Origin: Alphaproteobacteria bacterium
GTDB lineage: Bacteria; Pseudomonadota; Alphaproteobacteria; Rickettsiales; UBA8987
Assembly: GCA_031426355.1 (NCBI GenBank)
Contig: JANPLD010000068.1
Location: forward strand, 71,477-135,476
DNA length: 64,000 nucleotides
Reading direction: 5' to 3'
In this document: piece after piece, positions 1 to 64,000 of the stretch
Layout of the letters: the number at the start of each line of letters is the position of its first letter
Position numbering within the stretch: position 1 is the first letter of the stretch
Notes under the pieces: generated by a model
Seen by the model: only the letters and a program-made list of their open reading frames with translations
The model's database searches: none
Told to the model about the DNA's origin: nothing
Made by a program: the position numbers and the translations under genes

Positions 1-12656: not shown

Positions 12657-12683
12657 AATTACAGAATATTGGATTATTTGTTA

Positions 12684-13166
12684 TTATAATTTTCTGTACA
12701 TAATAAAAGCATCCACCAATCCAAGTTTTGAATGACGGAAACCATTGGGAATAGTGCCTATTATTTCAAAACCTAGAGACTTCCATAAATTTACCGCAGG
12801 AGTATTTGTTGAAACAACAAAGTTGAATTGCATGGCGATATAGCATTCTTTCTTCGCCTGCTCTATCGAATGCATGCCTAGCGCTTTACCAATACCTTTC
12901 CCGTGAAAATCAAGTGATACCATGTAGCTTGCGTTTCCTATGTGATCGCCCAAACCTTTCCGGTTTTTGCGGAGGGCGTACATTCCTGCAACTTTGCCAT
13001 CAATTTCAGCTACGAAGCATTTTGTGTGTTTACCGGTGAAATAATCTATCGCTTCTTCTTTTGAGGTATTGGGAAGAAAAGTATAAGTATCACCACCCTG
13101 AACTACAGCATGAAATATATTCCAGACAGATTCGGAATCGGAAGGTTTATAAGGGCGGATTAACAT
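12684..13166 (-). CDS. GNAT-family N-acetyltransferase
   Basis: 160 aa. The acetyl-CoA binding segment is VSLDFHGKGIGKALGMHSIEQAKK, followed by NTPAVNLWKSLGFEIIG. The start overlaps the stop of the upstream VirD4-like gene (TAATG). Confidence 0.85.
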   Translation of the reverse strand: MLIRPYKPSDSESVWNIFHAVVQGGDTYTFLPNTSKEEAIDYFTGKHTKCFVAEIDGKVAGMYALRKNRKGLGDHIGNASYMVSLDFHGKGIGKALGMHSIEQAKKECYIAMQFNFVVSTNTPAVNLWKSLGFEIIGTIPNGFRHSKLGLVDAFIMYRKL

Positions 13167-14497
13167 TAATCTTTATCTTCATTGTTATCATTAACAATAT
13201 TCCTTTTATTTGCAGTACTATCATGCACTAAAGAAAGATAAGATATATTATTGCGTTTATTTTTATCATTATTTTCCTTTGGCATTTTCATTTCTTTTTT
13301 TGAAATTTCTTGTACTGGTAACCAACTTTCTCCTTTTAATCTGTCTTTAAACATTTCTTTAGGATTTATTTTTTTAAGAAATTTAGGTTTTTGTCCCTCT
13401 TTAAAGAAAAGTAAGTTATTTGACAAAAGTTTAGATAAATATTTATCTCTCATTTTTTCTAATAAAAAGAAAGCTTCTAAAGTTTTTTTATCATTAATTA
13501 AGTATGCTATTTTATTTCCTGAGTTCGCGAAAAAACTGTAAGAGAAATTTTTTAAACAATTTTCAACTTGACTAAAATCATCAAAAACAGAACATAATTT
13601 TATATTATTGTTATAAAGAAGTGGCAAATCTGAAAGAACTTCAGCAGCATAACCTAAAGTATTAAAATTATTAATCATAAGTAATATGGGAATATTACCA
13701 TTACTATTTATCTTTTTTTTGATTAGCTGTTTATAAAAGATAGCTATAAGGGGATTAACTTTTTCTATATCAGTAGAATTAAGAGTTATATAGATAGTTA
13801 TTTTTTCTTTGGAAAGCTTAGATAAATCAAAATCACTATGATAGGTGAAGGTTTTAAGCTTAGGATTAGAAAATTTGTGAATTACATTATTTATTGTAGC
13901 TATAATTTTTGATTTTTCTTCATTAGATTTTTGAAGAAAATTTGCTATTTCTTTGTAAGCTATAGGATGTATTATGTTATTATGCCTATCTAATATAACC
14001 GCTAAATCATATGGAACATCGCTTGAGCTAATTATAGTATATATTTCGGAAAATGTACAAGGTCTTTCAATTAGAGAAACTAAGCAAATTAATAATCCTG
14101 TAAGTAAATTTTTTGCTTCAATATCGCAGGATTCATTTTTTGGAAAAAACCAATGAGAAATCTCTGTCATATCATCTACTATTTCACTAAAATCTCTATT
14201 TATCCAATCTAAAGGATTATAACAATACCCTCTAAGATCTGAAGCTAAAGGATTCCAAATATAAACTTTTTGACCAATTGACTCCCTATAACCGCTTGTT
14301 GCTTTAAAAATTTCTCCAGTTGGATCCTGTACAACTGCGGAATGGTTCCAATTCAATAGATTAGTTATAGCAAAACTTTCTGTCTTATTAGTTCCTATTG
14401 GCCCGCATAGGAGAAAATGATTATTATCATCTACTGAAATTATATTTTCATCATTTCTACCAATTATGATCTCTTTTGAGATTTTTGGTTTTTCCAT
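13166..14497 (-). CDS. VirD4/TraG-like (type IV coupling protein family) paralog, TM-less, with degenerate NTPase motifs
   Basis: HFLLCGPIGTNKTESFAITNLLNWNHSAVVQDPTGEIFKATSGYRESIGQKVYIWNPL...YNPLDWI aligns with the Walker-A region of VirD4/TraG (…APTRSGKGVG…P.LL…S.vv.D.KGE….T…R….G..V….P……NPL…). The Walker-B position reads LLMINNFNTLG instead of llDEF..lG. No N-terminal TM helices. Very AT-rich. Confidence 0.6.
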   Translation of the reverse strand: MEKPKISKEIIIGRNDENIISVDDNNHFLLCGPIGTNKTESFAITNLLNWNHSAVVQDPTGEIFKATSGYRESIGQKVYIWNPLASDLRGYCYNPLDWINRDFSEIVDDMTEISHWFFPKNESCDIEAKNLLTGLLICLVSLIERPCTFSEIYTIISSSDVPYDLAVILDRHNNIIHPIAYKEIANFLQKSNEEKSKIIATINNVIHKFSNPKLKTFTYHSDFDLSKLSKEKITIYITLNSTDIEKVNPLIAIFYKQLIKKKINSNGNIPILLMINNFNTLGYAAEVLSDLPLLYNNNIKLCSVFDDFSQVENCLKNFSYSFFANSGNKIAYLINDKKTLEAFFLLEKMRDKYLSKLLSNNLLFFKEGQKPKFLKKINPKEMFKDRLKGESWLPVQEISKKEMKMPKENNDKNKRNNISYLSLVHDSTANKRNIVNDNNEDKD

Positions 14498-14540
14498 TTG
14501 TACATAATTTATATTATTAAATTTAATATAATAACATAAA

Positions 14541-14563
14541 AGAGTTAATAAATTATTAACTCT
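14541..14563 (-). terminator. Intrinsic terminator of ppdK (11-bp-arm perfect palindrome followed by a T-run on the minus strand)
   Basis: AGAGTTAATAA-A-TTATTAACTCT overlaps the ppdK TAG stop by 2 nt. The minus strand continues TTTTATG. Confidence 0.55.
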
Positions 14564-17243
14564 AAGCTGCTTTTTTAAGGTGCTGCTTGGCTTTGATGGT
14601 TGCTTGCGCTGCTGCCAGGCGCGCTATAGGAACGCGGAATGGTGAGCATGAAACATAATTGAGTCCAACGTTATGACAGAACTCAATAGATGGCGGGTTG
14701 CCGCCATGTTCACCGCAGATACCAAGCTTGATATCCTTGCGCGTTTTCCTGCCCCTTTCAACTGCAAGCTCAATTAACTGGCCAACGCCTTCTACATCTA
14801 AAACCGCGAAGGGGTCTTTCTCGAATAATCCCCTTTCAACATATTGCGGGATGAATGAACCGGAATCATCACGGGAAATTCCGAGAGTTGTTTGAGTTAA
14901 ATCATTTGTTCCGAAGCTGAAGAATTCTGCATGTTCTGCGATCTTATCAGCAACTAAAGCGGCTCTAGGAAGCTCTATCATAGTGCCAACGAGGTATTCG
15001 ATCTTAGATTTTTTCTCAGCGAAAACTTTCTGCGCAACTTCATCGATCAGGTTTTTCAGTATCTCTAATTCCCTTGCGTTTAGAACAAGCGGTATCATTA
15101 TTTCAGGTAATACTTTTTTACCTTTTTTAGCAGTTTCAATTGCTGCTTCGAAAATAGCGCGGGCCTGCATCTCGTAAAGCTCAGGGTAAGTTATACCAAG
15201 CCTGCAACCACGGTGGCCTAACATCGGGTTAGATTCATGAAGTTCTTTTGCGCGCGTTTTGATTTTCTCAACTGCAATTCCTGAAGCTTTTGAAACTTCG
15301 GCGAATTCAGAATCAGTATGTGGAAGGAATTCATGAAGAGGTGGATCTAGCAAGCGGATCGTTACTGGCAGACCTTCCATGATTTCAAATATATCTTCAA
15401 AATCTTTACGCTGGTATGGGAGAAGTTTAGTAATGGCTTTCCTTCTTTCATTTTCGTCATTAGCAACGATCATTTCGCGAATAGCGATGATACGGTCAGC
15501 ATCAAAGAACATATGCTCTGTTCTGCAAAGGCCAATGCCTTCTGCGCCGAATTTACGGGCTGTTAGACAATCTTGTGGAGTTTCAGCATTTGTGCGTACT
15601 TTGAGGGTTCTGGTCTCATCAGCCCATTTCATCATGGTTTCGAACTCTGCTGACAATTCAGGATCAATCGTTGGCACCCTGCCTAAAATAACTTCGCCTG
15701 TGCTGCCATCGATCGTGATTATATCACCTTCATTGATGGTTTTATTACCGACAGTGAATTTTTTTGCCTTGTAATCAATAGTTACCTGACCTGCTCCAGT
15801 AACGCATGGCCTGCCCATACCGCGGGCAACAACTGCCGCGTGGGATGTCATACCGCCGCGTGAAGTTAATATGCCTCTGGCAGCATTCATTCCGTGGATA
15901 TCTTCAGGGCTGGTTTCAGCGCGAACTAAAATTACCGCTTCTTCTTTTTTAGCATGTTCTTCAGCATCATTAGCGTTGAACACAACTTTACCGCATGCCG
16001 CTCCCGGGGAAGCAGGAAGACCTTTTGCGATAACATCTTTTTTCGCTTTAGGATCAAGCGTCGGGTGAAGTAATTTATCAAGTTCATCAGGGGATACGCG
16101 GAGGATAGCTTCATCTTTAGAGATCAAACCTTCAGCAACCATATCAACTGCAATTTTGATAGAGGCTTTTGATGTACGTTTGCCATTACGCGTCTGAAGC
16201 ATCCAGAGTTTTCCGTCTTCAACGGTAAATTCGATATCCTGCATGTCGCGGTAATGTTTCTCAAGTTTTTTGTATATGTCAACAAGCTGCGCGTAAACTT
16301 CAGGAAGGGATTCTTCCATCGCAGGGAGTTTGCTTTTCTGGGAATTTTTACCGGCGATAGTGATCTGCTGGGGAGTACGGATACCTGCAACAACATCTTC
16401 ACCTTGGGCGTTAATTAAATATTCACCGTAAAATGCTTTTTCGCCCGTTGACGGGTTACGAGTGAATGCAACGCCTGTCGCGCTGTTCTCACCAGTATTA
16501 CCGAACACCATGGATTGCACGTTAACTGCAGTTCCCCAGCTTTCTGGGATGTCATACATTCTGCGGTAAGTTATCGCGCGGTGGTTCATCCAGCTTGAGA
16601 ATACTGCGCCAACTGCGCCCCATAACTGTTCTTTAACATCCTGCGGGAATGGTTTTCCTGTTTCTTCCTGAACCTTCTTTTTAAATCTCAGAACGAGGTC
16701 TTTCAGATCATCAGCGTTAAGTTCAGTATCAAGGAATATGCCTTTATCCTGTTTTTTAAGATCAAGAATATCTTCAAATAAGTGCCTTTCAACTTCAAGG
16801 ACGACATCAGAATACATCTGGATGAAGCGGCGGTATGAATCATATGCGAAACGAGGGTTGCCACTTTTGATCGCTAAACCTTCAACGGTTTCATCATTAA
16901 GACCAAGGTTTAATATCGTATCCATCATCCCCGGCATTGAAGCGCGGGCGCCTGAACGGACAGAAACAAGAAGCGGATTGGTTTTATCACCAAATTTCTT
17001 ACCGATAGTTTTTTCAATTGCAGCTATACCTTCAACAACCTGCTTTTCAAGGGCGTCAGGGTATTTGCGGTCATTTTTATAAAATTCCGTACATACTTCA
17101 CTTGTGATAGTGAAACCGGGAGGAACAGGCAGGCCAACCCTGCACATTTCAGCAAGGTTTGCACCTTTACCGCCGAGCAGGTTTTTCATTGAACCTTCGC
17201 CCTCAGCATTACCGTTACCGAACGTATATACCCATTTAGTCAT
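14562..17243 (-). CDS. ppdK: Pyruvate, phosphate dikinase
   Basis: 893 aa. Contains an N-terminal GGKGANLAEM ATP-grasp segment, the phosphohistidine segment RGGMTSHAAVVARGMG, and the C-terminal PEP-utilising motifs GTNDLTQ and GICGEHGG. Confidence 0.97.
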   Translation of the reverse strand: MTKWVYTFGNGNAEGEGSMKNLLGGKGANLAEMCRVGLPVPPGFTITSEVCTEFYKNDRKYPDALEKQVVEGIAAIEKTIGKKFGDKTNPLLVSVRSGARASMPGMMDTILNLGLNDETVEGLAIKSGNPRFAYDSYRRFIQMYSDVVLEVERHLFEDILDLKKQDKGIFLDTELNADDLKDLVLRFKKKVQEETGKPFPQDVKEQLWGAVGAVFSSWMNHRAITYRRMYDIPESWGTAVNVQSMVFGNTGENSATGVAFTRNPSTGEKAFYGEYLINAQGEDVVAGIRTPQQITIAGKNSQKSKLPAMEESLPEVYAQLVDIYKKLEKHYRDMQDIEFTVEDGKLWMLQTRNGKRTSKASIKIAVDMVAEGLISKDEAILRVSPDELDKLLHPTLDPKAKKDVIAKGLPASPGAACGKVVFNANDAEEHAKKEEAVILVRAETSPEDIHGMNAARGILTSRGGMTSHAAVVARGMGRPCVTGAGQVTIDYKAKKFTVGNKTINEGDIITIDGSTGEVILGRVPTIDPELSAEFETMMKWADETRTLKVRTNAETPQDCLTARKFGAEGIGLCRTEHMFFDADRIIAIREMIVANDENERRKAITKLLPYQRKDFEDIFEIMEGLPVTIRLLDPPLHEFLPHTDSEFAEVSKASGIAVEKIKTRAKELHESNPMLGHRGCRLGITYPELYEMQARAIFEAAIETAKKGKKVLPEIMIPLVLNARELEILKNLIDEVAQKVFAEKKSKIEYLVGTMIELPRAALVADKIAEHAEFFSFGTNDLTQTTLGISRDDSGSFIPQYVERGLFEKDPFAVLDVEGVGQLIELAVERGRKTRKDIKLGICGEHGGNPPSIEFCHNVGLNYVSCSPFRVPIARLAAAQATIKAKQHLKKAA

Positions 17244-17373
17244 GGTGGATAATCCTTTATGTTGGAATTTGCCGCCCTTTTATTGGATTTCTGCCAATAT
17301 TTCAATAAGAAAGTTGGCCTTGTGAAATAGTGTAATATATGGTATTATTAGTATTATAAATAATATACGTATT

Positions 17374-17592
17374 ATGACTTTATCAGTAAAATTAGGCGAT
17401 GATATTGAGAATAGATTAAGTGAACTCGCCGATATAACGGGCCGTACTAAAACCTATTATATAAAAAAAGCGGTGCTAGAAATGCTTGAGGACATGGAAG
17501 ATATTTATATTACAGAAAAAAGAATTGAAAATAAAAGTGAAAAAATCTGGTCAATGAAAGAAATAGAGGCTGAACTTGACCTGGCGCATTGA
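17374..17592 (+). CDS. relB: Ribbon-helix-helix (RelB/CopG-type) antitoxin
   Basis: 72 aa. An N-terminal beta-strand plus helices (LSVKLGDDIENRLSELADITGRTKTYYIKKAVLEMLE). Overlaps the downstream RelE-like ORF by 17 nt. Confidence 0.75.
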   Translation: MTLSVKLGDDIENRLSELADITGRTKTYYIKKAVLEMLEDMEDIYITEKRIENKSEKIWSMKEIEAELDLAH

Positions 17593-17845
17593 ATGGAAAG
17601 AGAGTGCAAGAAAAGAGCTTAGAAAACTGAATAAACAAGCTCAGTCACAGATAATTTCCTATTTAAAAGAATCTATAGAAAAATCTGATAATCCTAAAAA
17701 TTTTGGCAAGCCACTTGTAGGAAATTTAAAAGGATTGTGGAGATATAGAATTGGTGATTATCGGGCAGTGTGCCAAATACAGGATGAAAAAATTACTGTT
17801 TTAGTTGTAAGAATCGCCCATAGAAAAGAGGTTTATGATAACTAG
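17576..17845 (+). CDS. relE: RelE/ParE-family type II toxin
   Basis: 89 aa with a TTG start. Contains WRIEWKESARKELRKL...GLWRYRIGDYRAVCQIQDEKITVLVVRIAHRKEVY, which matches the RelE pattern (…YRLVYQV.D..v.v.vi.vg.R..vY). Confidence 0.8.
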   Translation: MTWRIEWKESARKELRKLNKQAQSQIISYLKESIEKSDNPKNFGKPLVGNLKGLWRYRIGDYRAVCQIQDEKITVLVVRIAHRKEVYDN

Positions 17846-19911
17846 ATCTTATCAAAAGCGCAGACACTTTCAAATATGGCAACTATAAGGGATGAAAGAC
17901 GAAGGCGGTTCTCACGGAGTTTTTTGTCAGGAGCATTTATCATAGTGTTATCGAAGAAGTTATTTATGTAGCCCGCAAGTTCAGTTAGTGTTTTGAGAGA
18001 ATCAGCAAATTTGCCTGATTTTTCGAAATCAGCTATTTCATCATATGATTTTTCAAGCATCTCAAACAAGAATTTTTCTGAGCCTTCAATAAGCCCTGAT
18101 TTTGAAGGTTTTGCAGGGTATTTCTGCTTGTCTTTATTTTCTTCAATTGAGAGGATATTCTTTGCCCTTTTGTAAGCATCGATAGATTCCATACCATCTT
18201 TAGTGCTCGCGAACTGAGAGAAAATAATTATCTTCTGACGGAGCTCATAAATATTCAGTTCACCTACATATTCCAGAATTGCGTTGATTATATCCTGTCT
18301 GAAATTATCATTCTTAAACTGGAATTTCAGCCTGTCTGCGAAAAAGAAGGATATTTCTTCTGATAAAGCATCTTTATCAATTTCCCTCAGGGTAGTCGAT
18401 GGCAGCAGTTTCACTGCTTTTTTTATGTAAGATAATAGCTCGAACGATATTTTGTTTTCCAGAATTATCCTAATAATACCTAGCGCCAAGCGGCGTAATG
18501 CGAACGGGTCTTTAGAGCCGGTCGCCCTTTCCCCGCCTGCATAAAGCGCGACAAGAGAATCAATTTTATCGGCAAGCGCAACTATAACTGAAGTTGAATT
18601 TTTTGGTACGTTATCATTAGGGCCTTGCGGCTTATAATGGTCACGAATTGCCTCGGCAACCTCTTTAGCTTCGCCACTAGCAAGGGCGTAATAATAACCC
18701 ATTAAACCCTGAAGTTCAGGGAATTCGCCCACCATGTCAGTGGCCAGATCAGCTTTTGCGAGTTTGGCGGCATGGGAAATTATATCTTTATGTTCAGGCG
18801 CTAACTCTTTAGCTATCTCATAAGAAAGTTTTGAAATGCGCTCAACTTTGTCACCTATCGTTCCAACTTTATTGTGAAAAACTATGCCGGATAATTTTGG
18901 TATGAAATTGCGGAGACCCTTCTCCTTATCGGTGCGGAAGAAGAATTCAGCATCTGAAAGTCTTGCGCGGACGACCTTCTGGTTACCTTCAACGATCTTT
19001 ATCCCGCCATCTTTAGTCTTATTATTTGAGACCAGGATAAAATATGGAGAAAGGTTCCCTTCCCTGTCAACAAGGTTAAAATATTTCTGGTTAGTGCGTA
19101 TGGTGCTGACAAGAACTTCCTTCGGAAGGCTCATGAATTTATTCTCAATAGTTCCAAGCAGGATAACAGGATATTCAACTAGGCCTGTTACTTCATTCAC
19201 TAAGTTTTCGTCATCTATCAAACTCAGGTTATTATCATTTGCTATCTTGGTAACATTTTCAAAAATGAATTTTTTTCTCTTTTCATTATCTGCAATGACA
19301 TATCTTTTTTCGAGATCGGAAATAAACTGATCAAAATTCTGTATCCTGAAACTATCGGGAGCTAAAAATCTGTGGCCAAAGCTTATATCATTTGCCACAA
19401 TATGCCCGAATTCTATTGGCAATATCTCACCGCCAAATATACATGCAATATTTCTTACCGGGCGTACCCAGCGAATTCTATACTCACCCCAACGCATGGA
19501 TTTAGGCCAGGAAAAGTTATTTAGAATATCTTCAAGAAGTTCCTTTAATATTTCCTTCGTTGGCTTACCTTTAGTGCGAACTATCGCAAAGTAAAAATCC
19601 CCCTTTGGGGTGTTTTTTACTGTTAATTGGTCTTTACGAAGACCGGTAGAACGAAGGAACCCATCAAGCGCGTTAGCATCTGCATCAGTGCGCGGACCTT
19701 TTCTTTCGGTAACAGAATCCTCCTGGGTGAGTGACAGACCTTCAGCAAATAAAATAAGCCTTCTAGGAGTTACAAAACATTTGCAGTGCTGATAGAACAA
19801 ATTGAGGGATTTTAACTTTCCTTCAAAAGAATTTTTAAGTTGTTCAGCCGCATTCAGCTGCATTCTGGCAGGTATCTCTTCAGAAAGTATTTCAAATATT
19901 AATTGCGCCAC
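17842..19911 (-). CDS. glyS: Glycine--tRNA ligase beta subunit
   Basis: 689 aa with a GTG start. N-terminal LIFEILSEEIPARM and internal SFGHRFL, typical of GlyS. glyQ is not adjacent. Confidence 0.93.
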   Translation of the reverse strand: MAQLIFEILSEEIPARMQLNAAEQLKNSFEGKLKSLNLFYQHCKCFVTPRRLILFAEGLSLTQEDSVTERKGPRTDADANALDGFLRSTGLRKDQLTVKNTPKGDFYFAIVRTKGKPTKEILKELLEDILNNFSWPKSMRWGEYRIRWVRPVRNIACIFGGEILPIEFGHIVANDISFGHRFLAPDSFRIQNFDQFISDLEKRYVIADNEKRKKFIFENVTKIANDNNLSLIDDENLVNEVTGLVEYPVILLGTIENKFMSLPKEVLVSTIRTNQKYFNLVDREGNLSPYFILVSNNKTKDGGIKIVEGNQKVVRARLSDAEFFFRTDKEKGLRNFIPKLSGIVFHNKVGTIGDKVERISKLSYEIAKELAPEHKDIISHAAKLAKADLATDMVGEFPELQGLMGYYYALASGEAKEVAEAIRDHYKPQGPNDNVPKNSTSVIVALADKIDSLVALYAGGERATGSKDPFALRRLALGIIRIILENKISFELLSYIKKAVKLLPSTTLREIDKDALSEEISFFFADRLKFQFKNDNFRQDIINAILEYVGELNIYELRQKIIIFSQFASTKDGMESIDAYKRAKNILSIEENKDKQKYPAKPSKSGLIEGSEKFLFEMLEKSYDEIADFEKSGKFADSLKTLTELAGYINNFFDNTMINAPDKKLRENRLRLSSLIVAIFESVCAFDKI

Positions 19912-19934
19912 AGCTTACTGAAAACTTCGTTGTT

Positions 19935-20291
19935 TTAACTTTTTCTTTTAACTTTGTTATTCTCATCTACCAGAACAACACTTGGTTTATGCTTTGATAC
20001 TTGCAAACTATCAATAGAGCAATAGGCACAGATAATTACCAGATCACCCGCACTTGCTTTATGCGCGGCAGAACCACGGATCGAGATTATTCCGCTTCCG
20101 CGTTCTTCAGGTATCGCGTAAGTAGTAAGGCGCTCACCATTAGTGATGTTGTAAATATCAACCTGTTCCCAGTGAGTTATGCCAACCTCATCAAGGAGGT
20201 TCTGGTCAATACCGACGGAGCCTTCATAATGGAGGTTGCAATCTGTTACGGTTGCACGGTGGATCTTTGATTTAAGTAAATTAACTAACAT
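19935..20291 (-). CDS. panD: Aspartate 1-decarboxylase
   Basis: LKSKIHRATVTDCNLHYEGSVGID contains the Gly-Ser self-processing site. 118 aa, collinear with E. coli PanD. Confidence 0.95.
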   Translation of the reverse strand: MLVNLLKSKIHRATVTDCNLHYEGSVGIDQNLLDEVGITHWEQVDIYNITNGERLTTYAIPEERGSGIISIRGSAAHKASAGDLVIICAYCSIDSLQVSKHKPSVVLVDENNKVKRKS

Positions 20292-20368
20292 TGTTACTAT
20301 ATAGGTGCGCTAATATATTTTTCAGCGCGCTTTTACAGCTAAATTATAAAATTTTCAATTGAAAAGGA

Positions 20369-20728
20369 TTAGATGAACAGATCGATCAGTGAACCTGACT
20401 GTTTTGAAAACCCCGTGCCTGCAAGAAGGCTCAAGGCAGGATCAGCGCTAGAGTCGCTATCATTATTGGAAAATAGCTGACGAAGGCTGGCAATACTTGC
20501 AAATAATTTATCGGCATCTTTTCCCGTAACATTATCTTTTACGAATTTTTCTAAACCGGCCAGCGTATCAGTTTGTGTTGATATAAGGCTTGAAGTTGAA
20601 AGACTGGAAGCATTAAACAAGGAGTTGGTTATATCCTGAGTTCCAGTAAGCAGATCATATACGCCAACTTTGCTGTTGGCGGCATTGGTACCGAATAATG
20701 TACCTATCTGATTTACGTTTAGTGACAT
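20369..20728 (-). CDS. Hypothetical Ser/Thr-rich protein
   Basis: 119-aa ORF with no recognisable motif. Divergent from the 20834 gene. Confidence 0.4.
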   Translation of the reverse strand: MSLNVNQIGTLFGTNAANSKVGVYDLLTGTQDITNSLFNASSLSTSSLISTQTDTLAGLEKFVKDNVTGKDADKLFASIASLRQLFSNNDSDSSADPALSLLAGTGFSKQSGSLIDLFI

Positions 20729-20833
20729 AATTTGACCTATAGCCCTATTATACTCTCTTTAAAGGGGTTGGTCAAATTTATTATATTTCAATGAGTTACT
20801 CAGTTAACGAAGTTTTAATGCTTTTGTGTTAAT

Positions 20834-21604
20834 ATGTTAGCTATGAATAACAATATTAACATTTCTGATAATTTTGACCCAACTGGAATTGACTTGGACA
20901 GGTTAGGAAGAATTCATTACCAAGCCTATCAGTTGGTTACAAAGTATTTAGATAAAAATGGACTTCCCAGAATTGATAAGAGGGAAATCCTTTTGGAAGA
21001 TTATAAACATGGAGGCGAGTCACATGGTGGGAAAATTTCCCTATCAATTAATTTTAAAGAAGCAAATGACGAAAAGTTTCTATTTAGACTTGTACACGAG
21101 TATGTTCATGAACTTAACAGCAAACCATATACAAATGCCTTCACATATGAAAACATTATACATAATGTAAATAGGTTTTTACACAAAGCTAGTATAGCTA
21201 CAGGCTTTTCAAGTTTTTTATCTGGAATTGCTGCAACGGCTTCAGGATTTGATAATGTTCCTATGTGCATAGTATTTGCTGCATCTACTATCTTGACTGC
21301 TGCTTCTCACATTTTTGAAAAAAAGCGTTTACCACAAATATGTGGAAAAATGGAACTCAGAACTGATGCACTTGCAGTAGAAATAATTGATAACCCAGAA
21401 ACTTTAATCAAAGCTCATTTACCTATACCAGAAAAACTAAATCAATATTTATTTTCAGATAGTAAGCCTGATTTTGAGAATATAAATATTTATTATAATG
21501 AAATCCTTAAACAACAACCAAACTTACGAAAGATAGATCCCGAATATGCTTTTTCTCCAGCAACCCGAATAAAGAATATTATAAATGTAGCTTCAAGCAA
21601 TTGA
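20834..21604 (+). CDS. Putative M48 (HtpX-like) zinc metalloprotease, minimal form
   Basis: An HExxH motif (LVHEYVHEL) is followed by two hydrophobic helices (IATGFSSFLSGIAATASGF / MCIVFAASTILTAASHIF). Then come MELRTDALAVE (an E..AD..A-like third-ligand region) and a C-terminal SPATRIKNI (compare HPp..eRi..L). Confidence 0.4.
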   Translation: MLAMNNNINISDNFDPTGIDLDRLGRIHYQAYQLVTKYLDKNGLPRIDKREILLEDYKHGGESHGGKISLSINFKEANDEKFLFRLVHEYVHELNSKPYTNAFTYENIIHNVNRFLHKASIATGFSSFLSGIAATASGFDNVPMCIVFAASTILTAASHIFEKKRLPQICGKMELRTDALAVEIIDNPETLIKAHLPIPEKLNQYLFSDSKPDFENINIYYNEILKQQPNLRKIDPEYAFSPATRIKNIINVASSN

Positions 21605-21640
21605 GGAGAAAAAACCGCGAGCCATATAATTCTTTGTTAA

Positions 21641-22609
21641 TTAAAAAGCCTCGAAAGCATCTTCCCAAGTTCCCTGAGTTGCAGCCTTGGTATATTCTGT
21701 TACGCGGTTCTCGAAGAAGTTTGCGTGTTCTACACCGTTAAGGATCTCATCCATCCATGGAAGCGGATTTCTGCTGGTGCCATACATAGGTTGAAGTTCA
21801 AGCTGCATTAACCTTCTATCTGCGATATAGCGGAGGTAATTTTTTACATCTTTAGATGTTAAGCCTTGGATCGAGCCTTCGATATTAAATGCCAGATCAA
21901 CAAACGCGTCTTCATGGGTAATTATCGTGTCGCAGATCTTATATAATCTTTTGTTGAGTTCTTCGCGGTCGATCTCCGGATTTTCTTTTACGAAAGTATG
22001 GAATAACCTGATGATGGAATTAGTGTGAAGTGATTCATCACGAACAGACCATGTAACAATCTGCCCCATTCCTTTCATTTTACCGAAGCGAGGGAAGTTC
22101 ATGAGTATCGCGAATGAACCGAATAATTGCAGGCCTTCTGTGAAGGCACCGAACGCTGCAAGAGTAGTTGCTATATTAATGTTTGAATCAACATTGAACT
22201 GCTGCATGTAATCATATTTATCTTTCATTTCCTTATATTTCAGGAACTCAGAATACATAGTTTCAGGCATCCCCACGGTATCGATCAAGTGAGAATAAGC
22301 ATCAATATGAATAGTTTCCATATTAGAAAATGCTGCGAGCATCATCTGAATTTCAGTTGGCTGAAATACGCGGGAATAGTGCCTCATGTAACAGTTATTC
22401 ACTTCGATATCTGCTTGCGTGAAGAAACGGAATATCTGCGTAAGAAGTTGTTTTTCTTGCGGAGTAAGATTATTTTTCCAGTCTTTTACGTCATCGCCCA
22501 TTGGCACTTCTTCAGGGAGCCAGTGGATACGCTGCTGCGTCAACCATGCTTCATATGCCCAAGGATAGTTGAATGGTTTGAATATTGGTTCTGCTTTTAA
22601 GAGTGACAT
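21641..22609 (-). CDS. nrdB: Ribonucleoside-diphosphate reductase beta subunit (class I R2)
   Basis: 322 aa with the R2 ferritin-like fold signature (…FFTQADIEVNN…, SNMETIHIDAYSHLI, FGAFTEGLQLFGSFA, VRDESLHTN). Confidence 0.93.
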   Translation of the reverse strand: MSLLKAEPIFKPFNYPWAYEAWLTQQRIHWLPEEVPMGDDVKDWKNNLTPQEKQLLTQIFRFFTQADIEVNNCYMRHYSRVFQPTEIQMMLAAFSNMETIHIDAYSHLIDTVGMPETMYSEFLKYKEMKDKYDYMQQFNVDSNINIATTLAAFGAFTEGLQLFGSFAILMNFPRFGKMKGMGQIVTWSVRDESLHTNSIIRLFHTFVKENPEIDREELNKRLYKICDTIITHEDAFVDLAFNIEGSIQGLTSKDVKNYLRYIADRRLMQLELQPMYGTSRNPLPWMDEILNGVEHANFFENRVTEYTKAATQGTWEDAFEAF

Positions 22610-22616
22610 AAAATCC

Positions 22617-22668
22617 TAGAGTTTAGTGGTTAGAATTTAGTGGTCAGAAAACTAACTACTAAACTCTA
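22617..22668. repeat. Intercistronic repeat/hairpin element A (AGAGTTTAG family), between the glycosyltransferase-like stop and the nrdB start
   Basis: Plus strand TAGAGTTTAGTGGTTAG (22617..22633) pairs 16/17 with CTAACTACTAAACTCTA (22652..22668). Direct copies AGAGTTTAG (22618..22626) and AGAATTTAG (22632..22640) are 14 nt apart. It shares a 22/28-nt block with the element at 62632..62692. Confidence 0.6.
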
Positions 22669-23658
22669 ATTACTATTTACTAAATCAACCATATCTTGTG
22701 TAATATTTTTTGAGTTATACAACATATGGTATTTATTCCAACCTTTTTCTGCGATCAGATTTCTCTTCCCTTTATCTATTGTAAACTTCTGTATCTTTTC
22801 TGCAAGGTCTTCCCATTCACTATAATACACCGCTTCAACATCTGGCTCAAACATGGTTTGCAGCTGAGTTTTTTCGTGGATGATAGTAAGCAGGCCATTA
22901 CCAAATATCTGCGCGATCCTGTCAGAGGAATAAAGTGGCGGCTGATAAATATCTTCCACAAATTGCGGAAGATTTAAACCAGTATGGCACTTACGCATTT
23001 CGTCTAAATATTTCTGGCCGTAAGTAATATCCTTTCCCCATAAACCAAGAACATTGAATTTCACTTCGGGAAGATTTGTTTTCACGTAATGCAGGGTTGG
23101 TGTCCGGTAATCACCGCGACCACCAAAAAATATATCATATTCATGATCGGTTTTTTCAAAGCCTTTACCAGTATCTATTGAGCTATCAACCGGATTTGGA
23201 ATGTAGGAAACTTTTAATTCAGGATTTACTTTTTTAAAATCATTTAGCTGGTCGCCGGAAGTTGTAAGAAATAATGCATCTAAAACCGCGGCACGTTCGA
23301 GCAGATATTTTTTTATATGCTCAACCCATAACGCGTCGACATTTATTTCTGCGATCTTTATATTTTTATTTTCTTCCCTGATGATCTGTAGCGTCTCATT
23401 TCTTATCATGTCACAATGAGAAAGAAAAATAATTTCAGGTTTTAATTCCCGAACAGTTTTAATAAGTTTTTTATTTACTGAATTCTCGGAACCAAAACGC
23501 GATTTAAAAAAACCTTCCTGCCTTGCAAGATCACGATTTGAAAATTGGTATACGGAATGGTTATTTCTGATGAGGCCGAAATAGAATTTATAATCACAAT
23601 TATAAAACTGGTGATAATTTTTCTTATATCCGAAATTTCCTACAAATAATATCTTCAC
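22666..23658 (-). CDS. Glycosyltransferase-like protein (CgeB/DUF3880-like, GT-B fold suspected)
   Basis: 330 aa with a GTG start. MKILFVGNFGY... and the overall length and pattern resemble CgeB-type glycosyltransferases. The assignment is tentative. Confidence 0.45.
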   Translation of the reverse strand: MKILFVGNFGYKKNYHQFYNCDYKFYFGLIRNNHSVYQFSNRDLARQEGFFKSRFGSENSVNKKLIKTVRELKPEIIFLSHCDMIRNETLQIIREENKNIKIAEINVDALWVEHIKKYLLERAAVLDALFLTTSGDQLNDFKKVNPELKVSYIPNPVDSSIDTGKGFEKTDHEYDIFFGGRGDYRTPTLHYVKTNLPEVKFNVLGLWGKDITYGQKYLDEMRKCHTGLNLPQFVEDIYQPPLYSSDRIAQIFGNGLLTIIHEKTQLQTMFEPDVEAVYYSEWEDLAEKIQKFTIDKGKRNLIAEKGWNKYHMLYNSKNITQDMVDLVNSN

Positions 23659-23733
23659 AACTTCGTTGATTTTGTTTTCTTAGAGAAAATATAGGAAATA
23701 AAAATTATCTACACAAAATAAAGCATAAAAAAA

Positions 23734-23756
23734 GGCCCGGGAAATATCCTCGGGCC
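23734..23756 (-). terminator. Intrinsic terminator downstream of the 29-aa Lys/Ala-rich ORF
   Basis: GGCCCG (23734..23739) pairs with CGGGCC (23751..23756). The plus-strand A7 at 23727..23733 gives U7 after the hairpin on the minus strand. Confidence 0.7.
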
Positions 23757-23788
23757 TGTATATGTTTAAGAACCAGTAGAGCTCTTAA

Positions 23789-23878
23789 CTATTTTCTTTT
23801 AGCAGCAGTTTTTTTAGCAGCTGGTTTCTTAGCAGGTGCTTTTTTAGCAGCTGGTTTTTTCTTTGCTTTTGCAGCCAT
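23789..23878 (-). CDS. Small basic Lys/Ala-rich protein (histone-H1-like AKKP repeats), 29 aa
   Basis: Not in the ORF track because it is under 60 aa. The minus strand reads GGAGGAAACT-ATG GCT GCA AAA GCA AAG AAA AAA CCA GCT GCT AAA ... TAG, giving MAAKAKKKPAAKKAPAKKPAAKKTAAKRK. Strong SD and a GC-rich terminator about 30 nt downstream. Confidence 0.6.
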   Translation of the reverse strand: MAAKAKKKPAAKKAPAKKPAAKKTAAKRK

Positions 23879-24262
23879 AGTTTCCTCCATTTGTTTTTAA
23901 AAACAGATTTTAACATCTGTTCCCGAAAATAATTTTTCGGCGTACTTGGCATAAATACTTTCGTGCCGTTCCTGAATTTAAATATAACAAAAGTTTTTGT
24001 TTATAGGAAGTGTGAATATGCAATTTCCAATGCAGAATTTATCTTTATTCACGATTTGTGTGTTTTTAAACACAGAAGATATTTTGTTGTTCGAATTTAA
24101 AATATTTTTCTGTTTTTTAAACCTCTTGAAACAATATATTTTCTGCGCGTTACAGAAGGTAGAAGAAAAATATTTATTTTAGAATGAAAAATAAACTTCT
24201 TGGTCAGAAAGTTTTTTGGCCGGAAAAGTTTTTGTTCCGATTTATCAAAACTTTTAGGTAAA

Positions 24263-25006
24263 TTATTGCTGATCAGAATTATTTATTGTGTCCTGAACGG
24301 TCGAATCAGTAATTCCTTTTCCCTGTTTTATCATGTCAATTACCTGCTGTTCACTGAAGCCTTCTGCTTTTAATTTCTGCGCGAAAGCTTTTATTTGTTC
24401 AGGAGTTATTTTAAAATTTTCCGGCAGATTACTTACCGTTCCCTGAGCTGCGTCATTAAGAGGAGATGCGATAGCTGCCTGATTTTCTGATGCTTTGGAA
24501 CCAAGTTTTACGCCAAGATCCTGCGCAATCTTCAGCGCGTCATCATCAAGAACATCTTTCATAAGATCAGATCCGGATTTGGTAATTTCATAAGTTTGTC
24601 CCGCTTTGAGCCAGTCAGGATCTTCACCATCAAACGCGGAGTTAATACCAAAATGGACACCGGAAACAATCAGCACACCCATAACAAGACCAAGTATTAC
24701 ACCAAGCGCCCTATCAACCAGGTTACCAACTATCGCCGTGAAAGCTGCCGAAATTAATTTGCAAATAATTGACAGAACAATGAGGGAAACAACATATATA
24801 CCGATAACTGAAATTGCATTCACCGCAACTGATGGCTGGACAATCTCACTAACTGCATCTTTTGCGATCGGGTAAAGCAGCATTGAAACTATAAATGCGC
24901 CGTACCATTTAAACATTGAAAGGACAGTTCCTATCCCGCCTTTTATAAGGCCGTAAGTGATGAAAATTAATACAATGACGGAAACGATAATGTCAAAATT
25001 GGTCAC
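24263..25006 (-). CDS. cvpA: CvpA-family membrane protein with C-terminal soluble extension
   Basis: FDIIVSVIVLIFITYGLIKGGIGTVLSMFKWYGAFIVSMLLYP plus further TM helices match CvpA. 247 aa. Confidence 0.75.
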   Translation of the reverse strand: MTNFDIIVSVIVLIFITYGLIKGGIGTVLSMFKWYGAFIVSMLLYPIAKDAVSEIVQPSVAVNAISVIGIYVVSLIVLSIICKLISAAFTAIVGNLVDRALGVILGLVMGVLIVSGVHFGINSAFDGEDPDWLKAGQTYEITKSGSDLMKDVLDDDALKIAQDLGVKLGSKASENQAAIASPLNDAAQGTVSNLPENFKITPEQIKAFAQKLKAEGFSEQQVIDMIKQGKGITDSTVQDTINNSDQQ

Positions 25007-25045
25007 GGCTGGAATAGTTTGGTTTATGAAAACAATCTAAGATTC

Positions 25046-28000
25046 TTAGCCAACAACAGCAAGTGAAATTTCGATCGTGTCTTTTTCTATCTCATAACTC
25101 TGCGAGAATTTTGCAAGTTTGTTACCTTCCATATCAAGAGAGTTTGCGAGCGTCTGTTCACAGATATAATTATTATTTGCGGCAACGGCCTGCTTATAAT
25201 TTTCAGGAAGTTTGAGAGATAAATTAATCCTGTCACTTATATTAAGGTCTGCTTCCTTACGGGCCTGCTGTATAAGACGAACAACATCACGCGCTATGCC
25301 TTCTTCGATAAGTTCAGGGGTTAAATTGAGATCAAGAATCACTAGCGCATCGTTAGTTGAAAGTGCGCTGGCACCTTTTTTATCTTTTGGTTCTAGTAAT
25401 AATTCACATTCTTCTTTCTCTAATATCTCGTCAGCAATTTTAACCCTGCCATCAGGAAGTTTTTCCCATTGGTTTGCTTTTGATGCAGGGATTATCTGTT
25501 TCACTTTATCAGGTAATCTTTTTCCAAGAACAGGAAAATTTATTTTTAGTTTATGTTCCGCATATTTATTAATATCGTAATCTAATGAAAAGCCTTTAAC
25601 GTTTATCTCATCCGCAATTATTGCAGCAGCTAAAGCATTTACTTCAAGTTCTTTTGGTATTATTTTACTGACAATTGTTAGATGTCCTAGAGGCTGTCTG
25701 ACTCTTATATTTTCCTTATTCCTAATGCTAAGAGCTGTATTACAAACATCTCGGATGAAATCCATTGAAGATATTAATTCGCTTTCATCTTTCACTTTTG
25801 AAACATCAGGGAATTTTTCCAGATGCACAGACTCTTTTCCAGTCAAACCTTTGAATATTTCTTCGGAAGTAAATGGCATTAATGGAGACGCCGCCTGACA
25901 TAAAGTTACCAAACAAGTATATAGGGTACTATAGGCTGATATCTTTTCTTTGCTTTCATTTGATTCCCAGAATCTTTCGCGGCTTCTTCTGATGTACCAG
26001 TTATTTAAAACTTCGAAGAAGTCTTCGACTGCTTTACATGCGGTTTGGGTATTATAAGAATCAAGTGAAGATTTAATTTGCTCAACAGCATTTTTGAGTT
26101 TCGCGAGAATATATTTGTCTAATAAATTCTCGGAAGAGAAATTTATTTCTGCTTTGATGCCATCGCTGTTGGCATAGAGGCAAAAGAAGTGGTAAGCGTT
26201 CCAGATTGGTTTTAATACTAAACGAACGATCTCTTTTATATCATCACCTGATTTGGATATTGTAAGTTCTCCACCATTCATCACTGGAGACGATATCATC
26301 ATCCAGCGCATTGCGTCTGCGCCAAGCGTATTGAATACTTCTACAGGGTCAGGATAATTTTTAAGGCGTTTGGAAAGTTTTTGTTTTTCCATTGCGCCGG
26401 TATTAGGATTTTTCATTGGCTCGCCAAGTATCACGCCGTGGCAGATGCAATTCTTGAATGGTATCTCATCAAAAAGCGCAGTTGAAAGAACCATCAATGT
26501 ATAGAACCAGCCGCGGGTCTGCGCGGAATATTCTACGATGAAATCGGCGGGGAAGCGTGATTTGAATTTATCCTGATTCTCGAACGGATAGTGGAATTGC
26601 GCGAAAGGCATGCTGCCAGATTCAAACCAGCAATCCAGAACTTCAGGAACTCTCTTTATCGTAAATTTTGGATTCTCCGGATCAGGTTTTGTGAGTTCAT
26701 CTATGTAAGGGCGATGAAGATCATTTACTTTTGTACCGAAGAATTCTTCTATTTCTTTTATTGAACCGAAAACATAAAGTTTCTTGCTTTGCGGATCATT
26801 ACTGCGCCAGATAGGAATTGGCGCGCCCCAAAATCGGTTGCGGGATATTGCCCAGTCATGGGCGTTCTCCAGCCATTTGCCGAACTGGCCGTCTCGGATG
26901 TGGTCAGGTATCCAGTTTATTTTCTGGTTGAGTTCTACCATCCTGTCTTTGAACGCGGTAACTTTCACATACCAGCTTGGTATGGCGCGATAGATAAGCG
27001 GAGTATCCGTTCTCCAGCAATGCGGATAATTATGTTTGTAGTCTTCTTCCTTGATCACCTGATTACTATTCTTCAGGTATTTCACGATGCGGAGATTTGC
27101 TAACCCATATTTTTTTAACTGGTCTTCCTTATAAGGTTCGTCCTCTGACTTATTAGTTTCAGCGATCACATTTAAATGGTAAAGTTTGAGCTCAGGGATA
27201 TCAAAAATATCTGCTGTGAATTTTCCAGCTTCATCAACCGGACATATTATGCCGCCGCTATCAGGTAAGCATATTCCATTCTCCTGACAAACGCGCTGAT
27301 CGTCTTCACCGAAACCCGGGGCTAGATGTACTATACCTGTACCATCAGCGTCAGAAACAAAATCACCTTCTAGTATAGTAAATGCTTTTGCACCTCTCTG
27401 TTTTGTATATTTCTCACCTGCGAAATATGGGAGGAGTGGTTTGTATTTTAAGCCTACCAATTTTTCAGCGCCCATAGTGGAGAGAACTTCTATATCAGCT
27501 TCATCAAAATATTTGGCAACTGCATTGCCGCTTAATATGTAAACATTATCGCCTTTTCTTATGGCTTTATATTTAACATCTTTACCAACTGCTAAAGCTA
27601 AGTTTGAAGGAAGTGTCCACGGAGTTGTCGTCCATGCGAGAACGAATACTTTATTAACTGAGATATCTAGCCCAACTATTGATTCCTCTTCCAGCTCAAA
27701 CGCAACTGTTATCGCTTTGCTTATTTTCTCACGGTAAGCGTTATCTAAACGCGTTTCAAAATTCGAGAGTGGGGTTTCAGCGGCCCATGAATATGGCATA
27801 ACTTTATGGCCTTCATACACCAATCCCTTTTTATATAATTCGGAGAAGGCCCAGATGACGGATTCGATGTAATTCTTATCCATCGTCTTATAACCGTTAT
27901 CGAAATCTACCCAGCGGCCAACGCGGTTAACATATTCCTTCCACTCGCTCGTATATTTCATCACTGATGTGCGGCAGGTATTATTGAATTTCTCTATACC

Positions 28001-28354
28001 ATATTCCTGAATGGCGATCTGGCCTTGTATGCCGAGCTCCTTTTCAGCTTCCATCTCTGCTGGTAAACCATGGCAATCCCAACCGAAAACGCGTTCGGTA
28101 TGTTCGCCTGTCATAGTATGATACCGCGCATAAAGGTCTTTCACACATGATGTGAGCAAATGCCCGTAGTGCGGCAGGCCATTGGCAAATGGCGGGCCAT
28201 CAAAGAAGGAAAATTCTTTCCCGTTATTTTTTTTGTCCGGAAGATTCTCAACGGATTTCTGGAAAATATTATTCTCCAGCCAGAATTTCTGGATCTTTTT
28301 CTCTATTTCAGGAAAATTCGGGGATGATGTTGTTTCGGGATAATGTTTAGACAT
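25046..28354 (-). CDS. ileS: Isoleucine--tRNA ligase, eukaryote-like type 2
   Basis: 1102 aa. Contains FSFFDGPPFANGLPHYGHLL (the type-2 HIGH region) and KLSKRLKNYPDP (KMSKS). Confidence 0.96.
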   Translation of the reverse strand: MSKHYPETTSSPNFPEIEKKIQKFWLENNIFQKSVENLPDKKNNGKEFSFFDGPPFANGLPHYGHLLTSCVKDLYARYHTMTGEHTERVFGWDCHGLPAEMEAEKELGIQGQIAIQEYGIEKFNNTCRTSVMKYTSEWKEYVNRVGRWVDFDNGYKTMDKNYIESVIWAFSELYKKGLVYEGHKVMPYSWAAETPLSNFETRLDNAYREKISKAITVAFELEEESIVGLDISVNKVFVLAWTTTPWTLPSNLALAVGKDVKYKAIRKGDNVYILSGNAVAKYFDEADIEVLSTMGAEKLVGLKYKPLLPYFAGEKYTKQRGAKAFTILEGDFVSDADGTGIVHLAPGFGEDDQRVCQENGICLPDSGGIICPVDEAGKFTADIFDIPELKLYHLNVIAETNKSEDEPYKEDQLKKYGLANLRIVKYLKNSNQVIKEEDYKHNYPHCWRTDTPLIYRAIPSWYVKVTAFKDRMVELNQKINWIPDHIRDGQFGKWLENAHDWAISRNRFWGAPIPIWRSNDPQSKKLYVFGSIKEIEEFFGTKVNDLHRPYIDELTKPDPENPKFTIKRVPEVLDCWFESGSMPFAQFHYPFENQDKFKSRFPADFIVEYSAQTRGWFYTLMVLSTALFDEIPFKNCICHGVILGEPMKNPNTGAMEKQKLSKRLKNYPDPVEVFNTLGADAMRWMMISSPVMNGGELTISKSGDDIKEIVRLVLKPIWNAYHFFCLYANSDGIKAEINFSSENLLDKYILAKLKNAVEQIKSSLDSYNTQTACKAVEDFFEVLNNWYIRRSRERFWESNESKEKISAYSTLYTCLVTLCQAASPLMPFTSEEIFKGLTGKESVHLEKFPDVSKVKDESELISSMDFIRDVCNTALSIRNKENIRVRQPLGHLTIVSKIIPKELEVNALAAAIIADEINVKGFSLDYDINKYAEHKLKINFPVLGKRLPDKVKQIIPASKANQWEKLPDGRVKIADEILEKEECELLLEPKDKKGASALSTNDALVILDLNLTPELIEEGIARDVVRLIQQARKEADLNISDRINLSLKLPENYKQAVAANNNYICEQTLANSLDMEGNKLAKFSQSYEIEKDTIEISLAVVG

Positions 28355-28428
28355 TTAATTTATTGTAAATTTGTGAGATTTCTGGCTTTATTTAAACCAT
28401 ATACATTAAATAGACAACAAAATTTGAT

Positions 28429-28713
28429 ATGGCAACTTCACCACTTGATGATCTTAAATACCTGGAAAATCTTTCAGGATTTGTAAGAAAAAATAGGTAT
28501 CCAATTATACTTATAACTCTTGCTGCTACTACCTGCCTTTCACCTTGCTCAAGTAAAAAGCAAGAACCTCAACAAAATTATCCACAGATGCATGAGGAGT
28601 TATTTGAAGAATTACGGCAAATCTCTAGTAACCCCCCAGAAATTCCTGTAACCACTTTATCCCACCTCTTATCTGAAAGTGCAAAGCGGCTCGGAAGAGC
28701 TTTGTTTAAATAA
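28429..28713 (+). CDS. Hypothetical protein (weak call)
   Basis: 94-aa ORF filling the ileS/DUF2336 gap. It has one hydrophobic stretch, no SD and no recognisable motif. Confidence 0.3.
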   Translation: MATSPLDDLKYLENLSGFVRKNRYPIILITLAATTCLSPCSSKKQEPQQNYPQMHEELFEELRQISSNPPEIPVTTLSHLLSESAKRLGRALFK

Positions 28714-28731
28714 GCAAAGAACGTAGCTTTG

Positions 28732-29967
28732 TTACCACTCGCCTTGCGCCCTATCGACGTGCTTCTTGACGATTGAGATGAAGCTGGAGAGATTCTTGAT
28801 CTTCTTGCCTTGTGATAATGTGATTATCTTTTTGATATATTCGTGAAGGTCTTGATGGGAGCGCGGGGTGCCGAATTTCTCTGCTTCGGTATCCATTTGG
28901 TTTATTACCCATATTGAAAAGCGCACTGCGTCAAATAAAGCTTCCGGCAGACCGGCGCGGTCGTAGAGGGCTTTGAGGCCGTGATCCAGATCAATAACGA
29001 GCTTGCGGATGTTTGAGAATTTTACACCAGTGATACGAGACATGCATATCTCGAACATGGTCTTATTACCAAGGGCAATGGCTGAAACGGGCACGAACTG
29101 GCCGATCGGTTCAAAATCATTTAATACAAAAGTAAGTTTACCATGAAGCGGGTCAAGTGCTTGCTCCAGTTGGTTATTGGATTCCAGCATGTTGATCAAC
29201 TCAAGAAGGTCATCTCCGAATATTTTCATGTTACCGAAGCGGAAGGCAGCTATCTCGCCTGATTCCTTGAAGAGTGAATTTATCTTGTCAAAGTTACAGC
29301 TATATTTTTTCTCGAGCTTGCCACGGATAGCCTGCGAAACTTTTTTAGTGATGTTGACCACGATATCAGGCGGGATGGAACCCCTGGTTATCATCGATTC
29401 AATTATTTCTTCCTTGCTGGCGTGGTTATCAACTATCTTATTGTAGTCGCCTTCACTTATCTGGGCAGAAGCATTATCAAGGAGGTTTTCAACAACAACA
29501 GGTTTGTTGGTCTCAACCAGAGCGCCTGCGACCTTCTGGGATAGGCCTTCCCTGTGGGCAATGGCTATCTGAGGGGCTTCGCTTTTGGAATTCTTGATTA
29601 TGTCTACGAGGTCATCATCAGTCAGCAGTTCTGAGAATTCAAGTATAGGGCGGGATACATCATCTATATCCTTGGCAAGGGAAAGCAGGATATCCCTTGG
29701 AACCGCATCTGAGTTCATCAGATTTTCTGACAAGGATTTCCTTACCCCGATTTCAGAATATTTAAGAAGGAGGCGGAATATCTCTTCAGCTAATCCTTTC
29801 TCCTTAGAACCAAAACTTCTTGTGGCATATTGACCAGATATTTTGTCAATAACCTTAACTTTGGCCTCAACATCCTTACTTTGGGTTAGCATTTGCACGT
29901 CTTCGTGGGTGAGTCTCTCTTCGCTCATTCGCTTTTCGCCGACCTTCTTTTTTAATATATCTAACAT
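28732..29967 (-). CDS. DUF2336-family protein
   Basis: 411 aa of helical-repeat-like sequence (…AEEIFRLLLKYSEIGVRKSLSENLMNSDAVPRDILLSLAKDIDDVSRPILEFSELLTDDDLVDII…). It resembles alphaproteobacterial DUF2336 proteins. Confidence 0.55.
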   Translation of the reverse strand: MLDILKKKVGEKRMSEERLTHEDVQMLTQSKDVEAKVKVIDKISGQYATRSFGSKEKGLAEEIFRLLLKYSEIGVRKSLSENLMNSDAVPRDILLSLAKDIDDVSRPILEFSELLTDDDLVDIIKNSKSEAPQIAIAHREGLSQKVAGALVETNKPVVVENLLDNASAQISEGDYNKIVDNHASKEEIIESMITRGSIPPDIVVNITKKVSQAIRGKLEKKYSCNFDKINSLFKESGEIAAFRFGNMKIFGDDLLELINMLESNNQLEQALDPLHGKLTFVLNDFEPIGQFVPVSAIALGNKTMFEICMSRITGVKFSNIRKLVIDLDHGLKALYDRAGLPEALFDAVRFSIWVINQMDTEAEKFGTPRSHQDLHEYIKKIITLSQGKKIKNLSSFISIVKKHVDRAQGEW

Positions 29968-30152
29968 AGCTCTCTAATATAAGGAAAAATACAAATTTTT
30001 GTATAACTGGCCTGTTACTACTATAATAATTATAGTTTGCAACATATTAGGCCCACCTGTCAAACCTTGCGAATTTACTAGGTTCTAAGCTGGATATAGG
30101 TATAAAAGCCCCTATATCTATGGGGATGATAATATATTGTCAAAAATTTTGG

Positions 30153-30180
30153 TTGCAATCAAGGAATTCACCTTTATTAT
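30153..30180 (+). promoter_or_regulatory. Candidate sigma70-type promoter of rpsF-rpsR-rplI
   Basis: TTGCAA (30153..30158), a 16-nt spacer, then TATTAT (30175..30180). This is 43 nt upstream of the rpsF ATG. Confidence 0.4.
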
Positions 30181-30222
30181 GCGCGCCTCAAATTAATAGA
30201 TAAAAGATAACATTTTTACCAT

Positions 30223-30546
30223 ATGGCACTATACGAAACAACATTGATCTTACGCCCTGACCTAGCTCAGGCAGACGTTGAGAAAACCATGGCAGCTTTT
30301 GAAGAAATCATATCTTCTGACGGCGGCAAGATCGTTAAAAAAGAATTCTGGGGCCTGAGAGATCTGGCTTACAAGATCAAAAAAAGCAAAAAAGGTCACT
30401 ATGTACACCTTGGTATTGATGCTAAACCTGCAACAGTTACTGAACTCCGCAGGAAAATTGGTATCAGCGAAGAAGTTATAAGGGATCTTACTATAAATGT
30501 TGAGAGGATATCTAAAGATGCCGCTCACCTTGACAGCGAAGATTAA
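30223..30546 (+). CDS. rpsF: 30S ribosomal protein S6
   Basis: MALYETTLILRPDL...KKEFWGLRDLAYKIKK is the S6 signature. Confidence 0.96.
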   Translation: MALYETTLILRPDLAQADVEKTMAAFEEIISSDGGKIVKKEFWGLRDLAYKIKKSKKGHYVHLGIDAKPATVTELRRKIGISEEVIRDLTINVERISKDAAHLDSED

Positions 30547-30576
30547 TCTTAACAAATAACAACACCGGTAATAATT

Positions 30577-30888
30577 ATGGCACCTCCTCCTAGAAAAAAT
30601 AATAGAAACGGTAGAAATAAAGATGCGGCGAATAACCCGAACTTTATGATCAACCCTGCGATGTTACCACAGGTTTTCTCGAAAAGATCTAGAGCTTGTC
30701 CACTTTCTGGCGAGAACAGCCCTATCGTTGATTACAAAAACATAGCTCTGCTCACAAAATTCGTTTCTGAAAGAGGCAAGATCCTTCCTAGAAGGATATC
30801 TTCTGTAAGTTCTAAAAAACAAAGGGCCCTTGCAAATGCTATTAAAAGAGCGCGTACACTTGCTCTTCTCCCTTATGTAAGCAATTAA
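30577..30888 (+). CDS. rpsR: 30S ribosomal protein S18
   Basis: …[50 protein letters not shown] is the S18 signature. Confidence 0.95.
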
Positions 30889-30905
30889 TAATAATAGTAA
30901 GTACA

Positions 30906-31466
30906 ATGAAAGTAATTTTATTAGAAAAACTCAAAAACCTCGGTGAAGTAGGCGAAGTTGTTGAAGTTAAATCAGGTTATGCGAGAAATTTCCTTGTTCC
31001 TAACAGGAAAGCTTCCATAGCTACAAAAGAAAATAAGGTTCAATTCGAATCTAAGAAAGCTGAACTTATAGCCCTTTCTAAAAAGAGAGAAGATGAAGCA
31101 AATAAAGTTGTTGAGAAAATCAGGAACCAGATCGCTTCTATCGTTAAGCAAGCAGGTGATGATGGCCGTTTATATGGCGCAGTAAGCTCTGCTGATATTG
31201 CTACTGAGATCAATAAAGTTACGGGCGCGCAAGTTGACAGAAAAACTATAGTTATCTCTACTGCGATCAAATTCGTTGGTTTATATCAGGTGTATGTTGA
31301 TCTTGGTGAAGGTGTTAACACTCAGATCTTTGTGAACGTAGCAAGAAGCGAAAGCGAAGCTGAAGAGCAAAAAAATAAATTCACTGCAGGAAAGATCAAA
31401 CTTGGCGCTGCTGAAGCTGAGTCTCCTCAACAAAAACAAAGAAAAGAAGAAGCAGAAGCTGCTTAA
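30906..31466 (+). CDS. rplI: 50S ribosomal protein L9 (with acidic C-terminal tail)
   Basis: MKVILLEKLKNLGEVGEVVEVKSGYARNFLVPNRKA is the L9 N-terminal domain. Confidence 0.95.
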   Translation: MKVILLEKLKNLGEVGEVVEVKSGYARNFLVPNRKASIATKENKVQFESKKAELIALSKKREDEANKVVEKIRNQIASIVKQAGDDGRLYGAVSSADIATEINKVTGAQVDRKTIVISTAIKFVGLYQVYVDLGEGVNTQIFVNVARSESEAEEQKNKFTAGKIKLGAAEAESPQQKQRKEEAEAA

Positions 31467-31493
31467 GTTCTTTGTCTTTTATACAAATTTAAA

Positions 31494-31528
31494 CCCCACC
31501 CAATTATTATGATCTGGTGGGGTTTTTT
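31494..31528 (+). terminator. Intrinsic terminator after rplI
   Basis: CCCCACC (31494..31500) pairs with GGTGGGG (31516..31522), followed by T6 (31523..31528). Confidence 0.8.
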
Positions 31529-31594
31529 ATTGGATAAATATCTATGGTAAAAATCCTCATGAATTGTTAATATCTATATTCAAATTCTTTTCAC

Positions 31595-33124
31595 ATGGAA
31601 ACTAAAAAAAAATTAGCCGCAGTAGAAAACAAAGCGGAAACTGCAAACGAGCAGGTAAAGGAACTCCCTCACAATTTTGATGCGGAGCAGTCTTTGCTTG
31701 GCGCTCTCCTCAATAATAATGAATATCTTAACAGGGTTGGGGATTTTTTAATGCCGGAGCATTTCTATGAGCCGCTTCACCAGAAAATATACCAGTCGAT
31801 AAATACTTTTTACGACAAAGGTATAATCGCGAATGCAATAACTCTCAAGAACCAGTTCCAGAATAATGAGGCAATGGAAATCCTTGGCGGACAGAATTAC
31901 CTTCTCCAGCTTAGCTCTAAAGGTATGACCATTATAAGCATCCGGGAATTTGCGACGCTGATCTACAATCTTTATATCAGCCGCCAGCTGATTGATGTTG
32001 CCAATGAAATGCTGGAGCAATCATATAATACTTCCGGCACAGAAACTGCAACTGCGCAGATAGAACAACCTGAAAGTAAATTATTTAATCTTGCTTCCAC
32101 AGGATTCAGTGAGAAAGGTTTTATACACGCTAAACATGCACTTGTGAATGTTGTGAAAATGGCAGACCTTGCTTCACATCATCAGGATAATTTTAATGGC
32201 GTTACTACGGGATTCAAATTCCTCAATAACCTCATTGGGGGATTCAGTAATTCCGATCTTATAATTCTTGCTGCCCGTCCTTCCATGGGTAAAACTGCAC
32301 TCGCTCTTAATTTTGCCATGAACGCGGTTAAGCATGTGAAGAATAAATATGATGAGGATCTTGAGAAATATAAGAATGACCCGAAGGATAAAGAAGCTCC
32401 GGTAATGGGTTCAGTTGCGGTTATTTCCTTAGAGATGTCATCTGAGCAATTATCGACGCGTCTTATTTCCATGAAAACGGGTATAAACGCTGCAAATATC
32501 AGGCTTGGAAGGCTTAACAAACATGGTCCTAATGATGAGCTGGCAAAACTGGTTGATGCCTCTGTGGAACTCCAGCAATTGCCGCTGTTCCTTGATGATA
32601 CGCCTGCCCTAACCATTTCCGCGATAAGAACAAGAGCAAGAAGATTAAAGCGCAAGCATAATATGCAGTTCCTGATCGTCGATTATTTACAGCTTATTTA
32701 CGGCGTAAGTAAAAAGTCAGAGGCAAGCAGGGTACAAGAGATATCGGAGATATCAATGGGACTTAAAACGATTGCGAAAGAGCTTAATATTCCTGTTATG
32801 GCACTCTCTCAACTTTCAAGAAAAGTGGAAGACCGCCCTGATAAAAAACCACAGCTTGCTGACTTAAGGGAATCAGGCTCAATAGAGCAGGATGCTGACG
32901 TTGTGATGTTCATTTACCGTGAAGCCTATTATGAGGAACGTAAAAAACCTTCTGAAGAAAGCAGCGGAGATTTTACCGCATGGCGTGAGAAGATGGAGAA
33001 GATCGATAACGTATCAGAGATAATAATCGCCAAGAACCGTAACGGCCCCATCGGTAACGTAACACTTCACTTCAATAAGAACACCACCGAATTCACTGAC
33101 CCTGCACCTGAGTATGAGAGCTAG
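31595..33124 (+). CDS. dnaB: Replicative DNA helicase DnaB
   Basis: LPHNFDAEQSLLGALL (N-terminal domain), ARPSMGKTALALNFA (Walker A), LIVDYLQL (Walker B) and IAKNRNGP. Confidence 0.96.
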   Translation: METKKKLAAVENKAETANEQVKELPHNFDAEQSLLGALLNNNEYLNRVGDFLMPEHFYEPLHQKIYQSINTFYDKGIIANAITLKNQFQNNEAMEILGGQNYLLQLSSKGMTIISIREFATLIYNLYISRQLIDVANEMLEQSYNTSGTETATAQIEQPESKLFNLASTGFSEKGFIHAKHALVNVVKMADLASHHQDNFNGVTTGFKFLNNLIGGFSNSDLIILAARPSMGKTALALNFAMNAVKHVKNKYDEDLEKYKNDPKDKEAPVMGSVAVISLEMSSEQLSTRLISMKTGINAANIRLGRLNKHGPNDELAKLVDASVELQQLPLFLDDTPALTISAIRTRARRLKRKHNMQFLIVDYLQLIYGVSKKSEASRVQEISEISMGLKTIAKELNIPVMALSQLSRKVEDRPDKKPQLADLRESGSIEQDADVVMFIYREAYYEERKKPSEESSGDFTAWREKMEKIDNVSEIIIAKNRNGPIGNVTLHFNKNTTEFTDPAPEYES

Positions 33125-33129
33125 TTAAT

Positions 33130-33188
33130 AGTTTGAAGATTGAAGTTTGAAGAATTTTCTTCCAACTTCCAACTTTAAACTTCCAACT
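33130..33188 (+). repeat. Intercistronic repeat/hairpin element B (TTGAAG / CTTCCAA repeats) between dnaB and the epimerase gene
   Basis: AGTTTGAAGATTGAAGTTTGAAGAA-TTTT-CTTCCAACTTCCAACTTTAAACTTCCAACT. GAAGTTTGAAG (33142..33152) pairs 10/11 with CTTCCAACTTC (33159..33169), with a further imperfect extension. The architecture (TAG stop, tandem-repeat arm, TTTTCT, inverted tandem-repeat arm, ATG) matches elements A and C. Confidence 0.55.
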
Positions 33189-33191
33189 ATA

Positions 33192-34157
33192 ATGAAATAT
33201 ATCATCACAGGCGCGGCGGGATTCATAGGTTTTCACCTTGCGAAAAAACTTCTATCTGAGGGTAATGAGGTAGTTGGTATTGATAATCTTAATGATTATT
33301 ATTCAGTAAAATTAAAAGAAGACAGACTTAAAATTCTCGAAAATAAAAATTTTACTTTCTACAAAGCCGATATTTCTGATTCCAAAGCTATAGATGATAT
33401 ATTTAAAAAACATTCTGATGCAAATTACCTTATTCACTTAGCAGCGCAAGCAGGTGTGAGGTATAGCTTAGAAAACCCAATCGCTTATGCTAACAGCAAT
33501 ATGCTTGGGCAGGTGGTAATTTTTGATGCTGCATTCAGGAATCTGAAAAACATACCTCAGATAGTTTATGCTTCATCAAGTTCAGTTTACGGGCATCAGG
33601 AAAAAACACCATTCAGTGAGCAGGACAGAGTTGATAAACCAGTTTCACTTTACGCGGCAACTAAAAAATCATGTGAGTTAATTGCAGAAAGTTTCGCGGC
33701 AACCCATAATCTGAATTCTACAGGCTTGCGCTTCTTTACTGTTTACGGAGAATATGGACGCCCTGACATGGCTTATTTCAGCTTCAGCGATAATATACTT
33801 TCGGGTAAGCCGATAAAATTATTCAATGACGGTAACCTCCGCCGGGATTTTACTTATGTTGATGATATTATTTCCGGGATAATTTCTGTTACTCACAGAA
33901 CAAAAAAATCTAAACATGAAGTGTTCAATCTTGGAAATAACAAGCCGGTGGAGCTTAAATATTTTGTAGAAGTTCTCGAAAATGCCTTAGGCAAAAAAGC
34001 AGTTATTGAATATCTGCCGATGCAAAAAGGTGATGTTTACCAAACCTATGCGGATATCTCGCTTGCTGAAAAAGAATTCGGATTCAAACCGAAAACTTCG
34101 ATTGAAGAAGGGCTCGGGAAATTCGTGAAATGGTATAAAGAGTATTTTAAGCGTTAA
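33192..34157 (+). CDS. NAD-dependent sugar-nucleotide epimerase (UDP-glucuronate 4-epimerase-like)
   Basis: MKYIITGAAGFIGFHL (Rossmann GxxGxxG), NLNDYYSVKLKEDRL, and the YAATK catalytic YxxxK. ATG 33192 is preferred over the track's TTG at 33147, which lies inside the hairpin element. Confidence 0.88.
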   Translation: MKYIITGAAGFIGFHLAKKLLSEGNEVVGIDNLNDYYSVKLKEDRLKILENKNFTFYKADISDSKAIDDIFKKHSDANYLIHLAAQAGVRYSLENPIAYANSNMLGQVVIFDAAFRNLKNIPQIVYASSSSVYGHQEKTPFSEQDRVDKPVSLYAATKKSCELIAESFAATHNLNSTGLRFFTVYGEYGRPDMAYFSFSDNILSGKPIKLFNDGNLRRDFTYVDDIISGIISVTHRTKKSKHEVFNLGNNKPVELKYFVEVLENALGKKAVIEYLPMQKGDVYQTYADISLAEKEFGFKPKTSIEEGLGKFVKWYKEYFKR

Positions 34158-35286
34158 GGGTTTTAGCTCTTACTGCTAATTTTAAAATTACTGCTCCCCA
34201 GAGACCGGAAAGAACTGAACCGGCGATAACGCCAATTTTTACTTCTTCCTGCAAGGTTGAGCTTGTAAACGCAAGCATGCCTATAAATAAACTCATAGTG
34301 AAACCAACGCCTGCTATTACCGCAACACCATAAATATCTAACCAGCTGGTGCTAGCTGGTTTTGGAGCTATTTTCAGTTTTACCGCTGCTAACGTAAATA
34401 GTAATATTCCGATTTGCTTTCCGAAAAATAAACCAAGTGTAATTCCAATAGTTAAAGGGCTGAACATTTCATCCATTGTTAAACCACCGAAACTTACCCC
34501 GGCGCTTACCAATGCAAAAAGTGGCAATATAAAAAAAGCGACATAGGGATGGAATTTTTTTATTAGTGAATCAAGGGTTTTACCTGAGGGTACGAAAAAA
34601 CCTAATATCACTCCAGCGACAGTTGTATGTATTCCGGAATAATGAAAACTTCCCCATAATATTATGGCGAGTAAAATATGACCTGCGTTAAAAATTTTTT
34701 TCTTATGGAGGAAATATAAAACCCCGACAGTTAAACCTGCAATAAAAAATGGCAGTGGCTGCACACCGCTACTGTAAAAAAATGCGATGATTATTATAGC
34801 GGCGATATCATCATAGATCGCTATCGCAAGCAGAAATATTTTTGCTGACTGCGGAACTGATTTGCCAACTATAGTTAACACACATAATGCAAACGCTATA
34901 TCTGTTGCAGTTGGAATGGCCCAGCCACGGCTATTTTCAGGAGATACGTGGTTTATAATAAGAAATATAATTGCAGGCGTTATTATTCCACCAAAAGCAG
35001 CAATAAGCGGTAATATCTTCTGGCCTTTTTTTGATAAATGACCATCTACCATTTCTTTTTTTAGCTCCATACCAACCACAAAAAAGAAGATCACCATGAG
35101 GATATCTTTTACAAAATCCTGTAGCGAAAATTCAAACTGGCTGAATGAGATATGATAAGAAATTGCAGCTTTATAAAAATCAGATAGAGGAGAATTTGCG
35201 AGCAACATTGCTATTGCTGCAAATACTATCATTACAATTCCACCTGCTGATTCGGTCTGGATGAATTTTTTTAAAAATATTCTCAT
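34147..35286 (-). CDS. nhaA: Na+/H+ antiporter NhaA
   Basis: MRIFLKKFIQTESAGGIVMIVFAAIAMLLANSPL matches the NhaA N-terminus, and the AIYDDIAAIIIIAFFY motif is present. Start 35286 is preferred over the track's 35385, which would overlap rlmH. Confidence 0.9.
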   Translation of the reverse strand: MRIFLKKFIQTESAGGIVMIVFAAIAMLLANSPLSDFYKAAISYHISFSQFEFSLQDFVKDILMVIFFFVVGMELKKEMVDGHLSKKGQKILPLIAAFGGIITPAIIFLIINHVSPENSRGWAIPTATDIAFALCVLTIVGKSVPQSAKIFLLAIAIYDDIAAIIIIAFFYSSGVQPLPFFIAGLTVGVLYFLHKKKIFNAGHILLAIILWGSFHYSGIHTTVAGVILGFFVPSGKTLDSLIKKFHPYVAFFILPLFALVSAGVSFGGLTMDEMFSPLTIGITLGLFFGKQIGILLFTLAAVKLKIAPKPASTSWLDIYGVAVIAGVGFTMSLFIGMLAFTSSTLQEEVKIGVIAGSVLSGLWGAVILKLAVRAKTLNA

Positions 35287-35361
35287 TTGTATATTTCTGG
35301 TAAAACCTGTTTGTGCATTTATAGTGTTTATAGCATTCAATAAAATTAAACCAGCGAAGCT

Positions 35362-35787
35362 GTGAAAGTTAAAATCTATTATCATTCGTTAGATAAAAAA
35401 GAAGTGGTAAATGAACTGATAGAAGTTTACCTGAAACGCTGTCCATGGAAATTCGAGTTTGAGAATTATCAGGGGAAGAAATACCAGAACGCCATAATTG
35501 AGGAAGTTAAAGGCAAATATTTCACTATTGCACTGACTGAGAATGGTAAAGAATATACCAGTGAAGCATTCACAAAATATATGCAAGGGCTTTCAGCAAA
35601 TCATGGCAGCAGGATAGCATTTGTTTTGGGACCCGCAGAGGGCTTTGATAAAAATGACATCCTTAAGGCCAATGCAACACTTTCGCTAGGAAAAATGACA
35701 TATCCGCATAATTTGGCTCGGTTATTGCTTGTTGAACAAATGTACCGTAGCTGGACTATTTTAGAGAATAAGCCCTATCACAAATAG
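35362..35787 (+). CDS. rlmH: 23S rRNA (pseudouridine1915-N3)-methyltransferase RlmH
   Basis: 141 aa with a GTG start. IAFVLGPAEGF...LSLGKMTYPHNLARLLLVEQMYRSWTI is the SPOUT/RlmH C-terminal signature. Confidence 0.88.
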   Translation: MKVKIYYHSLDKKEVVNELIEVYLKRCPWKFEFENYQGKKYQNAIIEEVKGKYFTIALTENGKEYTSEAFTKYMQGLSANHGSRIAFVLGPAEGFDKNDILKANATLSLGKMTYPHNLARLLLVEQMYRSWTILENKPYHK

Positions 35788-35852
35788 GTTTTGATTGATA
35801 GCAGGCCAATGATAGAGAATAATCCAGCTAAGGTAAGGGCGTAATAGCCTGA

Positions 35853-35882
35853 TTAAGGCCAGGCTTAACAACCTGGCCTTAA
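35853..35882. other. Perfect 11-bp-stem GC-rich hairpin/palindrome upstream of flgB
   Basis: TTAAGGCCAGG (35853..35863), an 8-nt loop, then CCTGGCCTTAA (35872..35882). No U-tract on either strand. It lies 22 nt upstream of the flgB ATG. Confidence 0.5.
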
Positions 35883-35903
35883 GATATAATCCCAAGTCAT
35901 TTT

Positions 35904-36293
35904 ATGGACTTAAGTAAAATTACATCCTTTGCGCTTCTTGAAGAGAAGATGAAATATAATGCCGACAGGCAGCAGGTTATCGCTGAGAATTTCGCTAATG
36001 TGGATACGCCGGGATATAAGAGGAAAGATATTGAGAAGCCTGATTTTGCTAATATTTTTAATGAAAAGCTTTCAGCACTTACTCCGGCGCAGACAAATTC
36101 GAAGCATATTGGCGCGGTTGATGATGATTCGATAAATGGCAGAAAGGTCATAACTTCCGAAGATAAAGTTCAACTTGATATGGAAGCGTTGGAAATGATG
36201 CAGAACAGCACATCTTATTCAGAGGCTAACGCAACTTATAAAAAGATGCTTTCCCTTGTAAGGGTTGCAATAGAAGGAAGCGGAGCGAGATAA
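35904..36293 (+). CDS. flgB: Flagellar basal-body rod protein FlgB
   Basis: …RQQVIAENFANVDTPGYKRKDI… is the rod-protein N-terminal motif. First gene of a flgB-flgC-fliE cluster. Confidence 0.85.
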   Translation: MDLSKITSFALLEEKMKYNADRQQVIAENFANVDTPGYKRKDIEKPDFANIFNEKLSALTPAQTNSKHIGAVDDDSINGRKVITSEDKVQLDMEALEMMQNSTSYSEANATYKKMLSLVRVAIEGSGAR

Positions 36294-36763
36294 TGAAAGA
36301 ACTTGTTTACATATTTTTATTTATAATTTGCGTGCCTTCGGTTTCAGAGGCGGCGGGCGGTCTTAAAAAAGCCCTGACAAGTTCGGCCTCTGCAATGAAA
36401 GCGCAGTCTGAAAGGATACGTGTCATCACTGAGAATATCGCCAACTCTGATACAACAGGTCTTACTGAAACTGAGGAGCCTTATAGAAGGAAGACCGTAT
36501 ATTTTGAGAATGTCAAAGATGATGAGACCGGCGCAAATGTAGTAAAAGTAAAAAAGATTGCCCGAGATGATAGTGAGTTCAAACTTATTTACCGCCCTGA
36601 TCACCCTGCGGCTAACGCAGATGGGTATGTTCGCTTCCCAAATGTTGACAGGAACCTTGAAAACATTGATATTCGTGAAGCGCAAAGAAGTTACGAAGCT
36701 AATGTTACAGCAATTGAAGTAACTAAACAGATGATGGAAAGATCACTAGATTTAATGAGATAA
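36293..36763 (+). CDS. flgC: Flagellar basal-body rod protein FlgC (with unusual hydrophobic N-terminal extension)
   Basis: SASAMKAQSERIRVITENIANSDTTG and the C-terminal DGYVRFPNVDRNLENIDIREAQRSYEANVTAIEVTKQMMERSLDL are FlgC signatures. There is a 1-nt TAATG overlap with flgB. Confidence 0.88.
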   Translation: MKELVYIFLFIICVPSVSEAAGGLKKALTSSASAMKAQSERIRVITENIANSDTTGLTETEEPYRRKTVYFENVKDDETGANVVKVKKIARDDSEFKLIYRPDHPAANADGYVRFPNVDRNLENIDIREAQRSYEANVTAIEVTKQMMERSLDLMR

Positions 36764-37090
36764 ATGACAAAAAGAAAAGTTATGACCAGTTTAAATATGT
36801 TAGATGCAGTTTCTGCCTATAATAAAACTTCCTCTCTTGACGGGAAAGGTTTTGGCGTATCACAGGCACCTTCCAGCGATTTTACCTCTCTGGTGGAAAA
36901 AGCACTTAGTGATACTAAAGATAAGTTAGATATTGCGGAAACCTCAACAGCTGGCTCAGTAAAAGGTGATATCAGCCTTGAAGACCTTGCAATAGCAGTT
37001 GCCAATGCGGAAGTAAGCCTCAAGACCTTAGTTTCCATTCGTGATAAACTTGTCAGCGCATTGCAGGATATTCTAAGGATGCCTATTTAG
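36764..37090 (+). CDS. fliE: Flagellar hook-basal body complex protein FliE
   Basis: 108 aa. The C-terminal …AIAVANAEVSLKTLVSIRDKLVSALQDILRMPI matches the FliE C-terminus (…vRnK…AYqeImrMqv). Position after flgC. Confidence 0.8.
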   Translation: MTKRKVMTSLNMLDAVSAYNKTSSLDGKGFGVSQAPSSDFTSLVEKALSDTKDKLDIAETSTAGSVKGDISLEDLAIAVANAEVSLKTLVSIRDKLVSALQDILRMPI

Positions 37091-37127
37091 GTTGATGGTT
37101 GATAGTTCATAGTTTATTGAAAATATC

Positions 37128-38126
37128 ATGACTATCAGAAAATACAAAATCGGCACAAGGAAAAGTAAACTTGCACTCGCGCAGACTGAAGAAGTTATTG
37201 CGGAGATAAAAAAGTCGATCCCTGATTTTGTATATGAGATAGTTTCCATAAATACTAAAGGTGATCAGGTTCATCACAAGCCTTTGCGTGAATTATTTGA
37301 AGGTGGTAAAAGCGCTTTTACCAGTGAATTACAGCAGGCATTGAAAGAAAAGGAAATTGATATTGCTGTGCATTCCATGAAAGATGTTGCAGGTAATGTC
37401 AGAGAAGAAACCCTTACTTTTGGGGCGTTCCTTAAAAGAAGGTCAGCCAGCGATGTTTTTATCAGCCGGAATTTTATACAGAATATAGAATCATTACCGC
37501 AGGGTTTTATAGTTGGTACAGTTTCTCTCCGCCGCAAAGCAGCTTTGCTTAAACTGAATAATAAAGTGAAGGTAAGGAATCTGCGTGGAAGCATCCAGAC
37601 GAGAATTGCAAAACTTCGCCATGAATTTATTTGGGATGATCACCCACCCATTCTATATGACGGAATAGTAATGGCAGAGGCGGCACTTGAACGTAGTGAT
37701 AAAAACCTGACGAAAGATTTATACATCCTAAAAATATCCGAGAGCAAAATGGTTCCCGCGGCGTGCCAAGGAACTATAGGTGTTGAGTGCAGGAAAGATG
37801 ATCATGAAACTTACAGGTTATTAAGAAAAATAAACCACGTGGAAACAGAGGAAGTAAGTTTATCTGAAAGGGATTTTTTATATATGATCGGCGGAAATTG
37901 CCATACTTCAGTTGGCGTTTATTGTTATGAGAAAGATAAAGGTTTTGAAATGAGCGCAGAAATATCTGATGAAAAAGGTAAAATAATTCTTGATGAAATA
38001 TTGCAATGCGAAATGCCTGATATATCCAGCCTTCCAAAAAAACTTGCTGCTAAAATAATAGAAAAAGCTCAAGATAAGCTTGGTGAAAATTATAAAGAGA
38101 TATTAAATATAGAACCAAGAATATAA
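37128..38126 (+). CDS. hemC: Hydroxymethylbilane synthase (porphobilinogen deaminase)
   Basis: IGTRKSKLALAQTEEV...INTKGD...FTSELQQALKEKEIDIAVHSMKDV and the cofactor-binding region PAACQGTIGVE. Confidence 0.93.
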   Translation: MTIRKYKIGTRKSKLALAQTEEVIAEIKKSIPDFVYEIVSINTKGDQVHHKPLRELFEGGKSAFTSELQQALKEKEIDIAVHSMKDVAGNVREETLTFGAFLKRRSASDVFISRNFIQNIESLPQGFIVGTVSLRRKAALLKLNNKVKVRNLRGSIQTRIAKLRHEFIWDDHPPILYDGIVMAEAALERSDKNLTKDLYILKISESKMVPAACQGTIGVECRKDDHETYRLLRKINHVETEEVSLSERDFLYMIGGNCHTSVGVYCYEKDKGFEMSAEISDEKGKIILDEILQCEMPDISSLPKKLAAKIIEKAQDKLGENYKEILNIEPRI

Positions 38127-38153
38127 AACCGGACTGAGAACGGAAATAAAAAA

Positions 38154-38169
38154 GGAGCTAAAAAGCTCC
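38154..38169. terminator. Bidirectional intrinsic terminator between hemC (+) and rpmJ (-)
   Basis: GGAGCT-AAAA-AGCTCC. An A-run precedes it (a U-run for the minus-strand rpmJ transcript) and T-rich CTTTATAAAATCTTT follows it (for hemC). Confidence 0.65.
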
Positions 38170-38207
38170 CTTTATAAAATCTTTAAGAAATAAAATTACG
38201 GCCCGGA

Positions 38208-38333
38208 TTAACCTTGGCGAGCTTTCATTTTAGGGTTTTTCTTATTGATAACATAAATCCTGCCTTTTCTACGAACTACTCTGCAGTTCTTATCTCTTGC
38301 TTTAGCAGATTTGAGTGAGCTTACAACTTTCAT
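38208..38333 (-). CDS. rpmJ: 50S ribosomal protein L36
   Basis: Not in the ORF track (41 aa). The minus strand reads ATG AAA GTT GTA AGC TCA CTC AAA ..., giving [41 protein letters not shown]. This is the alphaproteobacterial-type L36 sequence. Confidence 0.9.
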
Positions 38334-38439
38334 AACCTTGAGTTTTATTAGTTTTGAAGGGGCTTTCTATACAAAACTATCACTGTAGTCAACCAAATAC
38401 CCTGCAAATTCACAATTATTTATATGTTTCAAAAGGTTA

Positions 38440-40821
38440 TCATAATAAAACCTCTGTAATTGCCACCTCCCCCCGCCCGACTTTATCAGACATCTGGTAT
38501 ATTCTGGCGGTAAAGTTAGTTGCTAGAGAACCAAAGTCAGAACTCTGCATACCTTCAGTATAATTAAAACTTGGAGAGGTTATTTTCTCAGTCCTTTTTA
38601 AAGTAGAAGCATCGAAAATGTCTATTTCATATTCTTCCTTAGTTTCAAAAACAGGGATCTCTACACTTGAAGAAAAAGAGATATTACCGCGTGATCTTCT
38701 CAGCCATTGTATATTGATGTCATCATCCATTTCCCTTTCGGCAGAAATATGGACAGGTGAATATGGCTTTAATGAATTTCCAGAAAAGTTAATTTCTTTT
38801 GCGGTAACATCATCTGCACTTTTACCAAAGGTTACAGCTTTTATCCAGATAGTTTGGCCGATCTGTGAAACAGGCATCTCTATCTTTAAAACATTCTCAT
38901 CAAGCAGGATGAACCTGCTGCCTGCAGGATGAGTTTCACCTGCGTAATTTTCTGTACCCTGACGGCCGCGATATAAGTGGCTAAGCGTATATTTATTTAA
39001 TTCTGTCTGGTTGATATTTTTAAACTGAAAATTTTCATTTCCTATCAAAGCTAAATTTCCAAATGATTGTAGATTATCTTCTGTTAGTGATTCTAAAGTT
39101 CCACCGATCAAATTTATATTCAGCTGATTAATTTTATCAATAACAGGGGAGCTGAATTGTAACAGTTCAGTTTCAATAACTCCCATTGTTGCAGGGGAAA
39201 CAATATCAGTTATTTTCTGAAAACCTTCTGTTGCGGAAATATTGCTTACATATATTGCGCAACCATTCCAGTTAGAAGAAGTACCGCAGACAGCCAGATG
39301 CAGATATGCTTTATCTATTGAAGTTTCATTTGGCAAATGATGTGTATCAATTATCTCAAAATAAGTATCGGAGATAGGTTCCAGATTTTCACTGTTATAA
39401 TCAGTCGTAAGTTCCTCATTGGCGGAAGAATAAAAATCATTTTCAAATCTTATTGCAGATATTTTTATCTTGCCTTGCTGCGTGAGTGAGGAAATTATTT
39501 TCAGCTTATAGGTCTCATCATTTTTAATGATGTTCACTATATCGCCTGCTTCAATATATAAATATTCAGATGGCAGTGAGAATTCTATCTTCTGAGTTAT
39601 TGCTTCCTCTTCAAGAAGTAAAGTTTGTGCTATTTTTTCAGCATATGATCTGTTCAATAATAATGGCAGATTAATCTCAATACCGGATGAATTATTTTTA
39701 TCTTCGCGCGAGATGTCAAAATTTCCGACAAGGTAATTATTATTTTCCGATATATAATTAAGGCTGAGGTTTGAAGTAATATTCAGGCTAGATGCATTTT
39801 CAAACAGCATGGTCTCATTATTCTTTTCGAAAATTAATCTGCTAAAATCTATATTTATTTCTTCAGTGTTTTCACTCTGCCTTGGGAAGAATTTCACTTT
39901 ATCACTTTCAACAAAATCAAAAAAGTAACCTGATTGTAATGTTCGCAGGGCTTCTAAAGCTGTGATAGCACCCGAGAGATTATATCCGCTGACAAGTTTA
40001 TTAACATTATTTATTTCTGGAGTTTCAATACCGGCTTTTTTGCAGAGGTCAGAAATTATATTCTTAAGTTCAGCTACCCCTAATTTTCCATTTATCCAAT
40101 GGCCGCGGCTCCATAAATTTCCATCACCCCAGACATTTTTCATATCAGGGTAAAATGGATAGGACCTCGCATCATAAGCCCAAATAAATTTCTGCTCCAC
40201 CATTTCAGAATTCTGCCATTTTGCCAAGGTTCCCTGAAGCGCCGTTCTTTGCGCCAGAAAATCAATATATCCTTTGGATAAATATGGCAGGTTGCCATCA
40301 ACTGAATCAGGATTATAAAAAACATTTGGCTGATTGGCGCAGCCATCAACTGAAGGAAAACCAAACTCAGTGAACCATATTTTTTTACTTTGTGGTACAA
40401 ACTCTGTTTGTTCTGAATCAGGATTTGTATGAGTATTATTCCACCAATATTCAATATTTTTCCAAGCATCTTGAGGTGTTAAATCTGCTTTTACAGTGCG
40501 TTCTTCATCAGTGTAATACCAGTCATAACCTTCACCATTTTCCCAGCCGTCTATAATTTCTTGCTTATCGTATATTCCATTCTGCTCCCTGTCAGTGAGT
40601 GGGAAATATGCATCGATACCGATGAAATCTATATTGTCTGATGCCCATAGAGGATCCATATTATACCAGCCATTTGTGGAATGGTATTCACTCCAATCCG
40701 CTGCGTAACCTATTTTGGTTTCAGACCCCATTATTGTTTTAACTTCCTCTACAAGGGCTATCAGTTCGTCCACTGCCGAGAAACTATCATCAGCATCCTG
40801 AATTTGTGTCAGGCCTTTCAT
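38440..40821 (-). CDS. GTA host-specificity/tail-fibre protein (RcGTA g15-like), C-terminal fragment; the frame is actually open up to the frameshift at 40910..40915
   Basis: The 793-aa ORF begins inside the conserved …VDAFIIGSEMKGLTQI…TKIGYAADWSEY… TIM-barrel-like region of g15-type proteins. Upstream in the same frame, FFTKTNGYNNFILHYADLVKDKVDAFIIGSE is also readable. Confidence 0.8.
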   Translation of the reverse strand: MKGLTQIQDADDSFSAVDELIALVEEVKTIMGSETKIGYAADWSEYHSTNGWYNMDPLWASDNIDFIGIDAYFPLTDREQNGIYDKQEIIDGWENGEGYDWYYTDEERTVKADLTPQDAWKNIEYWWNNTHTNPDSEQTEFVPQSKKIWFTEFGFPSVDGCANQPNVFYNPDSVDGNLPYLSKGYIDFLAQRTALQGTLAKWQNSEMVEQKFIWAYDARSYPFYPDMKNVWGDGNLWSRGHWINGKLGVAELKNIISDLCKKAGIETPEINNVNKLVSGYNLSGAITALEALRTLQSGYFFDFVESDKVKFFPRQSENTEEINIDFSRLIFEKNNETMLFENASSLNITSNLSLNYISENNNYLVGNFDISREDKNNSSGIEINLPLLLNRSYAEKIAQTLLLEEEAITQKIEFSLPSEYLYIEAGDIVNIIKNDETYKLKIISSLTQQGKIKISAIRFENDFYSSANEELTTDYNSENLEPISDTYFEIIDTHHLPNETSIDKAYLHLAVCGTSSNWNGCAIYVSNISATEGFQKITDIVSPATMGVIETELLQFSSPVIDKINQLNINLIGGTLESLTEDNLQSFGNLALIGNENFQFKNINQTELNKYTLSHLYRGRQGTENYAGETHPAGSRFILLDENVLKIEMPVSQIGQTIWIKAVTFGKSADDVTAKEINFSGNSLKPYSPVHISAEREMDDDINIQWLRRSRGNISFSSSVEIPVFETKEEYEIDIFDASTLKRTEKITSPSFNYTEGMQSSDFGSLATNFTARIYQMSDKVGRGEVAITEVLL

Positions 40822-40856
40822 TTCTGAGCCGATGATAAATGCATCTACCTTATCTT

Positions 40857-42146
40857 TTACCAGATCAGCATAATGAAGAATAAAATTATTATACCCGTTG
40901 GTTTTAGTGAAAAAATATGAACTTCAGATGAATCGCAGGTTATATATCCGCGCCATGGCTTATCTATAATATCCATAAAAATCATCGGATAGAATTTTAC
41001 TTTTAGTCCTCTGTTTGTTGCTTCTTCTATAAATCTTAAAATACTTTCATCACTTGGTGTGCCGCCATAAATAGGGCGTTCATCTGCGTAAGTTACCAGC
41101 GCTGCAGTGTCGCGGTTATATCCAGCAACATGCCATTCAGTGGGAAAAGTTTTCGTCTGGGTTTTATATTCTACGCGTGGCGCAACAGTGCAAACATTTG
41201 CATCAAGTGAATTGCCAAACCAGCAGCAAACCAGACTTACATATTCAATATTTGGGAAATTATTTTGTAAATTATCCAAGGCAACTAATGCATCTGCTTT
41301 ACCGCTGGCATTATTCTGATTGATAAATTTTTCTTCACCGGTCTGGTGCCAGATACCTAAAATTTCCACCCCATCTTTTTTACTATGGGTTAAAGTATCA
41401 TAAACAAATTCGCCGCTTCCCGGTATAATATTCACTGCGGTAACATTATTTTCTAGATTGTTTTCATCTCCTGATATTTTTAAATTGCGGATTATCTCAA
41501 AAGTGAAATTCGGTATTCTGCCCCTAAATTCAGTTAGTTCAAAATCTTCAAAAACTATATAGGCAAGGCCACGATATGCAGGGGTTTTATTTTCACCTTC
41601 ATAAGATTCTATTACAGGGTCTGGAAGTTGGGTTTCATCCCCTTTATAGATACTGTAAGAAGCGCAGTAATCATTGGGATTGATCAGATTTGAATCTGCC
41701 CAGACACGGTCGACATAGTCAATTTCACCTTCGCATAATGCAATGGCGATATTTACGAAATAACGGAAATTAGTTTCGGTTTTCCTTTCTACTTTCGCGC
41801 TGCTGCCTTTACCGCCCTGATTGACAGGTGCTCTTTCTTCGACGATCCTGACATTGGTTGACCAGACGATATTACCGGCTATCCTTGTTTTGCCGTAAAT
41901 TATAGGGATCGCGTCACCATAAGAAGATTTCTGTATTGAGAAATCAGTTAGTTTTTTTCCTCGGATTATATTCTTTTCATTCTCACCGAAAAGGTTTGAA
42001 TCAATTGAATTGCCGAGCCTTGTGGCTCCGGCATTAAGCCCTTCTTTAACCTGACCCTCAACAATATTACCGAATACCGGGATCTGCGAAAGACCAAATG
42101 ATTCTACAAAACTATTTGATGCACTTGTTAATACTGTTGTTGTCAT
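40857..42146 (-). CDS. GTA host-specificity/tail-fibre protein (RcGTA g15-like), N-terminal fragment
   Basis: …YGKTRIAGNIVW…FRYFVNIAIALCEGEIDYVDRVWADSNLI…YKGDETQLPDPVIESYEG…PAYRGLAYIVFEDFELTEFRGRIPNFTFEI… matches the conserved N-terminus of alphaproteobacterial GTA g15 proteins. The last 30 or so residues are out-of-frame nonsense. Confidence 0.8.
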   Translation of the reverse strand: MTTTVLTSASNSFVESFGLSQIPVFGNIVEGQVKEGLNAGATRLGNSIDSNLFGENEKNIIRGKKLTDFSIQKSSYGDAIPIIYGKTRIAGNIVWSTNVRIVEERAPVNQGGKGSSAKVERKTETNFRYFVNIAIALCEGEIDYVDRVWADSNLINPNDYCASYSIYKGDETQLPDPVIESYEGENKTPAYRGLAYIVFEDFELTEFRGRIPNFTFEIIRNLKISGDENNLENNVTAVNIIPGSGEFVYDTLTHSKKDGVEILGIWHQTGEEKFINQNNASGKADALVALDNLQNNFPNIEYVSLVCCWFGNSLDANVCTVAPRVEYKTQTKTFPTEWHVAGYNRDTAALVTYADERPIYGGTPSDESILRFIEEATNRGLKVKFYPMIFMDIIDKPWRGYITCDSSEVHIFSLKPTGIIILFFIMLIW

Positions 42147-42158
42147 AACTTCATTAAT

Positions 42159-42584
42159 TTAGTTTTTGATTCTATAAATTTTTACTATCTTTGATCTCCA
42201 CACATCATTAAGGCGATGTTTCACCGCTTTGCCAATCTGGCTGTAACAGTGAATGAGTGCTAGGTTTTCATTATTATATTTCGTGATGAAGCCAGTATGC
42301 TGAGGGAATTTTCCGAACTTCATCAGAAATATATCACCTTCTTGCATCTTATTTTTTTCAATTGAAAGAAGCGAAGCTTCCATTTTTTCCTGCAGTAAAA
42401 ATGTTGAGGGGATACGGGAATATCCTGCTTCATCATTTTGCGTGAGGTCAACTTCGCAATTTTTCAGGACAGTTAGTACAAACCCTATGCAATCAACACC
42501 TATAGCAATATTCCTGCCTTGATGGACAAAGGGAACTCCGATCAGTTTTTCAGCTTCTGAGATTATTTTATTTTGTAAATCCAT
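42159..42584 (-). CDS. NlpC/P60-family cell-wall peptidase (RcGTA g14-like)
   Basis: 141 aa. …GVPFVHQGRNIAIGVDCIGFVL… provides the catalytic Cys context, followed by …HTGFI…LIHCY. Position between the g13- and g15-like genes. Confidence 0.8.
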   Translation of the reverse strand: MDLQNKIISEAEKLIGVPFVHQGRNIAIGVDCIGFVLTVLKNCEVDLTQNDEAGYSRIPSTFLLQEKMEASLLSIEKNKMQEGDIFLMKFGKFPQHTGFITKYNNENLALIHCYSQIGKAVKHRLNDVWRSKIVKIYRIKN

Positions 42585-42586
42585 AT

Positions 42587-43414
42587 CTATACTTTTAATA
42601 TCCTGTCTGTTCCCGGGATATGAGGTTCCCCACGAAAATTAATTATGTTGTCGAATTTGGAGATACAGGTTTGTGAATTTTTATCGCAGCCTACAGAGAC
42701 CTGATATTCATCACCTGTTTCAATATCTTTTATAAGAGAAGTAAGAAGTTTGAATTTGCCTTCTGTGAAATTTGCGATCTCTCTTATAGAACCAGAGTTC
42801 GCGCCGCTTAAGAATGTAATCACCCCTTTTGAGAAATAATTTTTCTCTTCAGTTCGCGCGGTATCAATGAATTCCATTTTATTTATTGTGAATGTAACTG
42901 CTCCTGAGAATGTATGGTCAGCAATATTTATTCCGCATTTGCTATCGCCAAATTTTGCTCTGCAATTAGGTGAGAAATTCTGTGATATTCTGTTTTTAAG
43001 TAATGAAGAATATCCTGATATCTCAATAAATAATTTATCGTCATCATATCTTATTTTTGAAATAAAACCTTTTTTGAGAATTAATTTCCCATCTTCAGGA
43101 GATTCATAATTCAGTAAAAATATTTCTATATCGGCAGAATCTAATTTACTTGATTCAACTTCAGTTTTTGAGATGATATCATCTTCAATAACACTTAAGA
43201 TACTTTCTTTTTTATTAACTGAAAACCCTGAATAATCAGCAAAGATATCAGATGACAGATAAGGTTTATAAATATTGCCGTCATATTGGAATTCCTTATC
43301 GAAACTGGTTAAGGCGATCACTGATCCATCCTTACAGGTAATAAGAATGAATTTTGCTAAGGTTGTTACTTCTTTTGCAAGATGCCCTTTTAAATTTTCG
43401 GAAATGTTTTTCAT
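42587..43414 (-). CDS. DUF2163 / BR0599-type phage protein (RcGTA g13-like hub protein)
   Basis: 275 aa. Contains …TLAKFILITCKDGSVIALTSFDKEFQYDGNIYKP… and the C-terminal CDKNSQTCISKFDNIINFRGEPHIPG motif typical of this family. Confidence 0.78.
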   Translation of the reverse strand: MKNISENLKGHLAKEVTTLAKFILITCKDGSVIALTSFDKEFQYDGNIYKPYLSSDIFADYSGFSVNKKESILSVIEDDIISKTEVESSKLDSADIEIFLLNYESPEDGKLILKKGFISKIRYDDDKLFIEISGYSSLLKNRISQNFSPNCRAKFGDSKCGINIADHTFSGAVTFTINKMEFIDTARTEEKNYFSKGVITFLSGANSGSIREIANFTEGKFKLLTSLIKDIETGDEYQVSVGCDKNSQTCISKFDNIINFRGEPHIPGTDRILKV

Positions 43415-44013
43415 ATTTTTACCTCTATCAATTCAATTTTTGACATTGAAGCTTTGGAGAAATTTTCTGTTGAGTATGAAAGGATATCTGAGTTGAAACG
43501 CGCCGGAACATCGAATTCGAAATCTGCTTTTACCACCACAGAATTTGCAGGAGGACTTGAAAAAGTAATAACTCCATTATTATTCCCGAGGGAAAATCCC
43601 GAAGCCTGCTTAATATTATCAAGATAGACCTATATGCTCTGCGGCACCGGTTTCGTAATTTTTCTCTCAATCTCATAAATCTCATCTCCGTATTTTTTAA
43701 TAAGCTGGAATTGTGTTTTTAAATTATTGCCTGTTCCGAGTATTTGGCCTTTCGCCTGAAAATCTGCCCAGTCTTTGAAGCGGAAGCCATAGGCCATACC
43801 CCGGCGTGCGATAAAGAAATCGCGGATCTTTTCTGCCTGAGCGGTAGAAATATTTTTGAAATCGATCTCATATTTCGCGCGAGGGATTGAATTATTTATA
43901 TTCCGCTTCTCGTGGCCGCTCGTCATTAAATTAACGGAAGTTGAGAATTCCTGACCACCTTGCGCTTTAAAAGAAATATCTGCGGGGAACCTTGCTTCGT
44001 GAAAATCTGTCAT
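43411..44013 (-). pseudogene. DUF2460 protein (RcGTA g12-like) interrupted by an in-frame TAG at 43630..43632
   Basis: The track ORF 43630..44013 (FHEARFPADISF…GGQEF…SGHEKRN…RRGMAYGFRFKDWADF…KPVPQSI*) stops at TAG. The same frame continues for 72 codons (VYLDN…GVITFSSPPANSVVVKADFEFDVPARFNSDIL…) to a TGA that overlaps the g13-like ATG. Together this is about 200 aa, the normal length of the family. Confidence 0.8.
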
Positions 44014-44109
44014 TGGGAATCTCCTATAAAATTATTCTGCGATAGAGATTATAAACTTCCTTTGATGCCGGATTTATATCGGCCTTGCCCCTATTCTCAA
44101 AACGATAGG

Positions 44110-44577
44110 CTATCTGGTAAAAAGCGCCGTTTTGATGATCTGTGGAACATTATCTGCTTCCTCACCATATCCGGCAAAGTAATCTATGTAGATAAACTTT
44201 GCAGAAGGAAGAACATCAAAAAAGAGGAAATATTTTGCCGGAGAAAGATAATAATTCGAAGCAGAAAATGCTGTTTCATCACCATTTTTATCTATCAATT
44301 TTACCGAGTCGATAGAACTTACCGGACCCATCGGCAAATCAACTTCCATTTCAGTTGAACTGCAATATGCAAGGCGCCATTTCTGTGTGATGAGAGAAGC
44401 CTTCATATATTTTTCAGCTTCGATACGAGCTGATTTTATAAGATCCTCAATAGTACTATTTTCTGCATCGCCGCTGATGCGTAAGAATTCCTTTACTTCA
44501 TCTGCTGTTACCGGTTCAATTTCCGGTTCAGTTAATTTTATCAATTCCGGTTTCCTGCTTTTAAAAATTCCGAACAT
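44110..44577 (-). CDS. gp6-type head-tail connector/adaptor (RcGTA g6-like), C-terminus displaced by a frameshift
   Basis: …PVTADEVKEFLRISGDAENSTIEDLIKSARIEAEKYMKASLITQKW… is the gp6-like N-terminal signature. The expected C-terminal …YRFENRGKADINPASKEVYNLYRRIIL* is readable in the -1 frame down to TAG 44024..44026. Confidence 0.75.
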   Translation of the reverse strand: MFGIFKSRKPELIKLTEPEIEPVTADEVKEFLRISGDAENSTIEDLIKSARIEAEKYMKASLITQKWRLAYCSSTEMEVDLPMGPVSSIDSVKLIDKNGDETAFSASNYYLSPAKYFLFFDVLPSAKFIYIDYFAGYGEEADNVPQIIKTALFTR

Positions 44578-44657
44578 GATGCTCCTTTATTTGTATGTTT
44601 AAAATCCTTCTATTTTTAAGATTATGTGCGAAAAAATATGTGCGGAAGGGTGAAAAT

Positions 44658-44694
44658 TCATGTGCCACACCATGAATAAGCATGGCACATGAAG
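44658..44694 (-). terminator. Hairpin/terminator immediately downstream of the capsid gene
   Basis: TTCATGTGCC (44658..44667) pairs with GGCACATGAA (44685..44694), with an inner CCATG/CATGG extension. On the minus strand it is followed by TTTTCACCC. Confidence 0.55.
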
Positions 44695-44701
44695 TAAAAA
44701 A

Positions 44702-45904
44702 CTAACTAGCTGCCAGTTTTAATAATTTGATCGCTTCAAAATTAACCACACCACCACCTACACGTTTAGTCGTGTAGAATTTCACGAATGGTTTTTCAGT
44801 GTATGGATCGCGGAGGATGCGGATACCTGTCCTATCAACGATCTGATATGCACGTTTAAAATCTGCAACGGCAACTGAAAGTGAGTTGGTTGCGGGAACC
44901 GGCATATCGGAAGCCTTAACCACTGGAACGCCGAGTAATGTATCAGGCGTTCCTGCTGTTAGGCCGGGCTGCCAGAGATATTGATTCGTAGTTGCTTCTT
45001 TCAGTAAACGAACTGCCTGAACTGTTGCTCTGTTCATCATGAAGGCGTTATTTGCATATTCATCTTTTAAAGCATAATAGAGTTTGATGAGTGAATCGGA
45101 AGTTACCGCGCCTGCTGAAAGTGAGCTGATCTGTTCAATCTGCCCGGCACCGGTTCCTGCGGTATAGGCAAGTATACCTTTTGGTTTGCCCGAACCATTA
45201 CCTGAAACAAAGGCAGTGTTTTCTTTGCGTGAGAAAACTTCCACCAGTTTTTCAGTAAGCCAGCTTTCAATATCAATTGACGAATCATCAATTAATTTTT
45301 GCGTTGCCTTAGGCTGTGCCACAAGCTCATATGCAGTGATAGAAAGCTTGCCGATCTGCGGTGTATCGGAATCAGAAACGGCAGCGGATTCTGAAGATGC
45401 CCAGTCTGCTCCAGCTTCGTCGCTATCTTCTATTATTTCGAAAACGTCAGATGAAAGTTGCGTAACATTTGCAACCTGCCTCATTGGTGAGCTTTCATAG
45501 ATGATGCGTGCAAGCTGCGCGCTCATTTGCGGTGTAACCAGATATCCGCCGTCTGCATCAGTGCCAACTGAAAGGGCTTTCTTCTCGAGGAAAGAAAGAT
45601 CACCTTCAACGCCTTTACGAACGTAATTGATGAAAGCTGCTTTATGTTCGCCTGCAATATTTGATGAAACATCGCTTTTATATTCACCACCAAGTGAGGG
45701 GCGGTTCAGAACTGTCTCAACACCGTCAAGACGGTTCTTGAATTCGTCTATTACATTATTTAATTTGTTAATATGATTTGTTGTTAAAGAATCCGCAGAG
45801 CCTTTTTTCTCTATCTCCTGCAGCCTCCTTTCATTAAGTTTTTTGAAATCATCCCATGCGGAGCCGAGTTCATCAACTTTTCTTGTTATTGTAGAAATAC
45901 TCAT
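44702..45904 (-). CDS. HK97-family major capsid protein (RcGTA g5-like)
   Basis: 400 aa. An N-terminal coiled delta-like region (…VDELGSAWDDFKKLNERRLQEIEKKG…) is followed by the HK97-fold body (…GGYLVTPQMS…, …NQYLWQPGLTAGTPDTLLGVPV…). Confidence 0.9.
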   Translation of the reverse strand: MSISTITRKVDELGSAWDDFKKLNERRLQEIEKKGSADSLTTNHINKLNNVIDEFKNRLDGVETVLNRPSLGGEYKSDVSSNIAGEHKAAFINYVRKGVEGDLSFLEKKALSVGTDADGGYLVTPQMSAQLARIIYESSPMRQVANVTQLSSDVFEIIEDSDEAGADWASSESAAVSDSDTPQIGKLSITAYELVAQPKATQKLIDDSSIDIESWLTEKLVEVFSRKENTAFVSGNGSGKPKGILAYTAGTGAGQIEQISSLSAGAVTSDSLIKLYYALKDEYANNAFMMNRATVQAVRLLKEATTNQYLWQPGLTAGTPDTLLGVPVVKASDMPVPATNSLSVAVADFKRAYQIVDRTGIRILRDPYTEKPFVKFYTTKRVGGGVVNFEAIKLLKLAAS

Positions 45905-45912
45905 AATTTTCC

Positions 45913-46422
45913 TTATTTTAAAATGTTAATTGTCTTGTCCAGTAAGGAGAGAAGCTCTGCTTCAGGCTCATCTGATTTTACACTGAGGATCTTTGCGGAA
46001 TCATTGGCCGGGAAAGTGACCAGACTTATTTCGAATAATTCTGCTTTTTTGATTACGCGAACTTCGGTTTCATCATCAATTTCAAAATCAGTGACCCTGA
46101 AACCAATGCTTAAGCCTTTCAGCGCACCGCTTTTGAGGAGTGCGTAAGCTTCGCGAGCGCGTTCGATCTCAAGTAGAAGCTGGCCTTCAACGTACAGTCC
46201 GTTGTCATCTTCTTCTATGTGAGTAAAAATCCCGATCGGTTCATCTGCGCGGTGTTGCCAGAGTAATTTTATTTCCCCGGCATTTTTGGTCAGATCTGAA
46301 AAAGCACCTTCCAGAATTATATCATCGTGATTATCTATAACGCCGAATACGCTGGCGTAACCTGAGAAAAAACCCTTTTTATTAAGAGATTTTATCTCAA
46401 GGGAATAATTATAATTTTGCAT
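45913..46422 (-). CDS. HK97-family prohead protease (RcGTA g4-like)
   Basis: 169 aa. GYASVFGVIDNHDDIILEGAF…LWQHR…PIG…LSIGF…EISLVTFPAN matches the S78/U35 prohead protease pattern. Confidence 0.88.
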   Translation of the reverse strand: MQNYNYSLEIKSLNKKGFFSGYASVFGVIDNHDDIILEGAFSDLTKNAGEIKLLWQHRADEPIGIFTHIEEDDNGLYVEGQLLLEIERAREAYALLKSGALKGLSIGFRVTDFEIDDETEVRVIKKAELFEISLVTFPANDSAKILSVKSDEPEAELLSLLDKTINILK

Positions 46423-46556
46423 AAGATAATTTATTAATGATTAAATCTAAAGTAAGACAATGCTTCACCTTACATTCTTAAGGTTATGGATGAAAAATAG
46501 AGTGCGGAAGGGAGCTGAATAAGATTTTGATTAAAATCTTTATTGTAAGAGGTGAA

Positions 46557-46592
46557 ATTATGCTCTATATTATGTTCTAGATTATGTTCTAG
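46557..46592 (+). promoter_or_regulatory. Three tandem 12-mers (ATTATGYTCTAK) upstream of recA; candidate operator/promoter element
   Basis: ATTATGCTCTAT / ATTATGTTCTAG / ATTATGTTCTAG at 46557..46568, 46569..46580 and 46581..46592. They end 29 nt before the recA ATG and contain GTTC-N8-GTTC. Confidence 0.45.
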
Positions 46593-46621
46593 TTTTCAAA
46601 AAAATTAATGATGTAGGTTTT

Positions 46622-47641
46622 ATGGATAAAAAGAAAGCATTAGAAACAGCACTTAGCCAGATCGAAAAAGCATATGGCAAAGGCTCGATAATGAAGCTTG
46701 GTGACAAGGAACATGTAAGTGTTGAAGCTATTTCAACAGGTTCTCTTGGTTTAGATATGGCTTTAGGAATTGGCGGAATACCGCGTGGTAGGGTAATCGA
46801 GATATTTGGCCCGGAAAGTTCTGGTAAAACTACGCTTACACTTCACATTATTGCAGAAGCGCAGAAAAAAGGCGGAGCTTGTGCATTTATAGATGCTGAG
46901 CATGCACTTGATCCTGTTTATGCAGAAAAACTTGGTATTAAAATTGATGATCTTATTATTTCCCAACCGGATACTGGTGAACAAGCATTAGAGATAGTAG
47001 ATACTTTAGTTCGCTCAGGTGCAGTTGATGTTGTAGTAATCGATTCCGTTGCGGCACTTGTACCAAAAGCTGAGATCGAAGGTGAAATGGGTGATGCACA
47101 AATGGGTGCTCAAGCAAGGCTAATGAGTCAAGCGCTTCGTAAACTTACAGGCTCAATATCAAAAACAAACTGTACGGTTATTTTCATTAACCAAATCCGT
47201 CAGAAAATTGGCGTTATGTTTGGTAACCCTGAAACTACCACAGGTGGTAATGCCCTTAAATTCTATGCTTCTGTGCGTTTGGATATACGTAGGACTGGTG
47301 CTATCAAAGATAAAGACGTAAATATCGGGAACTTGACAAGAGCAAAGGTTGTTAAGAACAAAGTTTCCCCTCCTTTCAAACAGGCTGATTTTGAAATAAT
47401 CTACGGCGAAGGTATTTCCCGTATCGGTGAGATAATTGATATGGGCGCAAATGCCAATATCATTGAAAAAGCTGGTTCATGGTTTGCTTATAATGGCACA
47501 AGGATAGGCCAAGGTAAGGAAAATGCTAAGCAATATCTCAAAGATAATCCGAAAATAGCTAAGGAAATTGAAGAGAAGATAAGGGCGCAAGCTGCTTCAC
47601 TTACCACTACCATAGCAAATTCGGAAGAGGATGCAGCTTAG
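46622..47641 (+). CDS. recA: Recombinase RecA
   Basis: [35 protein letters not shown] (Walker A), [22 protein letters not shown] and [37 protein letters not shown]. Confidence 0.98.
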
Positions 47642-47710
47642 TTTGATTATTTGCCAACTATTTCTTTTTGTGTATAAAACATCTTACAAACTGAATGTTA
47701 GCAAGCAATA

Positions 47711-50359
47711 ATGCCGCCAAAAACACTTTCATCAATCCGCACTGCATTTCTGGATTTTTTCAAATCCAAGGGGCATTTTATTGCGCCTTCATCGCCGCTT
47801 ATCCCGCATAGTGACCCGACTTTGATGTTCACTAATGCAGGTATGGTGCAGTTTAAGAATGTATTTGCCGGGCGTGAGGAAATTAAAGATAAGCAAGGCA
47901 AAGTTACACATAGAGTTGCAACATCACAAAAATGTGTTCGTGCCGGTGGAAAACATAATGACCTTGAGAATGTAGGTTATACTACGCGTCACCATACATT
48001 TTTTGAAATGCTAGGTAATTTTAGTTTTGGAGATTATTTTAAAGAAGATGCGATCTCTTATGCATGGGAATTCCTGACAAAAACATTGGCACTTCCTAAA
48101 GATAAATTATGTGTAACTGTTTATCATACGGATGATGAGGCTTTTAATCTTTGGAAGAAAATCGCTAACTTACCTGATGAAAAAATAATACGCATAGCTT
48201 CTGATGATAATTTCTGGGCAATGGCTGATACCGGTCCGTGCGGGCCGTGCAGTGAGATATTCTTTGATCACGGCCCACAAGTTGCAGGCGGCCCGCCAGG
48301 TTCACCTGAACAGGATGGTGACAGGTTCGTTGAGATATGGAACCTTGTATTTATGCAATACGAGAAGTTAGAGAACGGTGAGCGTACAAACCTCCCAAAA
48401 CCATGTATTGATACTGGTATGGGCTTGGAGAGATTGACTACGGTTCTGCAAGGTGTTCACGACAATTATCAAACGGATATTTTTGTAAGATTAATTGAAG
48501 CAAGTAAAAATATTTCAGGGCAGAATAAGCCTGAATTTGATAATTCCCACAGGATAATCTCTGACCATTTACGTTCCACATGCTTCCTGATCGCCGATGG
48601 AGTACTGCCTTCAAATGAAGGTCGAGGATATGTTCTCCGCCGTATAATGCGACGCGCCATGAGGCACTGCCATCGCTTAAGCCCTAATAAAATTATGATG
48701 CACCGTTTAGTTCCAGCATTACTTGCTGAAATGAGCGAAGCGTATCCTGAGCTTGAACGCGCAAGAGCCTTAATTATACAAACGATTGAAAATGAGGAAG
48801 AAAGATTCAGGGAAACTTTGGGCAATGGTTTAAAGGTCCTTGAAAATGAATCGAAGCATTTAAAGAATAAAACCCTTTCAGGCGAAATTGCTTTCAAACT
48901 TTATGATACTTATGGGTTTCCAATAGATCTTACGCAGGATATCCTCAAAGAAAGAGGGATAAAAGTTGATGAAGCTGGTTTTAACGCAGCATTAGGAAAA
49001 CAGAAAGAAAAAGCCCGGGCTAATTGGACAGGAAGTGGTGAAGCTGCGACTGAAACATTATGGCTAGAACTTGCAAAGGAACTGGAGGAAACAGAATTCT
49101 TAGGATATACTAATACAAACTCATCAGGTGATGTAATTGCCATTATTGCGAGTGGTGCAAAACAGAATAAATTATCAGAAGGTGAAGGCGCGATAATCAC
49201 CAACCAGACACCTTTCTATGCGGAATCTGGTGGTCAGGCTGGCGATAGGGGTTTCATCAAAAACGATAAAGGTGTTTTTGAAGTTCATGATACTAAAAAA
49301 TTCAGCGGTTCATTATTTGTACATTTCGGAAAAATGATTTCCGGTGAAATCAAAATGCATGACATTGCCAAACTTGAAGTTAATGAGAATCGCAGGGCAA
49401 GGGTACGCAAGAACCATTCTGCTACCCATATACTTCATGCGGTGTTGAGGAAAAACCTTGGCGACCATGTAACACAAAAAGGCTCACTGGTTGAGGAAGA
49501 TTATCTACGTTTTGATTTTTCAAACCCTAAAGCTGTTACTGATGAAGAGATCAGAAAGATAGAATTTGAAGTTAACAAAATAATTTCTCAAAATACTTTG
49601 GTGAATACCAAGATCATGAATATTGACCAGGCCTTAGAATCAGGAGCTATGGCATTATTCGGCGAGAAATATTCTGATGAGGTTCGCGTACTTTCTATGG
49701 GTGATAGTTACTCAGTAGAGCTTTGCGGCGGAATACATGTTGAACGCACCGGAGATATCGGAACCTTCCGTATCACTAAGGAGTCCGGCGTTGCATCAGG
49801 TGTCAGAAGGATAGAAGCTGTAACCGACCAGAAAGCATTGGAATTTGTTTTCAGCAAGGAAGATAAATTAAACAATATAATGGAGATAACCAAATCTTCA
49901 GAAAATGATGTTGTTGAGAAATTGGAAAAGCTTCTTCTTGAGAGAAAAGAGCTGGAAAAGCAGGTTTCTGAACTTAAGAAGAAAGCTGCTCTTGGCGGAA
50001 ATTCAGGCTCTAGTAATAATAATGAAGAAGTGGAAGTAATAAATGGAACGAAGTTCCTTGCTAAAAAACTTGATGGCGTTGATGCGAAAGACCTGCGCGG
50101 TATTGTTGACGAAATAAAAACCAAACACACTTCATGTGTAGTATTTTTGGTTGCGGAGAATAAAGGCAAGGTTTCAGTTCTGGCGGGTGTTACCAATGAC
50201 CTTACAAATAAAATATCTGCCGTTGATATAGTTAAGAAATCCGTTGAGATAATGGGCGGCAAAGGCGGTGGCGGGCGCCCGGATTTTGCCCAAGGCGGCG
50301 CTCCTGATAGCAATAATTACGAGAAAGCTATTGTAGAGATTAAAAAACTAATTATATAA
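47711..50359 (+). CDS. alaS: Alanine--tRNA ligase
   Basis: 882 aa. Contains FTNAGMVQFKNVF, RHHTFFEMLGNFSFGDYFK, the editing-domain HSATHILH, and CGGIHV. Confidence 0.97.
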   Translation: MPPKTLSSIRTAFLDFFKSKGHFIAPSSPLIPHSDPTLMFTNAGMVQFKNVFAGREEIKDKQGKVTHRVATSQKCVRAGGKHNDLENVGYTTRHHTFFEMLGNFSFGDYFKEDAISYAWEFLTKTLALPKDKLCVTVYHTDDEAFNLWKKIANLPDEKIIRIASDDNFWAMADTGPCGPCSEIFFDHGPQVAGGPPGSPEQDGDRFVEIWNLVFMQYEKLENGERTNLPKPCIDTGMGLERLTTVLQGVHDNYQTDIFVRLIEASKNISGQNKPEFDNSHRIISDHLRSTCFLIADGVLPSNEGRGYVLRRIMRRAMRHCHRLSPNKIMMHRLVPALLAEMSEAYPELERARALIIQTIENEEERFRETLGNGLKVLENESKHLKNKTLSGEIAFKLYDTYGFPIDLTQDILKERGIKVDEAGFNAALGKQKEKARANWTGSGEAATETLWLELAKELEETEFLGYTNTNSSGDVIAIIASGAKQNKLSEGEGAIITNQTPFYAESGGQAGDRGFIKNDKGVFEVHDTKKFSGSLFVHFGKMISGEIKMHDIAKLEVNENRRARVRKNHSATHILHAVLRKNLGDHVTQKGSLVEEDYLRFDFSNPKAVTDEEIRKIEFEVNKIISQNTLVNTKIMNIDQALESGAMALFGEKYSDEVRVLSMGDSYSVELCGGIHVERTGDIGTFRITKESGVASGVRRIEAVTDQKALEFVFSKEDKLNNIMEITKSSENDVVEKLEKLLLERKELEKQVSELKKKAALGGNSGSSNNNEEVEVINGTKFLAKKLDGVDAKDLRGIVDEIKTKHTSCVVFLVAENKGKVSVLAGVTNDLTNKISAVDIVKKSVEIMGGKGGGGRPDFAQGGAPDSNNYEKAIVEIKKLII

Positions 50360-50855
50360 GCCTACTTTTTTCAGGAGAATCTGTTTTTAATGGTAGATTC
50401 TTTTCCATATCAGGATTTAATATCTTTAATGCTAATGTTCTAGCTTCCTGATTTAATTCAATATCTGTGCTGTTATTTTGCCAAGGCATATCCGGATCAA
50501 AATTATTATTTTGTGATATATTCTGAATAAATTTCCTATAGTTTTTTGGAGCTAAAATTTTTCCTTCCGATTCTTTTTCATTTTTACATGTAACAACTAC
50601 ATTAGTTTGTTCTAAAAATTTATTTAACTCACGTATTGTATCTTCTTTAGTATGAAGCTTATTTTTAGAATCTAAATATTTTCCATTATTTGTTTTATTA
50701 TAAGATAATGAAATACCGTTCTCATTTGTAATAGTAAAACCGGTAAAATCTTTTCCTTCCTGATTTCTATCATTTTCATCAAATAAAACCGTTACTTTCG
50801 GTTTACCAGAATGTTGCTGCTGTTGCTGAATTCCTGTTTGAGCTAAAAATATCAT
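50352..50855 (-). CDS. Hypothetical protein (AT-rich orphan with N-terminal poly-Gln)
   Basis: 167-aa ORF (…GIQQQQQHSGKP…). No recognisable motif. It overlaps the alaS 3' end convergently by 8 nt. Confidence 0.4.
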   Translation of the reverse strand: MIFLAQTGIQQQQQHSGKPKVTVLFDENDRNQEGKDFTGFTITNENGISLSYNKTNNGKYLDSKNKLHTKEDTIRELNKFLEQTNVVVTCKNEKESEGKILAPKNYRKFIQNISQNNNFDPDMPWQNNSTDIELNQEARTLALKILNPDMEKNLPLKTDSPEKSRLI

Positions 50856-50897
50856 ATTTCCTCTATTAGATTACAAAGCTATAATAGCACTAAATTG

Positions 50898-50912
50898 TTA
50901 ATAAAACGTTAA
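50898..50912. promoter_or_regulatory. CtrA-box-like site TTAA-N7-TTAA upstream of the portal gene
   Basis: TTAATAAAACGTTAA lies 144 nt upstream of the portal ATG, in the divergent intergenic region. This is an AT-rich context, so a chance occurrence is plausible. Confidence 0.25.
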
Positions 50913-51055
50913 TTAGGGTATTATTTAACCATCTGAAAACAATAGCAATTTTTTATCACGTCATTACAGATTTGATTTTCTACCTCATAATCCCTTCCGG
51001 GCGTTATTTTTCATAAATATCTTGGTTAGTAGGTGATTCAACTAACAGGGCTAAT

Positions 51056-52258
51056 ATGAAAAAATCTAAACGATCTATCTTTTCTATATTCAAAAAATTT
51101 TCTCCTAAAAAAATAGAGAAAAAAAGTTTAAGTTCTGATCAGTATAAGACATATTTCTATGACTCGGCAAAACCTGTGTGGATGAGCCGTAATTACGGAA
51201 AATTCGCTGACGAAGGTTATATCAGGAATGTCATTGCGAATCGCTGCGCTTCAATGATAGCAAAAAATATTTCATCGATAAAAATAAAATTATTTGAGAA
51301 TAATTCCGAAAAGAAATTCGAGATAAAAAACCATCCGCTGCTTAATATTATCAGATTCCCTAACCCCGCAACTAATGGGAATCTATTCAGGGAAGCACTT
51401 TTCTCACACCGCCTTATAAGCGGCAATTCCTATATATTAGCGGTTAAGAATTCTGCCGGGATACCGCTTGAACTTTATACTCTACGTCCTGATAGAATAA
51501 GCATTACAACTGACAGATCAGGTTTTGTGACCTCATATATTTATAAAGGAACTGATAAGGAAATACGTTATTCAGTTGATAAACTGACTGGGCAATCTGA
51601 TGTTCTGCATCTTAAGAACTTCCACCCGCTTGATGATCATTTTGGACTCAGCCCTATAGAGCCTGCGGCATATTCAATTGACCAGCATAATCAGGCGGCC
51701 CAGTGGAACCAAAGTTTACTTCAGAATGGTGCGAAGCCAAGCGGCGCGCTCGTAATAAAACCGCAGAATGAAGGCGGGATGGGTAGCCTTACAGATGAGC
51801 AATACACAAGAATAAAAAGGCAGATGGAGGAGGAATTCAGCGGACATAATAATGCTGGGAAACCTATGCTGCTGGAAGGTGGCTTAGACTGGAAAGAGAT
51901 GAGCCTGTCGCCACGTGATATGGATTTTATCTCATCAAAACATAATTCTGCCCGTGAAATTGCGCTGGCATTTGGTGTGCCACCGCAACTACTCGGAATT
52001 CCAGGTGATAACACTTACAGTAATTTGATTGAGGCAAGACTTGAACTCTGGGAACAAACAATACTTCCGCTTGCAGAAGAATATATTTCCGCTCTTAACC
52101 ACTGGCTGACGCCAATGTTCAATAATGATGACCTTGAGCTTGATATAGAGAATATTCCGGCGCTTCTGCCGCGCAGGGAAAGCCTGTGGAAACGGGTAAA
52201 TGAAAGCAGTTTTATTTCAGAAGAGGAAAAAAGAAGACTGGTTGGAATGGGAGATTAG
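51056..52258 (+). CDS. HK97-family phage portal protein (RcGTA g3-like)
   Basis: 400 aa. …YIRNVIANRCASMIAKNISSIKIKLF…GNSYIL…LHLKNFHPLDDHFGLSPIEPAAYSIDQHN…NGAKPSGAL…PRDMDFI… matches the HK97-type portal pattern. Confidence 0.9.
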   Translation: MKKSKRSIFSIFKKFSPKKIEKKSLSSDQYKTYFYDSAKPVWMSRNYGKFADEGYIRNVIANRCASMIAKNISSIKIKLFENNSEKKFEIKNHPLLNIIRFPNPATNGNLFREALFSHRLISGNSYILAVKNSAGIPLELYTLRPDRISITTDRSGFVTSYIYKGTDKEIRYSVDKLTGQSDVLHLKNFHPLDDHFGLSPIEPAAYSIDQHNQAAQWNQSLLQNGAKPSGALVIKPQNEGGMGSLTDEQYTRIKRQMEEEFSGHNNAGKPMLLEGGLDWKEMSLSPRDMDFISSKHNSAREIALAFGVPPQLLGIPGDNTYSNLIEARLELWEQTILPLAEEYISALNHWLTPMFNNDDLELDIENIPALLPRRESLWKRVNESSFISEEEKRRLVGMGD

Positions 52259-52272
52259 GTTATATAGGATAC

Positions 52273-52515
52273 ATGAAAAGAATATCCATAAAAGTAACAC
52301 CTAAATCATCAAAAAACAAAGTTGTTCCTGATATAATGCCTGATGAAAAAGGTAACGAATTTTTTCGGGTCTTTATAACTTCAGTTCCTGAGAATAATAA
52401 GGCCAATAAAGCTGTGATAGAGCTACTGGCCGGATATTTTGACGTTGCAAAAAGTGATGTCAGGATAGTTTCAGGACTTACCTCAAAAAGCAAAATCATA
52501 GATATTAATTTATGA
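52273..52515 (+). CDS. DUF167 (YggU-like) protein
   Basis: 80 aa. ISIKVTPKSSKNKV…VFITSVPENNKANKAVIELLAGYFDVAKSDVRIVSGLTSKSKII is the YggU/DUF167 signature. Confidence 0.8.
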   Translation: MKRISIKVTPKSSKNKVVPDIMPDEKGNEFFRVFITSVPENNKANKAVIELLAGYFDVAKSDVRIVSGLTSKSKIIDINL

Positions 52516-52802
52516 TCTTTTCAGTAAGTGAGATCGTAATATATTTTATCTTAATAAATATAATTACATTTACACTTTTCAGGTTAGACAAGAAATCTGC
52601 AATAGACGGTACATGGAGAATAACTGAAAGAACTTTGATAATATTTTGCTTGCTTGGCGGAACACCTGCCGGGTTTTTTGCTGGCAAGATATACCGGCAT
52701 AAAACATCCGATCAATCATTCAAATCAAAATTTGTAATGGTGTATGTATTGCAGGGTTTTATGATCGCCTGCCTGATCATTAAAGGTTTAGGTTTGGTTT
52801 AA
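52512..52802 (+). CDS. DUF1294 membrane protein
   Basis: 96 aa. F.LDKKSAIDGTWRITERTLIIFCLLGGTPAGFFAGKIYRHKT matches DUF1294. ATGA overlap with the DUF167 gene. Confidence 0.75.
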   Translation: MIFSVSEIVIYFILINIITFTLFRLDKKSAIDGTWRITERTLIIFCLLGGTPAGFFAGKIYRHKTSDQSFKSKFVMVYVLQGFMIACLIIKGLGLV

Positions 52803-55363
52803 ACCGCAATGGCTTCTTCAATGAACTTCAATGAAACAGCAATTTCACTGCCGGAATTATTATAAATAATTTCAGTAGAGCTTGTTACATTTGCCAGATC
52901 TTTCTCAACCTGTTTCAGTTTTGAAATTATCTCAGCGTTGGCACTGATTGTTGTGATAGTTGGTTTTTTGATTGAAACATTGGCTTCGGCTTTGATCTTC
53001 CTGATCTGCTCAAGGATTTCAACGGCATATTTACCGACTTTTTCAGATTCCTCGTCTATTTTGAAATCACTGCCATCAGGCCAATTTCCTTGAGAGTGAA
53101 TTGAATTATTCTCATCAAAAATATGAGAGTATAATTCTTCAGTAATATGCGGAGTGAATGGTGCAAATAATTTTAGAATTGCATTTAAACAGAAGTAAAT
53201 TGTATAGATGGCGCTTAAGCGGGATTGCTGGTTTTGCGGTTCATCATTATAAGTACGGGCTTTTGCAATCTCTAAATAATTATCGCAGAAATCTTTCCAG
53301 AAGAATTCTTCTGTAGCCAAGCGAGCGAGGGAATATTCGTAAACATCAAGCTCCTCAGTTGCTTTTGCAATTGTACGCGTGAGGCTTGAGATAATCCATT
53401 TGTCTACAGGTTCGGTTATCAAACCTTTTTCGATATATTCTTTTGCGGTAGTTGGTTTTTCTTTAATTAAGTTAAAGTGAATTGATGCAAACTTGGTTGC
53501 GTTCCATAATTTATTCACAAGTTTTTTACCCACTTTCAGAACATCGCGTGAGAACGCGGTATCTGCACCAAGGCGGGAAGTTGAGGCCCAGTAACGAACT
53601 ACATCGGCAGAGTTTTCCTCAATGATAGCAAGTGGAGTTACTACATTACCTTTTGATTTACTCATCTTGGTTTTATCTTCTGCCAAGCACCAGCCGGATA
53701 TCATCAGGTTTTTCCACGGGATAGTATTCTCGTGAAGATGTGCTTTCACGATAGTATAAAACGCCCATGTCCTGATTATCTCGTGCGCCTGAGGGCGGAG
53801 ATCAGCAGGAAATAATTTTTGGTGACGGTCATAGTCAATCGCATATTCTTTTGTGATAGCTTTGCTGGAAATCTGCGGGCTTATTGATGATGTTGCCCAG
53901 GTATCCATTACGTCAAGATCAGGAGTAACTTCATCTTTAGAATAACCTTCCGGTAGATCTGTTATAGGATTTACAGGTAATTGACTAATTTTTGGAAGTA
54001 AAATTTTACCTTCCTCACCTGCCCTTTTTGAATACCATATAGGAAATGGAACGCCGAAATAACGCTGGCGGGAAATGCACCAATCCCATGAAAGGGAGTC
54101 TATCCACTGCTCAATTCTTTTCACCATGAATTCCGGTTTCCAGTTACATTCATTGGCTTTCTTTTTTAAAGCTTCCTTATGTTCCAGAACCCTTATGAAC
54201 CACTGGTCAGTCGGGATTATCTCAATTGCAGCGCCCGAACGTTCAGCGCATTTAACCATATGTTTGATAGGTTTTTTCTCTTTTGCTGTGAGATTATTTT
54301 CCTCTAATAATTTCGTTATCGTTTTCTTTGCGGAAAGATTTGCTTCTTGATGATCGGCTTTTTTGCCGTCAATTGCTGTATAAAATTCATGTGCATCAGT
54401 TTTTTCTATCTGACTGAAATCTAATTTTCCGAATTTATTTAAAACAATTTTCAAACCGAGTTTATGCTGCTTCCACCATCTAACGTCTTGCTCATCACCA
54501 AAAGTACAGCACATTACAACGCCGGTTCCTTTATCTTTCTGTACTGCTTCATCGGCAACAATTGGAACTATGGCTTGGAATAAAGGAGTAACGGCTTTTT
54601 TGCCTTTGTATTTTTCTACGTCATCAGGATGAACCATAAGTGCGACACAGGCAGGGAGTAATTCAGGGCGGGTTGTCATTATTTCAACCTTCTCAATATC
54701 ATCCCAGTTTATTTTTTTGCCTTGCTGATGCTGCTTTTCTTGTTCTTCGGTAATTAATCCAAAGAAAATATAATTCTCAAAACTGTCCAGTTCCTTTTCT
54801 TCAATTTCAGCCTGCGCGATAGCGGTCTGGTCAGCGGGGTCCCAGAACATAGGTTCGAGTGTGCGATATGCCTGTTTCTTGTTATAGAGGTCAAGGAATG
54901 ACATCTGTGAAATTTTGCGGACTTCGTCAGAGATAGTATGATATTCCTGATTCCAGTCTACGCTGAGTGCAATCGACCTGAAAAGATCACGGAATTCCAC
55001 GCGGTATTTCTCTACTGTTTCATTGCACATCTTTATGAAATCTTCGCGGGAATGGAGGTGTGCTTTGGTTTTCTTTTCCTTTTCAACTAAACGCTCGGTA
55101 GGTAAACCGTTATCATCAAAACCCATCGGGTAGAAAACATTAAGGCCGCGCATGCGTTTGTAACGCGCGATAAAATCCGTTTGCGTATAGCTGAAAATAT
55201 GGCCCATATGGAGGGAGCCGGAAATTGTTGGTGGCGGCGTATCAATTACATATGATTCTTTTTTGGAGTTGGAATCCCAGTTATAAACTCCGTTACTTAG
55301 CCAGATTTCCTGCCATTTCTTTTCGGTTGATTTATCATCAAATTTTTTGGGTAATTTCTTCAT
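52799..55363 (-). CDS. valS: Valine--tRNA ligase, archaeal-type
   Basis: 854 aa. Contains YVIDTPPPTISGSLHMGHIFSYTQTDFIARYKRMRGLNVFYPMGFDDNGLPTE (an archaeal-like HIGH region) and KMSKSKGN. It lacks the long bacterial C-terminal coiled coil. Confidence 0.95.
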   Translation of the reverse strand: MKKLPKKFDDKSTEKKWQEIWLSNGVYNWDSNSKKESYVIDTPPPTISGSLHMGHIFSYTQTDFIARYKRMRGLNVFYPMGFDDNGLPTERLVEKEKKTKAHLHSREDFIKMCNETVEKYRVEFRDLFRSIALSVDWNQEYHTISDEVRKISQMSFLDLYNKKQAYRTLEPMFWDPADQTAIAQAEIEEKELDSFENYIFFGLITEEQEKQHQQGKKINWDDIEKVEIMTTRPELLPACVALMVHPDDVEKYKGKKAVTPLFQAIVPIVADEAVQKDKGTGVVMCCTFGDEQDVRWWKQHKLGLKIVLNKFGKLDFSQIEKTDAHEFYTAIDGKKADHQEANLSAKKTITKLLEENNLTAKEKKPIKHMVKCAERSGAAIEIIPTDQWFIRVLEHKEALKKKANECNWKPEFMVKRIEQWIDSLSWDWCISRQRYFGVPFPIWYSKRAGEEGKILLPKISQLPVNPITDLPEGYSKDEVTPDLDVMDTWATSSISPQISSKAITKEYAIDYDRHQKLFPADLRPQAHEIIRTWAFYTIVKAHLHENTIPWKNLMISGWCLAEDKTKMSKSKGNVVTPLAIIEENSADVVRYWASTSRLGADTAFSRDVLKVGKKLVNKLWNATKFASIHFNLIKEKPTTAKEYIEKGLITEPVDKWIISSLTRTIAKATEELDVYEYSLARLATEEFFWKDFCDNYLEIAKARTYNDEPQNQQSRLSAIYTIYFCLNAILKLFAPFTPHITEELYSHIFDENNSIHSQGNWPDGSDFKIDEESEKVGKYAVEILEQIRKIKAEANVSIKKPTITTISANAEIISKLKQVEKDLANVTSSTEIIYNNSGSEIAVSLKFIEEAIAV

Positions 55364-55375
55364 ATGAATCGGATA

Positions 55376-56404
55376 TTATTTTCTAAAAACTTTATTTGGT
55401 GCGAGAGCGTCACGGGCAGCCTCACCTGTAAATACCAGCAGTGACAGCATTAAAGATACTATCACAAAACCAGTTATACCAAGCCATGGAGCCTGAAGAT
55501 TTTGTTTTGCCTGGGATAATATCTCACCAAGGGATGGGTATTGGGCTGGCAGTCCGAATCCTAAGAAATCAAGTGATGTAAGAGTTGTTATTGCGCCGCT
55601 GACAACAAAAGGCATTTTTGTAACTGTTGTTACAAGGGAGTTTGGCAGGATATGAGTGAATATTAATCTTGGAGTGGTTACACCAAGCGCCCTTGCGGCA
55701 GTTACATATTCATAATTCCTGACCTTTAGAACTTCTGCGCGAACTGCACCAACCATGTCCGTCCATTTGAAAAGTAAGATGATAAATATTAGTAGAAGGA
55801 AATTAAGCTCGAACATGCTGGCGATGATTATCAGAACGAAAAGATTCGGGATACTATCCCAGAGTTCGCGGAATCTTTCCATCAATAAGTCGAACCAGCC
55901 AGCGATATAACCCTGAAGAGCGCCAAGGAATATGCCGATGATAGAACTGAAAACTGTTAGGATAAGCCCGAACACTACTGATATCCTGAAGCCATAAATG
56001 GTCATCGCAAGAATATCACGGCCGCGGTCATCTGTGCCAAGCCAGTTATCTTTATTAGGCGGTGCGGGGTGAGTATCTTCACGGGAATAGTTTATTGTAT
56101 CATAGGAAAACCTTATCGGAGGCCATATCGTAAAACCGTTATTCTCAATTTCTTCCGACGTGTATTCGTCTTTGTAATCAGCTTCGGTTTCAAATATTCC
56201 GCCAAATATGGTTTCAGGATAATCCACCAGCACAGGGAAATAAAACTCGCCCTTATATTTGAGAAGAATAGGTTTGTCGTTTGCAATAAATTCAGCAAAG
56301 AATGTGAGAAATAAAAGAAATACGAAAAGTATCAGGGAATAGTATCCGCGTTTATTCTTTTTAAAATTCGCTAAGCGCTTTTTATTTATCTCAGATAAAG
56401 CCAT
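55376..56404 (-). CDS. yejE: ABC transporter permease, YejE-like (peptide/opine family)
   Basis: 342 aa. An N-terminal TM is followed by a long periplasmic loop with WLGTDDRGRDIL and the BPD-transporter EAA-like segment (YVTAARALGVTTPRLIFTHILPN). Confidence 0.8.
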   Translation of the reverse strand: MALSEINKKRLANFKKNKRGYYSLILFVFLLFLTFFAEFIANDKPILLKYKGEFYFPVLVDYPETIFGGIFETEADYKDEYTSEEIENNGFTIWPPIRFSYDTINYSREDTHPAPPNKDNWLGTDDRGRDILAMTIYGFRISVVFGLILTVFSSIIGIFLGALQGYIAGWFDLLMERFRELWDSIPNLFVLIIIASMFELNFLLLIFIILLFKWTDMVGAVRAEVLKVRNYEYVTAARALGVTTPRLIFTHILPNSLVTTVTKMPFVVSGAITTLTSLDFLGFGLPAQYPSLGEILSQAKQNLQAPWLGITGFVIVSLMLSLLVFTGEAARDALAPNKVFRK

Positions 56405-56407
56405 TTC

Positions 56408-56965
56408 TTAAATTAGTCCCTTGTCTTTAGCTGATTTGAAATATAGCCAACCCGTGTAGGCCGTTAATACCATAGCAGCCCAAAGAGCCGCGGCGCCTAG
56501 AATAAAGATGAATAAGAACTCTTCCGTATCACCAGCGGCAAGAAGTATGATTATGGCAATCATTTGTGTAGCAGTTTTCCATTTTGCAAGTTTGGTCACC
56601 GGCATATCAACAGAAGCCTTGGCGAGAAATTCCCTCAAGCCGGAAATGAATATCTCACGGCACATAATGCCAATTATAGGGATTATAAGTATATGCCCCA
56701 TATCTTTATCAAGAAGGAGCGCGAGGGCAGTTATAACTACAAGCTTATCGGCGATGGGATCCATCAGTTCGCCGAATTTGGTCTGGACATTCCACCTGCG
56801 GGAGAGGTATCCATCAAGGTAATCACTTATGCATGCTATAATAAAAAGCGTCGAAGTTACTGTTTTTAAACCTTCTTCCGTAAAATAAGCGATTACCAGA
56901 AATGGTATAATGGCGATTCTGCTAAATGTGAGACAATTGGGTATTTTTTCCTTAAATGATGCCAT
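56408..56965 (-). CDS. pgsA: CDP-diacylglycerol--glycerol-3-phosphate 3-phosphatidyltransferase
   Basis: PNCLTFSRIAIIP…DYLDGYLSRRWNVQTKFGELMDPIADKL is the CDP-alcohol phosphatidyltransferase motif. 185 aa. Confidence 0.92.
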   Translation of the reverse strand: MASFKEKIPNCLTFSRIAIIPFLVIAYFTEEGLKTVTSTLFIIACISDYLDGYLSRRWNVQTKFGELMDPIADKLVVITALALLLDKDMGHILIIPIIGIMCREIFISGLREFLAKASVDMPVTKLAKWKTATQMIAIIILLAAGDTEEFLFIFILGAAALWAAMVLTAYTGWLYFKSAKDKGLI

Positions 56966-57049
56966 CTGAAAATTATTTCTAACAGTTTATTGGATTTTCG
57001 CTTATAATTACTATATTAGAGCTACAGGAAACGCAATATTTATAGCATC

Positions 57050-57754
57050 ATGGGCGCCGGATATACAGACATAATATTTTTCGCGGTAGTCGCCGCTTTT
57101 TTAGTTCTTAAGCTTATCAGCGTTCTAGGGCGCAAGGATAGCGATGAGAAGGTAAATGAGATCGTCAAAAAGCATGATCAGGCAAAAGCCGCTTTTGAAG
57201 AAAGGATAGCTACAGCACAAAGGGCAAAACAGCCGGTTGCAGTACCTAAACTTTTGGTCGCTCCATTGCCTGTAATTGAAGAGATAGACGAAGTTGATTT
57301 TGGAAGTGACGAGATCAAGAAAACTATTGAAATTATCAAAGAGAAAGATGCCAGCTTTAATGTAAATAACTTTGTGATAGGTGCCAAAGGTGCTTTTGAT
57401 ATGGTTATGAAGGCGTTCAGCAAAAACAATAAAGAAACACTTAAGCTTTTATTGAGTGATGATGTTTATAAAACTATCTCAAAAATAGTTGATGAGAATA
57501 TTGCGCAGAATAAATTTGAAGAAAGATCGATAGTTTCAATTGATGCAAAAACAATTAGTGCGGCAGAATTATCAGAAAATATTGTTAAATTGAGGCTTAA
57601 TTTTGTCTCTGAGCAGATTAGCCTTGTTAAAGACAGGGAAGGAAAGTTAATCTCGGGTAATCCTACTAAGATCGAAGCGGTAGAGGATAGCTGGGAGTTC
57701 GAAAGAAATATCAGGTCAACTGACCCTAACTGGAAGATCACCGCAATATCTTAG
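57050..57754 (+). CDS. Tim44-like domain protein (alphaproteobacterial TimA/Tim44 family)
   Basis: An N-terminal TM (IIFFAVVAAFLVLKLISVLG) and a C-terminal Tim44-like domain (…GAKGAFDMVMKAFSKNNKETLKLLLSDDVY…VEDSWEFERNIRSTDPNWKITAI). Confidence 0.8.
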   Translation: MGAGYTDIIFFAVVAAFLVLKLISVLGRKDSDEKVNEIVKKHDQAKAAFEERIATAQRAKQPVAVPKLLVAPLPVIEEIDEVDFGSDEIKKTIEIIKEKDASFNVNNFVIGAKGAFDMVMKAFSKNNKETLKLLLSDDVYKTISKIVDENIAQNKFEERSIVSIDAKTISAAELSENIVKLRLNFVSEQISLVKDREGKLISGNPTKIEAVEDSWEFERNIRSTDPNWKITAIS

Positions 57755-57779
57755 GCAATTTATTACTCTGCCTTTTTAG

Positions 57780-58868
57780 ATGAAAACAATATCAGTATTT
57801 TTTGCCCTGCTGTTCTGCTTTGTGCTTTTTGCATGTGAAGTAGGGGTTATCCACAAGAAACAGGAAGTTCGCCAGACCAGCTATAAAAGTTTTTACGGCT
57901 GGAAATATGGCAATGTGGTTTTAGGTTATAAAGGTTTTATGGAAACCTGTAACGCCATTGACCAAGCCAGATGGCCGGGTAATACACTGTTCCGGGAAAA
58001 TAAGGAAGTCTGGCTGAATAAATGCAAAACAGGCAGAAACTACAAAACAAACCCGCAGGCATTCTTTGAAAAATATTTCAATCCTTATCTGGTTGAGGGT
58101 GAAAACGGTTATCAGGGAACATTTACGGGATATTACGAGATAGAAGTTAAAGGTTGTTTAAAGCCAACACCAACCTGTAAATATCCTATTTATGGAATTC
58201 CAAGAGACAGCTCTTTGTTAAATCTCACACGCGCGCAGATAGACCTTCAAGGCGCACTCAAAGGCAAAAATCTTGAGATCGCTTATACTGAAAGTTTAGG
58301 AAGGTTATATTTCCTGCATATTCAAGGAACCGGCAGGGTAGCACTTCCTGATGGAAAATTCCTGCATATTGGCTTTGCGGGAACTAATAATTATCAATAC
58401 AAGTCTTTTGCAGCTGACGTGATCGCAAATGGTAAAATGCCGCGCGATCAGTTAAGCGCCACTAAAATGATGGACTGGATAGACCGCAATGGTGAATTCG
58501 CCCGTAGGGAACTTACCAAGAACCAGCGCTATATATTCTTTGAACCACGGGATAACAGCCCCAGGGGTTCACAGGGCGTATATCTGACGCCGATGGGTTC
58601 AGTTGCAGTTGACAGGGAGTATATACCTCTTGGCACTCCACTCTGGGTGGAAACCGTATATCCTAAGGTTGCTTATGAAGGCCTGCCAAGAAATTTAACT
58701 TTCCTCGCCAATGCGCAAGATACCGGGGCCGCTATTAAAGGAGCAGTTCGCGCAGATATATTCTTTGGCGCCGGAACTTTTGCTGAAACAGTCTCAAGCG
58801 GCATGAAACAACAAGGAAAATATTATATACTCCTTCCTAAAGAGATAAGGGCGGATAAGTATTTTTAA
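57780..58868 (+). CDS. mltA: Membrane-bound lytic murein transglycosylase A
   Basis: Signal/lipobox-like N-terminus (FCFVLFAC), the MltA domain (…TGYYEIEVKG…LHIQGTGRV.LPDG…) and the 3D domain (…VAVDREYIPLGTPLWVET…AQDTGAAIKGAVRADIFFG). Confidence 0.88.
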   Translation: MKTISVFFALLFCFVLFACEVGVIHKKQEVRQTSYKSFYGWKYGNVVLGYKGFMETCNAIDQARWPGNTLFRENKEVWLNKCKTGRNYKTNPQAFFEKYFNPYLVEGENGYQGTFTGYYEIEVKGCLKPTPTCKYPIYGIPRDSSLLNLTRAQIDLQGALKGKNLEIAYTESLGRLYFLHIQGTGRVALPDGKFLHIGFAGTNNYQYKSFAADVIANGKMPRDQLSATKMMDWIDRNGEFARRELTKNQRYIFFEPRDNSPRGSQGVYLTPMGSVAVDREYIPLGTPLWVETVYPKVAYEGLPRNLTFLANAQDTGAAIKGAVRADIFFGAGTFAETVSSGMKQQGKYYILLPKEIRADKYF

Positions 58869-59573
58869 TTATTGTCTTCCTCTTTGCTCATTATTTTGAA
58901 TAGGAATATTATTTATGTTTCCATTACCGGCAATAGTAATACCTTGTTTAGCTAACCCTAAGTCTTTTGCTTTAACCATTCCCCAAAGAGCATCTGCTAC
59001 AGCCTTTTGTTGAGCTTTATCTCTATTTAAAGATACTCCTGTAGGGGTTTCCTTATCAAAAATCTTTAAGTCATCAATTTTATTAATGTCATTATGACCT
59101 TGTAAGATTACTCCTGAAACAATTTTTCCTTCAGAATTGGCAGTATAAATATAAGTATTTTTATCATCACAAAATCCCCTGATTACATTATTATCAGGAT
59201 AAAATTGTAATTTATCATAATCTCTTTCAAAAGATCCAATAACTACAAAAGAAGAATTCTTGATTGTTATAAAATCTTCATCCACTTTTTCCATATAACC
59301 TTTACCACTTGATAAATCTACCAAAGCAATAGAATTATTTATCTCTACAAAATCATCACGGCTTCCTACTGAAAGATCGCCAATGGAATTAATTAAGCTA
59401 ATCTGATCAACTGTATTTTTTAGAACCAGTACTGCATTAGTATTTTCCAAATTAAATTTGGTACTGGGTGGAATAAGAGCTTGAGTATCATTAAGAGTTT
59501 GATTTAAATTTCCACCTTTCTGGTTAACAATAATTACCGGATCGCCATTATTTTTTGTTTTCATAAGTTTCAT
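58869..59573 (-). CDS. Hypothetical protein (AT-rich orphan), divergent from the LysR gene
   Basis: The track ORF starts at TTG 59795 but would overlap the LysR gene by 136 nt. ATG 59573 (MKLMKTKNNGDPV…) is preferred. No recognisable motif. Confidence 0.45.
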   Translation of the reverse strand: MKLMKTKNNGDPVIIVNQKGGNLNQTLNDTQALIPPSTKFNLENTNAVLVLKNTVDQISLINSIGDLSVGSRDDFVEINNSIALVDLSSGKGYMEKVDEDFITIKNSSFVVIGSFERDYDKLQFYPDNNVIRGFCDDKNTYIYTANSEGKIVSGVILQGHNDINKIDDLKIFDKETPTGVSLNRDKAQQKAVADALWGMVKAKDLGLAKQGITIAGNGNINNIPIQNNEQRGRQ

Positions 59574-59659
59574 TTTTTGATTTCCAGAAAATATAGACAA
59601 AAATCTGTTATTGTTATAGTTAATAGTATTAAAGTTTATTGTTGAAGAATTGAATAGTA

Positions 59660-60631
59660 ATGAAAAACGATATAAATAATTTCTATTATAAAAATAACAG
59701 ACTTCAACAATTGCGGGGGTTTTGCTATGCCGCTCAATTTGGGAATATCTCAAAAGCAGCAGAGCGTATGAATTTAACTCACTCGACTGTATCAATACAA
59801 ATAAAAACTCTTGAAGAAGATTTTAAAATAAAACTCTTTGAAAGAAATGGCCCGAATATAAAAATAACAACTGACGGAGAAAGGCTACTGAAACTTTCTT
59901 TACCCTATATTGAAGGAATTGATAATCTACAGCTTGAATTTAAAAAAGAGCTAAAAATAGAAAAAAGAACCGAGTTCCATATAGCTACTAATAGCACTGG
60001 CCTAAATTTTATCCTGCCGAAAATAATGAAAAAATATCTTAACGCTAATAAAGATATTAATATTACGATTCATTATGCTGAATATCATGAAGCATTAAAA
60101 AAACTAAAATCTGGAGAAGTGGAATTAGCATTACTTCCAAAAAGGGAACATTTACCATTCCCTGATTATTCAGAATATTTACCGGTATTTTTCCATGAAG
60201 TTTCATTGATAACGCAGCTAAATCATCCTCTGGCTGGCAGGAAAAATCTTTCGGTTGAAGAAATAAGCAGATATCCTCTCACATTGCCTGCTGAAGACCT
60301 GAGAGTAATACCTGATCTTTACAATATATTTCCCAAGAATAATATTGATAAAAAACTCCGGATAAAATTTGTTAATTGGGAAACTACAAGAAAATATATT
60401 GAACAAGGGCTTGTTATAAGCATTTCATCAGATGTTATAATTTCTGACGAAGAAGATACGTTAATGGCGACTTCTCTTAAACATTTGTTTCCTAAAATAA
60501 GTTATGGATATGTTTCATTAAAAAATAAAGAGCTGCCAGAAAAAATCAATAATCTGATCGAAGCCTCAAGGGATATTTATTCTGAACGGAAGTGGAATAA
60601 AGTTTATAGAGATAAGAAAAAATCTAAATAG
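59660..60631 (+). CDS. LysR-family transcriptional regulator
   Basis: N-terminal wHTH LQQLRGFCYAAQFGNISKAAERMNLTHSTVSIQIKTLEEDFKIKLFER plus a roughly 200-aa substrate-binding domain. Confidence 0.88.
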   Translation: MKNDINNFYYKNNRLQQLRGFCYAAQFGNISKAAERMNLTHSTVSIQIKTLEEDFKIKLFERNGPNIKITTDGERLLKLSLPYIEGIDNLQLEFKKELKIEKRTEFHIATNSTGLNFILPKIMKKYLNANKDINITIHYAEYHEALKKLKSGEVELALLPKREHLPFPDYSEYLPVFFHEVSLITQLNHPLAGRKNLSVEEISRYPLTLPAEDLRVIPDLYNIFPKNNIDKKLRIKFVNWETTRKYIEQGLVISISSDVIISDEEDTLMATSLKHLFPKISYGYVSLKNKELPEKINNLIEASRDIYSERKWNKVYRDKKKSK

Positions 60632-61673
60632 ATTTTTTGTATATATTCAAACTATCTTCGCCTAATTTCTTAATTTCTTTTAGGTAAAATCTGCTGCTTT
60701 CAATTTCGTTTAAATTTAAATCACCGAATATAGAAACTGCGTCGTCACCAAATATTTTTGGCGCTGAAATAATCTGAATTTCATCAATAATATCTTCTTT
60801 CAGGAATGAAGTTGCCAGCGATGCACCGCCTTCTAGTAATATTCGGCAAATGCCTATATCAGAAAGTTTTTCTAGAACTTTCCTAAGGTCTAAATGATTA
60901 GAATTCGTTTTAGAAAGTTCAATATTTTCTTTTGTGAAAATTATTGTTTTATATTTATCTGTATCATGATGAATTTTTGCAATTTTTGGAATTTTGGAAT
61001 CCTTATCAATTACAACCCTTATCGGCGAATATTTTTCGAGGCCTTCCAGCCTTAAAGTTAGAGATGGATCGTCATTGATCACAGTATTTGCGCCGACCAT
61101 TATTGCATCATTACGATAGCGTAACATTTGTGAATATTGGCGAGCATATTCTGAAGTGACCCATTTGCTTTTGCCGTTTGAAAGGGCGATCTTTCCATCT
61201 AAGCTGGCACCCATTTTTAAAGTTACGAAAGGCAGTTTTTGAGTGATGGAGCGGAAGAAAGGGTAATTAATTTCCATTGCTTGTTTTTCACAAATTCCAG
61301 TCACGACTTCAATTCCGGCTTCCTGAAGGGCTTTGATACCGCCGCCATTAACTTTCGGGTTCACATCTTTATTTGCGATCACAACTTTTTTGATGCCGCT
61401 TGGGATAATAGAATTAACGCAAGGCGGGCTTTTACCGAAATGAGAACAAGGCTCCATCGTAACAAATAATATGGCATCTTTCAGGTCTTCTGGGTTAGCC
61501 TTATTTATTGCCGATACTTCTGCGTGGGTTTTGCCTTGGGGCTGGGTAAATGATGTGCTTATTATCTTACTATCTTTAACAATCACGCACCCGACCGGGG
61601 GGTTCGGGAATGTAGTGCCAACCGCTCTCTTAGCCAGTTCTATGGCTATTTTCATGTATTTGGTATAATTCAT
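60624..61673 (-). CDS. ribD: Bifunctional riboflavin biosynthesis protein RibD (deaminase/reductase)
   Basis: PNPPVGCVIV…HAEVSAI…MEPCSHFGKSPPC is the CDA zinc site. The C-terminal reductase domain contains SLDGKIA…GGASLATSFL. Confidence 0.93.
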   Translation of the reverse strand: MNYTKYMKIAIELAKRAVGTTFPNPPVGCVIVKDSKIISTSFTQPQGKTHAEVSAINKANPEDLKDAILFVTMEPCSHFGKSPPCVNSIIPSGIKKVVIANKDVNPKVNGGGIKALQEAGIEVVTGICEKQAMEINYPFFRSITQKLPFVTLKMGASLDGKIALSNGKSKWVTSEYARQYSQMLRYRNDAIMVGANTVINDDPSLTLRLEGLEKYSPIRVVIDKDSKIPKIAKIHHDTDKYKTIIFTKENIELSKTNSNHLDLRKVLEKLSDIGICRILLEGGASLATSFLKEDIIDEIQIISAPKIFGDDAVSIFGDLNLNEIESSRFYLKEIKKLGEDSLNIYKKSI

Positions 61674-61706
61674 TATACTAGTGAATTATCAGGTTTTTAT
61701 GTTAGA

Positions 61707-62150
61707 ATGGGGAAAAATATAGGCTTTATGCTGAGAATTACATCTATAATCTTACTTTCTTTCACTTTATCGTCATGCTCTTTCTTCAGCTGGGTCTGGA
61801 ATAAATTTGAAGGTATGGGCAGCCATATGCCTGTTTCTGGGTCGGCCCCAAGATGTACTGGAAGCGCTTTCTGCTTTAATAAAGGGCAGCAACCATTACC
61901 TGATCAAAGCTACTCTGAACAGGGCTATCCTGTTATGCCACCAGATAGTCAGCACCCTTCGCAATATCCAGACCAAACCATGATGCCACAAGGTTATAAT
62001 GCTACTTCGCAAAGCCAGGTGTATAATATGCAGATGCCAAATTATCAGCAGGATCCTTATTACCAGAATACTAATCCTTATCCGGCGATATCGCCGGTCA
62101 ATAATATGGTTTATGGGCAGCCAACACAGCCTAGGCAACCAGGTTACTAG
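61707..62150 (+). CDS. Putative lipoprotein with Pro/Gln/Tyr-rich low-complexity C-terminus
   Basis: Signal peptide plus lipobox (ILLSFTLSSC), followed by a P/Q/Y/M/N-rich region (…QYPDQTMMPQGYNATSQSQVYNMQMPNYQQDPYYQNTNPYP…). Confidence 0.6.
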   Translation: MGKNIGFMLRITSIILLSFTLSSCSFFSWVWNKFEGMGSHMPVSGSAPRCTGSAFCFNKGQQPLPDQSYSEQGYPVMPPDSQHPSQYPDQTMMPQGYNATSQSQVYNMQMPNYQQDPYYQNTNPYPAISPVNNMVYGQPTQPRQPGY

Positions 62151-62156
62151 AGCGTA

Positions 62157-62618
62157 TTATTTCTTTTCAGAACTTTTGATATTGTCGACGAAATCCTCGA
62201 AATCGCCTGCTTTGCTGAAATCTTTATATACAGATGCAAAACGTATATAGGCAACTTTATCTAGCTTGGAAAGCTCACGCATCACTTCCTCACCAATGAT
62301 GTTTGAAGTTATTTCGTTTTCACCTAATTTTTCGAATTTGCTGACTATCTTATCAACTATCGCTTCTATCTGCGCTTCAGTTACCGGGCGCTTTCGCGTT
62401 GAAAGCTGGATAGAGCGGGTGATCTTATCCCTATCAAATAATTTTTTCTCACCATTTCTTTTGGAAACAACAAGTTCACGAAGCTGCACTCTTTCAAAAG
62501 TCGTAAAACGCGAATCACATTTCGGGCAATATCTGCGGCGGCGTATAGAGCTGCCATCCTCAGAAGGTCGGGAATCTTTCACCTGTGTATCGTGAAAACT
62601 GCAAAACGGGCAACGCAT
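62157..62618 (-). CDS. nrdR: Transcriptional repressor NrdR
   Basis: [42 protein letters not shown] is the zinc ribbon, followed by an ATP-cone domain. 153 aa. Confidence 0.95.
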
Positions 62619-62631
62619 TCTATTAGTTGTT

Positions 62632-62692
62632 AGAGTTTAGTCTTTAGAGTTTAGAGGATAGAAGAAAAACTAAACTCTGTAAACTGGACTCT
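62632..62692. repeat. Intercistronic repeat/hairpin element C (AGAGTTTAG family), between the glyA stop and the nrdR start
   Basis: Plus-strand AGAGTTTAG occurs at 62632..62640 and 62646..62654 (14-nt spacing). The inverted CTAAACTCT is at 62670..62678 (a perfect 9-bp stem with the inner copy, plus an imperfect outer extension to 62692). A 22/28-nt block is shared with element A. Confidence 0.6.
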
Positions 62693-62697
62693 TTTAA

Positions 62698-64000
62698 CTA
62701 GAAACAAGCGTCATAAATAGGGAATTTAGCGCAAAGTGCTTCAACCTTATTTTTAACTTTTGTTTCTGTTTCAGTGTTATTTTCAGGGTTTTTAGCAAGA
62801 CCATCAAATACATCACCGATAAGATTTCCAATCTCTTCGAATTCTTTTGCACCAAATCCGCGGGTAGTTCCTGCAGGAGTTCCTAAGCGAACGCCTGAAG
62901 TAACGAAGGGTGGTTGTGGGTCAAAAGGGATAGCGTTCTTGTTACAAGTTAAACCTGCTCTTTCTAAAGACTCTTCCGCTGCTTTACCTGTAAGATTTTT
63001 AGGACGGAGATCACATAAAACAATGTGGTTGTCAGTTCCGCCGGAAACGATATTCAAACCGCGTTTGATAAGAGTTGCTGCGAGGATACGGGCGTTATCT
63101 ATAACCTGTTTTGCATATATCTTGAATTCAGGAGTGTTATCTTCCTTAAAGCAAACTGCCTTTGCAGCAATCACGTGAACTAATGGGCCGCCCTGTATAC
63201 CAGGGAAGATAGCTGAATTGATTGCGCTGGCTAAAGTTATATCATTACCTTTTGCTGTTTTACCAACTGCTTTTTCAGGGAAGTTAGAAAGGATCAAGCC
63301 GCCTCTAGGGCCTCTTAAAGTTTTGTGGGTAGTTGATGTTACAACATCTGCATATGGAAGTGGTGATGGGTATTCACCGGCTGCAACTAAGCCTGCAACG
63401 TGAGCCATATCAACGAGGAAATAAGCGCCAACTTTATCAGCGATTTCACGGAATCTTTTCCAGTCAACAACTCTTGGATATGCAGAGAAACCTGCGATTA
63501 TCAATTTCGGTTTATGCTCAATAGCGAGCTTTTCAACCTGATCATAATCAATAAGGCCATCAGCTTCTTTAACGCCATACTGAATAGAGTTGAACCATTT
63601 ACCTGACTGGTTTGGAGCTGCACCATGAGTCAAGTGACCACCTGCTGCAAGTGACTGGCCGAGAATAGTATCACCCGGCTTTATAAGGGCGGTAAACACT
63701 GCCTGATTTGCCTGAGAACCTGAATTTGGCTGAACGTTAGCGTATTTAGCGTTGAATAAAACGCAAGCTCTGTCTATTGCAAGCTGCTCAACTTTATCGG
63801 CATATTCGCAGCCGCCATAATATCTTTTTCCCGGATAACCTTCGGCGTATTTATTGGTAAATACCGAACCTTGAGCTGTCATTACTGCGCGTGATGCGAT
63901 ATTTTCAGAAGCAATAAGTTCTATTTGATTTTGCTGTCTTTTGAGTTCACCATCAATAGCGGATTTAAGTTCGCTATCAGTTTCTGCATAAGATGCGGTA
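62698..64000 (-). CDS. glyA: Serine hydroxymethyltransferase (5' end just beyond the window)
   Basis: …[39 protein letters not shown]… and [16 protein letters not shown] (PLP-Lys). The reading frame stays open upstream of the track's Met (63882) to the window edge (…[28 protein letters not shown]…). Confidence 0.95.

Follow-up and report, generated by a model that had tools for sequence, protein, structure and literature searches.

The open reading frame of 443 codons at positions 13166..14497 (minus strand) of the analysed 64-kb stretch of DNA, hereafter called the window, is best explained as a horizontally acquired, lineage-specific insertion of a gene from a class of short orphan VirD4-like proteins, with a probability that we put at about 70%. 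According to this explanation, the encoded protein would be a non-catalytic passenger, and its overlap with the following gene for a GNAT N-acetyltransferase would be a by-product of the insertion. We propose that a VirD4-like gene from an AT-richer donor was recently inserted into the short intergenic region that separated ppdK from the GNAT gene. Its product would have kept the nucleotide-binding/all-alpha fold and lost the membrane anchor and the catalytic motifs needed to energise transfer. At best, it might be a binding-only pseudo-ATPase that could bind substrates of a type IV secretion system (T4SS) or the hexamer of a resident VirD4; at worst, it may be a relic that has only just begun to decay.

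The protein belongs to the VirD4/TraG family, as proposed in an earlier note that was based on the letters of this DNA. It matches the Pfam family PF02534 (T4SS-DNA_transf) with an E-value of 7e-52 and 177 bits (gathering cut-off 20.1) and consists of a nucleotide-binding and an all-alpha domain. Foldseek searches with an AlphaFold model of the protein (pLDDT 79.9, pTM 0.81) retrieved Cagβ/VirD4 (8dol; E=5e-19, TMq 0.74) and TrwB (E=4e-12). The protein hence has the core of a type IV coupling protein (T4CP), defined here as a PF02534 score above the gathering cut-off together with a TrwB/Cagβ fold. Its nearest full-length relatives are 31-35% identical VirD4 proteins of alphaproteobacterial or ‘Rickettsiales’ MAGs. 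The NCBIfam VirD4 model PRK13897 (NF010472) was matched with 235 bits, a third of its equivalog cut-off of 728, and only over profile positions 141-478 of 657, so that the score of the curated equivalog was not reached. The families PF10412 and PF12696, which accompany PF02534 in VirD4-type T4CPs such as VirD4 of Rickettsia and Agrobacterium or Cagβ/Cag5 of H. pylori, are no longer detected. The core is homologous to that of these proteins, but the window protein lacks the N-terminal transmembrane domain and an internal C-terminal segment of about 25-35 aa, four of its motifs are degenerate, and its gene is unlinked to virB, tra or relaxase genes. Both the transmembrane domain and the ATPase are essential in VirD4-type T4CPs (PMC7434980).

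The absence of the membrane anchor is evident from three observations. The alignment to full-length VirD4 proteins begins about 140 residues into the latter, the maximum hydropathy over 19 residues is 1.66 compared to 2.5-2.8 for the N-termini of full-length VirD4 proteins, and the 64 bp between the open reading frame and the stop codon of ppdK leave no space for a lost 5' part. The gene is thus not the frameshifted fragment of a longer virD4, and its frame is intact: it contains no in-frame stop, compared to 43 and 77 stops in the other two frames, which argues against an open frame by chance. Since a stop could arise through any of 210 single-base changes, and a neutral copy was calculated to have a chance of less than 3% of staying open after 5% divergence, the term relic could only apply to a very recent loss of constraint. 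We also considered a split gene with the anchor encoded in a separate or degraded upstream reading frame. However, tblastn searches with VirD4 N-termini against all loci of short forms revealed only overlaps with the starts of the respective genes themselves, and the reading frame upstream of the close relative P0002 is a fragment of an ISAs1-like transposase and hence no anchor gene. The only other contig carrying the 443-codon frame (L002) does not differ from the window (100% identity) and probably originates from the same sample. At the C-terminus, the aligned homology ends at about residue 400. The remaining tail (residues 401-443; 13169..13297, minus strand) is of low complexity, has no counterpart in the relatives, is predicted to be disordered (pLDDT <50) and carries the frame exactly up to the GNAT start, where stop and start codon overlap in the sequence TAATG (13164..13168).

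The catalytic motifs are degenerate or lost. In the P-loop (residues 32-39; 14381..14404, minus strand), the protein reads GPIGTNKT, with PIGTNKT at the position of the family motif PTGSGKG. The Lys is retained, whereas A32G, T34I, G37N, G39T and V40E are substitutions in alignment columns that are at least 75% conserved. The Walker B motif (residues 272-278; 13664..13684, minus strand) reads LLMINNF and differs from the family form hhhhD[ED]F by D276N and E277N, while D[ED]F is present in all 16 other aligned members. Both changes had been pointed out in the earlier note and are borne out by the family alignments. Neither the intact Walker A (xPTGSGKG) nor the intact Walker B motif (hhhhDE) of a T4CP is therefore present, and the motifs HDxKxEN and YxRGY are likewise gone. 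Overall, the protein agrees with its family in 55 of 90 conserved columns (61%), fewer than any other of the 17 aligned members; P0002 follows with 67%, and the remaining members reach 75-96%. The losses concentrate in Walker A, HDxKxEN, Walker B and YxRGY. With these four motifs degenerate or gone, ATP hydrolysis by the protein is predicted to be impossible. A Lys-Thr P-loop combined with Asn in place of Asp/Glu in Walker B is reminiscent of classical trap mutants devoid of hydrolysis, and by analogy the binding of nucleotides and partners could persist.

To place the protein within its family, we searched 1.84 billion representatives exhaustively with an HMM. Among the best 150 proteins, about 14 were short (370-445 aa), with matches from residues 4-12 onwards. 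We defined a short class by three features: its proteins begin immediately ahead of the strand that leads into Walker A, have an internal deletion of 25-30 aa in common in their C-terminal part, and are 370-460 aa long. The window protein shows all three features, as do P0148, P0156, P0181, P0183, P0195, P0213, P0236, P0240, P0263, P0296, P0302 and P0304-P0308. These relatives, which stem from metagenomes and MAGs, have no transmembrane segment and are encoded by orphan chromosomal genes amid housekeeping genes, without a remnant of an upstream anchor; GCA_964505265.1 is one of the genomes with an intact short form. At one syntenic site, the short form is kept in two genomes, one of which (L089) contains scattered TrbC/VirB2 genes nearby. 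Outside the window protein and P0002, all members retain GxGKG and D[ED]F, most retain HDxKxEN and YxRGY, and most also keep matches to PF10412 and PF12696. The window protein has none of the four motifs. P0002, its only close relative (39% identity, intact frame), lacks HDxKxEN and YxRGY, and its Walker B contains DD. In a neighbour-joining (NJ) tree, the two proteins group with a bootstrap of 99 and are joined by the short P0148 with a bootstrap of 94, the branch of the window protein being the longest of the three; the grouping of all short forms received a bootstrap of only 31. Short, anchor-less orphan VirD4-like proteins constitute a recurring class in AT-rich, probably host-associated alphaproteobacterial genomes. 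The literature that we searched contained no description of orphan VirD4 paralogues without transmembrane segments in Alphaproteobacteria.

T4CPs lacking the transmembrane domain are already recognised as a subfamily, represented by TraJ of pIP501 with the membrane protein TraI (PMC7434980). Like the window protein, these coupling-protein homologues are naturally anchor-less, but they are active as ATPases, and their genes lie within Gram-positive conjugation loci beside that of a small membrane partner (PMC7434980). The window gene is set apart from them by its locus and its motifs, as it adjoins ppdK and the GNAT gene and encodes dead motifs. An adjacent membrane protein was found neither at the window gene nor at any other locus of a short form.

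The genes on both sides of the VirD4-like gene are old neighbours. The downstream gene (12684..13166, minus strand) encodes a GNAT N-acetyltransferase of 160 aa that matches PF00583 (Acetyltransf_1; E=2e-14, 54.2 bits, cut-off 20.7) as well as PF13673 and PF13508. Its family comprises more than 5000 homologues across phyla, the close ones being 65-88% identical, and many of them are labelled ‘L-amino acid N-acyltransferase YncA’. In Pfam domains, length and homologue labels the protein is similar to YncA/MnaT-like GNATs, and the nearest solved structure is that of an uncharacterised GNAT (PDB 4h89, E=2e-29). As no NCBIfam equivalog came near its cut-off (best 33.6 bits versus 170), no specific substrate can be assigned. 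On the upstream side, ppdK (pyruvate phosphate dikinase; 14562..17243, minus strand) served as the anchor for synteny, with identities of 94% in L083, 90% in L084/L085 and 81% in L088. The GNAT gene is present at the syntenic site in all three of these related genomes (66-88% identical). It directly follows ppdK in L083 and L088, separated by about 80 bp and 4 bp, respectively, while L084/L085 carry a different, AT-rich insert on the opposite strand between the two genes. A VirD4-like sequence was not detected by tblastn in L083, L084, L085 or L088. ppdK and the GNAT gene are therefore ancestral neighbours, and the 443-codon frame is a lineage-specific insertion of foreign composition.

It follows that the TAATG overlap, although real, is the edge of an insertion and not a conserved operon junction. 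The earlier note had interpreted it as the sign of a two-gene unit and suggested a survey of the pair in other genomes. In this survey, starting from the relatives of either gene, the adjacency was not conserved, and neither P0002 nor any other short VirD4-like gene has a GNAT gene next to it. The note had furthermore regarded a soluble, inactive coupling-protein paralogue paired with an acetyltransferase as an undescribed arrangement. While the soluble state and the dead motifs are confirmed, the pairing is accidental and short orphan VirD4-like proteins recur elsewhere.

The composition of the inserted gene differs strongly from its surroundings, in agreement with what had been noticed initially. 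With 26.0% GC and 16% GC at third codon positions (GC3), it ranks second lowest among the 48 reading frames of the window, compared to 38% GC for the window, 34.8% for DNA outside of reading frames, a median GC3 of 0.34 and a GC3 of 35-39% in the neighbouring genes. The DNA encoding its short relatives has 29-32% GC. A GC3 below the values of the coding and non-coding DNA of the host, together with nearest relatives from genomes of 29-32% GC, points to horizontal acquisition, which is suggested by composition and by the absence of the gene from related genomes; no donor was found. The same data speak against a decaying duplicate of a resident virD4, one of the origins considered in the earlier note, since the nearest relatives are other short orphans. 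Integrase genes, IS elements or att repeats were not found at the edges of the insert, where only short matches at chance level occurred.

A different reading, which we regard as a genuine possibility though a rather unlikely one, is that the protein serves a resident T4SS as a functional pseudo-ATPase with a regulatory or adaptor role, as the earlier note had also considered. It would be under selection and might bind effectors, or cap or mix into the hexamer of a canonical, membrane-anchored VirD4. The frame has been kept open in DNA of 26% GC, and the model retains the fold with confidence. P0002 has likewise lost HDxKxEN and YxRGY and is nevertheless intact at 39% identity, which suggests that the clade of both proteins, supported in its grouping with P0148, has been preserved for a non-canonical function and, within the main explanation, favours a pseudo-ATPase over a relic. 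That two genomes keep a short form in the same syntenic position, one of them with TrbC/VirB2 genes nearby, would also be in line with a role in secretion. Walker A mutants of T4CPs keep their localisation, nucleotide affinity and substrate binding, and ATPase-dead T4CPs still bind nucleotide and substrate (PMC7434980). An analogy is moreover offered by the rvh T4SS of Rickettsiales with its divergent, duplicated VirB4, VirB6, VirB8 and VirB9 components, as both cases would share the idea of scattered, divergent T4SS paralogues in reduced alphaproteobacterial genomes. However, the VirD4 of Rickettsia is single-copy in the described rvh expansions and of full length (591 aa; PMC2653234), whereas the window protein is short. 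The gene occurs in a single genome, is absent from the three closest relatives and encodes the most degenerate member of its class on the longest branch. T4SS or relaxase Pfam families were not found in any reading frame of at least 150 aa, either in the 64-kb window, which corroborates the orphan status claimed earlier, or in the approximately 5.5 kb beyond its left end, which contain nuoK-N only; hence there is no T4SS gene within about 70 kb. Finally, neither a Shine-Dalgarno sequence nor a sigma-70-like promoter was recognised by inspection and promoter scan in the 64-bp spacer upstream of the gene.

In a broader and more speculative form, which we consider doubtful, the window protein, P0002, P0148 and perhaps all short forms would be undescribed soluble, chromosomally orphan VirD4 derivatives of host-associated alphaproteobacteria that have given up the role of membrane motors and act as cytoplasmic binding modules, for instance as receptors of effectors, as chaperone-like adaptors or as dominant-negative regulators of the resident coupling protein. 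The P0001/P0002 branch would then have advanced to a pseudo-ATPase that is hydrolysis-dead and moves horizontally among co-resident symbionts.

It is improbable, but worth weighing against the insertion of a passenger gene, that the frame has been kept open for the sake of the GNAT gene. Stops within the 1.4-kb insert would disrupt translational coupling and exert polarity on the GNAT gene, and the product of the frame itself would be functionless. The gap of only 4 bp in L088 suggests an ancestral expression of the GNAT gene from the ppdK transcript, the non-homologous tail of 43 residues brings the frame exactly up to the GNAT start, none of the catalytic motifs is preserved, and no promoter was recognised by the scan between the two genes. 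On the other hand, the spacer of about 80 bp in L083 and the opposite-strand insert in L084/L085 indicate that the clade can do without a tight coupling to ppdK. In the window, the place of the spacers seen in L083 and L088 is taken by the AT-rich stretch of 64 bp at the upstream edge of the insertion (14498..14561, minus strand), as determined by comparison of the junctions. Here, RNA folding revealed an A/U-rich hairpin of ten pairs followed by UUUUAU, which overlaps the ppdK stop codon (14541..14563, minus strand); the fold of an 81-nt spacer reached −15.6 kcal/mol (z=−3.2 compared to shuffled sequences). The terminator scan, whose G+C rule the hairpin does not satisfy, found no canonical terminator, but hairpin and U-run may possibly form a weak terminator of ppdK. 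Two promoter-like sites lie inside the 443-codon frame, although such sites are not enriched (8 found versus 11.9 expected); the promoter and terminator scans do not bear on co-transcription. Moreover, the retention of fold-determining residues (61% of the conserved columns) goes beyond what a frame kept open for downstream translation would need.

Very unlikely is an origin in situ, in which either a resident canonical virD4 or an integrated conjugative element, after deletion of the rest of its genes, would have left the gene behind as a decaying remnant. Its orphan position, the lost N-terminus, the degenerate motifs and the long branch would fit such a remnant, as would the position of P0002 beside fragments of ISAs1-like transposases. 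The short N-terminus and the C-terminal deletion are, however, common to at least 18 other short proteins and are thus inherited traits of a subfamily and not products of local decay. The frame of 443 codons is intact, its composition is foreign, and ppdK and the GNAT gene stand in their ancestral order without flanking remnants of T4SS, relaxase, integrase or IS genes.

Scarcely credible, despite the overlapping codons on the same strand, is a translationally coupled module in which the pseudo-ATPase would, for example, present a substrate to the acetyltransferase: orthologous GNAT genes follow ppdK without a VirD4-like gene in L083, L088 and L084/L085, the short VirD4-like genes elsewhere lack a GNAT neighbour, GC3 differs between the two genes (0.16 versus 0.35), the GNAT belongs to a family of thousands of members spread across phyla, and PADLOC matched neither protein at E≤0.01. 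The last result likewise leaves the defence-like module that had been suggested for the pair unsupported; P0002 showed a weak match to the PADLOC family mad8 (E=7e-11), which we treated as generic ATPase similarity.

What appeared to be a module of a coupling protein and an acetyltransferase is an insertion beside an old resident gene, and the value of this finding is mainly corrective, as it illustrates that overlapping start and stop codons can mislead without synteny data. Of modest wider interest is the recurrence of anchor-less orphan VirD4-type genes in AT-rich alphaproteobacterial genomes, most of them with intact ATPase motifs. If these short forms are functional, they would represent a soluble paralogue layer for the recruitment or regulation of T4SS substrates in symbionts, and the copy in the window would be a natural hydrolysis-dead variant that could help to distinguish binding from ATPase-dependent roles.

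The VirD4/TraG-family ORF (443 aa; 13166..14497, − strand) lies 64 bp downstream of the pyruvate phosphate dikinase gene ppdK (14562..17243, −) on the coding strand and is followed by a gene for a 160-aa GNAT acetyltransferase (12684..13166, −), on whose side recF, galU and gyrB are located. Its TAA stop overlaps the ATG of the GNAT gene in the TAATG at 13164..13168 (−), as described in the earlier note. An A/U hairpin with a U-run is present at the ppdK stop, ahead of the VirD4-like ORF, for which no RBS or promoter was recognisable. A Pfam scan of all window ORFs of at least 150 aa revealed housekeeping genes (including nuo, gyrB, recF, galU, glyS, RNR, ileS, dnaB, recA and alaS), one flagellar rod gene and scattered GTA-like head/tail genes. 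T4SS or relaxase families were found neither there nor in the ~5.5 kb beyond the left window end, which contain only nuoK-N, in agreement with the orphan position proposed previously. The GTA-like genes (TIM-barrel tail protein, baseplate hub, major capsid, prohead protease and portal) are dispersed over 38440-46422 and 51056-52258 with recA and alaS between protease and portal, indicating a gene-transfer-agent-like cluster that was broken up.

The VirD4/TrwB assignment of the protein, also made in the earlier note, is secure, as several searches agree. Pfam PF02534 (T4SS-DNA_transf) matched residues 24-339 with E=7e-52, and the NCBIfam VirD4 model PRK13897 gave 235 bits, far below its equivalog cut-off of 728 bits and over profile positions 141-478 of 657 only. 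The sole solved relative by sequence was H. pylori Cagβ/Cag5 (8dol, E=1e-11). An AlphaFold model based on a nine-sequence alignment was confident (pLDDT 79.9, pTM 0.81) except for a non-homologous, disordered tail (residues 401-443), and Foldseek matched it to Cagβ (E=5e-19, TMq 0.74) and then TrwB (E=4e-12), with DotL, HerA and VirB4 at lower ranks. In alignments, the protein starts ~140 residues into full-length VirD4s, immediately ahead of the strand that runs into Walker A, and its highest 19-residue hydropathy is 1.66 compared to 2.5-2.8 in full-length VirD4 N-termini, which bears out the claimed lack of an N-terminal anchor. That the ORF is a fragment of a longer, frameshifted virD4 can be dismissed, because the 64 bp to ppdK are too short for a 5′ part.

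Both altered nucleotide-binding motifs pointed out before were found again: Walker A reads GPIGTNKT instead of the family xPTGSGKG, and Walker B reads LLMINNF instead of the hhhhD[ED]F of all 16 comparators. Degeneracy was measured as a leave-one-out count over columns with a conservation of at least 75%. Of these columns, 61% were kept by the window protein, 67% by its closest relative P0002 and 75-96% by all others. The 35 losses in the window protein cluster in four motifs, namely Walker A (A32G, T34I, G37N, G39T, V40E), HDxKxEN (H57Q, K60T, N63I), Walker B (D276N, E277N) and YxRGY (Y293L, R295Y, G296N, Y297N). HDxKxEN and YxRGY are also lost in P0002, which has DD in Walker B; hence, part of the degeneration predates the split of the two proteins, and Walker A and B were lost specifically in the window lineage. 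The NN replacing DE would remove Mg2+ coordination and the catalytic base, and ATP hydrolysis should therefore be absent. Of all residues other than Gly, Asn copes best with the backbone geometry at the position of the lost Gly, and with the Lys-Thr of the P-loop kept, nucleotide binding may persist. Mutant T4CPs without ATPase activity were reported to retain nucleotide and substrate binding (PMC7434980). The protein probably now functions at most as a binding-only pseudo-ATPase.

With 26.0% GC and a GC3 of 0.16, the second lowest among 48 window ORFs, the VirD4-like ORF is indeed AT-richer than its neighbours (GC3 0.39 for ppdK, 0.35 for GNAT; median ORF 0.34). The GC content of the ORF is well below that of the non-ORF DNA of the window (34.8%) and matches the loci of VirD4-like relatives (29-32%), which favours acquisition from an AT-richer donor over drift in place or the duplication of a gene already resident. 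The same compositional signature (GC3 0.155-0.21) characterises six ORFs without Pfam match, 5838-6737(+), 6750-7499(+), 10179-10637(+), 20834-21604(+), 50352-50855(−) and 58869-59795(−), which could likewise be of foreign origin or confined to the lineage, with symbiont effectors as one possibility. The last of these (308 aa, unannotated) overlaps a LysR-family regulator gene (59660-60631, +) on the opposite strand by 136 bp, so one start or stop may be wrongly assigned, probably in the orphan ORF.

The earlier note had proposed a novel, translationally coupled VirD4-like/GNAT unit, which the survey of relatives did not bear out. The GNAT belongs to a very large and well-conserved family with >5000 matches, many labelled YncA-like, and the contexts of relatives with 65-88% identity were compared with the window by tblastn. 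In L083 (ppdK 94% identical), a ~80 bp spacer separates ppdK from a GNAT gene with 88% identity, and in L088 (GCA_048498735.1; ppdK 81% identical) only 4 bp do so, in the order glyQ-panD-glyS-ppdK-GNAT. L084 and L085 (ppdK 90% identical) carry a different, opposite-strand AT-rich insert at this position (L084:1643-2493, L085:1132-1982; genes for 211 and 61 aa; 32% GC compared to 42% in the flanks). VirD4-like sequence is absent from all of these loci, and no GNAT gene is located near that of P0002, the sole close relative of the window protein (39% identity). Direct ppdK-GNAT adjacency is seen in both the closest and the farthest of the three relatives and is therefore the ancestral state, which makes the VirD4-like ORF a derived insertion of ~1.4 kb and its pairing with GNAT an accident of insertion. 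No IS, integrase or att-like repeats were detected at the insertion edges. With differing inserts in the window and L084/L085, the junction resembles a repeated insertion site. The 211-aa protein contains GNGIGKVLL, reminiscent of GNAT motif A, and might form a GNAT-type toxin-antitoxin pair with the 61-aa protein. Furthermore, two overlapping small ORFs (72 and 89 aa; 17374-17845, +), RelB/RelE-like by eye, lie between glyS and ppdK in the window; as glyS is directly followed by ppdK in L088, they represent another lineage-specific insertion in this neighbourhood.

The VirD4-like frame contains no stops compared to 43 and 77 in the other two frames. As a stop could arise from 210 different single-base changes in this AT-rich ORF, and a neutral copy would stay open after 5% divergence with a probability of <3%, constraint on the frame has lasted until very recently or lasts still. 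The frame of P0002 is intact despite 61% amino-acid divergence and the common motif loss, which speaks for preservation of the clade in a non-canonical state. Weighing against a present function, the gene was seen in a single genome, forms the longest branch within its clade and lacks a recognisable RBS or promoter. Alternatively, the frame could be kept open to avoid polarity on GNAT and not for its own product, as the unrelated tail takes it exactly to the GNAT ATG. The best-supported interpretation is a recent, horizontal insertion, presumably into an insertion-prone spacer between ppdK and the resident GNAT gene, of a hydrolysis-dead member of a class of short, anchor-less orphan VirD4-like proteins.

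Exhaustive searching of 1.84 billion cluster representatives with an HMM revealed 8810 family members, among which the immediate clade comprises only the window protein and P0002. Short forms of 370-445 aa account for ~14 of the top 150; their matches begin at residues 4-12, and in the alignment they have the start point of the window protein and a common internal C-terminal deletion of 25-30 aa. GxGKG and D[ED]F are retained in all other short forms, and PF10412 and PF12696 matches in most. Wherever context was retrievable, they are orphans amid housekeeping genes: after rpoA-rplQ-rplS in two genomes, one with two TrbC/VirB2-like genes ~6 kb away, and next to fdx, BON and glyA in another. Their N-termini are genuine, as upstream sequence is present, and neither an anchor remnant upstream nor a neighbouring membrane-protein gene was found. 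In an NJ tree, the window protein and P0002 grouped with a bootstrap of 99 (94 with the short P0148 added), and all short forms with full-length VirD4s of alphaproteobacterial/'Rickettsiales' MAGs with 74; a single origin of short forms received 31. In L089:16937-17983 (GCA_964505265.1), two TrbC/VirB2-like genes flank rpmB at a distance of ~6 kb from a short VirD4-like gene that is intact, suggesting scattered Rickettsiales-style T4SS genes. P0002 (L001:1499-2890) has a weak PADLOC mad8 match (E=7e-11, 40 bits) that the window protein lacks; its neighbours are ISAs1-like transposase fragments and a convergent gene for an 814-aa protein without family assignment. A 1060-aa ankyrin-repeat protein (L086:1666-4848, GCA_964445765.1) is encoded in a genome with a GNAT of 65% identity to that of the window, which fits a host-associated lifestyle of this alphaproteobacterial group.

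T4CPs lacking an anchor already form a recognised subfamily, with TraJ of pIP501 as the example; those proteins, however, are active ATPases encoded in conjugation loci with a membrane partner (PMC7434980). In the expanded rvh system of Rickettsia, VirD4 is single-copy (PMC2653234), and alphaproteobacterial VirD4 paralogues that are orphan and anchor-less were not described in the literature searched. A more interesting lead than the degenerate copy in the window is the wider class of short orphan VirD4-like genes with intact motifs.

Follow-up and report, generated by a model that had tools for sequence, protein, structure and literature searches.

The STRR heptamers of cyanobacteria are 7-nt repeats. 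According to Mrazek (2007), as summarised in PMC4679880, no class of long simple repeats is commoner than the heptanucleotides, whose origin is attributed to slippage. Arrays of the heptamer TAACTGA, described by MacGregor (2015) and found in marine Beggiatoaceae, Cyanobacteria and Bacteroidetes, abut start codons, and translational control has been proposed for them (PMC4679880). Among the elements that form structures between genes, REPs are given in the account of PMC3733652 as GC-rich sequences of 20-40 bp, linked to RAYTs and bearing GTAG or CGTC tags, and a REP lying closer than 16 nt to a stop codon lowers translation of the upstream gene, with the E. coli nrdAB transcript reported (Liang, Rudd and Deutscher 2015, as cited in PMC12306157). 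At genes for ribonucleotide reductase, the NrdR operator consists of two 16-bp boxes with either 15-16 bp or 26-27 bp of linker between them (PMC13584703, PMC9110341), each box with conserved C4, A6, A8, T9, T11 and G13 (PMC13584703).

We analysed a 64-kb stretch of alphaproteobacterial DNA (the window), in which a conspicuous repeat separates a glycosyltransferase-like gene from nrdB. The original prediction described two direct copies of a 9-mer 14 nt apart, one inverted copy and a 16/17-bp hairpin, and both the sequence and the pairing of the arms bear this out: the 17-nt arms of this element (copy A) are complementary at 16 of 17 positions (94%) and lie 18 nt apart. A single element does occupy the gap between the two genes, which measures 56 nt (22610-22665) and not the 57 nt first given. 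The same order of glycosyltransferase-like gene and nrdB is found in the relatives L001, L002, L010 and L211. Copy A has a fold energy of -20.9 kcal/mol (z = -3.5 against shuffles), and in the minimum-energy RNA fold the ATG-distal direct repeat pairs with the 5' arm, while the ATG-proximal one is unpaired despite its 9/9 complementarity to that arm. The heptamer array of the 5' arm extends about 17 nt into the final codons of the glycosyltransferase gene. The coordinates of these and the other features are compiled in Table 1.

Table 1. Features of the two nrd loci and of related intercistronic elements, in coordinates of the 64-kb window
Feature	Positions	Strand	Remarks
Copy A core hairpin, between glycosyltransferase stop codon and nrdB	22617-22668	-	Arm complementarity, folding
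Copy A arms, sense reading	5' arm 22668-22652; 3' arm 22633-22617	-	
Copy A 5'-arm 9-mer AGAGTTTAG	22659-22667	-	Shares last two bases of glycosyltransferase stop TAG (22666-22668)
Copy A ATG-distal direct repeat CTAAATTCT (sense)	22632-22640	-	One-mismatch copy AGAATTTAG
Copy A ATG-proximal direct repeat CTAAACTCT (sense)	22618-22626	-	9/9 complement of 5' arm
Degenerate heptamer array of 5' arm, TTTAGTA AATAGTA ATTAGAG TTTAGTA GTTAGTT	22651-22685	-	Tandem Repeats Finder: period 7, 4.7 copies
NrdR box 1, sense ATACCATATGTTGTAT, inside glycosyltransferase CDS	22717-22732	-	All six conserved box positions
NrdR box 2, sense ACACAAGATATGGTTG, 15-bp linker from box 1, ending 17 nt before hairpin	22686-22701	-	All six conserved positions
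nrdB, ribonucleotide reductase small subunit	21641-22609	-	Pfam PF00268, E = 5e-78
Glycosyltransferase-like gene upstream of nrdB	22666-23658	-	Pfam PF13524
Copy B hairpin, glyA stop TAG (62698-62700) to 5 nt before nrdR ATG (62616-62618)	62624-62700	-	
Copy B 9-mers	5' arm 62670-62678; direct repeats 62646-62654 and 62632-62640, 14 nt apart	-	
nrdR	62157-62618	-	Pfam PF22811 and PF03477
Third element, same architecture, other sequence: (TTGAAGN)x3, loop, (CTTCCAA)x4	33122-33189	+	
Half-element: fliE stop TAG, then GTTGATG GTTGATA GTTCATA GTTTATT, without complementary arm	37088-37118	+	
Short hairpin AGAGTTAATA-ATT-TATTAACTCT, beginning inside ppdK stop TAG, at ppdK→virD4 junction	14541-14563	-	

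A related second copy had been placed upstream of nrdR, and it is indeed there: exact 9-mers occur at both loci, and both elements fold as hairpins of about 25 bp, a stability that none of 200 shuffles reached. For copy B, the z-score against shuffles is -4.2. Exact AGAGTTTAG occurs five times in 64 kb against 0.45 expected, and none of 100 shuffles reaches five; the sites are 22618-22626(+), 22659-22667(-), 62632-62640(+), 62646-62654(+) and 62670-62678(-), with none in the window beyond these two loci. When one mismatch is allowed, its count in the window is at the chance level. The block that the two copies share is 21/24 identical by BLAST, so that the similarity noted before stands and its extent (22/28) does not. 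The copies are each other's best non-self match in a 134-kb database, yet only at E ~0.01, an observation that weighs against the reading preferred below. Pfam confirmed the neighbouring genes as named earlier (nrdB, glycosyltransferase-like, nrdR), and also the identity of glyA, upstream of nrdR.

Further elements were sought by GC-corrected folding and by lag-7 autocorrelation, scans by composition or for simple stem-loops having proved too permissive. After GC correction, the three most structured 80-nt windows of the 64 kb are those with copy B (the lowest, z = -4.6), copy A (the third-lowest) and the element at 33122-33189, each of them a single stem of 25 bp. Heptamer arrays stand out by 16-18 matches of 21 at lag 7, against a mean of 5.4 (sd 2.1), and their units are degenerate and present in 2-5 copies; only four stretches of the window reach at least 16/21, all in three intercistronic spacers, and copy B scores 16/21. 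Tandem Repeats Finder likewise reports a period of 7 or 14 at 22617-22683, 62630-62656 and 33133-33192. No Rfam 15 family reached its gathering score anywhere in the window, and at E up to 10 there were only chance matches far under the thresholds (microRNA-precursor hairpins and one antisense-RNA family). Judged by eye, DnaA boxes, CtrA boxes (TTAA-N7-TTAA), CcrM sites (GANTC) and RNase E motifs gave no consistent fit to all copies, and in integron attC sites the R''/R' orientation is opposite to that of these arms.

The third element begins at the dnaB stop TAG and stops 2 nt short of the ATG (33192) of a gene for an NAD-dependent epimerase. The half-element ends 9 nt before the hemC ATG, and its heptamer is that of the 5' arm in the nrdB elements of L001 and L002. 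The short hairpin after ppdK has AGAGTT/AACTCT helix ends in common with copies A and B, so that the 64 kb hold three hairpins of the form AGAGTT...AACTCT, as well as a hairpin and a half-array that differ from them in sequence. The earlier statement that the motif occurs nowhere else in the window thus holds for the exact 9-mer and fails for the class, to which the elements at 33122-33189, 14541-14563 and 37088-37118 are related. Many copies between unrelated genes had been named as the mark of a generic repeat; the elements are in fact dispersed to junctions without nrd genes, but their sequences are heterogeneous and full hairpins are still somewhat enriched at nrd genes, an association that is marginal (p ~0.03 among 15 comparable spacers).

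It is well supported that copies A and B are related members of a set of lineage-specific, AT-rich imperfect palindromes of 60-90 bp (26-31% GC), built from degenerate inverted arrays of a 7-nt unit. Equally well supported are the asymmetry of the arms, the 5' arm being G/T-rich, with TAG or TGA throughout, and the 3' arm G-poor with units such as ACTCTAA or ATTCTAA, and the placement, each element filling a same-strand spacer from (or inside) the upstream stop codon to 2-14 nt before the next ATG. The distance from the end of the array or hairpin to the ATG is 7 nt at nrdB, 5 nt at nrdR and 2 nt at the epimerase gene.

These elements resemble the TAACTGA repeats in their intergenic 7-nt unit in 2-6 tandem copies, in a stop-codon-bearing ("forward") orientation that ends a few nucleotides from the start codon, in leaders without a Shine-Dalgarno sequence, and in downstream genes of no common function; in both cases, a post-transcriptional or translational role is only a proposal (PMC4679880). 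They differ in the heptamers themselves (here ACTCTAA/ATTCTAA, CWTCAAC and CCCTAAC), in arrays that are shorter and degenerate, and in an alphaproteobacterial host. Whereas the TAACTGA arrays are predicted to be unstructured, here an inverted upstream array produces a hairpin of about 25 bp from stop to start, and because this pairing is the main difference we class the element as a variant. With the 7-nt LSSR and STRR repeats it shares the heptamer periodicity, a copy number of slippage type (L001 versus L002) and a scattered phylogeny; however, the arrays of the window have only 2-5 imperfect units, and they come as inverted pairs that fit exactly into the interval from a stop codon to a start codon.

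A shared operator, for NrdR or for another regulator, had been put forward as plausible at the two nrd genes, and this did not hold. On the sequence, the true NrdR operator is the predicted box pair at 22686-22732, inside the glycosyltransferase gene, and the hairpin lies between it and the nrdB ATG. Both boxes carry C4, A6, A8, T9, T11 and G13, and they form the sole canonical NrdR pair in the 64 kb, with no pair in any of 100 simulated sequences. An orthologous pair is found in all six nrdB orthologues examined (L001, L002, L010, L211, L003 and L215). A generic consensus with up to three mismatches missed the boxes of the window, and the six-position definition (PMC13584703) found them. By the same definition, neither strand of copy A, copy B or the dnaB element contains a 16-mer with the six positions, which confirms the earlier remark that the element does not match the published NrdR-box palindrome. 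The 400 nt upstream of nrdR contain no NrdR-like box with up to five mismatches to the consensus. Since the hairpin lies downstream of the operator at nrdB, it would be part of the nrdB leader RNA and not of the operator.

That the element is instead a double-stranded DNA operator for a regulator common to nrdB and nrdR we consider extremely improbable. The element does resemble the NrdR operator in its place upstream of an nrd gene and its partly palindromic form, the 9-mer occurs three times at each nrd gene (one nrdB copy with one mismatch) and nowhere else in the 64 kb, its direct repeats keep their 14-nt spacing both in the window and in L211, and two of the three full hairpins of the window precede nrd genes (the marginal enrichment given above). 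However, a canonical box pair stands upstream and the element fails every definition of a NrdR box: no conserved positions are in register, and direct 9-mers that start 14 nt apart leave a 5-nt linker, unlike the spacing of NrdR boxes. Moreover, the distance between the inverted and the direct copy, centre to centre, is 27 nt at nrdB and 24 nt at nrdR and takes other values in relatives, a variation that a dimeric DNA-binding protein would not tolerate. The element is missing or different in close relatives with NrdR 93-95% identical, and lost in the closest one; the same architecture is found at unrelated genes; and the compensatory change at the centre of its helix, described below, points to pairing and not to base-specific protein contacts. 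Placing the operator in the box pair within the glycosyltransferase gene avoids a false annotation of the more conspicuous repeat by the ATG.

The comparison with relatives indicates a rapid turnover of sequence within a common architecture. Their nrdB spacers carry GTTGATN units in L001 and L002, GAGTTGA units in L211 and GTTCTGA units in L216, and a single heptamer unit separates the element of L001 from that of L002. L010 (the closest relative), L003 and L215 have no hairpin at nrdB, the short spacer of L010 retaining ACTAAATCCTC, which resembles one ancestral unit. Outside the window, sample SRR13608703 is the only one to provide both loci, and there the nrdR element (L009) is unrelated in sequence and nrdB (L010) lacks an element. 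L009 carries an element; L005, like L010, has lost it without obvious replacement. The losses in L010 and L005 show that the elements are dispensable, which is a further observation against the preferred reading. P0125, from another sample, has no element, and a search of metagenome contigs with NrdB returned only relatives of at most 80% identity, none with such elements.

What persists is a 9-bp helix, AGAGTTNAG/CTNAACTCT, of which eight of nine positions are kept across three lineages and two loci, and whose centre pair is T:A in the window (both loci), C:G in L006 and G:C in L211. The duplicated 3' unit, 14 nt apart, is present in the window and in L211, and the nrdB element of L211 is closer to the nrdR elements found in the window and in L006 than to the nrdB element of the window. 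The compensatory change may also have arisen from a mutational process, the templated repair of palindromes, and not from selection; this possibility counts against a role on mRNA. In addition, the antisense strand folds as well as or better than the sense strand in five of seven elements, so that the G-U signature expected of selection on the sense RNA is lacking, and this too bears against the reading that we prefer.

That reading, which we hold tentatively and which falls somewhat short of an even chance, is that the element is a slippage-generated inverted heptamer array whose effect, if any, is exerted on the mRNA where the upstream stop meets the next start codon. As to origin, the comparisons suggest that replication slippage adds and removes heptamer units and that conversion within, and probably between, elements keeps the arms complementary; together, these two processes would give a rapid turnover of sequence with a persisting hairpin.

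Another interpretation assigns them no function, the elements being neutral or selfish palindromic minisatellites arising by slippage and template switching, tolerated only between stop and start codons, and present at the nrd genes by chance and shared ancestry. We regard this as a serious, if on balance unlikely, possibility. Arms with stop codons and no start codons would be harmless after a stop and before a start; presence and absence differ among very close relatives (L010 versus the window, L005 versus L009); unit number differs between L001 and L002, and sequence differs between sites; folding has no strand bias; a half-element without its partner arm exists between fliE and hemC; the enrichment at nrd genes is slight; and heptanucleotides are the commonest long simple repeats and attributed to slippage in the summary of Mrazek (2007) cited above. 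On the other hand, neutrality does not readily account for a 9-bp helix that keeps eight of nine positions with a fully compensatory centre pair, for hairpins that persist at both junctions in several lineages despite the turnover of their sequence, or for the (CTAAAYT)n arrays of other phyla, which among the matches listed abut start codons in one orientation only. If the hairpins have no role at the junction, they would be a clean example of slippage and templated repair building structured DNA where a compact genome tolerates it.

Two further explanations have been considered. One is that the hairpins are mobile and REP- or REPIN-like, spread and homogenised in each genome by a stem-recognising single-stranded DNA transposase (of RAYT or IS200/IS605 type), which would explain copies that are alike within a genome and compensatory differences between genomes. 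One 9-bp stem is common to copies A and B, and L006 has its C:G and L211 its G:C version; a third AGAGTT/AACTCT hairpin follows ppdK; and the greater likeness of the L211 nrdB element to the nrdR elements of the window and L006 has the same sense. We nevertheless give it only a slim chance: Pfam detects no transposase or RAYT domain in the scanned ORFs of the window (almost all predicted genes), and the element in SRR13608703 has a different sequence at nrdR and is missing at nrdB. REPs, moreover, come in hundreds of near-identical GC-rich copies, whereas these elements are AT-rich, heptamer-based and heterogeneous, and their ends bear neither a GTAG nor a CGTC tag consistently. The 5' arm is also continuous with the end of the upstream CDS and L010 keeps its residual ACTAAATCCTC, both of which indicate growth in place and not insertion.

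The other, for which we see a very slim chance, is that the AGAGTTNAG/CTNAACTCT hairpin is the recognition structure of a trans-acting factor, an RNA-binding protein or nuclease, that co-regulates the small subunit of ribonucleotide reductase and NrdR post-transcriptionally. In that case, co-evolution of stem and factor would account for the three lineages having T:A, C:G and G:C at the centre of the helix, and a second, RNA-level layer of control of the dNTP supply would lie atop the NrdR operator.

The hairpins could also form the 3' end of the message from the preceding gene (glycosyltransferase, glyA, dnaB or ppdK), as a 3' stabiliser against exonucleases, a ribosome stall, an RNase III site or a terminator. 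Every element begins at the upstream stop codon, the stems of about 25 bp have small symmetric internal loops, a TTTT follows the ppdK copy, and the report on REPs close to stop codons, with its nrdAB case, concerns a comparable position: as far as PMC12306157 relates it, that too is an intercistronic extragenic palindrome directly after the stop, expected to affect the terminating ribosome. We find this explanation distinctly unlikely, given that no intrinsic terminator is predicted around copies A and B or the dnaB element (the combination of a G+C-rich stem and a T run is not present), the AT-rich stems have little strength per base pair, a sense-strand G-U bias is lacking, and a terminator would also block the transcripts from the NrdR-controlled nrdB promoter just upstream. 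A family of intercistronic terminator or RNA-processing hairpins had been offered as the alternative to an operator; the general form, a hairpin family with members at non-nrd junctions, is sustained, and the terminator version is not.

The possible role on mRNA is the least certain part of the preferred slippage-derived array. In a genome with little use of Shine-Dalgarno sequences, the elements may have a cis effect at the stop-start junction: the G-poor array by the ATG, unstructured and devoid of start codons, would offer ribosomes a place to land, as proposed for the TAACTGA arrays, and the upstream array would sequester part of it in a stem with the upstream stop codon at its base. Downstream initiation would then be damped and tied to ribosomes that, on reaching this stop codon, melt the stem, and of the duplicated 3' unit (14 nt), one copy might be paired and the other left free. 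A Shine-Dalgarno-like 4-mer is present at -18 to -4 in 11 of the 55 genes of the window, against a background of 12%. The energy needed to open the region from -18 to +10 has a median of 6.1 kcal/mol over the 55 genes and reaches 12.7 at nrdR (rank 3), 9.5 at the epimerase gene (rank 9) and 8.0 at nrdB (rank 15), where the occlusion is accordingly modest, a point against the proposed role.

This arrangement resembles translational coupling by the unfolding of an inhibitory intercistronic structure, as outlined in PMC12548453, in having co-oriented neighbours and a structure across the stop codon and the downstream initiation region. Coupling is putative here, however, and a separate promoter upstream of the nrdB hairpin argues against its pure form. 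A promoter TTGGAA-16-TATAAC can be read by eye around NrdR box 1, although promoter prediction does not call it. With an apparent promoter of its own at the NrdR boxes, nrdB would yield transcripts that carry the hairpin without an upstream translating ribosome, a poor fit with simple translational coupling and an observation against the preferred role. If the hairpins do tune translation at these junctions, they would be a simple and fast-evolving means of setting the expression ratio of neighbouring genes in Shine-Dalgarno-poor genomes.

These observations extend the start-abutting intergenic heptamer arrays, found before mainly in Beggiatoaceae, Cyanobacteria and Bacteroidetes, to an alphaproteobacterial lineage, and they show a variant in which two inverted arrays make a hairpin bridging a stop and the next start codon, its pairing kept by compensatory change. 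In public genomes, 91 of the 120 matches listed for CTAAAYTCT-N5-CTAAAYTCT are tandem (CTAAAYT)n arrays of the same heptamer, distributed over many phyla that include Cyanobacteria, Bacteroidota, Patescibacteria, Acidobacteria and Planctomycetota. Among these listed matches, 10 of 49 arrays in the G-free orientation end at most 8 nt from the ATG of an ORF of at least 80 codons, compared with 0 of 49 when they are read in reverse. In 12 of 123 oriented array regions among the matches listed, the 9-mer recurs in inverted form within 100 nt, and most of these regions fold into a like hairpin.

There are five exact copies of the motif AGAGTTTAG in the 64-kb window, against an expected count of 0.45 and with none of 100 shuffles attaining five. 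All occurrences are confined to 22618-22667 and 62632-62678, in the hairpins upstream of nrdB (copy A) and nrdR (copy B), as the original prediction had stated; when one mismatch is permitted, the frequency in the window is that of chance. The description of copy A was also reproduced, with direct repeats that start 14 nt apart and arms (22617-22633 and 22652-22668) complementary at 16 of 17 positions, and the one-mismatch direct copy then counted is AGAATTTAG, at 22632-22640; the spacer between the glycosyltransferase-like gene and nrdB measures 56 nt rather than 57 nt. Compared with shuffled sequence, folding gives z = -3.5 and -4.2 at the nrdB and nrdR loci, respectively. After GC correction, no 80-nt segments of the 64 kb are more structured than the three that hold copy B, an element between dnaB and an epimerase gene, and copy A, each of them one 25-bp stem with 26-30% GC in an uncultured Rickettsiales-like alphaproteobacterium of ~38% GC. 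Two degenerate heptamer arrays in inverted orientation make up the element.

Coordinates of the hairpin elements, NrdR boxes and genes considered in the window
Feature	Position	Strand	Sequence, context or basis
Copy A	22617-22668	-	Between the glycosyltransferase-like gene stop and the nrdB ATG
Copy B	62624-62700	-	glyA stop TAG to 5 nt before the nrdR ATG
Third element	33122-33189	+	From the dnaB stop codon, ending 2 nt ahead of the NAD-dependent epimerase ATG (33192); TAG TTAATAG TTTGAAGA TTGAAGT TTGAAGA ATTTT CTTCCAA CTTCCAA CTTTAAA CTTCCAA CTA TA ATG
Half-element	37088-37118		After the fliE stop, 9 nt before hemC; GTTGATG GTTGATA GTTCATA GTTTATT
Short hairpin	14541-14563		From inside the ppdK stop codon; AGAGTTAATA-ATT-TATTAACTCT; perfect 10 bp, AT-rich
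NrdR box 1	22717-22732	-	Sense ATACCATATGTTGTAT; all six conserved positions
NrdR box 2	22686-22701	-	Sense ACACAAGATATGGTTG; 15-bp linker after box 1
nrdB	21641-22609	-	Pfam
Glycosyltransferase-like gene	22666-23658	-	Pfam
nrdR	62157-62618	-	Pfam
glyA	from 62698	-	Pfam; runs past the window edge
29-codon ORF	23789-23878	-	Lysine/alanine-rich peptide MAAKAKKKPAAKKAPAKKPAAKKTAAKRK
Type IV secretion genes	13166-14497
Gene-transfer-agent-like set, part 1	38440-46422	-
Gene-transfer-agent-like set, part 2	51056-52258	+

An NrdR site consists of a pair of 16-bp boxes, each with conserved C4, A6, A8, T9, T11 and G13, placed 15-16 bp apart (PMC13584703). Exactly one pair with these six positions is present in the window (22686-22732, sense on the minus strand), and a looser scan, in which up to four consensus mismatches were tolerated and box starts lay 30-33 nt apart, recovered the same single pair, while none of 100 simulated sequences contained any. 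The pair is located within the final 70 nt of the glycosyltransferase gene, wholly in its coding sequence, and the hairpin begins 17 nt beyond its end. The same box pair precedes nrdB in each of the six orthologous loci examined (L001, L002, L003, L010, L211 and L215). The distance from the start of box 2 to the nrdB ATG varies, being 31, 45 and 69 nt in L003, L010 and L215, which have no hairpin element, and 92, 99, 107 and 115 nt in the window, L001, L002 and L211, which have one. Since the box pair is constant but this distance is variable, the element is sequence added between operator and ATG, that is, in leader or intercistronic RNA 3' of the NrdR operator. No 16-mer within any element has the six conserved positions, consistent with the earlier remark that the element does not resemble an NrdR box, and a search of the 400 nt preceding nrdR gave no NrdR-like box at up to five mismatches to the consensus. 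Copies A and B were consequently rejected as NrdR operators; the shared operator at nrdB and nrdR first preferred is unsupported, and action as an operator in duplex DNA is the least likely reading of the hairpin. Because the two NrdR boxes are near reverse complements (almost exact ones in L211), the operator is itself able to form a 17-bp hairpin (22688-22730).

Among relatives, the architecture is kept over sequences that differ. The nrdB elements of L001 and L002 (NrdB 93-94% identical, gene order kept) read (GTTGATN)x3-4, loop, CCATCAACTATAAA CCATCAACCAACAA and differ from each other by one heptamer unit; those of L211-L214 (91%, four samples) read GAGAATTGAGAGTTGAGTT, loop, ACTCAACTCTCAGC ACTCAACTCTAACA, and that of L216 (89%) reads (GTTCTGA)x3 ... 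CAACTCGTAACTCACAACTAATAAC. The closest relative, L010 (98%), has a 12-nt spacer without hairpin; in L003 and L215 the element is also missing, and the promoter region is long and AT-rich. At nrdR, the L006 element is orthologous to copy B (E = 5e-9), and L009 (95%; sequenced in the same run as L010) has a hairpin unrelated in sequence, with CCCTAACCCCTTAA CCCTAACCCCTAGT; the element is absent in L005, L007, L008 and L217. A small gene is inserted between glyA and nrdR, at the place of the window's hairpin, in L008 (1539-1793, DUF4160) and L007 (59-301, DUF2442); the two loci have a stretch of identical sequence upstream of nrdR, so both genes of such a pair may be present there. All elements form one long interrupted stem, in which 5-9-bp helices alternate with symmetric internal loops of 2-3 nt, with a base that includes or adjoins the upstream stop codon, and a 3' end 0-14 nt ahead of the downstream ATG. 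The element turns over fast yet keeps its pairing.

The L211 nrdB element aligns over both arms with the window and L006 nrdR elements, AACTCTAACAAC being common to them, and its 3' unit is doubled 14 nt apart, as in the window. A search for covariation in orthologous spacers, suggested by the original prediction, found three forms of the core 9-bp helix: 5' arm AGAGTTTAG and 3' arm CTAAACTCT at nrdB and nrdR of the window, with T:A at the centre; AGAGTTCAG and CTGAACTCT at L006 nrdR, with C:G; and AGAGTTGAG and CTCAACTCT at L211 nrdB, with G:C. The remaining eight positions are identical, and compensatory change has kept the pairing. Replication slippage probably creates and resizes the arrays, an origin supported by the one-unit difference between L001 and L002 and by a 5' array that extends without a break into the final codons of the gene upstream, and conversion would keep the arms alike, and probably copies A and B too. 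One main rival to a function in translation is that the element is a functionless product of slippage. Folding energies of sense and antisense strands show no consistent difference, so pairing may matter in RNA or in single-stranded DNA, or may persist by mutational process alone.

The element class is not specific to nrd. The third element has arms of (TTGAAGN)x3 and (CTTCCAA)x4, and an unbiased lag-7 autocorrelation of the whole window marked four regions only: both of these arms, copy B, and 37086-37120. The last contains the half-element, which has four GTTNATN heptamers and no partner arm, is built of the heptamer seen at nrdB in L001 and L002, whose element has its best match in the window here, and may be a hairpin element forming or decaying. 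The ppdK hairpin, upstream of a gene for a VirD4-like coupling protein of type IV secretion, is followed by TTTT and has helix ends common to the nrd elements. The intercistronic hairpin family, the fallback of the original prediction, was thus right in outline. Full heptamer hairpins occupy three of the 15 same-strand spacers of roughly 30-130 nt (gene starts at ATG only), two of them nrd junctions; the probability that three random spacers of 15 include both is 13/455, ~0.03, a marginal value that makes the nrd association suggestive, not compelling. Dispersed copies could also be mobile hairpins of the RAYT type, another main rival; no transposase or RAYT domain was found in the Pfam-scanned ORFs, which are almost all the predicted genes of the window.

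Similar arrays are found in other phyla. Of the 120 matches listed from the motif scan, among which the source lineage does not figure, 91 are tandem CTAAAYT heptamer arrays (equivalently ACTCTAA or ATTCTAA), from Cyanobacteria, Bacteroidota, Patescibacteria, Acidobacteria, Planctomycetota and others (L066 442-520, L111, L050, L109 and L128 are examples). Among the matches listed, 49 arrays have three or more perfect units; in the G-free orientation, 10 of them end within 8 nt of the ATG of an ORF of at least 80 codons, and none does so in the opposite orientation. An inverted 9-mer copy lies within 100 nt in 12 of 123 oriented array regions of these matches, most of which fold into a like hairpin; an ATG directly follows the hairpin-forming arrays of L050 and L128. 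The CTAAAYT arrays match the published description of TAACTGA heptamer repeats, which are intergenic, in forward orientation and just upstream of start codons where Shine-Dalgarno sequences are rare, with binding by S1, cold-shock or CsrA-like proteins proposed (MacGregor 2015, PMC4679880). Earlier work, as summarised there, found heptanucleotide units commonest among long simple repeats and ascribed them to polymerase slippage. Unlike these known arrays, the elements described here consist of two inverted arrays that form a hairpin, and represent a new inverted, hairpin-forming variant of intergenic heptamer arrays abutting start codons. These cross-phylum (CTAAAYT)n arrays, the placement of the NrdR operator, the compensatory centre pair and the three further family members in the window are the most useful products of our analysis.

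With modest confidence, we propose that the element acts in cis on translation at the stop-start junction. The array next to the ATG is poor in G, has hardly any potential start codons because ATG, GTG and TTG all contain G, and by itself forms no structure; it would be a ribosome landing region, and the complementary array would mask part of it in a stem with the upstream stop codon at its base. The cost of opening positions -18 to +10 is 12.7 kcal/mol for nrdR (rank 3 of 55), 9.5 for the epimerase gene (rank 9) and 8.0 for nrdB (rank 15), against a window median of 6.1. In the minimum-energy fold of copy A, the 5' arm is paired with the distal repeat and the ATG-proximal repeat is free, which would account for the duplicated 3' unit. 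SD-like 4-mers at -18 to -4 precede 11 of the 55 window genes (~20%; background 12%), and the organism apparently makes little use of Shine-Dalgarno pairing. However, masking at nrdB is modest, nrdB transcripts from the NrdR-controlled promoter would have the hairpin but no ribosome upstream of it, folding has no strand bias, and L010 and L005 can do without the element. The remaining main rival is a REP-like hairpin that marks a 3' end, is a processing site or stalls ribosomes; REPs located within 15 nt of a stop codon are reported to regulate translation, the E. coli nrdAB transcript being among the cases reported in PMC12306157.

Other features accompany these loci. Type IV secretion genes (VirD4-like, VirB8, CagX and several TrbL/VirB6) lie near nrd loci in the window and in the flanks of L001, L003 and L004, and L010 has an ankyrin-repeat protein near its nrd locus; this gene content is consistent with a host-associated clade. 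The gene-transfer-agent-like head and tail set (portal, prohead protease, capsid, head-tail connector, DUF2460, baseplate hub-like, NlpC/P60 and GTA TIM-barrel host-specificity proteins) is split in two by recA-alaS and another gene. The 29-codon ORF, which lies in a gap of 600 nt ahead of the glycosyltransferase gene, consists of 15-nt tandem repeats and is followed by a GC-rich terminator-like hairpin; a 40-codon gene of L010 (3076-3198) resembles it.

Follow-up and report, generated by a model that had tools for sequence, protein, structure and literature searches.

A probably vertically inherited, reduced RcGTA-type gene set with apparently recent lesions in its tail operon in a Rickettsiales-like alphaproteobacterium

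Results

The 64-kb stretch of DNA that we analyzed (the window) contains eight homologues of the structural genes of the Rhodobacter capsulatus gene transfer agent (RcGTA), the portal gene included, within 15 ORFs (Table 1). We assigned families with Pfam and NCBIfam profiles. Seven of the genes occupy one strand in the order g4-g5-g6-g12-g13-g14-g15, colinear with the RcGTA head-tail cluster, and the g15 product displays the domains of the RcGTA megatron (GTA_TIM, Phage-tail_3, and Rcc01698_C). The best profile matches are to GTA-type families (GTA_megatron, the Rcc01695 family, and the baseplate hub) that go beyond generic phage families. The portal gene g3, which a preliminary description of this DNA had overlooked, is separated from g4 by three ORFs (recA, alaS, and one unknown ORF), and its product is 50% identical to the portal protein of the related genome L084. 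RcGTA itself occupies about 15 kb in a single contiguous cluster, in which g1–g3 lie upstream and g7–g11 between g6 and g12; in comparison, the present window lacks g7–g11, its portal gene is detached, and no terminase gene lies nearby. With eight homologues, the locus counts as a “small cluster” in the scheme of Shakya et al. 2017, in which a “large cluster” has at least nine RcGTA homologues in one merged region.

Table 1. Positions of GTA genes and putative regulatory elements in the window.
Feature	Coordinates	Strand	Profile match or description
g3, HK97-family portal protein, 400 aa, intact	51056..52258	+	TIGR01537, 227.6 bits, profile positions 4–338 of 343
g4, prohead protease, 169 aa, intact	45913..46422	-	PF04586 (Peptidase_S78), TIGR01543
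g5, HK97-type major capsid protein, 400 aa, intact	44702..45904	-	TIGR01554, 359 bits
g6, head-tail adaptor, disrupted	44024..44577 (44110–44577 plus shifted tail to 44024)	-	TIGR02215
g12, distal tail protein, disrupted	43411..44013	-	DUF2460, TIGR02217 “Rcc01695 family”
g13, baseplate hub, 275 aa, intact	42587..43414	-	PF09931 and PF09356, TIGR02218 “phage/gene transfer agent baseplate hub”
g14, NlpC/P60 cell-wall peptidase, 141 aa, intact	42159..42584	-	PF00877; TIGR02219 match below its curated cut-off
g15, megatron (baseplate multidomain protein), split	38440..42146	-	NF048004 “GTA_megatron,” 419 and 633 bits over two fragments
Promoter-like motif, CCCTTCCG-N6-ATTTTTC-N4-ATA	50992..51019	+	begins 64 nt upstream of the g3 start codon
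Promoter-like motif, CCCTTCCG-N6-ATTTTTC-N4-ATA	46485..46512	-	begins 90 nt upstream of g4
Promoter-like motif, CCCTTCCG-N6-TTTTTTC-N4-ATA	44623..44650	-	begins 73 nt upstream of g6
Strong stem-loop immediately behind the g5 stop codon	44657..44693	-	-22.6 kcal/mol, z = -5.5
Terminator-like hairpin and adjoining T-run downstream of g15	38150..38173	-	

To search for the missing genes, we used tblastn with g1-like, terL, g7, g8, and g9 sequences and with unknown tail ORFs of relatives as queries, and scanned the remaining large ORFs of the window with Pfam, NCBIfam, or PHROGs profiles. Nothing similar to g1, g2, or g7–g11 was found in the window, nor were integrase, repressor, replication, lysis, or terminase genes, and the cluster is not accompanied by genes for cargo, effectors, or targeting. 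The window represents 64 kb of a contig at least 177 kb long, and a terminase and g7–g11 may be present in other parts of the genome; none of the best 120 terminase matches listed came from the 176,893-bp contig. Likewise, no g7–g11 or terminase gene was annotated or matched by tblastn in the 4–21 kb covered from each of four other genomes of the clade. The preliminary description had recognized the RcGTA families and their minus-strand order from g4 to g15, the absence of everything between g6 and g12, and the lack of terminase, integrase, repressor, and lysis genes, all of which our searches bear out; it had also held that the identification would fail if ordinary temperate-phage families matched best, and GTA-specific families do.

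The g6 stop codon (TAG, 44024–44026) is overlapped by an AGGAG and followed by 10 nt up to the g12 ATG at 44013, exactly as described before. The same g6–g12 join, with the genes intact, occurs in four other distinct genomes (L001/L002, L003, L004, and L089), and an independent assembly of the same organism (L087) is identical to the window over this stretch. The junction is thus a clean join that leaves the operon preserved, rather than a gap in the assembly. In L089, whose g13 is only 40% identical, the portal-recA-alaS ... fliE-flgCB-rlmH neighborhood is also kept, and recA lies beside g4 in L001 and L004 too; the recA/alaS/flg neighborhood is thus a stable chromosomal position common to the window, L001, L004, and L089. 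The shared join and the kept neighborhood argue for an old event followed by vertical inheritance, and by these comparisons the join is ancestral to the clade and not specific to the present genome. The earlier reading of a tidy deletion that preserved the operon is therefore upheld by the four other genomes; the event, however, belongs to the clade as a whole and not to this genome.

More distant relatives retain parts of the missing block: L085 has g7, L084 has g7 and g8, and L088 has g7, g8, g9, and long ORFs before g12. These genomes give the change a polarity, with the complete cluster first and loss later, and in all three the retained g7 or g8 directly follows g6. The modules also vary in content, with g4–g6 only in L086, head genes plus g14 in L085, and a singleton capsid gene in L005, from whose 2.1-Mb contig a terminase is also known. 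The g5 capsid has chromosomal homologues that are 60–94% identical, the best phage record being 41–42% identical, and the locus does not look like a recent phage. The nearest relatives are named “Rickettsiales bacterium” at NCBI.

Exact copies of CCCTTCCG occur only three times in the 64 kb, all in sense orientation and located before g3, g4, and g6, as part of a motif with the general form CCCTTCCG-N6-WTTTTTC-N4-ATA. The motif is also found upstream of g6 in L003, and its core precedes GTA genes in L001, L003, L004, L005, L084, L085, and L089. A simple scan with the sigma-70 consensus gave no enrichment; the motif is a putative promoter. The stem-loop behind the capsid gene is likely an attenuator or mRNA-stabilizing element between the g4-g5 and g6–g15 units, and hairpins of unrelated sequence occupy the same place in L001, L003, L004, and L089. 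The hairpin downstream of g15 may mark where the operon ends, in common with the convergent gene hemC. The genes would accordingly form three transcription units, g3, g4-g5, and g6-g12-g13-g14-g15, each headed by the motif, with the hairpin behind the capsid gene probably setting the capsid-to-tail ratio.

Selection on the GTA genes was estimated from two informative pairs of genomes, which together gave dN/dS values of 0.05–0.23. Between the window and L003, dN/dS is 0.054 for g4, 0.070 for g5, 0.048 for g6, and 0.094 for g12 (dS 0.53–0.86); between L001 and L004, it is 0.12 for g4, 0.089 for g5, 0.105 for g6, 0.23 for g12, and 0.20 for g13, with 0.027 for recA. These substitution patterns indicate that the GTA structural genes are under purifying selection in the clade.

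Three genes of the g6–g15 operon are disrupted in the window, which the preliminary description had overlooked. In g6, the loss of one nucleotide near 44116–44118 ends the assembled ORF after 155 aa (stop at 44110–44112), and the last 30 codons follow in a different frame, up to the TAG (44024–44026); L001, L003, L004, and L089 have intact orthologues of 179–185 aa. An in-frame TAG (43630–43632) replaces codon 128 of about 200 in g12, where L003 has TCT, and the orthologues are intact at 199–201 aa. The g15 frame is split into 429 aa and 793 aa by the loss of one nucleotide in a T6 run (40910–40915); a T7 run would restore EVHIFFTKTNGY, the L001 counterpart of which is DVTDFFTKTKGY, and the orthologues are intact at 1,231–1,234 aa. 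All three lesions are identical in the independent Logan assembly of SRR20217183 (L087), which is 100% identical to the window across 13,327 bp. About 25 housekeeping genes, along with small genes in the gaps, are full length in the window; all three lesions fall within 8 kb and none in the window's remaining coding sequence of about 50 kb (chance roughly (8/58)^3, ∼0.003). The window branch shows no excess of amino-acid changes. Since the lesions recur in the independent assembly, are confined to the g6–g15 operon, and are unaccompanied by such an excess, they look both real and recent.

We think it quite unlikely that the lesions are instead sequencing or consensus errors in an operon as intact and functional as that of the relatives. 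Such errors would account for the facts that each frameshift is the loss of one base in or beside a T5/T6 run, where an artefact of sequencing chemistry could be common to both assemblies, that the codon-level pattern of a selected gene persists before and after the lesion, and that amino-acid change has not risen on this branch. They would not readily explain the 100% identity of the independent assembly across the lesions, the clustering of the lesions, or the g12 TAG, which differs from the TCT of L003 by base substitutions and not by an indel.

Discussion

The locus is probably a vertically inherited, reduced RcGTA-type set of the kind typical of Rickettsiales-like alphaproteobacteria, the tail side of which has recently been broken in this genome. 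In the clade ancestor, a block comprising g7–g11 (stopper, terminator, tube, chaperones, and tape measure) would have been removed, bringing the 3′ end of g6 up against the start of g12 and its ribosome-binding site, and the portal gene would have parted from g4 by a rearrangement around recA-alaS. In the RcGTA particle, the adaptor binds the stopper and the terminator comes next; five discs of the tube then lead to the distal tail protein, and a trimer of the tape measure fills the channel (Bardy et al. 2020, PMC7296036). The retained genes most likely still build a co-regulated assembly of capsid and neck/baseplate in the clade, which might take the form of a particle whose tail is very short and has no tube, the distal-tail ring docking on the adaptor; or else other loci in the genome may provide tail parts. 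Against this reading, TEM of related endosymbionts revealed no particles (George et al. 2022).

The preliminary description regarded a head-plus-baseplate set without tube or tape measure as undescribed. The text of George et al. (2022, GBE, PMC9254644), however, reports the same pattern across Rickettsiales, with capsid/portal and distal tail, hub, and megatron genes conserved and other tail parts undetected, and names earlier reports by Lang & Beatty 2007, Shakya et al. 2017, and Christensen & Serbus 2020. The present set resembles those described there in its component pattern (portal, protease, capsid, adaptor, distal tail, hub, peptidase, and megatron retained; tube, tape measure, and chaperones undetected), in the spread of its genes over several loci, in not belonging to a prophage, and in its Rickettsiales-like host. 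As in that account of dN/dS < 1 and tail pseudogenization across Rickettsiales, tail genes here are less constrained than head genes, and tail genes are occasionally pseudogenized. The layout itself is thus already published for Rickettsiales. Compared with the text of that study, what is documented here is the exact g6–g12 operon join, common to a clade of uncultured, flagellated “Rickettsiales bacterium” MAGs, three fresh lesions, and a promoter-like motif before each unit, the motif being one new detail.

Could the reduced set be only part of a larger one? We judge it unlikely that g7–g11 and the terminase are encoded at other chromosomal sites as members of the same regulon, with the clade still assembling a complete siphovirus-like GTA from scattered loci. 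GTA genes are scattered in this group, as the detached portal and the singleton capsid of L005 (with a terminase from the same 2.1-Mb contig) illustrate, George et al. describe several clusters per genome in Rickettsiaceae, and a common motif could coordinate distant loci. However, the missing genes were found neither in the window nor in the sequence examined from the four clade genomes, and the text of George et al. reports these components as undetected genome-wide in most Rickettsiales. Moreover, g7 and g8, where kept, directly follow g6, which makes one deletion simpler than several relocations.

An unlikely reading is that the retained genes have been repurposed without DNA transfer, for example to form head-only compartments or, with the megatron, hub, and peptidase, a device for the cell surface or for host interaction. 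Purifying selection that persists despite the loss of tube and tape measure is consistent with it, as is the independent variation of head and baseplate modules in L086, L085, and L005, and George et al. raise the option for endosymbionts; yet the cluster has no linked cargo, effector, or targeting genes, and one motif before the portal, protease-capsid, and neck/baseplate units fits a single particle better. A decaying ordinary temperate prophage integrated near recA is highly improbable. The genes are phage-derived and three are disrupted, but an origin of this kind is largely refuted by the GTA-specific profiles (GTA_megatron, Rcc01695 family), by a chromosomal neighborhood conserved among genomes with saturated synonymous sites, and by purifying selection; the window also lacks integrase, repressor, replication, and lysis genes, and the nearest phage capsid is only 41–42% identical. 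The preliminary suggestion of a decaying relic fits this genome, with its three lesions in g6–g15, but not the clade, whose copies are intact and subject to purifying selection.

We therefore return to the reduced, vertically inherited set. A functional GTA has a complete tail and intact structural ORFs; the window holds no g7–g11, and g6, g12, and g15 carry a frameshift, a nonsense codon, and a frameshift, respectively. The g6–g15 operon would have been hit very recently by these three inactivating lesions, with g3, g4, and g5 left intact, and tail function has probably been lost in this genome. According to the text of George et al., head-only remnants in Holosporaceae and Neorickettsia likewise keep portal, protease, and capsid intact with tail function lost; those remnants are entirely without g12–g15, whereas here these genes are present and only just disrupted. 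Given a damaged tail operon beside intact head genes, the organism is probably on its way to the head-only condition known from other lineages of endosymbionts.

Gene content of the locus

The window has a G+C content of ~38% and carries ordinary alphaproteobacterial housekeeping genes, including nuoG-J, gyrB, recF, ppdK, glyS, ileS, dnaB, recA, alaS, flgBC, and hemC. Between hemC and recA, Pfam and NCBIfam searches identified seven phage-derived genes (see table), whose families and order, g4-g5-g6-g12-g13-g14-g15 in the nomenclature of the Rhodobacter capsulatus gene transfer agent (RcGTA), are exactly those named in the preliminary description. Missing from that list was the g3 portal gene, which is detached from the cluster by recA, alaS, and one ORF. 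The latter had no match in Pfam, NCBIfam, or PHROGs, and no counterpart is annotated at the corresponding position of L089, a related genome.

The claim that terminase, integrase, repressor, and lysis genes are absent held across the 64-kb window: family scans of the large ORFs and tblastn searches found none of these, nor any of g7-g11 (stopper, terminator, tube, chaperones, and tape measure). The tblastn queries comprised relatives' g1-like, terL, g7, g8, and g9 sequences together with their uncharacterised tail ORFs, and PHROGs gave zero phage-like matches for window ORFs that lacked an assignment. In a terminase search seeded from the related locus L085, the best 120 matches listed all belong to other lineages, none to the window's 176,893-bp contig. 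Elsewhere in the window we noted a VirD4-type gene, whose stop codon is overlapped by a GNAT acetyltransferase gene, and a putative toxin-antitoxin pair.

Positions of features in the window and in related loci
Locus	Feature	Position	Strand	Description
Window	g4	45913-46422	-	prohead protease
Window	g5	44702-45904	-	HK97-type capsid
Window	g6	44024-44577	-	adaptor
Window	g12	43411-44013	-	distal tail protein, "Rcc01695 family"
Window	g13	42587-43414	-	baseplate hub
Window	g14	42159-42584	-	NlpC/P60 peptidase
Window	g15	38440-42146	-	"GTA_megatron"
Window	g3	51056-52258	+	HK97-family portal, intact
Window	ORF	50352-50855	-	167 aa, Gln/Asn-rich, between alaS and portal
Window	CCCTTCCG-N6-WTTTTTC-N4-ATA	50992-51019	+	upstream of g3
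Window	CCCTTCCG-N6-WTTTTTC-N4-ATA	46485-46512	-	upstream of g4
Window	CCCTTCCG-N6-WTTTTTC-N4-ATA	44623-44650	-	upstream of g6
Window	fourth motif match	23540-23560	-	two mismatches; inside 5' part of a glycosyltransferase ORF
Window	g6 lesion	near 44116-44118		one base lost; final 30 codons out of frame
Window	g12 lesion	43630-43632		in-frame TAG; TCT in closest relative
Window	g15 lesion	40910-40915		one T lost from T-run, giving 429 + 793 aa
Window	recA-alaS block	46622-50359		between portal and g4
L089	recA-alaS block	2039-6954		inverted relative to window
Window	VirD4-type gene	13166-14497	-	type IV secretion coupling protein, 443 aa, apparently short C-terminus (Pfam profile 43-374 of 468)
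Window	toxin-antitoxin pair	17374-17845	+	RelB/RelE-like, 72 + 89 aa, between ppdK and glyS
L003	insertion	1786-3235		1.35 kb, between g5 and g6
L084	three ORFs	16109-21048		664, 584, and 331 aa, Ala/Gly-rich, between g8 and g12
L085	g7/g14	12004-12779		g14 immediately after g7
L086	g4-g6	9295-11874		unit of these genes alone
L005	g5	10001-11209		singleton capsid, adjoining ftsA

The g6-g12 junction among relatives

As first described, the g6 TAG (44024-44026) is overlapped by an AGGAG and separated by 10 nt from the g12 ATG at 44013. Contigs of relatives were reached via capsid and hub homologues and then read. The identical seven-gene layout, with all genes intact, is found in four further distinct genomes, namely GCA_964445765.1 (loci L001 and L002), a Logan contig whose DNA is 86-88% identical (L003), GCA_033762595.1 (L004, "Rickettsiales bacterium" according to NCBI), and GCA_035909535.1 (L089), and the g6-g12 spacer in these four is 9-11 nt. 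The wider neighbourhood of L089 is that of the window (portal, recA, alaS, the cluster, fliE-flgC-flgB, and rlmH); the recA-alaS block is inverted between the two. The sequences compared indicate that the g6-g12 join is old and conserved and that the loss of g7-g11 is a single event, in the ancestor of the clade.

The preliminary description had proposed comparing both synteny and dN/dS with relatives; the former gave the shared arrangement, and the latter, by the Nei-Gojobori method on two informative pairs, gave values of 0.048-0.23 for the retained genes, in the range of purifying selection. Between the window and L003 (dS 0.53-0.86), dN/dS was 0.054 for g4, 0.070 for g5, 0.048 for g6, and 0.094 for g12; between L001 and L004 it was 0.12 for g4, 0.089 for g5, 0.105 for g6, 0.23 for g12, and 0.20 for g13, with 0.027 for recA. 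These low values argue that the cluster genes, those of the tail side included, are kept by purifying selection in the clade.

More distant relatives show a spread of other states. L088 ("Rickettsiaceae bacterium") has g6-g7-g8-g9, long uncharacterised ORFs, and then g12-g15; L084 has g1-like, terL, portal, g4, g5, g6, g7, g8, three large uncharacterised ORFs, and g12; L085 runs from g1-like to g7 and then g14; L086 has g4-g6 only; and L005 has the capsid alone. This spread sets the polarity of change, from a complete cluster to piecemeal loss. The three L084 ORFs lie at the tube/tape-measure position, and a PHROGs search of the relatives' uncharacterised ORFs yielded only one match, a faint similarity of the 331-aa ORF to tape-measure and tail-lysin proteins (E ~1e-3).

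Lesions in the g6-g15 operon

Comparison with intact orthologues identified three lesions in the window, in g6, g12, and g15. The view that they are artefacts is very unlikely: an independent Logan assembly of SRR20217183 from the same organism (L087) is 100% identical to window positions 32587-45913 (13,327 bp) with all three lesions present, which argues against errors of MAG assembly. The lesions are limited to the g6-g15 operon; ~25 housekeeping genes of the window align to their profiles end to end, and in the apparent gaps lie small genes, panD and relBE among them, that are intact. Under random placement over coding sequence, the probability that 3/3 lesions fall in these 8 kb is ~0.003. 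The codon substitution pattern on both sides of each lesion is still that of selected genes, and amino-acid changes are not in excess on the window branch compared to its sister, which together suggest that the lesions are very recent. Programmed frameshifting or readthrough was rejected as their cause, since each orthologue is a plain, unbroken ORF, a sense codon has given way to the TAG in g12, and a run of T6 is short for slippage to be efficient; some slippage at a low level is possible in the T-run of g15.

A promoter-like motif and a post-capsid hairpin

The octamer CCCTTCCG, part of a promoter-like motif, has exactly three sites in 64 kb, all in sense orientation and beginning 64-90 nt upstream of the start codons of g3, g4, and g6. 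The extended form, CCCTTCCG-N6-WTTTTTC, likewise has three exact matches in the window, against ~0.5 in shuffled sequence even with two mismatches permitted. The fourth, mismatched site is probably a chance occurrence. Upstream copies of the motif or of its CCCTTCC core are also present at GTA genes of seven related loci: ahead of g4 in L001 and L004, ahead of g6 and of an inserted ORF in L003, ahead of the singleton capsid in L005 (where CCCTTCCG itself is still present), ahead of the first cluster gene in L084 and L085, and ahead of the portal in L084 and L089. The insertion in L003, the closest relative, holds an ORF of 197 aa that is lipoprotein-like and without a family match; a duplicate of the motif stands ahead of it.

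We infer that the motif is a shared promoter or operator, which would fit known systems: in Caulobacter, the -35 element of the GTA promoter is degenerate and requires the activators GafY and GafZ, and the Rhodobacter activity of GafA involves binding to the RcGTA promoter across its -10 and -35 elements. A sigma-70 consensus scan found sites no more numerous than in shuffles, which speaks neither for nor against a promoter. Scanning genome contigs with CCCTTCCGNNNNNNWTTTTTCNNNNATA gave 78 stretches, all from unrelated taxa and none close to GTA genes, the collection evidently containing neither the window genome nor close relatives. A strong hairpin lies 3' of the capsid gene (-22.6 kcal/mol, z = -5.5), and each relative has a hairpin of unrelated sequence at the corresponding place, which suggests attenuation or transcript stabilisation that may sustain high capsid output.

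Evolutionary account and alternatives

We consider it likely that a complete, chromosomally fixed RcGTA-type cluster was the ancestral state, that one operon-preserving deletion would have removed g7-g11 in the ancestor of the clade, and that selection would have maintained the remaining genes as three co-regulated units. The organism sampled here would only just have suffered three knock-outs of its neck/baseplate operon, with the head genes still intact, which would bring it closer to the head-only condition of other endosymbionts. We find a plain prophage remnant hardly credible. Chromosomal homologues of the capsid number in the thousands, at 60-94% identity, and its best identity to phage records is 42%, which argues against a recent prophage; the 64 kb, moreover, hold no integrase, repressor, or lysis gene, and we rejected this candidate. 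A further alternative, compatible with our account of the layout, is that the missing tail genes lie at other sites and that clade members still make a full tail; we hold it unlikely, the 64-kb window having neither g7-g11 nor a terminase.

In RcGTA, rings separate the adaptor from the distal tail protein, and a tape measure plugs the channel (Bardy et al. 2020), whereas the window set is without all of these. One fold is common to the proteins of the stopper, terminator, tube, and distal tail (Bardy et al. 2020), which means that g12 could conceivably dock directly on g6. The clade might build a tubeless, podovirus-like GTA, in which a g12 distal-tail hexamer would sit on the g6 adaptor dodecamer in place of the stopper, the entire "tail" would be hub, megatron, and peptidase, and a dedicated activator or sigma factor would read CCCTTCCG-N6-WTTTTTC and drive the dispersed genes as one regulon. 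We regard this as speculative and quite unlikely, and repurposing of the retained genes as rather improbable; George et al. 2022 (PMC9254644) leave function open between gene transfer and a repurposed structure.

Significance

The layout itself is not new. While the observed gene set and junction of the preliminary description stand and its interpretation is supported in part, its statement that such a layout is undescribed does not hold: George et al. 2022 (PMC9254644) searched Rickettsiales and Holosporaceae genomes with findings that match this locus, including multiple GTA clusters per genome, dN/dS below 1 with weaker constraint on tail genes, and pseudogenisation and eventual loss of tail genes as a common pattern; Shakya et al. 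2017 term such sets "small clusters". A paper on Wolbachia virus-like particles deals with phage WO and has no bearing on this locus. The window thus adds one more lineage to the reported Rickettsiales pattern of head-plus-baseplate remnants, and its interest is modest, lying in a dated junction, a shared motif, and a freshly broken operon. A tubeless particle, if real, would represent the natural transition of a domesticated particle from siphovirus to stub tail, and the regulon, if real, the first cis-regulatory code for endosymbiont GTAs. The shared element on dispersed units makes the regulon testable and offers a possible route to missing or uncharacterised partners in complete genomes. 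It is now possible to assign the loss of g7-g11 to a single clean, operon-preserving join common to a clade, with intermediate states among relatives, one holding g7-g8 and another g7-g9 and long ORFs before g12. In the window genome, tail-module decay is at its very first step with the head genes untouched, which lends support to the proposal that full GTAs become head-only remnants by this route.

Follow-up and report, generated by a model that had tools for sequence, protein, structure and literature searches.

The window analysed here, a stretch of 64,000 nucleotides from an uncultured Alphaproteobacteria bacterium (GCA_031426355.1, JANPLD010000068.1:71477-135476), carries an RcGTA-type g15 gene that is a pseudogene of the megatron family and not a functional member of it. 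A gene transfer agent (GTA) is a phage-like particle that has been domesticated, and g15 encodes its large baseplate protein. The gene is split into two ORFs by a one-base shift at a run of six Ts, and two other genes of the same locus, g6 and g12, are broken as well. Because g6 and g12 carry these further lesions, decay provides a coherent explanation of the split; very probably, the neck and tail genes of the GTA have recently become pseudogenes through ordinary decay, and the split is not a signal for recoding. The instance is new, and the kind of decay to which it belongs has already been described. The features of the locus are collected in Table 1.

Table 1 Features of the GTA-derived genes in the window, with g15 and its fragments listed first
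Feature	Coordinates	Strand	Remarks
g15 / megatron baseplate pseudogene	38440..42146	-	1235 codons after restoring one T
Upstream fragment ORF of g15	40857..42146	-	429 aa: 412 native and 17 out-of-frame residues, then TAA 40859..40857
T6 run, site of the inferred 1-nt deletion	40915..40910	-	A6 on the plus strand; putative ancestral T7: ATT TTT TTC
Downstream reading frame of g15	38440..40923	-	Open from 40923, right after TGA 40926..40924
Downstream ORF of g15	38440..40821	-	793 aa, from the first ATG of the frame at 40821
g14 NlpC/P60 cell-wall peptidase	42159..42584	-	Intact, 141 aa; Pfam NLPC_P60, TIGR02219; orthologues 139-143 aa
g13 baseplate hub	42587..43414	-	Intact, 275 aa; TIGR02218, 181.6 bits; orthologues 275-276 aa
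g12 distal tail protein (DUF2460, TIGR02217)	43411..44013	-	Broken; in-frame TAG 43632..43630
g6 head-tail connector	44024..44577	-	Broken; 1-nt deletion in the T run 44123..44119 (T5, inferred T6)
g5 HK97-type major capsid protein	44702..45904	-	Intact, 400 aa; TIGR01554, 359 bits, residues 9-396 against model 7-384 of 385
g4 prohead protease	45913..46422	-	Intact, 169 aa; TIGR01543, 130.5 bits
g3 HK97-type portal	51056..52258	+	Intact, 400 aa; TIGR01537, 227.6 bits, model 4-338 of 343

Two reading frames of one megatron gene

Read directly from the sequence, the minus strand at the break is ...TGC GAT TCA TCT GAA GTT CAT ATT TTT TCA CTA AAA.... A -1 frameshift at the plus-strand A6 run had been proposed in an earlier, sequence-only reading of this DNA, and it is present as described, as is the TGA just before the T run from which the second frame was said to open. 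This downstream frame lies at -1 relative to the upstream frame, reads SSYFFTKTNGYNNFILHYADLVKDKVDAFIIGSEMKGLTQI..., and continues to 38440. The same reading expected some 30 nonsense residues ahead of the upstream stop, whereas the out-of-frame tail that follows ...EVHIF consists of 17 residues (SLKPTGIIILFFIMLIW). Inserting one T at the T6 run gives a single 1235-codon ORF in which the junction reads ...EVHIFFTKTNGYNNFILHYADL..., and the proposal that one extra T restores this stretch is borne out by the FF pair, which is ungapped in 119 full-length homologues and read in one frame in five orthologue loci. The two halves of the gene (412 and 823 codons) are fully open but for this one indel. 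As neither has acquired additional stops, the event was probably recent; the open frames would likewise fit a sequencing error, a rescue by slippage, or an event of very recent date.

The repaired translation matches the NCBIfam equivalog NF048004 GTA_megatron ('baseplate multidomain protein megatron'; cutoff 800 bits) with 1093.5 bits, residues 1-1231 aligning with positions 1-1297 of the 1299-position model. This end-to-end match, far beyond chance, establishes that the 429-aa and 793-aa ORFs are two halves of one g15-type gene, as had been suggested, and that they are collinear parts of a single family member. The Pfam domains of the repaired protein comprise a GH113-like match at residues 362-618, GTA_TIM (PF13547) at 418-667, Phage-tail_3 (PF13550) at 729-884, and Rcc01698_C (PF23666) at 986-1080, and thus follow the megatron order of a TIM-barrel-like region, Phage-tail_3, and Rcc01698_C. 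The gene also lies where a megatron gene is expected, directly after g12, g13, and g14, as in the related loci L002 and L006. What it lacks is the uninterrupted ORF of the family, being split at the T6 run, and residue 412, where the break occurs, belongs to the TIM-barrel-like region and to the GH113-like match. The assignment to g15 thus stands, and the accompanying label of a host-specificity or receptor-binding protein is an older, lambda-J-style name, the current family name being megatron baseplate protein.

The junction in relatives

A protein-cluster search covering 5.8 billion clusters returned 4785 hits, of which the best 120 were examined. Full-length proteins of 1188-1266 aa account for 118 of these 120, the exceptions being the 793-aa fragment of the window itself (P0002) and a single homologue of 1109 aa. 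Over the best 120 of the 4785 hits, the median length is 1226 aa. The nearest relatives among these 120 are all intact, with identities of 71% (P0001, 1235 aa), 61% (P0003), and 56% (P0004 and P0005), and the frameshift is absent from the nearest of them, at 71% identity. P0004 is labelled 'MAG: Rickettsiales bacterium', and MAGs so labelled are the nearest named relatives of the source. A contig search of GTDB genomes with the 429-aa fragment yielded nothing beyond a distant locus in Lutimaribacter (41% identity over 175 residues), and no record was identical to the 429-aa fragment, the 793-aa fragment, or GyrB.

When 119 full-length homologues were aligned, the 12 residues around the junction occupied 12 ungapped columns, and the motif FFTKTNGY proved near-invariant. 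The Phe pair at the junction (F412 and F413) is F in 118 and 119 of the 119 homologues, respectively, and the columns that follow hold T in 113, K in 107, T in 94, N in 82, G in 119, and Y in 113. At the nucleotide level, all five orthologue loci read the junction in one frame and ungapped, with the codons AAT TTC TTC, AAT TTC TTT, AGT TTT TTT, or GAT TTT TTC where the window has ATT TTT T-C; the two Phe codons are TTC TTC in L002 and TTC TTT in L003 and L004, and L005 has an intact T7 run. The frameshift is thus absent from the 119 full-length homologues and from the five orthologue loci, and, as the homologues read the ungapped junction motif in one frame, it is therefore private to this genome.

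Judged from these alignments, the simplest history would be a deletion of a single T from an ancestral ATT TTT TTC. Replication slippage probably dropped one T from the T7 run, so that ATT TTT TTC became ATT TTT TC. With this break inside the TIM-barrel-like domain, everything past residue 412 is out of frame, and translation ends 17 codons later. We infer that the mutation is fixed in the population and that no full-length megatron is produced.

Further lesions in the GTA locus

The sequence-only reading did not include the lesions in g6 and g12, both of which were found in the same locus as g15. In g12, the ORF 43630..44013(-) ends after 127 aa, and the same frame runs on to TGA 43413..43411. 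The read-through product of 200 residues aligns end to end with the 201-aa orthologue in L006, in which the TAG faces a Lys. A reassignment of TAG as an explanation of this stop was considered and rejected, as 18 of 53 genes in the window end in TAG, including gyrB, ppdK, glyS, dnaB, and recA, and the model alignments of these five genes reach the model end; TAG is an ordinary stop here. The g12 TAG is a true nonsense mutation, which cannot be a homopolymer error.

In g6, the ORF 44110..44577(-) encodes 155 aa, and adding one T at 44123..44119 extends it to 184 aa, ending at TAG 44026..44024. The repaired g6 protein and its 185-aa orthologue in L006 can be aligned over their full lengths, one residue near the N terminus being the only gap (...IKTALFYQIAYRFENRGKADINPASKEVYNLYRRIIL). 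The alignment of the repaired protein includes ...IKTAL.YQIAYRFENRG....

The g6 deletion and the g12 nonsense codon are two more inactivating lesions at the locus, and the g15 frameshift is accordingly best seen as one step in a recent and ongoing decay of the neck and tail genes, with g3, g4, g5, g13, and g14 still intact. The complete and intact structural gene set of a functional GTA is not present, given that g6, g12, and g15 are broken. The g3 portal gene forms a separate mini-locus on the opposite strand, ~4.6 kb from g4, with recA, alaS, and a small ORF in between. Searches with Pfam and NCBIfam models within the 64,000-nt window did not find g1, g2, or g7-g11. In L006, the order g4-g5-g6-g12-g13-g14-g15 adjoining recA is the same as in the window, and because L006 shares it, the gene order of the window is ancestral to the lineage. 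Both L002 and L006 still have intact tail genes.

Relaxed constraint was approached with an amino-acid relative-rate test using L002 as sister; dN/dS was avoided, since synonymous sites are expected to be saturated at 71% amino-acid identity. Downstream of the g15 frameshift, 85 replacements are specific to the window and 49 to L002 when L003 serves as outgroup (p = 0.002), compared with 81 and 58 for L005 (p = 0.05) and 78 and 56 for L006 (p = 0.06). The N-terminal 411 residues, which are still translated, show no acceleration (32 vs 37, 29 vs 29, and 28 vs 33), and the same trend as in the downstream part appears in g13 (28 vs 16) and g14 (10 vs 5). The acceleration is modest, significant with only one of the three outgroups, and uncalibrated against the genome-wide rate of the lineage, and thus no more than suggestive of relaxed constraint.

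Real lesion or artefact

Among the three explanations that the sequence-only reading offered for the split, a slipped-strand 1-nt deletion holds up in its pseudogenising form, and phase variation, ribosomal slippage, and sequencing error are all disfavoured. A homopolymer sequencing or consensus error, with the genome really carrying T7 and one intact g15 ORF, is quite unlikely. Such an error would alter the length of a homopolymer by 1 nt and leave the gene otherwise perfectly open, as is seen here, and the source is apparently metagenome-derived, with the fragments on one 176,893-bp contig only. However, the exact 275-aa hub protein leads to Logan contig SRR20217183_648449 (17,314 bp), an independent de Bruijn-graph assembly from raw reads that is 100.000% identical to window positions 45913..32587 over 13,327 bp, although the NCBI and Logan assemblies may share reads. 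Gene calls on the Logan contig give the same 155-, 127-, 429-, and 793-aa fragments, and both g15 fragments are recorded from NCBI and from Logan. Because the Logan assembly is identical, the lesion is present in the reads and was not made by an assembler or polisher.

The distribution of lesions also speaks against an error. About 45 non-GTA genes of the window look intact, and those matching NCBIfam cover their models essentially end to end; they include nuoG-K, gyrB, recF, galU, ppdK, glyS, panD, nrdB, ileS, rpsF, rpsR, rplI, dnaB, nhaA, flgB, flgC, fliE, hemC, recA, alaS, valS, pgsA, ribD, and nrdR. All 374 homopolymers of at least 5 nt in the non-GTA genes are in frame, 30 of them being at least 7 nt long and including an A9 and three T8 runs, compared with two broken among 71 in the GTA genes; the probability that both indels fall in GTA genes is ~0.025. 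A length-dependent error would break the A9 and T8 runs before a T6 or T5. Furthermore, g12 is broken by a substitution that created TAG, with no change in a homopolymer, and all three lesions are confined to the GTA-derived 15% of the coding sequence (P ~0.004 by length).

No other split genes were detected by a two-frame overlap scan, by the NCBIfam coverage of ~50 ORFs, or by six-frame reading of the larger intergenic gaps. Two apparent N-terminal truncations were rejected as lesions: glyA runs off the window end, and rlmH has a normal GTG start. Scanning the window for tRNA genes and Rfam families gave no hits. The GC content is about 38%, that of a low-GC genome.

Phase variation, recoding, and gene fission

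Phase variation, in which slipped-strand mispairing would turn the baseplate protein ON and OFF and the sequenced state would be OFF, is very unlikely, even though a frameshift in a homopolymer is reversible by a single-base change and the break in g6, another GTA gene, is of the same type. Contingency loci have long tracts, typically of at least 8 bases, which usually lie near the 5' end of the gene. Here, the tracts are T6/T7 and T5/T6, and that of g15 lies mid-gene, at codon 412 of 1235. Nor is the g15 tract conserved, being interrupted in L002, L003, and L004 by the C-ending Phe codons described above, and slippage in a tract cannot switch the nonsense codon in g12. Both assemblies follow a single path, with the reservation that they may share reads, and no intact allele of the same species is found among the protein-search matches listed.

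It is most improbable that a full-length megatron is obtained by recoding, be it programmed or a low-level rescue, whether tRNA-Phe slips by -1 on U UUU in the ribosome or an extra U is inserted at the T run during transcription. A slip in the P site from UUU to the overlapping UUU would yield exactly ...HIFFTKT.... A -1 slip of tRNA-Phe would also correct g6, given that each of the two frameshifts consists in the loss of one T from a T run, and a recoding model would predict exactly this pattern too. Moreover, transcriptional insertions happen in A/T runs (PMC5574713), and frameshifted endosymbiont genes can be rescued by them (PMC3017870). Against this, the zero frame (CAU AUU UUU UCA) is devoid of an X XXY YYZ heptamer and allows only the single-tRNA slip on U UUU; the 120 nt downstream fold with -21.5 kcal/mol compared with a shuffle mean of -19.9 (z = -0.49, pseudoknots being outside the model); and none of the 119 homologues shares the shift. 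Programmed frameshifting is unsupported, because slippery heptamer, downstream structure, and conservation are all missing.

As for a low-level rescue, the frequency of transcriptional insertion in A/T runs rises exponentially with run length (PMC5574713), and the example tract from Blochmannia consists of 11 adenines (PMC3017870), so a T6 should yield little product. Slippage rescue is marked by a long poly(A) or poly(T) tract, whereas the window has a T6 run, and g12 would additionally need read-through of its TAG. That the T-run frameshifts in g15 and g6 are tolerated, with slippage or U insertion supplying small amounts of full-length neck and baseplate proteins, is very unlikely. Were it true, the lineage would keep a throttled GTA, in the way suggested for essential genes with frameshifts in Blochmannia and Buchnera, and some read-through of the g12 TAG would be needed.

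Finally, a functional fission, with the 429-aa N-terminal fragment, the 793-aa C-terminal ORF, or both now acting as separate working proteins, could be read from the two long open ORFs, the position of the downstream ATG 36 nt past the upstream stop, and the unaccelerated N-terminal part (32 vs 37), but it is extremely doubtful, as the break lies within one domain (the overlapping GH113-like and GTA_TIM matches), residues 413-442 with the invariant FTKTNGY motif would be lost, inspection of the sequence ahead of ATG 40821 revealed no obvious Shine-Dalgarno sequence, the C-terminal part shows accelerated change, and no split homologue occurs among the best 120 of 4785 hits.

Probable decay of the locus and comparison with known systems

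With decay of the neck and tail genes as the preferred explanation, the locus offers a clean early-stage snapshot of a GTA losing its neck and tail module as the head genes persist. Its importance is limited; comparative data had already led to the inference of such a process in Rickettsiales and Holosporaceae. For annotation, the 429-aa and 793-aa ORFs should be treated as one megatron pseudogene, and g6 and g12 should be flagged as pseudogenes. The locus should be counted neither as a functional GTA nor as a candidate recoding site.

Like the programmed frameshift of tail assembly chaperones in tailed phages (lambda G/GT type), the g15 split is a -1 shift in a cluster of tail genes that derive from a phage. 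Frameshifts of the G/GT type are conserved across phages, use a canonical slippery heptamer, and lie between the major tail and tape-measure genes. In contrast, the shift in the window lies in g15, comes without heptamer or structure, and is absent from all homologues. The homopolymer frameshifts of Blochmannia and Buchnera (PMC3017870, PMC5574713) are closer in form, combining a single-base indel in an A/T run with an otherwise intact gene and low GC. Yet those frameshifts persist across strains or species, with an example tract that is much longer, whereas the window has only a T6 and no conservation was seen; in addition, the genes affected in the window are dispensable and derived from a mobile element, and not essential.

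Compared with ORFg15 of RcGTA, i.e., the megatron Rcc01698, the repaired gene is in the same length class (1235 aa against the 1299-position model) and shares the domain order and the place after g12, g13, and g14. It differs in that a 1-nt deletion interrupts its frame at codon 412 and in that its nearest intact relative is only 71% identical. The cluster as a whole differs from that of RcGTA in that g7-g11 are missing from the locus and g6 adjoins g12, an arrangement that is likewise seen in the relative L006.

The closest parallel in kind is found in Rickettsiales and Holosporaceae, where George et al. 2022 (PMC9254644) describe GTA head and portal genes as kept, and tail genes as lost, pseudogenised, or under relaxed selection. 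The window shows the features of such a reduced GTA cluster, with intact head genes, tail genes that are missing or pseudogenised, and dispersed loci: portal, protease, and capsid genes are intact, g6, g12, and g15 are broken, and the genes occupy more than one locus. Unlike in those reduced sets, decay in the window is still in an early phase, each broken gene carrying a single lesion in an otherwise open frame.

Further lesions in the GTA neck and tail genes

Two genes of the gene transfer agent (GTA) locus, in addition to g15, carry lesions (Table), and for both an intact orthologue is available in L006, the corresponding GTA locus of a relative. In g6, the T-run is now T5, one T short, resulting in a frameshift; the repaired gene encodes 184 aa, and its product can be aligned along its full length with the 185-aa protein of the relative, which is intact. 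The lesion in g12 is a nonsense codon, beyond which the same frame stays open for 72 further codons, and when read through the TAG, the alignment matches the 201-aa L006 orthologue over its whole length. TAG is a normal stop in the source genome; among 53 genes, TAA ends 31, TAG 18 and TGA only 4. As for a homopolymer sequencing error as the explanation of the g15 frameshift, the A9 run at the extreme 5' end of dnaB, the longest homopolymer among the window's coding sequence, is in frame and serves as an internal control arguing against such an error.

Table. Features described in this section (window coordinates).
Feature	Position	Strand	Basis or detail
g6, head-tail connector, frameshifted	44024..44577	-	T-run 44119..44123, one T missing
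g12, distal tail protein (DUF2460), nonsense codon	43411..44013	-	in-frame TAG 43630..43632
A9 run, in frame, dnaB (replicative helicase)	31604..31612	+	sequence
VirD4/TraG-type type IV secretion coupling protein, 443 aa	13166..14497	-	VirD4 model; Pfam T4SS-DNA_transf
Two small overlapping ORFs, ~88 and ~92 codons, ppdK-glyS "gap"	17244..17841	+	inspection by eye
Ranges for eight unmatched ORFs	5838..7499	+	
	10179..10637	+	
	20369..21604		
	50352..50855	-	
	58869..59795	-	
	61707..62150	+	
g3, GTA portal, intact, detached from g4-g15	51056..52258	+	opposite strand to 38440..46422 (-)

Other features of the window

Of the 657 positions in the VirD4 model, the VirD4/TraG-type ORF matches just 141-478, and of the 468 in the Pfam model, 43-374; the ORF seems to lack the N-terminal membrane portion and could be either a truncated gene or what remains of one. 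One T8 run and three T7 runs lie within it. The ORF pair between ppdK and glyS looks by eye like a putative CopG/RelB-type antitoxin with a RelE/ParE-type toxin. Eight ORFs of 119-308 aa, without a match in Pfam or NCBIfam at the thresholds used, are lineage-specific proteins. Across the 64 kb, no Rfam family matched at the gathering threshold, and no tRNA gene is present from 1 to 64000.

Layout of the GTA genes

Neither the terminase (g2) nor the tail tube and tape-measure genes (g7-g11) were found in the window. The portal gene g3 lies ~4.6 kb from the g4-g15 block, with recA, alaS and a 167-aa ORF without an assigned family in between. The order g4-g5-g6-g12-g13-g14-g15 adjoining recA is also present in L006.

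Follow-up and report, generated by a model that had tools for sequence, protein, structure and literature searches.

Cryo-EM of RcGTA has shown that its g12 protein, named after T5 pb9, forms a hexameric ring where the tail tube ends and the baseplate begins (PMC7296036). The baseplate docks on the N-terminus, the long loops and the C-terminal Arg209 of this protein, and Arg209 contacts both the hub and the megatron proteins (PMC7296036). Sets of GTA genes that have lost parts of this machinery are common in Rickettsiales and Holosporaceae, where head genes persist alongside tail genes that are absent or have become pseudogenes (George et al. 2022, PMC9254644). Tail genes also show a higher dN/dS than head genes (George et al. 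2022, PMC9254644). Earlier accounts of eroded GTA sets are those of Lang and Beatty (2007) and Shakya et al. (2017), as cited in PMC9254644.

The locus analysed here lies in a 64-kb stretch of alphaproteobacterial DNA (the window, by which the whole stretch is meant) with about 38% GC. Its RecA is 87% identical to that of MAGs labelled 'Rickettsiales bacterium', and the host is an uncultured Rickettsiales-like alphaproteobacterium. Seven contiguous genes in the window are GTA-like, namely g4, g5, g6 and g12 to g15, and three of them are interrupted (Table 1). The g3-like portal gene lies on the opposite strand about 4.6 kb away, with recA, alaS and one further ORF between it and the module.

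Table 1. Coordinates of the GTA-like genes in the window and of the features of the interrupted g12 gene, counted from the first letter of the window
Feature	Coordinates	Strand	State and product	Family matches
g15-like megatron	38440..42146	-	split into 429-aa and 793-aa ORFs	
g14-like NlpC/P60 peptidase	42159..42584	-	intact, 141 aa	Pfam NLPC_P60 1-102 of 105
g13-like baseplate hub	42587..43414	-	intact, 275 aa	PF09931 1-160 of 160; PF09356 1-80 of 80; TIGR02218, 182 bits
ATGA overlap	43411..43414	-	original g12 TGA (43413..43411) and g13 ATG (43414..43412)	
In-frame C-terminal g12 remnant	43414..43629	-	72 sense codons	
Premature TAG stop	43630..43632	-	g12 codon 128, context AGC AUA UAG GUC	
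g12-like distal tail protein gene, N-terminal part	43630..44013	-	open ORF, ATG at 44013, 127 aa	
g6-like head-tail connector	44025..44577	-	frameshifted; open ORF of 155 aa	
g5-like major capsid	44702..45904	-	intact, 400 aa	Pfam Phage_capsid 1-279 of 280
g4-like prohead protease	45913..46422	-	intact, 169 aa	Pfam Peptidase_S78
g3-like portal	51056..52258	+	intact, 400 aa	Phage_portal (Pfam) 4-320 of 321; TIGR01537, 228 bits

RcGTA is among the closest described systems. When the g12 gene of the window is translated through its stop, residues 4-200 align with residues 3-210 of RcGTA Rcc01695 (PDB 6TBA, 6TEB and 6TEH; E = 5e-36), and the R. capsulatus locus was itself recovered among the homologues at 39% identity (L079). 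The downstream neighbours are also the same, with a hub, an NlpC/P60 peptidase and a megatron following in turn, and the order g12-g13-g14-g15 is common to most of 80 related loci. The Rhodobacter protein differs in carrying an insertion of about nine residues that the g12 of the window lacks. The g12 of the window is also interrupted by a TAG at codon 128, and its product has 127 aa. The two clusters also differ in layout. In the window g6 lies directly upstream of g12 in place of g7 to g11, a junction shared with the contig of a sister genome (L002) and with one other locus (L004). No homologues of g1, g2 or g7 to g11 were found in the 64-kb window, and its unannotated ORFs gave no relevant PHROG match; these genes may lie elsewhere in the genome. 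The complete RcGTA large cluster runs contiguously from g1 to g15 and includes terminase, tail tube and tape measure genes, and the window has no such contiguous set.

The siphophage distal tail proteins (Dit), such as T5 pb9 and that of roseophage R4C (PDB 8GTC chain G), belong to the same structural class, and the R4C 'Distal tail protein' (8GTC_G) matches residues 4-186 of the read-through translation (E = 3e-22). These are phage genes in complete tail modules, whereas the g12 of the window is chromosomal, interrupted and part of a dispersed GTA-like module. The eroded sets of Rickettsiales and Holosporaceae symbionts offer another likeness. The window, like them, keeps an intact portal, protease and capsid while tail genes are missing or pseudogenised, its GTA-like genes are scattered among housekeeping genes, and its host is low-GC and Rickettsiales-like. 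Unlike in those sets, g12 to g15 are all present and were under strong purifying selection until recently, and the lesions are at a very early stage, free of secondary decay. The interrupted g12 is a new, early-stage instance of the known pattern of GTA tail erosion, caught here in the tail and baseplate genes of a Rickettsiales-like bacterium.

The g12-like gene opens with an ATG that is preceded by an AGGAG Shine-Dalgarno motif 8 nt to its 5' side. Its ORF ends in ...ITKPVPQSI and is followed immediately by the TAG (43632..43630). Past this stop the same frame continues as VYLDNIKQASGF...ADFEFDVPARFNSD...IELIEVKI and is uninterrupted up to the TGA at 43413..43411. The remnant, which reads VYLDNIKQ...FEFDVPARF...IELIEVKI, contains the conserved FEFDVPxRF motif and the ...EVKI C-terminus of the family, and no further stops or frameshifts occur within its 72 codons. 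Its TGA overlaps the start codon of g13, and an overlap between the end of g12 and the start of g13 is also present in at least 10 related loci.

Profile searches gave the same picture. The part before the stop matches positions 1-131 of the 205 positions of Pfam DUF2460 (PF09343; 136 bits, E = 1e-39), and the part after it matches positions 134-205 (68 bits, E = 9e-19). Joined as a read-through translation of 200 aa, the two cover PF09343 from 1 to 205 of 205 with 218.8 bits (E = 7e-65). The curated cut-off of TIGR02217 ('phage distal tail protein, Rcc01695 family') is 136.65 bits. The read-through translation passes it with 187.8 bits over positions 2-209 of 210, whereas the actual 127-aa product fails with 112.1 bits over positions 2-134. 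The continuation of the frame beyond the TAG is far beyond chance, and the read-through g12 is a collinear, full-length member of the Rcc01695/DUF2460 distal tail family.

A preliminary description of this locus had ended the ORF at this TAG, after ITKPVPQSI, and both the coordinates and the sequence that it gave are correct. It had further described 72 codons in the same frame that carry the conserved C-terminus; DUF2460 positions 134-205 were indeed matched downstream of the stop. The TGA overlapping the g13 ATG was likewise found, at 43411..43414. The gene had been labelled g12-like (DUF2460) and otherwise full length, and both statements hold, with a full-length match to the solved RcGTA Rcc01695 (E = 5e-36) and read-through coverage of DUF2460 from 1 to 205 of 205.

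The TAG is probably a genuine and recent nonsense mutation in the g12 gene of an eroding RcGTA-like baseplate module. Translation would then stop at codon 128 and leave a product of 127 aa without the last 73 residues. The lost part would include the conserved FDVPxRF region as well as the basic residue at the C-terminus that, in RcGTA, contributes to docking of the baseplate. Members of the family carry R or K at the penultimate residue, the equivalent of RcGTA Arg209. By analogy with RcGTA, the truncated product is predicted to be non-functional. The early stop, which falls 216 nt short of the original one, would also abolish the translational coupling to g13 through the ATGA overlap. For the g12 gene of the window, annotation as a pseudogene is appropriate.

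Comparison with related loci showed that none of them shares the stop. A sense codon occupies g12 position 128 in all 90 related loci, which come from genomes, metagenomes and viral contigs. The residues found there are K (32 loci), R (13), T (9), V (7), A (7), Q (5), S, N and E (4 each), L (3) and I (2), and 26 of the 90 codons differ from TAG by a single base. The remnant aligns gap-free with 33 homologues in which the stop column is variable, so a substitution at this position is unremarkable. In every related locus the N- and C-parts form a single ORF with exactly one codon between them. The preliminary description had allowed that DUF2460 homologues might normally end at this position. 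This does not agree with the lengths observed, since the 120 best homologues measure 195-217 aa in all cases except the window protein.

The nearest relative is a sister genome (Logan SRR13608703) whose RecA is 99% identical to that of the window. Its g12 (P0121) is intact, has 200 aa and carries TCT (Ser) in place of the stop codon, two steps away from TAG. P0121 comes from a different sample and is the only other member of the 90%-identity cluster of the window protein. A closer relative or a second population was sought in genome representatives, JGI metagenomes and IMG/VR and by exact-protein look-up, and the one sister contig was all that these yielded. No publication that mentions either of the two run accessions was found. 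The TAG at codon 128 is specific to the lineage of the window.

Two further genes of the module, g6 and g15, are broken by frameshifts. In a DNA alignment with the sister genome, whose g6 is intact (184 aa), the g6 of the window is one base short at a poly-T run (T5 at 44119..44123). Downstream of it, 30 residues can still be read in the -1 frame, with one difference from the sister. In g15 one T has been lost from a poly-T run that is now T6 (40910..40915); it is T7 in intact AT-rich relatives (L004 and L016). The sister g15, sought by protein search, was not found. With one T restored, the g15 product reads ...EVHIFFTKTNGYNNFILHYADL... and aligns with every relative. The sequence at the junction in the repaired frame is ...EVHIFFTKTNGY..., and this junction lies in a single frame in all of the 34 related loci that cover it. 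Many g15 homologues are about 410 aa long. The suggestion that g15 is normally split at this point was rejected on the evidence of those 34 loci, each of which reads through in one frame.

The site of the g15 break is a recurrent hot spot. An unrelated lineage (L100, SRR26541452) has lost the same T independently, which creates an in-phase U UUU UUA heptamer, and the homologue P0244 reads the same shifted tail. In further g15 homologues the break falls at a different A or T run close by. The break is most simply read as a hot spot of slippage at which the T has been lost repeatedly and independently, a programmed -1 slip at such alleles being improbable.

Selection on the module was assessed against the sister genome, at a dS of 0.5-1.0. 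The dN/dS was 0.054 for g4, 0.070 for g5, 0.044 for g6, 0.047 for the N-part of g12 and 0.227 for its C-part, compared with 0.011 and 0.037 for the housekeeping genes recA and alaS, respectively. The low values in the module (0.04-0.07) indicate that purifying selection was strong during most of the period since the two lineages separated. As in the eroded sets of Rickettsiales and Holosporaceae, the head genes have a lower dN/dS than the C-part of g12. The higher value of the C-part is no indication of decay, because the ratio of C-part to N-part divergence is 3.3 for g12 and 3.1 in an intact control pair (P0005/P0006). Relaxed selection on the C-terminal remnant was considered as proof of a pseudogene and was discarded when the signal (0.23 vs 0.05) vanished against this pair. 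In a relative-rate test, changes specific to the window were weakly in excess in the C-part, and one change, V171A, lies in a nearly invariant column.

No secondary decay was seen downstream of any of the three lesions. Together with the strong selection in the past, this indicates that all three are recent. If neutral divergence since the mutation is about 0.03 or less, 72 codons would not be expected to have gained new stops or an excess of substitutions large enough to detect. With no decay expected over so short a time, the intact downstream frame fits a very recent loss and continued translation equally well.

The neck and baseplate part of the module may have been released from selection only recently, with decay just beginning, since three fresh lesions (g6, g12 and g15) lie within it. 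We infer that relaxed selection, rather than error or recoding, is the cause of the interruptions. The locus would then be a time-stamped example, in which selection of housekeeping strength lasted until very recently and was followed by three hits that show no secondary decay. The case bears on whether GTA genes in such bacteria remain functional.

Rather unlikely, though the best placed of the alternatives, is that the TAG, and perhaps both frameshifts as well, arose as errors in sequencing, assembly or consensus calling, or represent a minority allele in the MAG, with the gene being intact in the organism. All copies of the sequence go back to a single run, SRR20217183. In g6 and g15 the lesion is the loss of one base from a poly-T run, a classic type of error, and homologues derived from metagenomes often include short g15 pieces that break at homopolymers. 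Nevertheless, the NCBI contig and an independent Logan assembly, both derived from that single read set, are identical over the 12,284 bases that they share, and all three lesions are present in each. The g12 lesion, moreover, is a point substitution and not a homopolymer indel, a distinction that the preliminary description had already drawn.

The distribution of the lesions also argues against random error. Three of the seven contiguous GTA-like genes are broken, whereas about 30 non-GTA genes in the window have Pfam matches that are covered end to end; this survey of intactness rests on the Pfam-matched genes, and about 10 ORFs have no family match. The intact neighbours include nuoG, nuoH, nuoI, nuoJ, gyrB, recF, ppdK, glyS, ileS and dnaB, as well as recA, alaS, a second class I tRNA synthetase, ribD and glyA. 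Small genes, likewise intact, occupy the large intergenic gaps. Two apparently broken housekeeping genes were false alarms, as the gap upstream of glyS, where glyQ had been suspected, is filled by panD and a second small ORF, and the window ends within glyA. The rest of the coding sequence contains 362 A/T runs of at least 5 bases (140 of at least 6) and no frameshift. Random error would not select one functional module in this way. If the lesions were placed at random, the probability that all three would fall in the module, which makes up 14% of the coding sequence, is about 0.003, and their clustering points to a module-specific cause.

A second alternative is that g12 is still functional because the UAG is read through or suppressed. 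A fraction of ribosomes would decode it, with a near-cognate tRNA or with a suppressor tRNA whose gene lies outside the window, and make the full 200 aa, maybe at a level that is thereby kept low. Downstream of the stop, all 72 codons are preserved in frame as far as the ATGA overlap with g13, and they show no excess divergence relative to the intact control pair. The module was under strong purifying selection until recently, and the g6 and g15 frameshifts could in principle be bypassed by a -1 slip on the U-runs. A very recent mutation, however, would also have left the downstream frame intact. All 90 relatives lack the stop, and Ser stands at this codon in the sister.

TAG is, furthermore, an ordinary terminator in the window. 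Among 51 long ORFs, 20 end in TAG, 28 in TAA and 3 in TGA, and recA itself ends in TAG at 339 aa, within the 337-346 aa of its homologues. Reassignment of the TAG codon was rejected on these grounds. With TAG ending 39% of the long ORFs, recA included, efficient suppression would be costly. No tRNA genes, and hence no suppressor tRNA(CUA), were found in the 64-kb window, and no Rfam families were detected in it. The 131 nt around and after the TAG fold with -31.7 kcal/mol, compared with a mean of -29.7 kcal/mol for shuffled sequences (z = -0.59), no better than expected for RNA of this composition under shuffling. The UAG is followed by G, a context that is not known to favour read-through in bacteria. 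Genes that depend on programmed read-through or on a suppressor resemble the g12 of the window only in having an in-frame stop with conserved coding sequence in the same frame downstream. They differ in that the stop here is not conserved, stimulatory RNA is lacking, TAG is not reassigned and the window holds no suppressor tRNA. Translation of g12 past its stop is accordingly judged improbable.

It is very improbable that g12 works in a shortened form, as the 127-aa fragment alone, or as a two-piece protein with a re-initiated C-part. The N-terminal fragment does retain its start codon with a strong Shine-Dalgarno motif, and it comprises the portion that is best conserved in the family (dN/dS 0.047); another lineage (L101) has a 'DUF2460' gene call of 125 aa. 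Nevertheless, the earliest in-frame start after the TAG is a GTG at codon 159, 31 codons on, which has no Shine-Dalgarno motif; re-initiation there would lose 31 residues and yield a peptide of 42 aa. Neither the FDVPxRF block nor the C-terminal residue in contact with the baseplate in RcGTA is present in the 127-aa product, which scores below the TIGR02217 cut-off. The gene in L101 is a deletion chimera in which about 45 aa of g12 are fused to part of g14, and no other homologue terminates near residue 127. That DUF2460 proteins might naturally end near residue 125, as the L101 call suggested, was rejected for the same reason. The preliminary description had left three options for the stop; of these, a recent nonsense mutation is retained, whereas read-through or suppression and a two-piece protein are not favoured.

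Very improbable, finally, is that all three interruptions are tolerated or exploited by recoding, through UAG read-through in g12 and -1 slippage in g6 and g15, to give low, tunable amounts of full-length neck and baseplate proteins, with the recurrence of the T7-to-T6 change of g15 in L100 being a selected switch and not a mutational hot spot. If read-through or slippage were true, the locus would be a recoding-controlled GTA baseplate.

Erosion of GTA tail genes was also seen in other lineages. One g12 homologue (L038) has an in-frame stop at codon 6. In L101, the chimera produced by the g12-g14 deletion is accompanied by a stand-alone N-terminal piece of g15, and on the contig carrying P0244 g15 is present in three ORFs.

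The g15-like (megatron) gene of the window is interrupted by a frameshift at a poly-T run, which has six T residues here (T6) compared with seven (T7) in L004 and L016, two AT-rich relatives in which it is intact. The g15 junction was found in one frame in all 34 of the related loci that cover it. The same T was lost independently in L100, a locus of an unrelated lineage (SRR26541452; about 3725..3735). Loss of this base leaves the sequence GAT TTT TTA, which is an in-phase U UUU UUA heptamer. The same shifted-frame tail is also read by the homologous protein P0244, and further g15 homologues are broken at different A or T runs close by. The poly-T site is a hot spot at which slippage recurs, and a programmed -1 slip at the run is still conceivable.

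Frameshift sites and other features of the window
Feature	Position	Strand	Remarks
g15-like gene, frameshift site	40910..40915	minus	poly-T run, T6
g6-like head-tail connector gene	44025..44577	minus	frameshift, one base lost at the T5 run 44119..44123
VirD4/TraG-like ORF, 443 aa	13166..14497	minus	match to VirD4 model positions 141-478 of 657
Two small overlapping ORFs in a gap	17243..17842	plus	resemblance seen by eye

The g6-like gene carries a frameshift as well. In the -1 frame past the shift, 30 residues are still conserved with a single difference, and the gene of the sister genome (Logan SRR13608703) is intact, encoding 184 aa. Between g5 and g6, the sister contig L002 carries a stretch of about 1.45 kb (1781..3235) that the window lacks; the gap in the window amounts to 125 nt (44578..44701). 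Either an insertion in the sister or a deletion in the window would account for the difference. A 197-aa ORF whose N-terminus resembles a lipoprotein signal (MNFKNFIFLFSLAVLTCCG...) is included in the sister interval.

Among about 90 loci, an in-frame stop in the g12 homologue was observed outside the window only in L038, from a Rhodothalassiaceae MAG (1806..2432). As L038 is the sole other case, nonsense lesions occur in the g12 gene at a base rate of roughly 1%. The stop in L038 falls at codon 6 (MSGFH*VR...), a position otherwise occupied by a nearly invariant Glu. Of the 51 long ORFs in the window, 28 end in TAA, 20 in TAG and only three in TGA. A search of the 64 kb for tRNA genes and Rfam families found none.

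The layout of the GTA-like module in the window (38440..46422 and 51056..52258) is unusual. The g6-like gene directly adjoins g12, and g7-g11, comprising the stopper, terminator, tail tube and tape measure genes, are absent between them. This direct junction is shared by the sister contig L002 and by L004. The portal gene (51056..52258) lies on the strand opposite to g4 and is separated from it by recA, alaS and a 167-aa ORF. No terminase gene was found within the 64-kb window.

Another eroded baseplate module was observed in L101 (7011..9221 of a 146-kb contig, JGI 3300036183) and L102. The 125-aa gene call annotated as DUF2460 in L101 is a deletion chimera in which about 45 aa of g12 are joined to the C-terminal part of an NlpC/P60 (g14-like) protein. 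Neither g13 nor the C-terminal part of g15 was detectable in this locus. The N-terminal piece of g15 stands alone there as a 406-aa ORF, followed by a lysozyme-like ORF.

Two features of the window lie outside the module. The VirD4/TraG-like ORF scores far below the curated VirD4 cut-off, and the space upstream of it is too small for the absent N-terminal, membrane-spanning part; it is possibly the remnant of a truncated type IV coupling protein. As judged by eye, the overlapping ORF pair looks like a putative RelB/ParD-type antitoxin followed by a putative RelE/ParE-type toxin.

Follow-up and report, generated by a model that had tools for sequence, protein, structure and literature searches.

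GTA gene sets of Rickettsiales and Holosporaceae have kept head and capsid genes and are missing tail components; some pseudogenisation occurs, and selection, purifying overall, is weaker on the tail genes (George et al. 2022, PMC9254644). In the RcGTA particle, as seen in the cryo-EM structure, the adaptor forms a dodecamer that sits on the portal clip by means of its C-terminal hook. This hook, residues 175-197 of the g6 product, binds to alpha8, a helix of the portal clip domain, and the adaptors of HK97, SPP1 and Mu have similar tube domains and hooks (PMC7296036).

The window, by which we mean the whole stretch of 64,000 nucleotides analysed here, contains a GTA-type module with the gene order g4-g5-g6-g12-g13-g14-g15 beside recA. 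A portal gene (g3) is found nearby, about 5 kb from the main cluster and on the opposite strand. The features considered in the following are:

51056..52258, plus strand: g3-like HK97-type portal gene, intact (TIGR01537, 227.6 bits, profile positions 4-338 of 343)
45913..46422, minus strand: g4 prohead protease gene, intact (169 aa), upstream of g6
44702..45904, minus strand: g5 HK97-type major capsid gene, intact (400 aa), directly upstream of g6
44110..44577, minus strand: 5' part of the g6-like head-tail adaptor gene, 155 codons and a premature TAG at 44110..44112
44117..44123, minus strand: lesion site, CTT TTTAC CAG, overlapping the T5 run at 44123..44119
44024..44116, minus strand: displaced 3' part of g6, QIAYRFENRGKADINPASKEVYNLYRRIIL followed by the native stop TAG at 44024..44026, in the -1 frame
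43411..44013, minus strand: g12-like gene (DUF2460), broken by an in-frame TAG at 43630..43632
42587..43414, minus strand: g13-like gene, intact (275 aa)
42159..42584, minus strand: g14-like NlpC/P60 gene, intact (141 aa)
38440..42146, minus strand: g15-like 'megatron' gene, split into ORFs of 429 aa and 793 aa

The module is reduced, as portal, protease, capsid and adaptor genes are kept and the tube, terminator and tape-measure genes are missing from the cluster. No g7-g11 genes (stopper, terminator, tube, chaperones, tape measure) were found between g6 and g12, neither in the window nor in the related loci L001, L003 and L024. In both respects, retention of g3-g6 and absence of g7-g11 between g6 and g12, the locus resembles the sets described by George et al. 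(2022), and it also shares with them strong purifying selection (dN/dS 0.05-0.10) and sporadic pseudogenisation. It differs in that the lesions hit the head-side adaptor g6, in addition to the distal-tail genes g12 and g15, and in that all three lesions look very young, while L001, L003 and L024 keep those genes intact as far as their contigs reach. The window is one more instance of the known reduced GTA module, unusual only in the head-side lesion and in the coincidence of three fresh lesions.

The nearest named relatives are MAGs designated 'Rickettsiales bacterium'. Two related loci, L003 (8046..16126) and L024 (7994..12006), carry an intact g4-g5-g6-g12-g13 set next to recA, with g6 products 59-60% identical to that of the window; the cluster of L003 continues into intact g14 and g15 genes, and the L024 locus ends after g13. 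In L001, the closest relative (Logan assembly of SRR13608703), about 1.45 kb is inserted between g5 and g6 (1786..3235), where the window has a spacer of 124 bp, and the two ORFs in this insert (55 aa and 197 aa) gave no Pfam match.

Membership of the gp6-like head-tail connector family is indicated by matches above the curated cut-offs of both TIGR02215 (70.9 bits for the truncated product, cut-off 39) and PF05135 (26.3 bits, cut-off 21.2); PF24163 is a further profile of this same family. The gene also has the position of an adaptor in an HK97-type head module, with g4 and g5 immediately upstream and the same order in L001, L003 and L024. Searched against solved structures, the family profile matches the RcGTA adaptor Rcc01688 (g6, PDB 6TBA) best, with E = 4e-12.

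The coding strand before the premature stop reads GCG CTT TTT ACC AGA TAG, and the 155-aa product of the ORF ends in NVPQIIKTALFTR (...KTALFTR*). The T5 run within this stretch occupies 44123..44119 of the coding strand, corresponding to an A5 run at 44119..44123 of the plus strand. A -1 frame is open between a TAA at 44150..44152 and the TAG at 44024..44026; it reads ...GAFYQIAYRFENRGKADINPASKEVYNLYRRIIL* and, from the T5 run onward, YQIAYRFENRGKADINPASKEVYNLYRRIIL. The end of the annotated frame, the position of the run and the extent of the -1 frame had all been described in a sequence-only reading of this DNA, and each was recovered here. The last 29-30 codons of the g6-like gene sit in the -1 frame, and the product is about 30 residues shorter. 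An open stretch of 29 codons is by itself not significant in DNA of 38% GC (roughly P = 0.1), and the frameshift call is therefore carried by homology.

This homology is extensive. A search of 5.8 billion protein clusters yielded a set of nine homologous proteins of 178-196 aa, all of which keep the C-terminus in frame through Q(I/V)A..YENR...VYNLYRR..L, the window protein being the sole truncated member. An intact relative of 184 aa with 93% identity (P0002, from the Logan assembly of SRR13608703) has a C-terminus identical to the displaced tail at 28 of 29 residues. When an HMM was built from the nine relatives only, leaving out the window protein, the zero-frame piece matched profile positions 1-153 (253 bits) and the -1-frame piece (44027..44149) matched positions 150-184 (37.2 bits, E = 1e-13), so that the two matches abut at positions 150-153. 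With the same HMM the real tail alone scored 35.8 bits, and the best of 500 shuffled tails reached 7.2 bits. Profiles of the gp6 family, which the earlier reading had proposed aligning in both frames, gave a concordant picture. Joining the frames raised TIGR02215 by 10 bits to 81.1 bits, with coverage extended from positions 3-152 to 3-165 of 188, raised TIGR01560 by 15 bits (from 24.2 to 39.2), and brought PF05135 to 30.9 bits. The C-terminal helix and hook are not encoded in frame with the rest of the adaptor, as positions 150-184 are found in the -1 frame only. The displacement of a conserved gp6-like C-terminus by a one-base frameshift, as first read from the sequence, is hence backed by the profiles, by the nine homologues and by a DNA alignment with L001.

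One could suppose that the 155-aa form ending in ...TALFTR is native to this lineage and that the downstream open frame has arisen by chance, the more so as the ORF is called at 155 aa in two public gene sets. The sequence-only reading had itself named this as the competing outcome. We give it practically no credence, since none of the nine homologues ends at ...TALFTR, the tail outscores every shuffled version against the relatives-only profile and nearly matches the C-terminus of P0002, and its substitution pattern is synonymous in the shifted frame. A native end at ...TALFTR is refuted by the homologues and the profile scores, and the comparison came out in favour of the frameshift.

The pairwise DNA alignment with L001, which is intact and 86-88% identical, shows a single gap, which lies at the T-run (GCGCTTTT-TACCAG in the window versus GCGCTTCTGAATCAG in L001). 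At this site L001 and L022 read CTT CTG AAT CAG, L023 reads CTT CTC AAC CAG, L003 reads TTG CTT AAT CAA and L024 reads CTT CTT AAC CAA. All five of these nearest relatives, for which DNA was compared, encode L-L-N-Q, and there is no T-run in any of them. The window has five bases (44121..44117) in place of the two codons CTN AAY (Leu-Asn) of the relatives; the lost base can be confined to 44117..44121.

One extra T in the T5 run had been suggested as the repair of the gene. Such an addition does restore the frame, but it yields LFYQ instead of the conserved LLNQ, and the ancestral state was probably not T6 because the five nearest relatives read CTN AAY. On this comparison the most parsimonious history would start from CTN AAY and take one deletion and one substitution, that is two changes from the LLNQ consensus, versus three for slippage from T6 to T5, which we have downgraded as the mutational event. 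The 184-aa protein that results from a T6 repair has no exact match in a collection of 15 billion proteins, and its cluster mate of 184 aa is another, intact relative. We propose that a single base was lost between codon Leu152 and the conserved Gln, after which translation would run through F-T-R to the stop at 44110..44112.

With respect to RcGTA g6, the window gene encodes homologous attachment and tube domains and likewise stands directly after an HK97-type capsid gene. The YENR helix and the C-terminal segment are encoded as well, but out of frame. The two genes differ in that the frame is broken in the window, and their sequence identity is low. By profile alignment the truncation leaves untranslated the equivalent of RcGTA g6 residues ~157-197, a segment that comprises the final part of the last tube-domain helix together with the C-terminal hook. 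Alignment to RcGTA g6 suggests for the intact form of the window adaptor a dodecamer docked on the portal clip by its hook. The truncated product would be unable to dock on the portal and is predicted not to work, because the segment that it lacks grips the portal clip in the RcGTA structure.

An AGGAG ribosome-binding site of g12 overlaps the native g6 stop TAG (44024..44026), and g12 starts with an ATG at 44013, 10 nt past this stop. The overlap suggests translational coupling of g6 and g12, which would be loosened by a premature stop situated 86 nt upstream of the native one.

Programmed -1 frameshifting is known in tail-chaperone genes of phages and GTAs, of the lambda G/GT type and in RcGTA g10/g10.1. 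The situation in g6 is similar insofar as a -1 change occurs at a U-rich stretch inside a phage-derived structural module, and it differs in that the gene is an adaptor and has no canonical heptamer, stimulatory structure or conserved shift. Some full-length adaptor might nevertheless be made, or be restorable, by programmed -1 ribosomal frameshifting, by transcriptional slippage on the T-run or by homopolymer phase variation. After slipping back by one base (CU-UUU-U), a P-site tRNA-Phe on UUU could indeed pair perfectly again; T-runs are the site of two of the three lesions, and in the shifted frame the tail is conserved. Read in the zero frame, however, the site is G CUU UUU A and not an X XXY YYZ heptamer, as re-pairing of a P-site CUU on GCU is not possible. 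No stimulatory structure is predicted for the 79 nt that follow, whose fold of -14.5 kcal/mol is close to the mean of the shuffled sequences (-13.7, z = -0.29), and Rfam returned no family at gathering score in the whole 64 kb, be it tRNA, rRNA, riboswitch or sRNA. None of the nine homologues has the shift; all are single ORFs, among them the five without a T-run in the DNA comparison. RNA-polymerase slippage and phase variation are efficient at run lengths of about 8-9 or more. The T5 run is far shorter, and a plain nonsense codon such as that in g12 is beyond rescue by slippage. Recoding was rejected on these grounds (heptamer, structure, Rfam family and conservation all lacking), and we regard it as highly improbable. 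A related idea is that the T-run frameshifts of g6 and g15 act as reversible on/off switches at the population level, gating the production of tail-less GTA-like particles. If true, this would explain why the displaced coding sequence is undecayed; we hold it to be similarly improbable.

The single-base deletion in g6 is accompanied by lesions in two further genes of the module, both of which had been claimed before and were confirmed here by tblastn, by a three-frame view and in the sequence itself. The tblastn queries were the intact proteins of L003, a relative with 59% identity. For g12, the L003 protein gave one HSP running through the internal stop, a TAG at codon 128 that corresponds to TCT in L001 and to AAA in L003 and L024. 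For g15, the intact 1258-aa protein of L003, encoded there by a single ORF, gave two HSPs in different frames meeting at 40893..40914. The g15 homologue of the window would have been about 1250 aa before it was split by the loss of one base in or next to the T6 run that occupies 40910..40915 (window CAT AT TTTTTC versus L003 GAT TTT TTC). The g6 query also produced two HSPs in different frames. In total, three of the eight GTA-type genes (g6, g12 and g15) carry lesions, and g3, g4, g5, g13 and g14 are intact.

In a greedy ORF map, which accounts for 93% of the window, no other gene is split, and the interval 58869..59659, at first taken for a gap, holds a 308-aa ORF on the minus strand and not a broken gene. 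About 40 non-GTA ORFs match NCBIfam or Pfam profiles end to end with no lesion seen; full-length examples are nuoG-L, gyrB, recF, ppdK, glyS, ileS, dnaB, recA, alaS, valS, ribD and glyA. The earlier observation of broken GTA-type genes among intact housekeeping genes thus holds, both for these profile-matched ORFs and for the map of 53 ORFs. Counted by gene, lesions are found in 3/8 GTA genes versus 0/53 others (Fisher P = 0.0016); counted by coding length, the probability for all three lesions is P = 0.0035. Homopolymer runs of at least 5 bases number 71 in the GTA genes, with two frameshifts, and 385 in non-GTA coding sequence, where the ORFs are unbroken; by this count the probability of both frameshifts falling in GTA genes is P = 0.024. 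The enrichment of lesions in GTA genes is non-random.

The sequence-only reading had ascribed this pattern to relaxed selection on the module rather than to poor sequence quality. The enrichment stands, but relaxation is visible in nothing other than the lesions; long-standing relaxation is unsupported by either dN/dS or the branch counts. Between the window and L001, which have diverged to a dS of 0.5-0.9, dN/dS is 0.070 for g5, 0.048 for g6 (0.046 upstream of the lesion and 0.043 in the displaced tail) and 0.095 for g12 (0.047 before the TAG and 0.23 after it). These retained GTA genes are under purifying selection. Five of the six substitutions in the displaced tail are synonymous in the shifted frame and one is non-synonymous; with a dN/dS of 0.043 and no extra stops, this tail shows none of these signs of neutral decay. 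Nor is there an excess of amino-acid changes on the branch of the window, with 8 versus 5 in g5, 3 versus 2 in g6 and 3 versus 7 in g12. The module has been under strong purifying selection nearly throughout the divergence, and any relaxation of selection is very recent rather than long-standing.

The low dN/dS, even in the displaced tail, points to a young lesion; so intact a tail leaves room for just two readings, a very recent lesion or an error. Provided that they are real, all three lesions arose very recently. As a rough estimate, a neutral divergence of about 0.2-0.3% would suffice for two indels and one nonsense codon in 9 kb, and dN/dS would not register so small an amount. With three lesions in a module whose coding signal is still strongly conserved, purifying selection most probably acted on it until very recently; decay would then have only just begun in this lineage, or the module would have been inactivated in the sampled population.

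It is likely, in our judgement, that the g6-like adaptor gene was really hit by a single-base deletion and is an ordinary young pseudogene in a reduced GTA module. The frame is disrupted in comparison with intact close homologues and a conserved segment is lost, as follows from the gap against L001 and from the 184-aa relative, which is what defines a pseudogene. A sequencing or consensus error, with one more base in the real genome both here and in g15 and an intact adaptor, is rather unlikely but has several observations in its favour. The source sequence is a metagenome-assembled genome, and both frameshifts touch T5 or T6 runs, homopolymers being a classic place for indel errors. The undecayed state of the displaced tail is what an error would predict; the balanced distribution of amino-acid changes over the branches in g5, g6 and g12 also counts against a real lesion.

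The sole independent evidence on this point is the Logan assembly of SRR20217183, in which a 17.3-kb contig agrees with the window at every base of a 4804-bp stretch containing the g6 lesion and the g12 TAG; this contig is possibly built from the same reads. The Logan gene call for the N-terminal ORF of g15 is also 429 aa, which implies that the g15 lesion is present there too. An assembler artefact is ruled out by the agreement between two assembly pipelines, whereas a systematic error in the reads would survive it. In JGI metagenomes, searched with a DNA pattern with variable gap and then with a protein query, no near-identical strain with either allele was found. Against an error also stand the ORFs containing the 385 non-GTA runs, which are free of frameshifts and of which about 40 are full length, and the neighbouring lesion in g12, a nonsense substitution beyond the reach of homopolymer error. 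Moreover, the simplest repair to T6 gives LFYQ where all five close relatives have LLNQ, and the alternative repair, TTT AAC, needs an error in a mere AA dinucleotide.

In annotations, the 155-aa 'head-tail connector' is best marked as a frameshifted pseudogene or possible sequence error. If the lesions are real, the locus offers a natural loss-of-function contrast, with adaptor, g12 and g15 hit here and intact in sister lineages, and it would indicate that tail-poor GTA modules under purifying selection in Rickettsiales-like bacteria are not universally retained.

Some further observations were made in the window outside the GTA module. The sole oddity among the non-GTA ORFs scanned is a VirD4/TraG-like coupling protein of 443 aa (13166..14497, minus strand), located 64 bp from ppdK, which is without the N-terminal part of the profile. 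It matches NF010472 at positions 141-478 of 657 with 235 bits (cut-off 728) and PF02534 at positions 43-374 of 468; it may be the truncated remnant of a longer gene, as both its N-terminal membrane part and its C-terminus appear to be absent. Between ppdK and glyS, overlapping genes for a RelB-family antitoxin (72 aa) and a RelE/StbE toxin (89 aa) are found at 17374..17845 of the plus strand. The product of nuoJ (1147..1962, minus strand) has 271 aa against a profile of 211 positions and matches it in two blocks, 1-136 and about 179-238, which implies that about 40 residues have been inserted mid-protein. Finally, three small genes lie in tandem at 35904..37090 of the plus strand; the middle one encodes a full-length FlgC flagellar rod protein, and the flanking ORFs of 129 aa and 108 aa occupy the positions of FlgB and FliE, from which it appears that this Rickettsiales-like MAG keeps flagellar genes.
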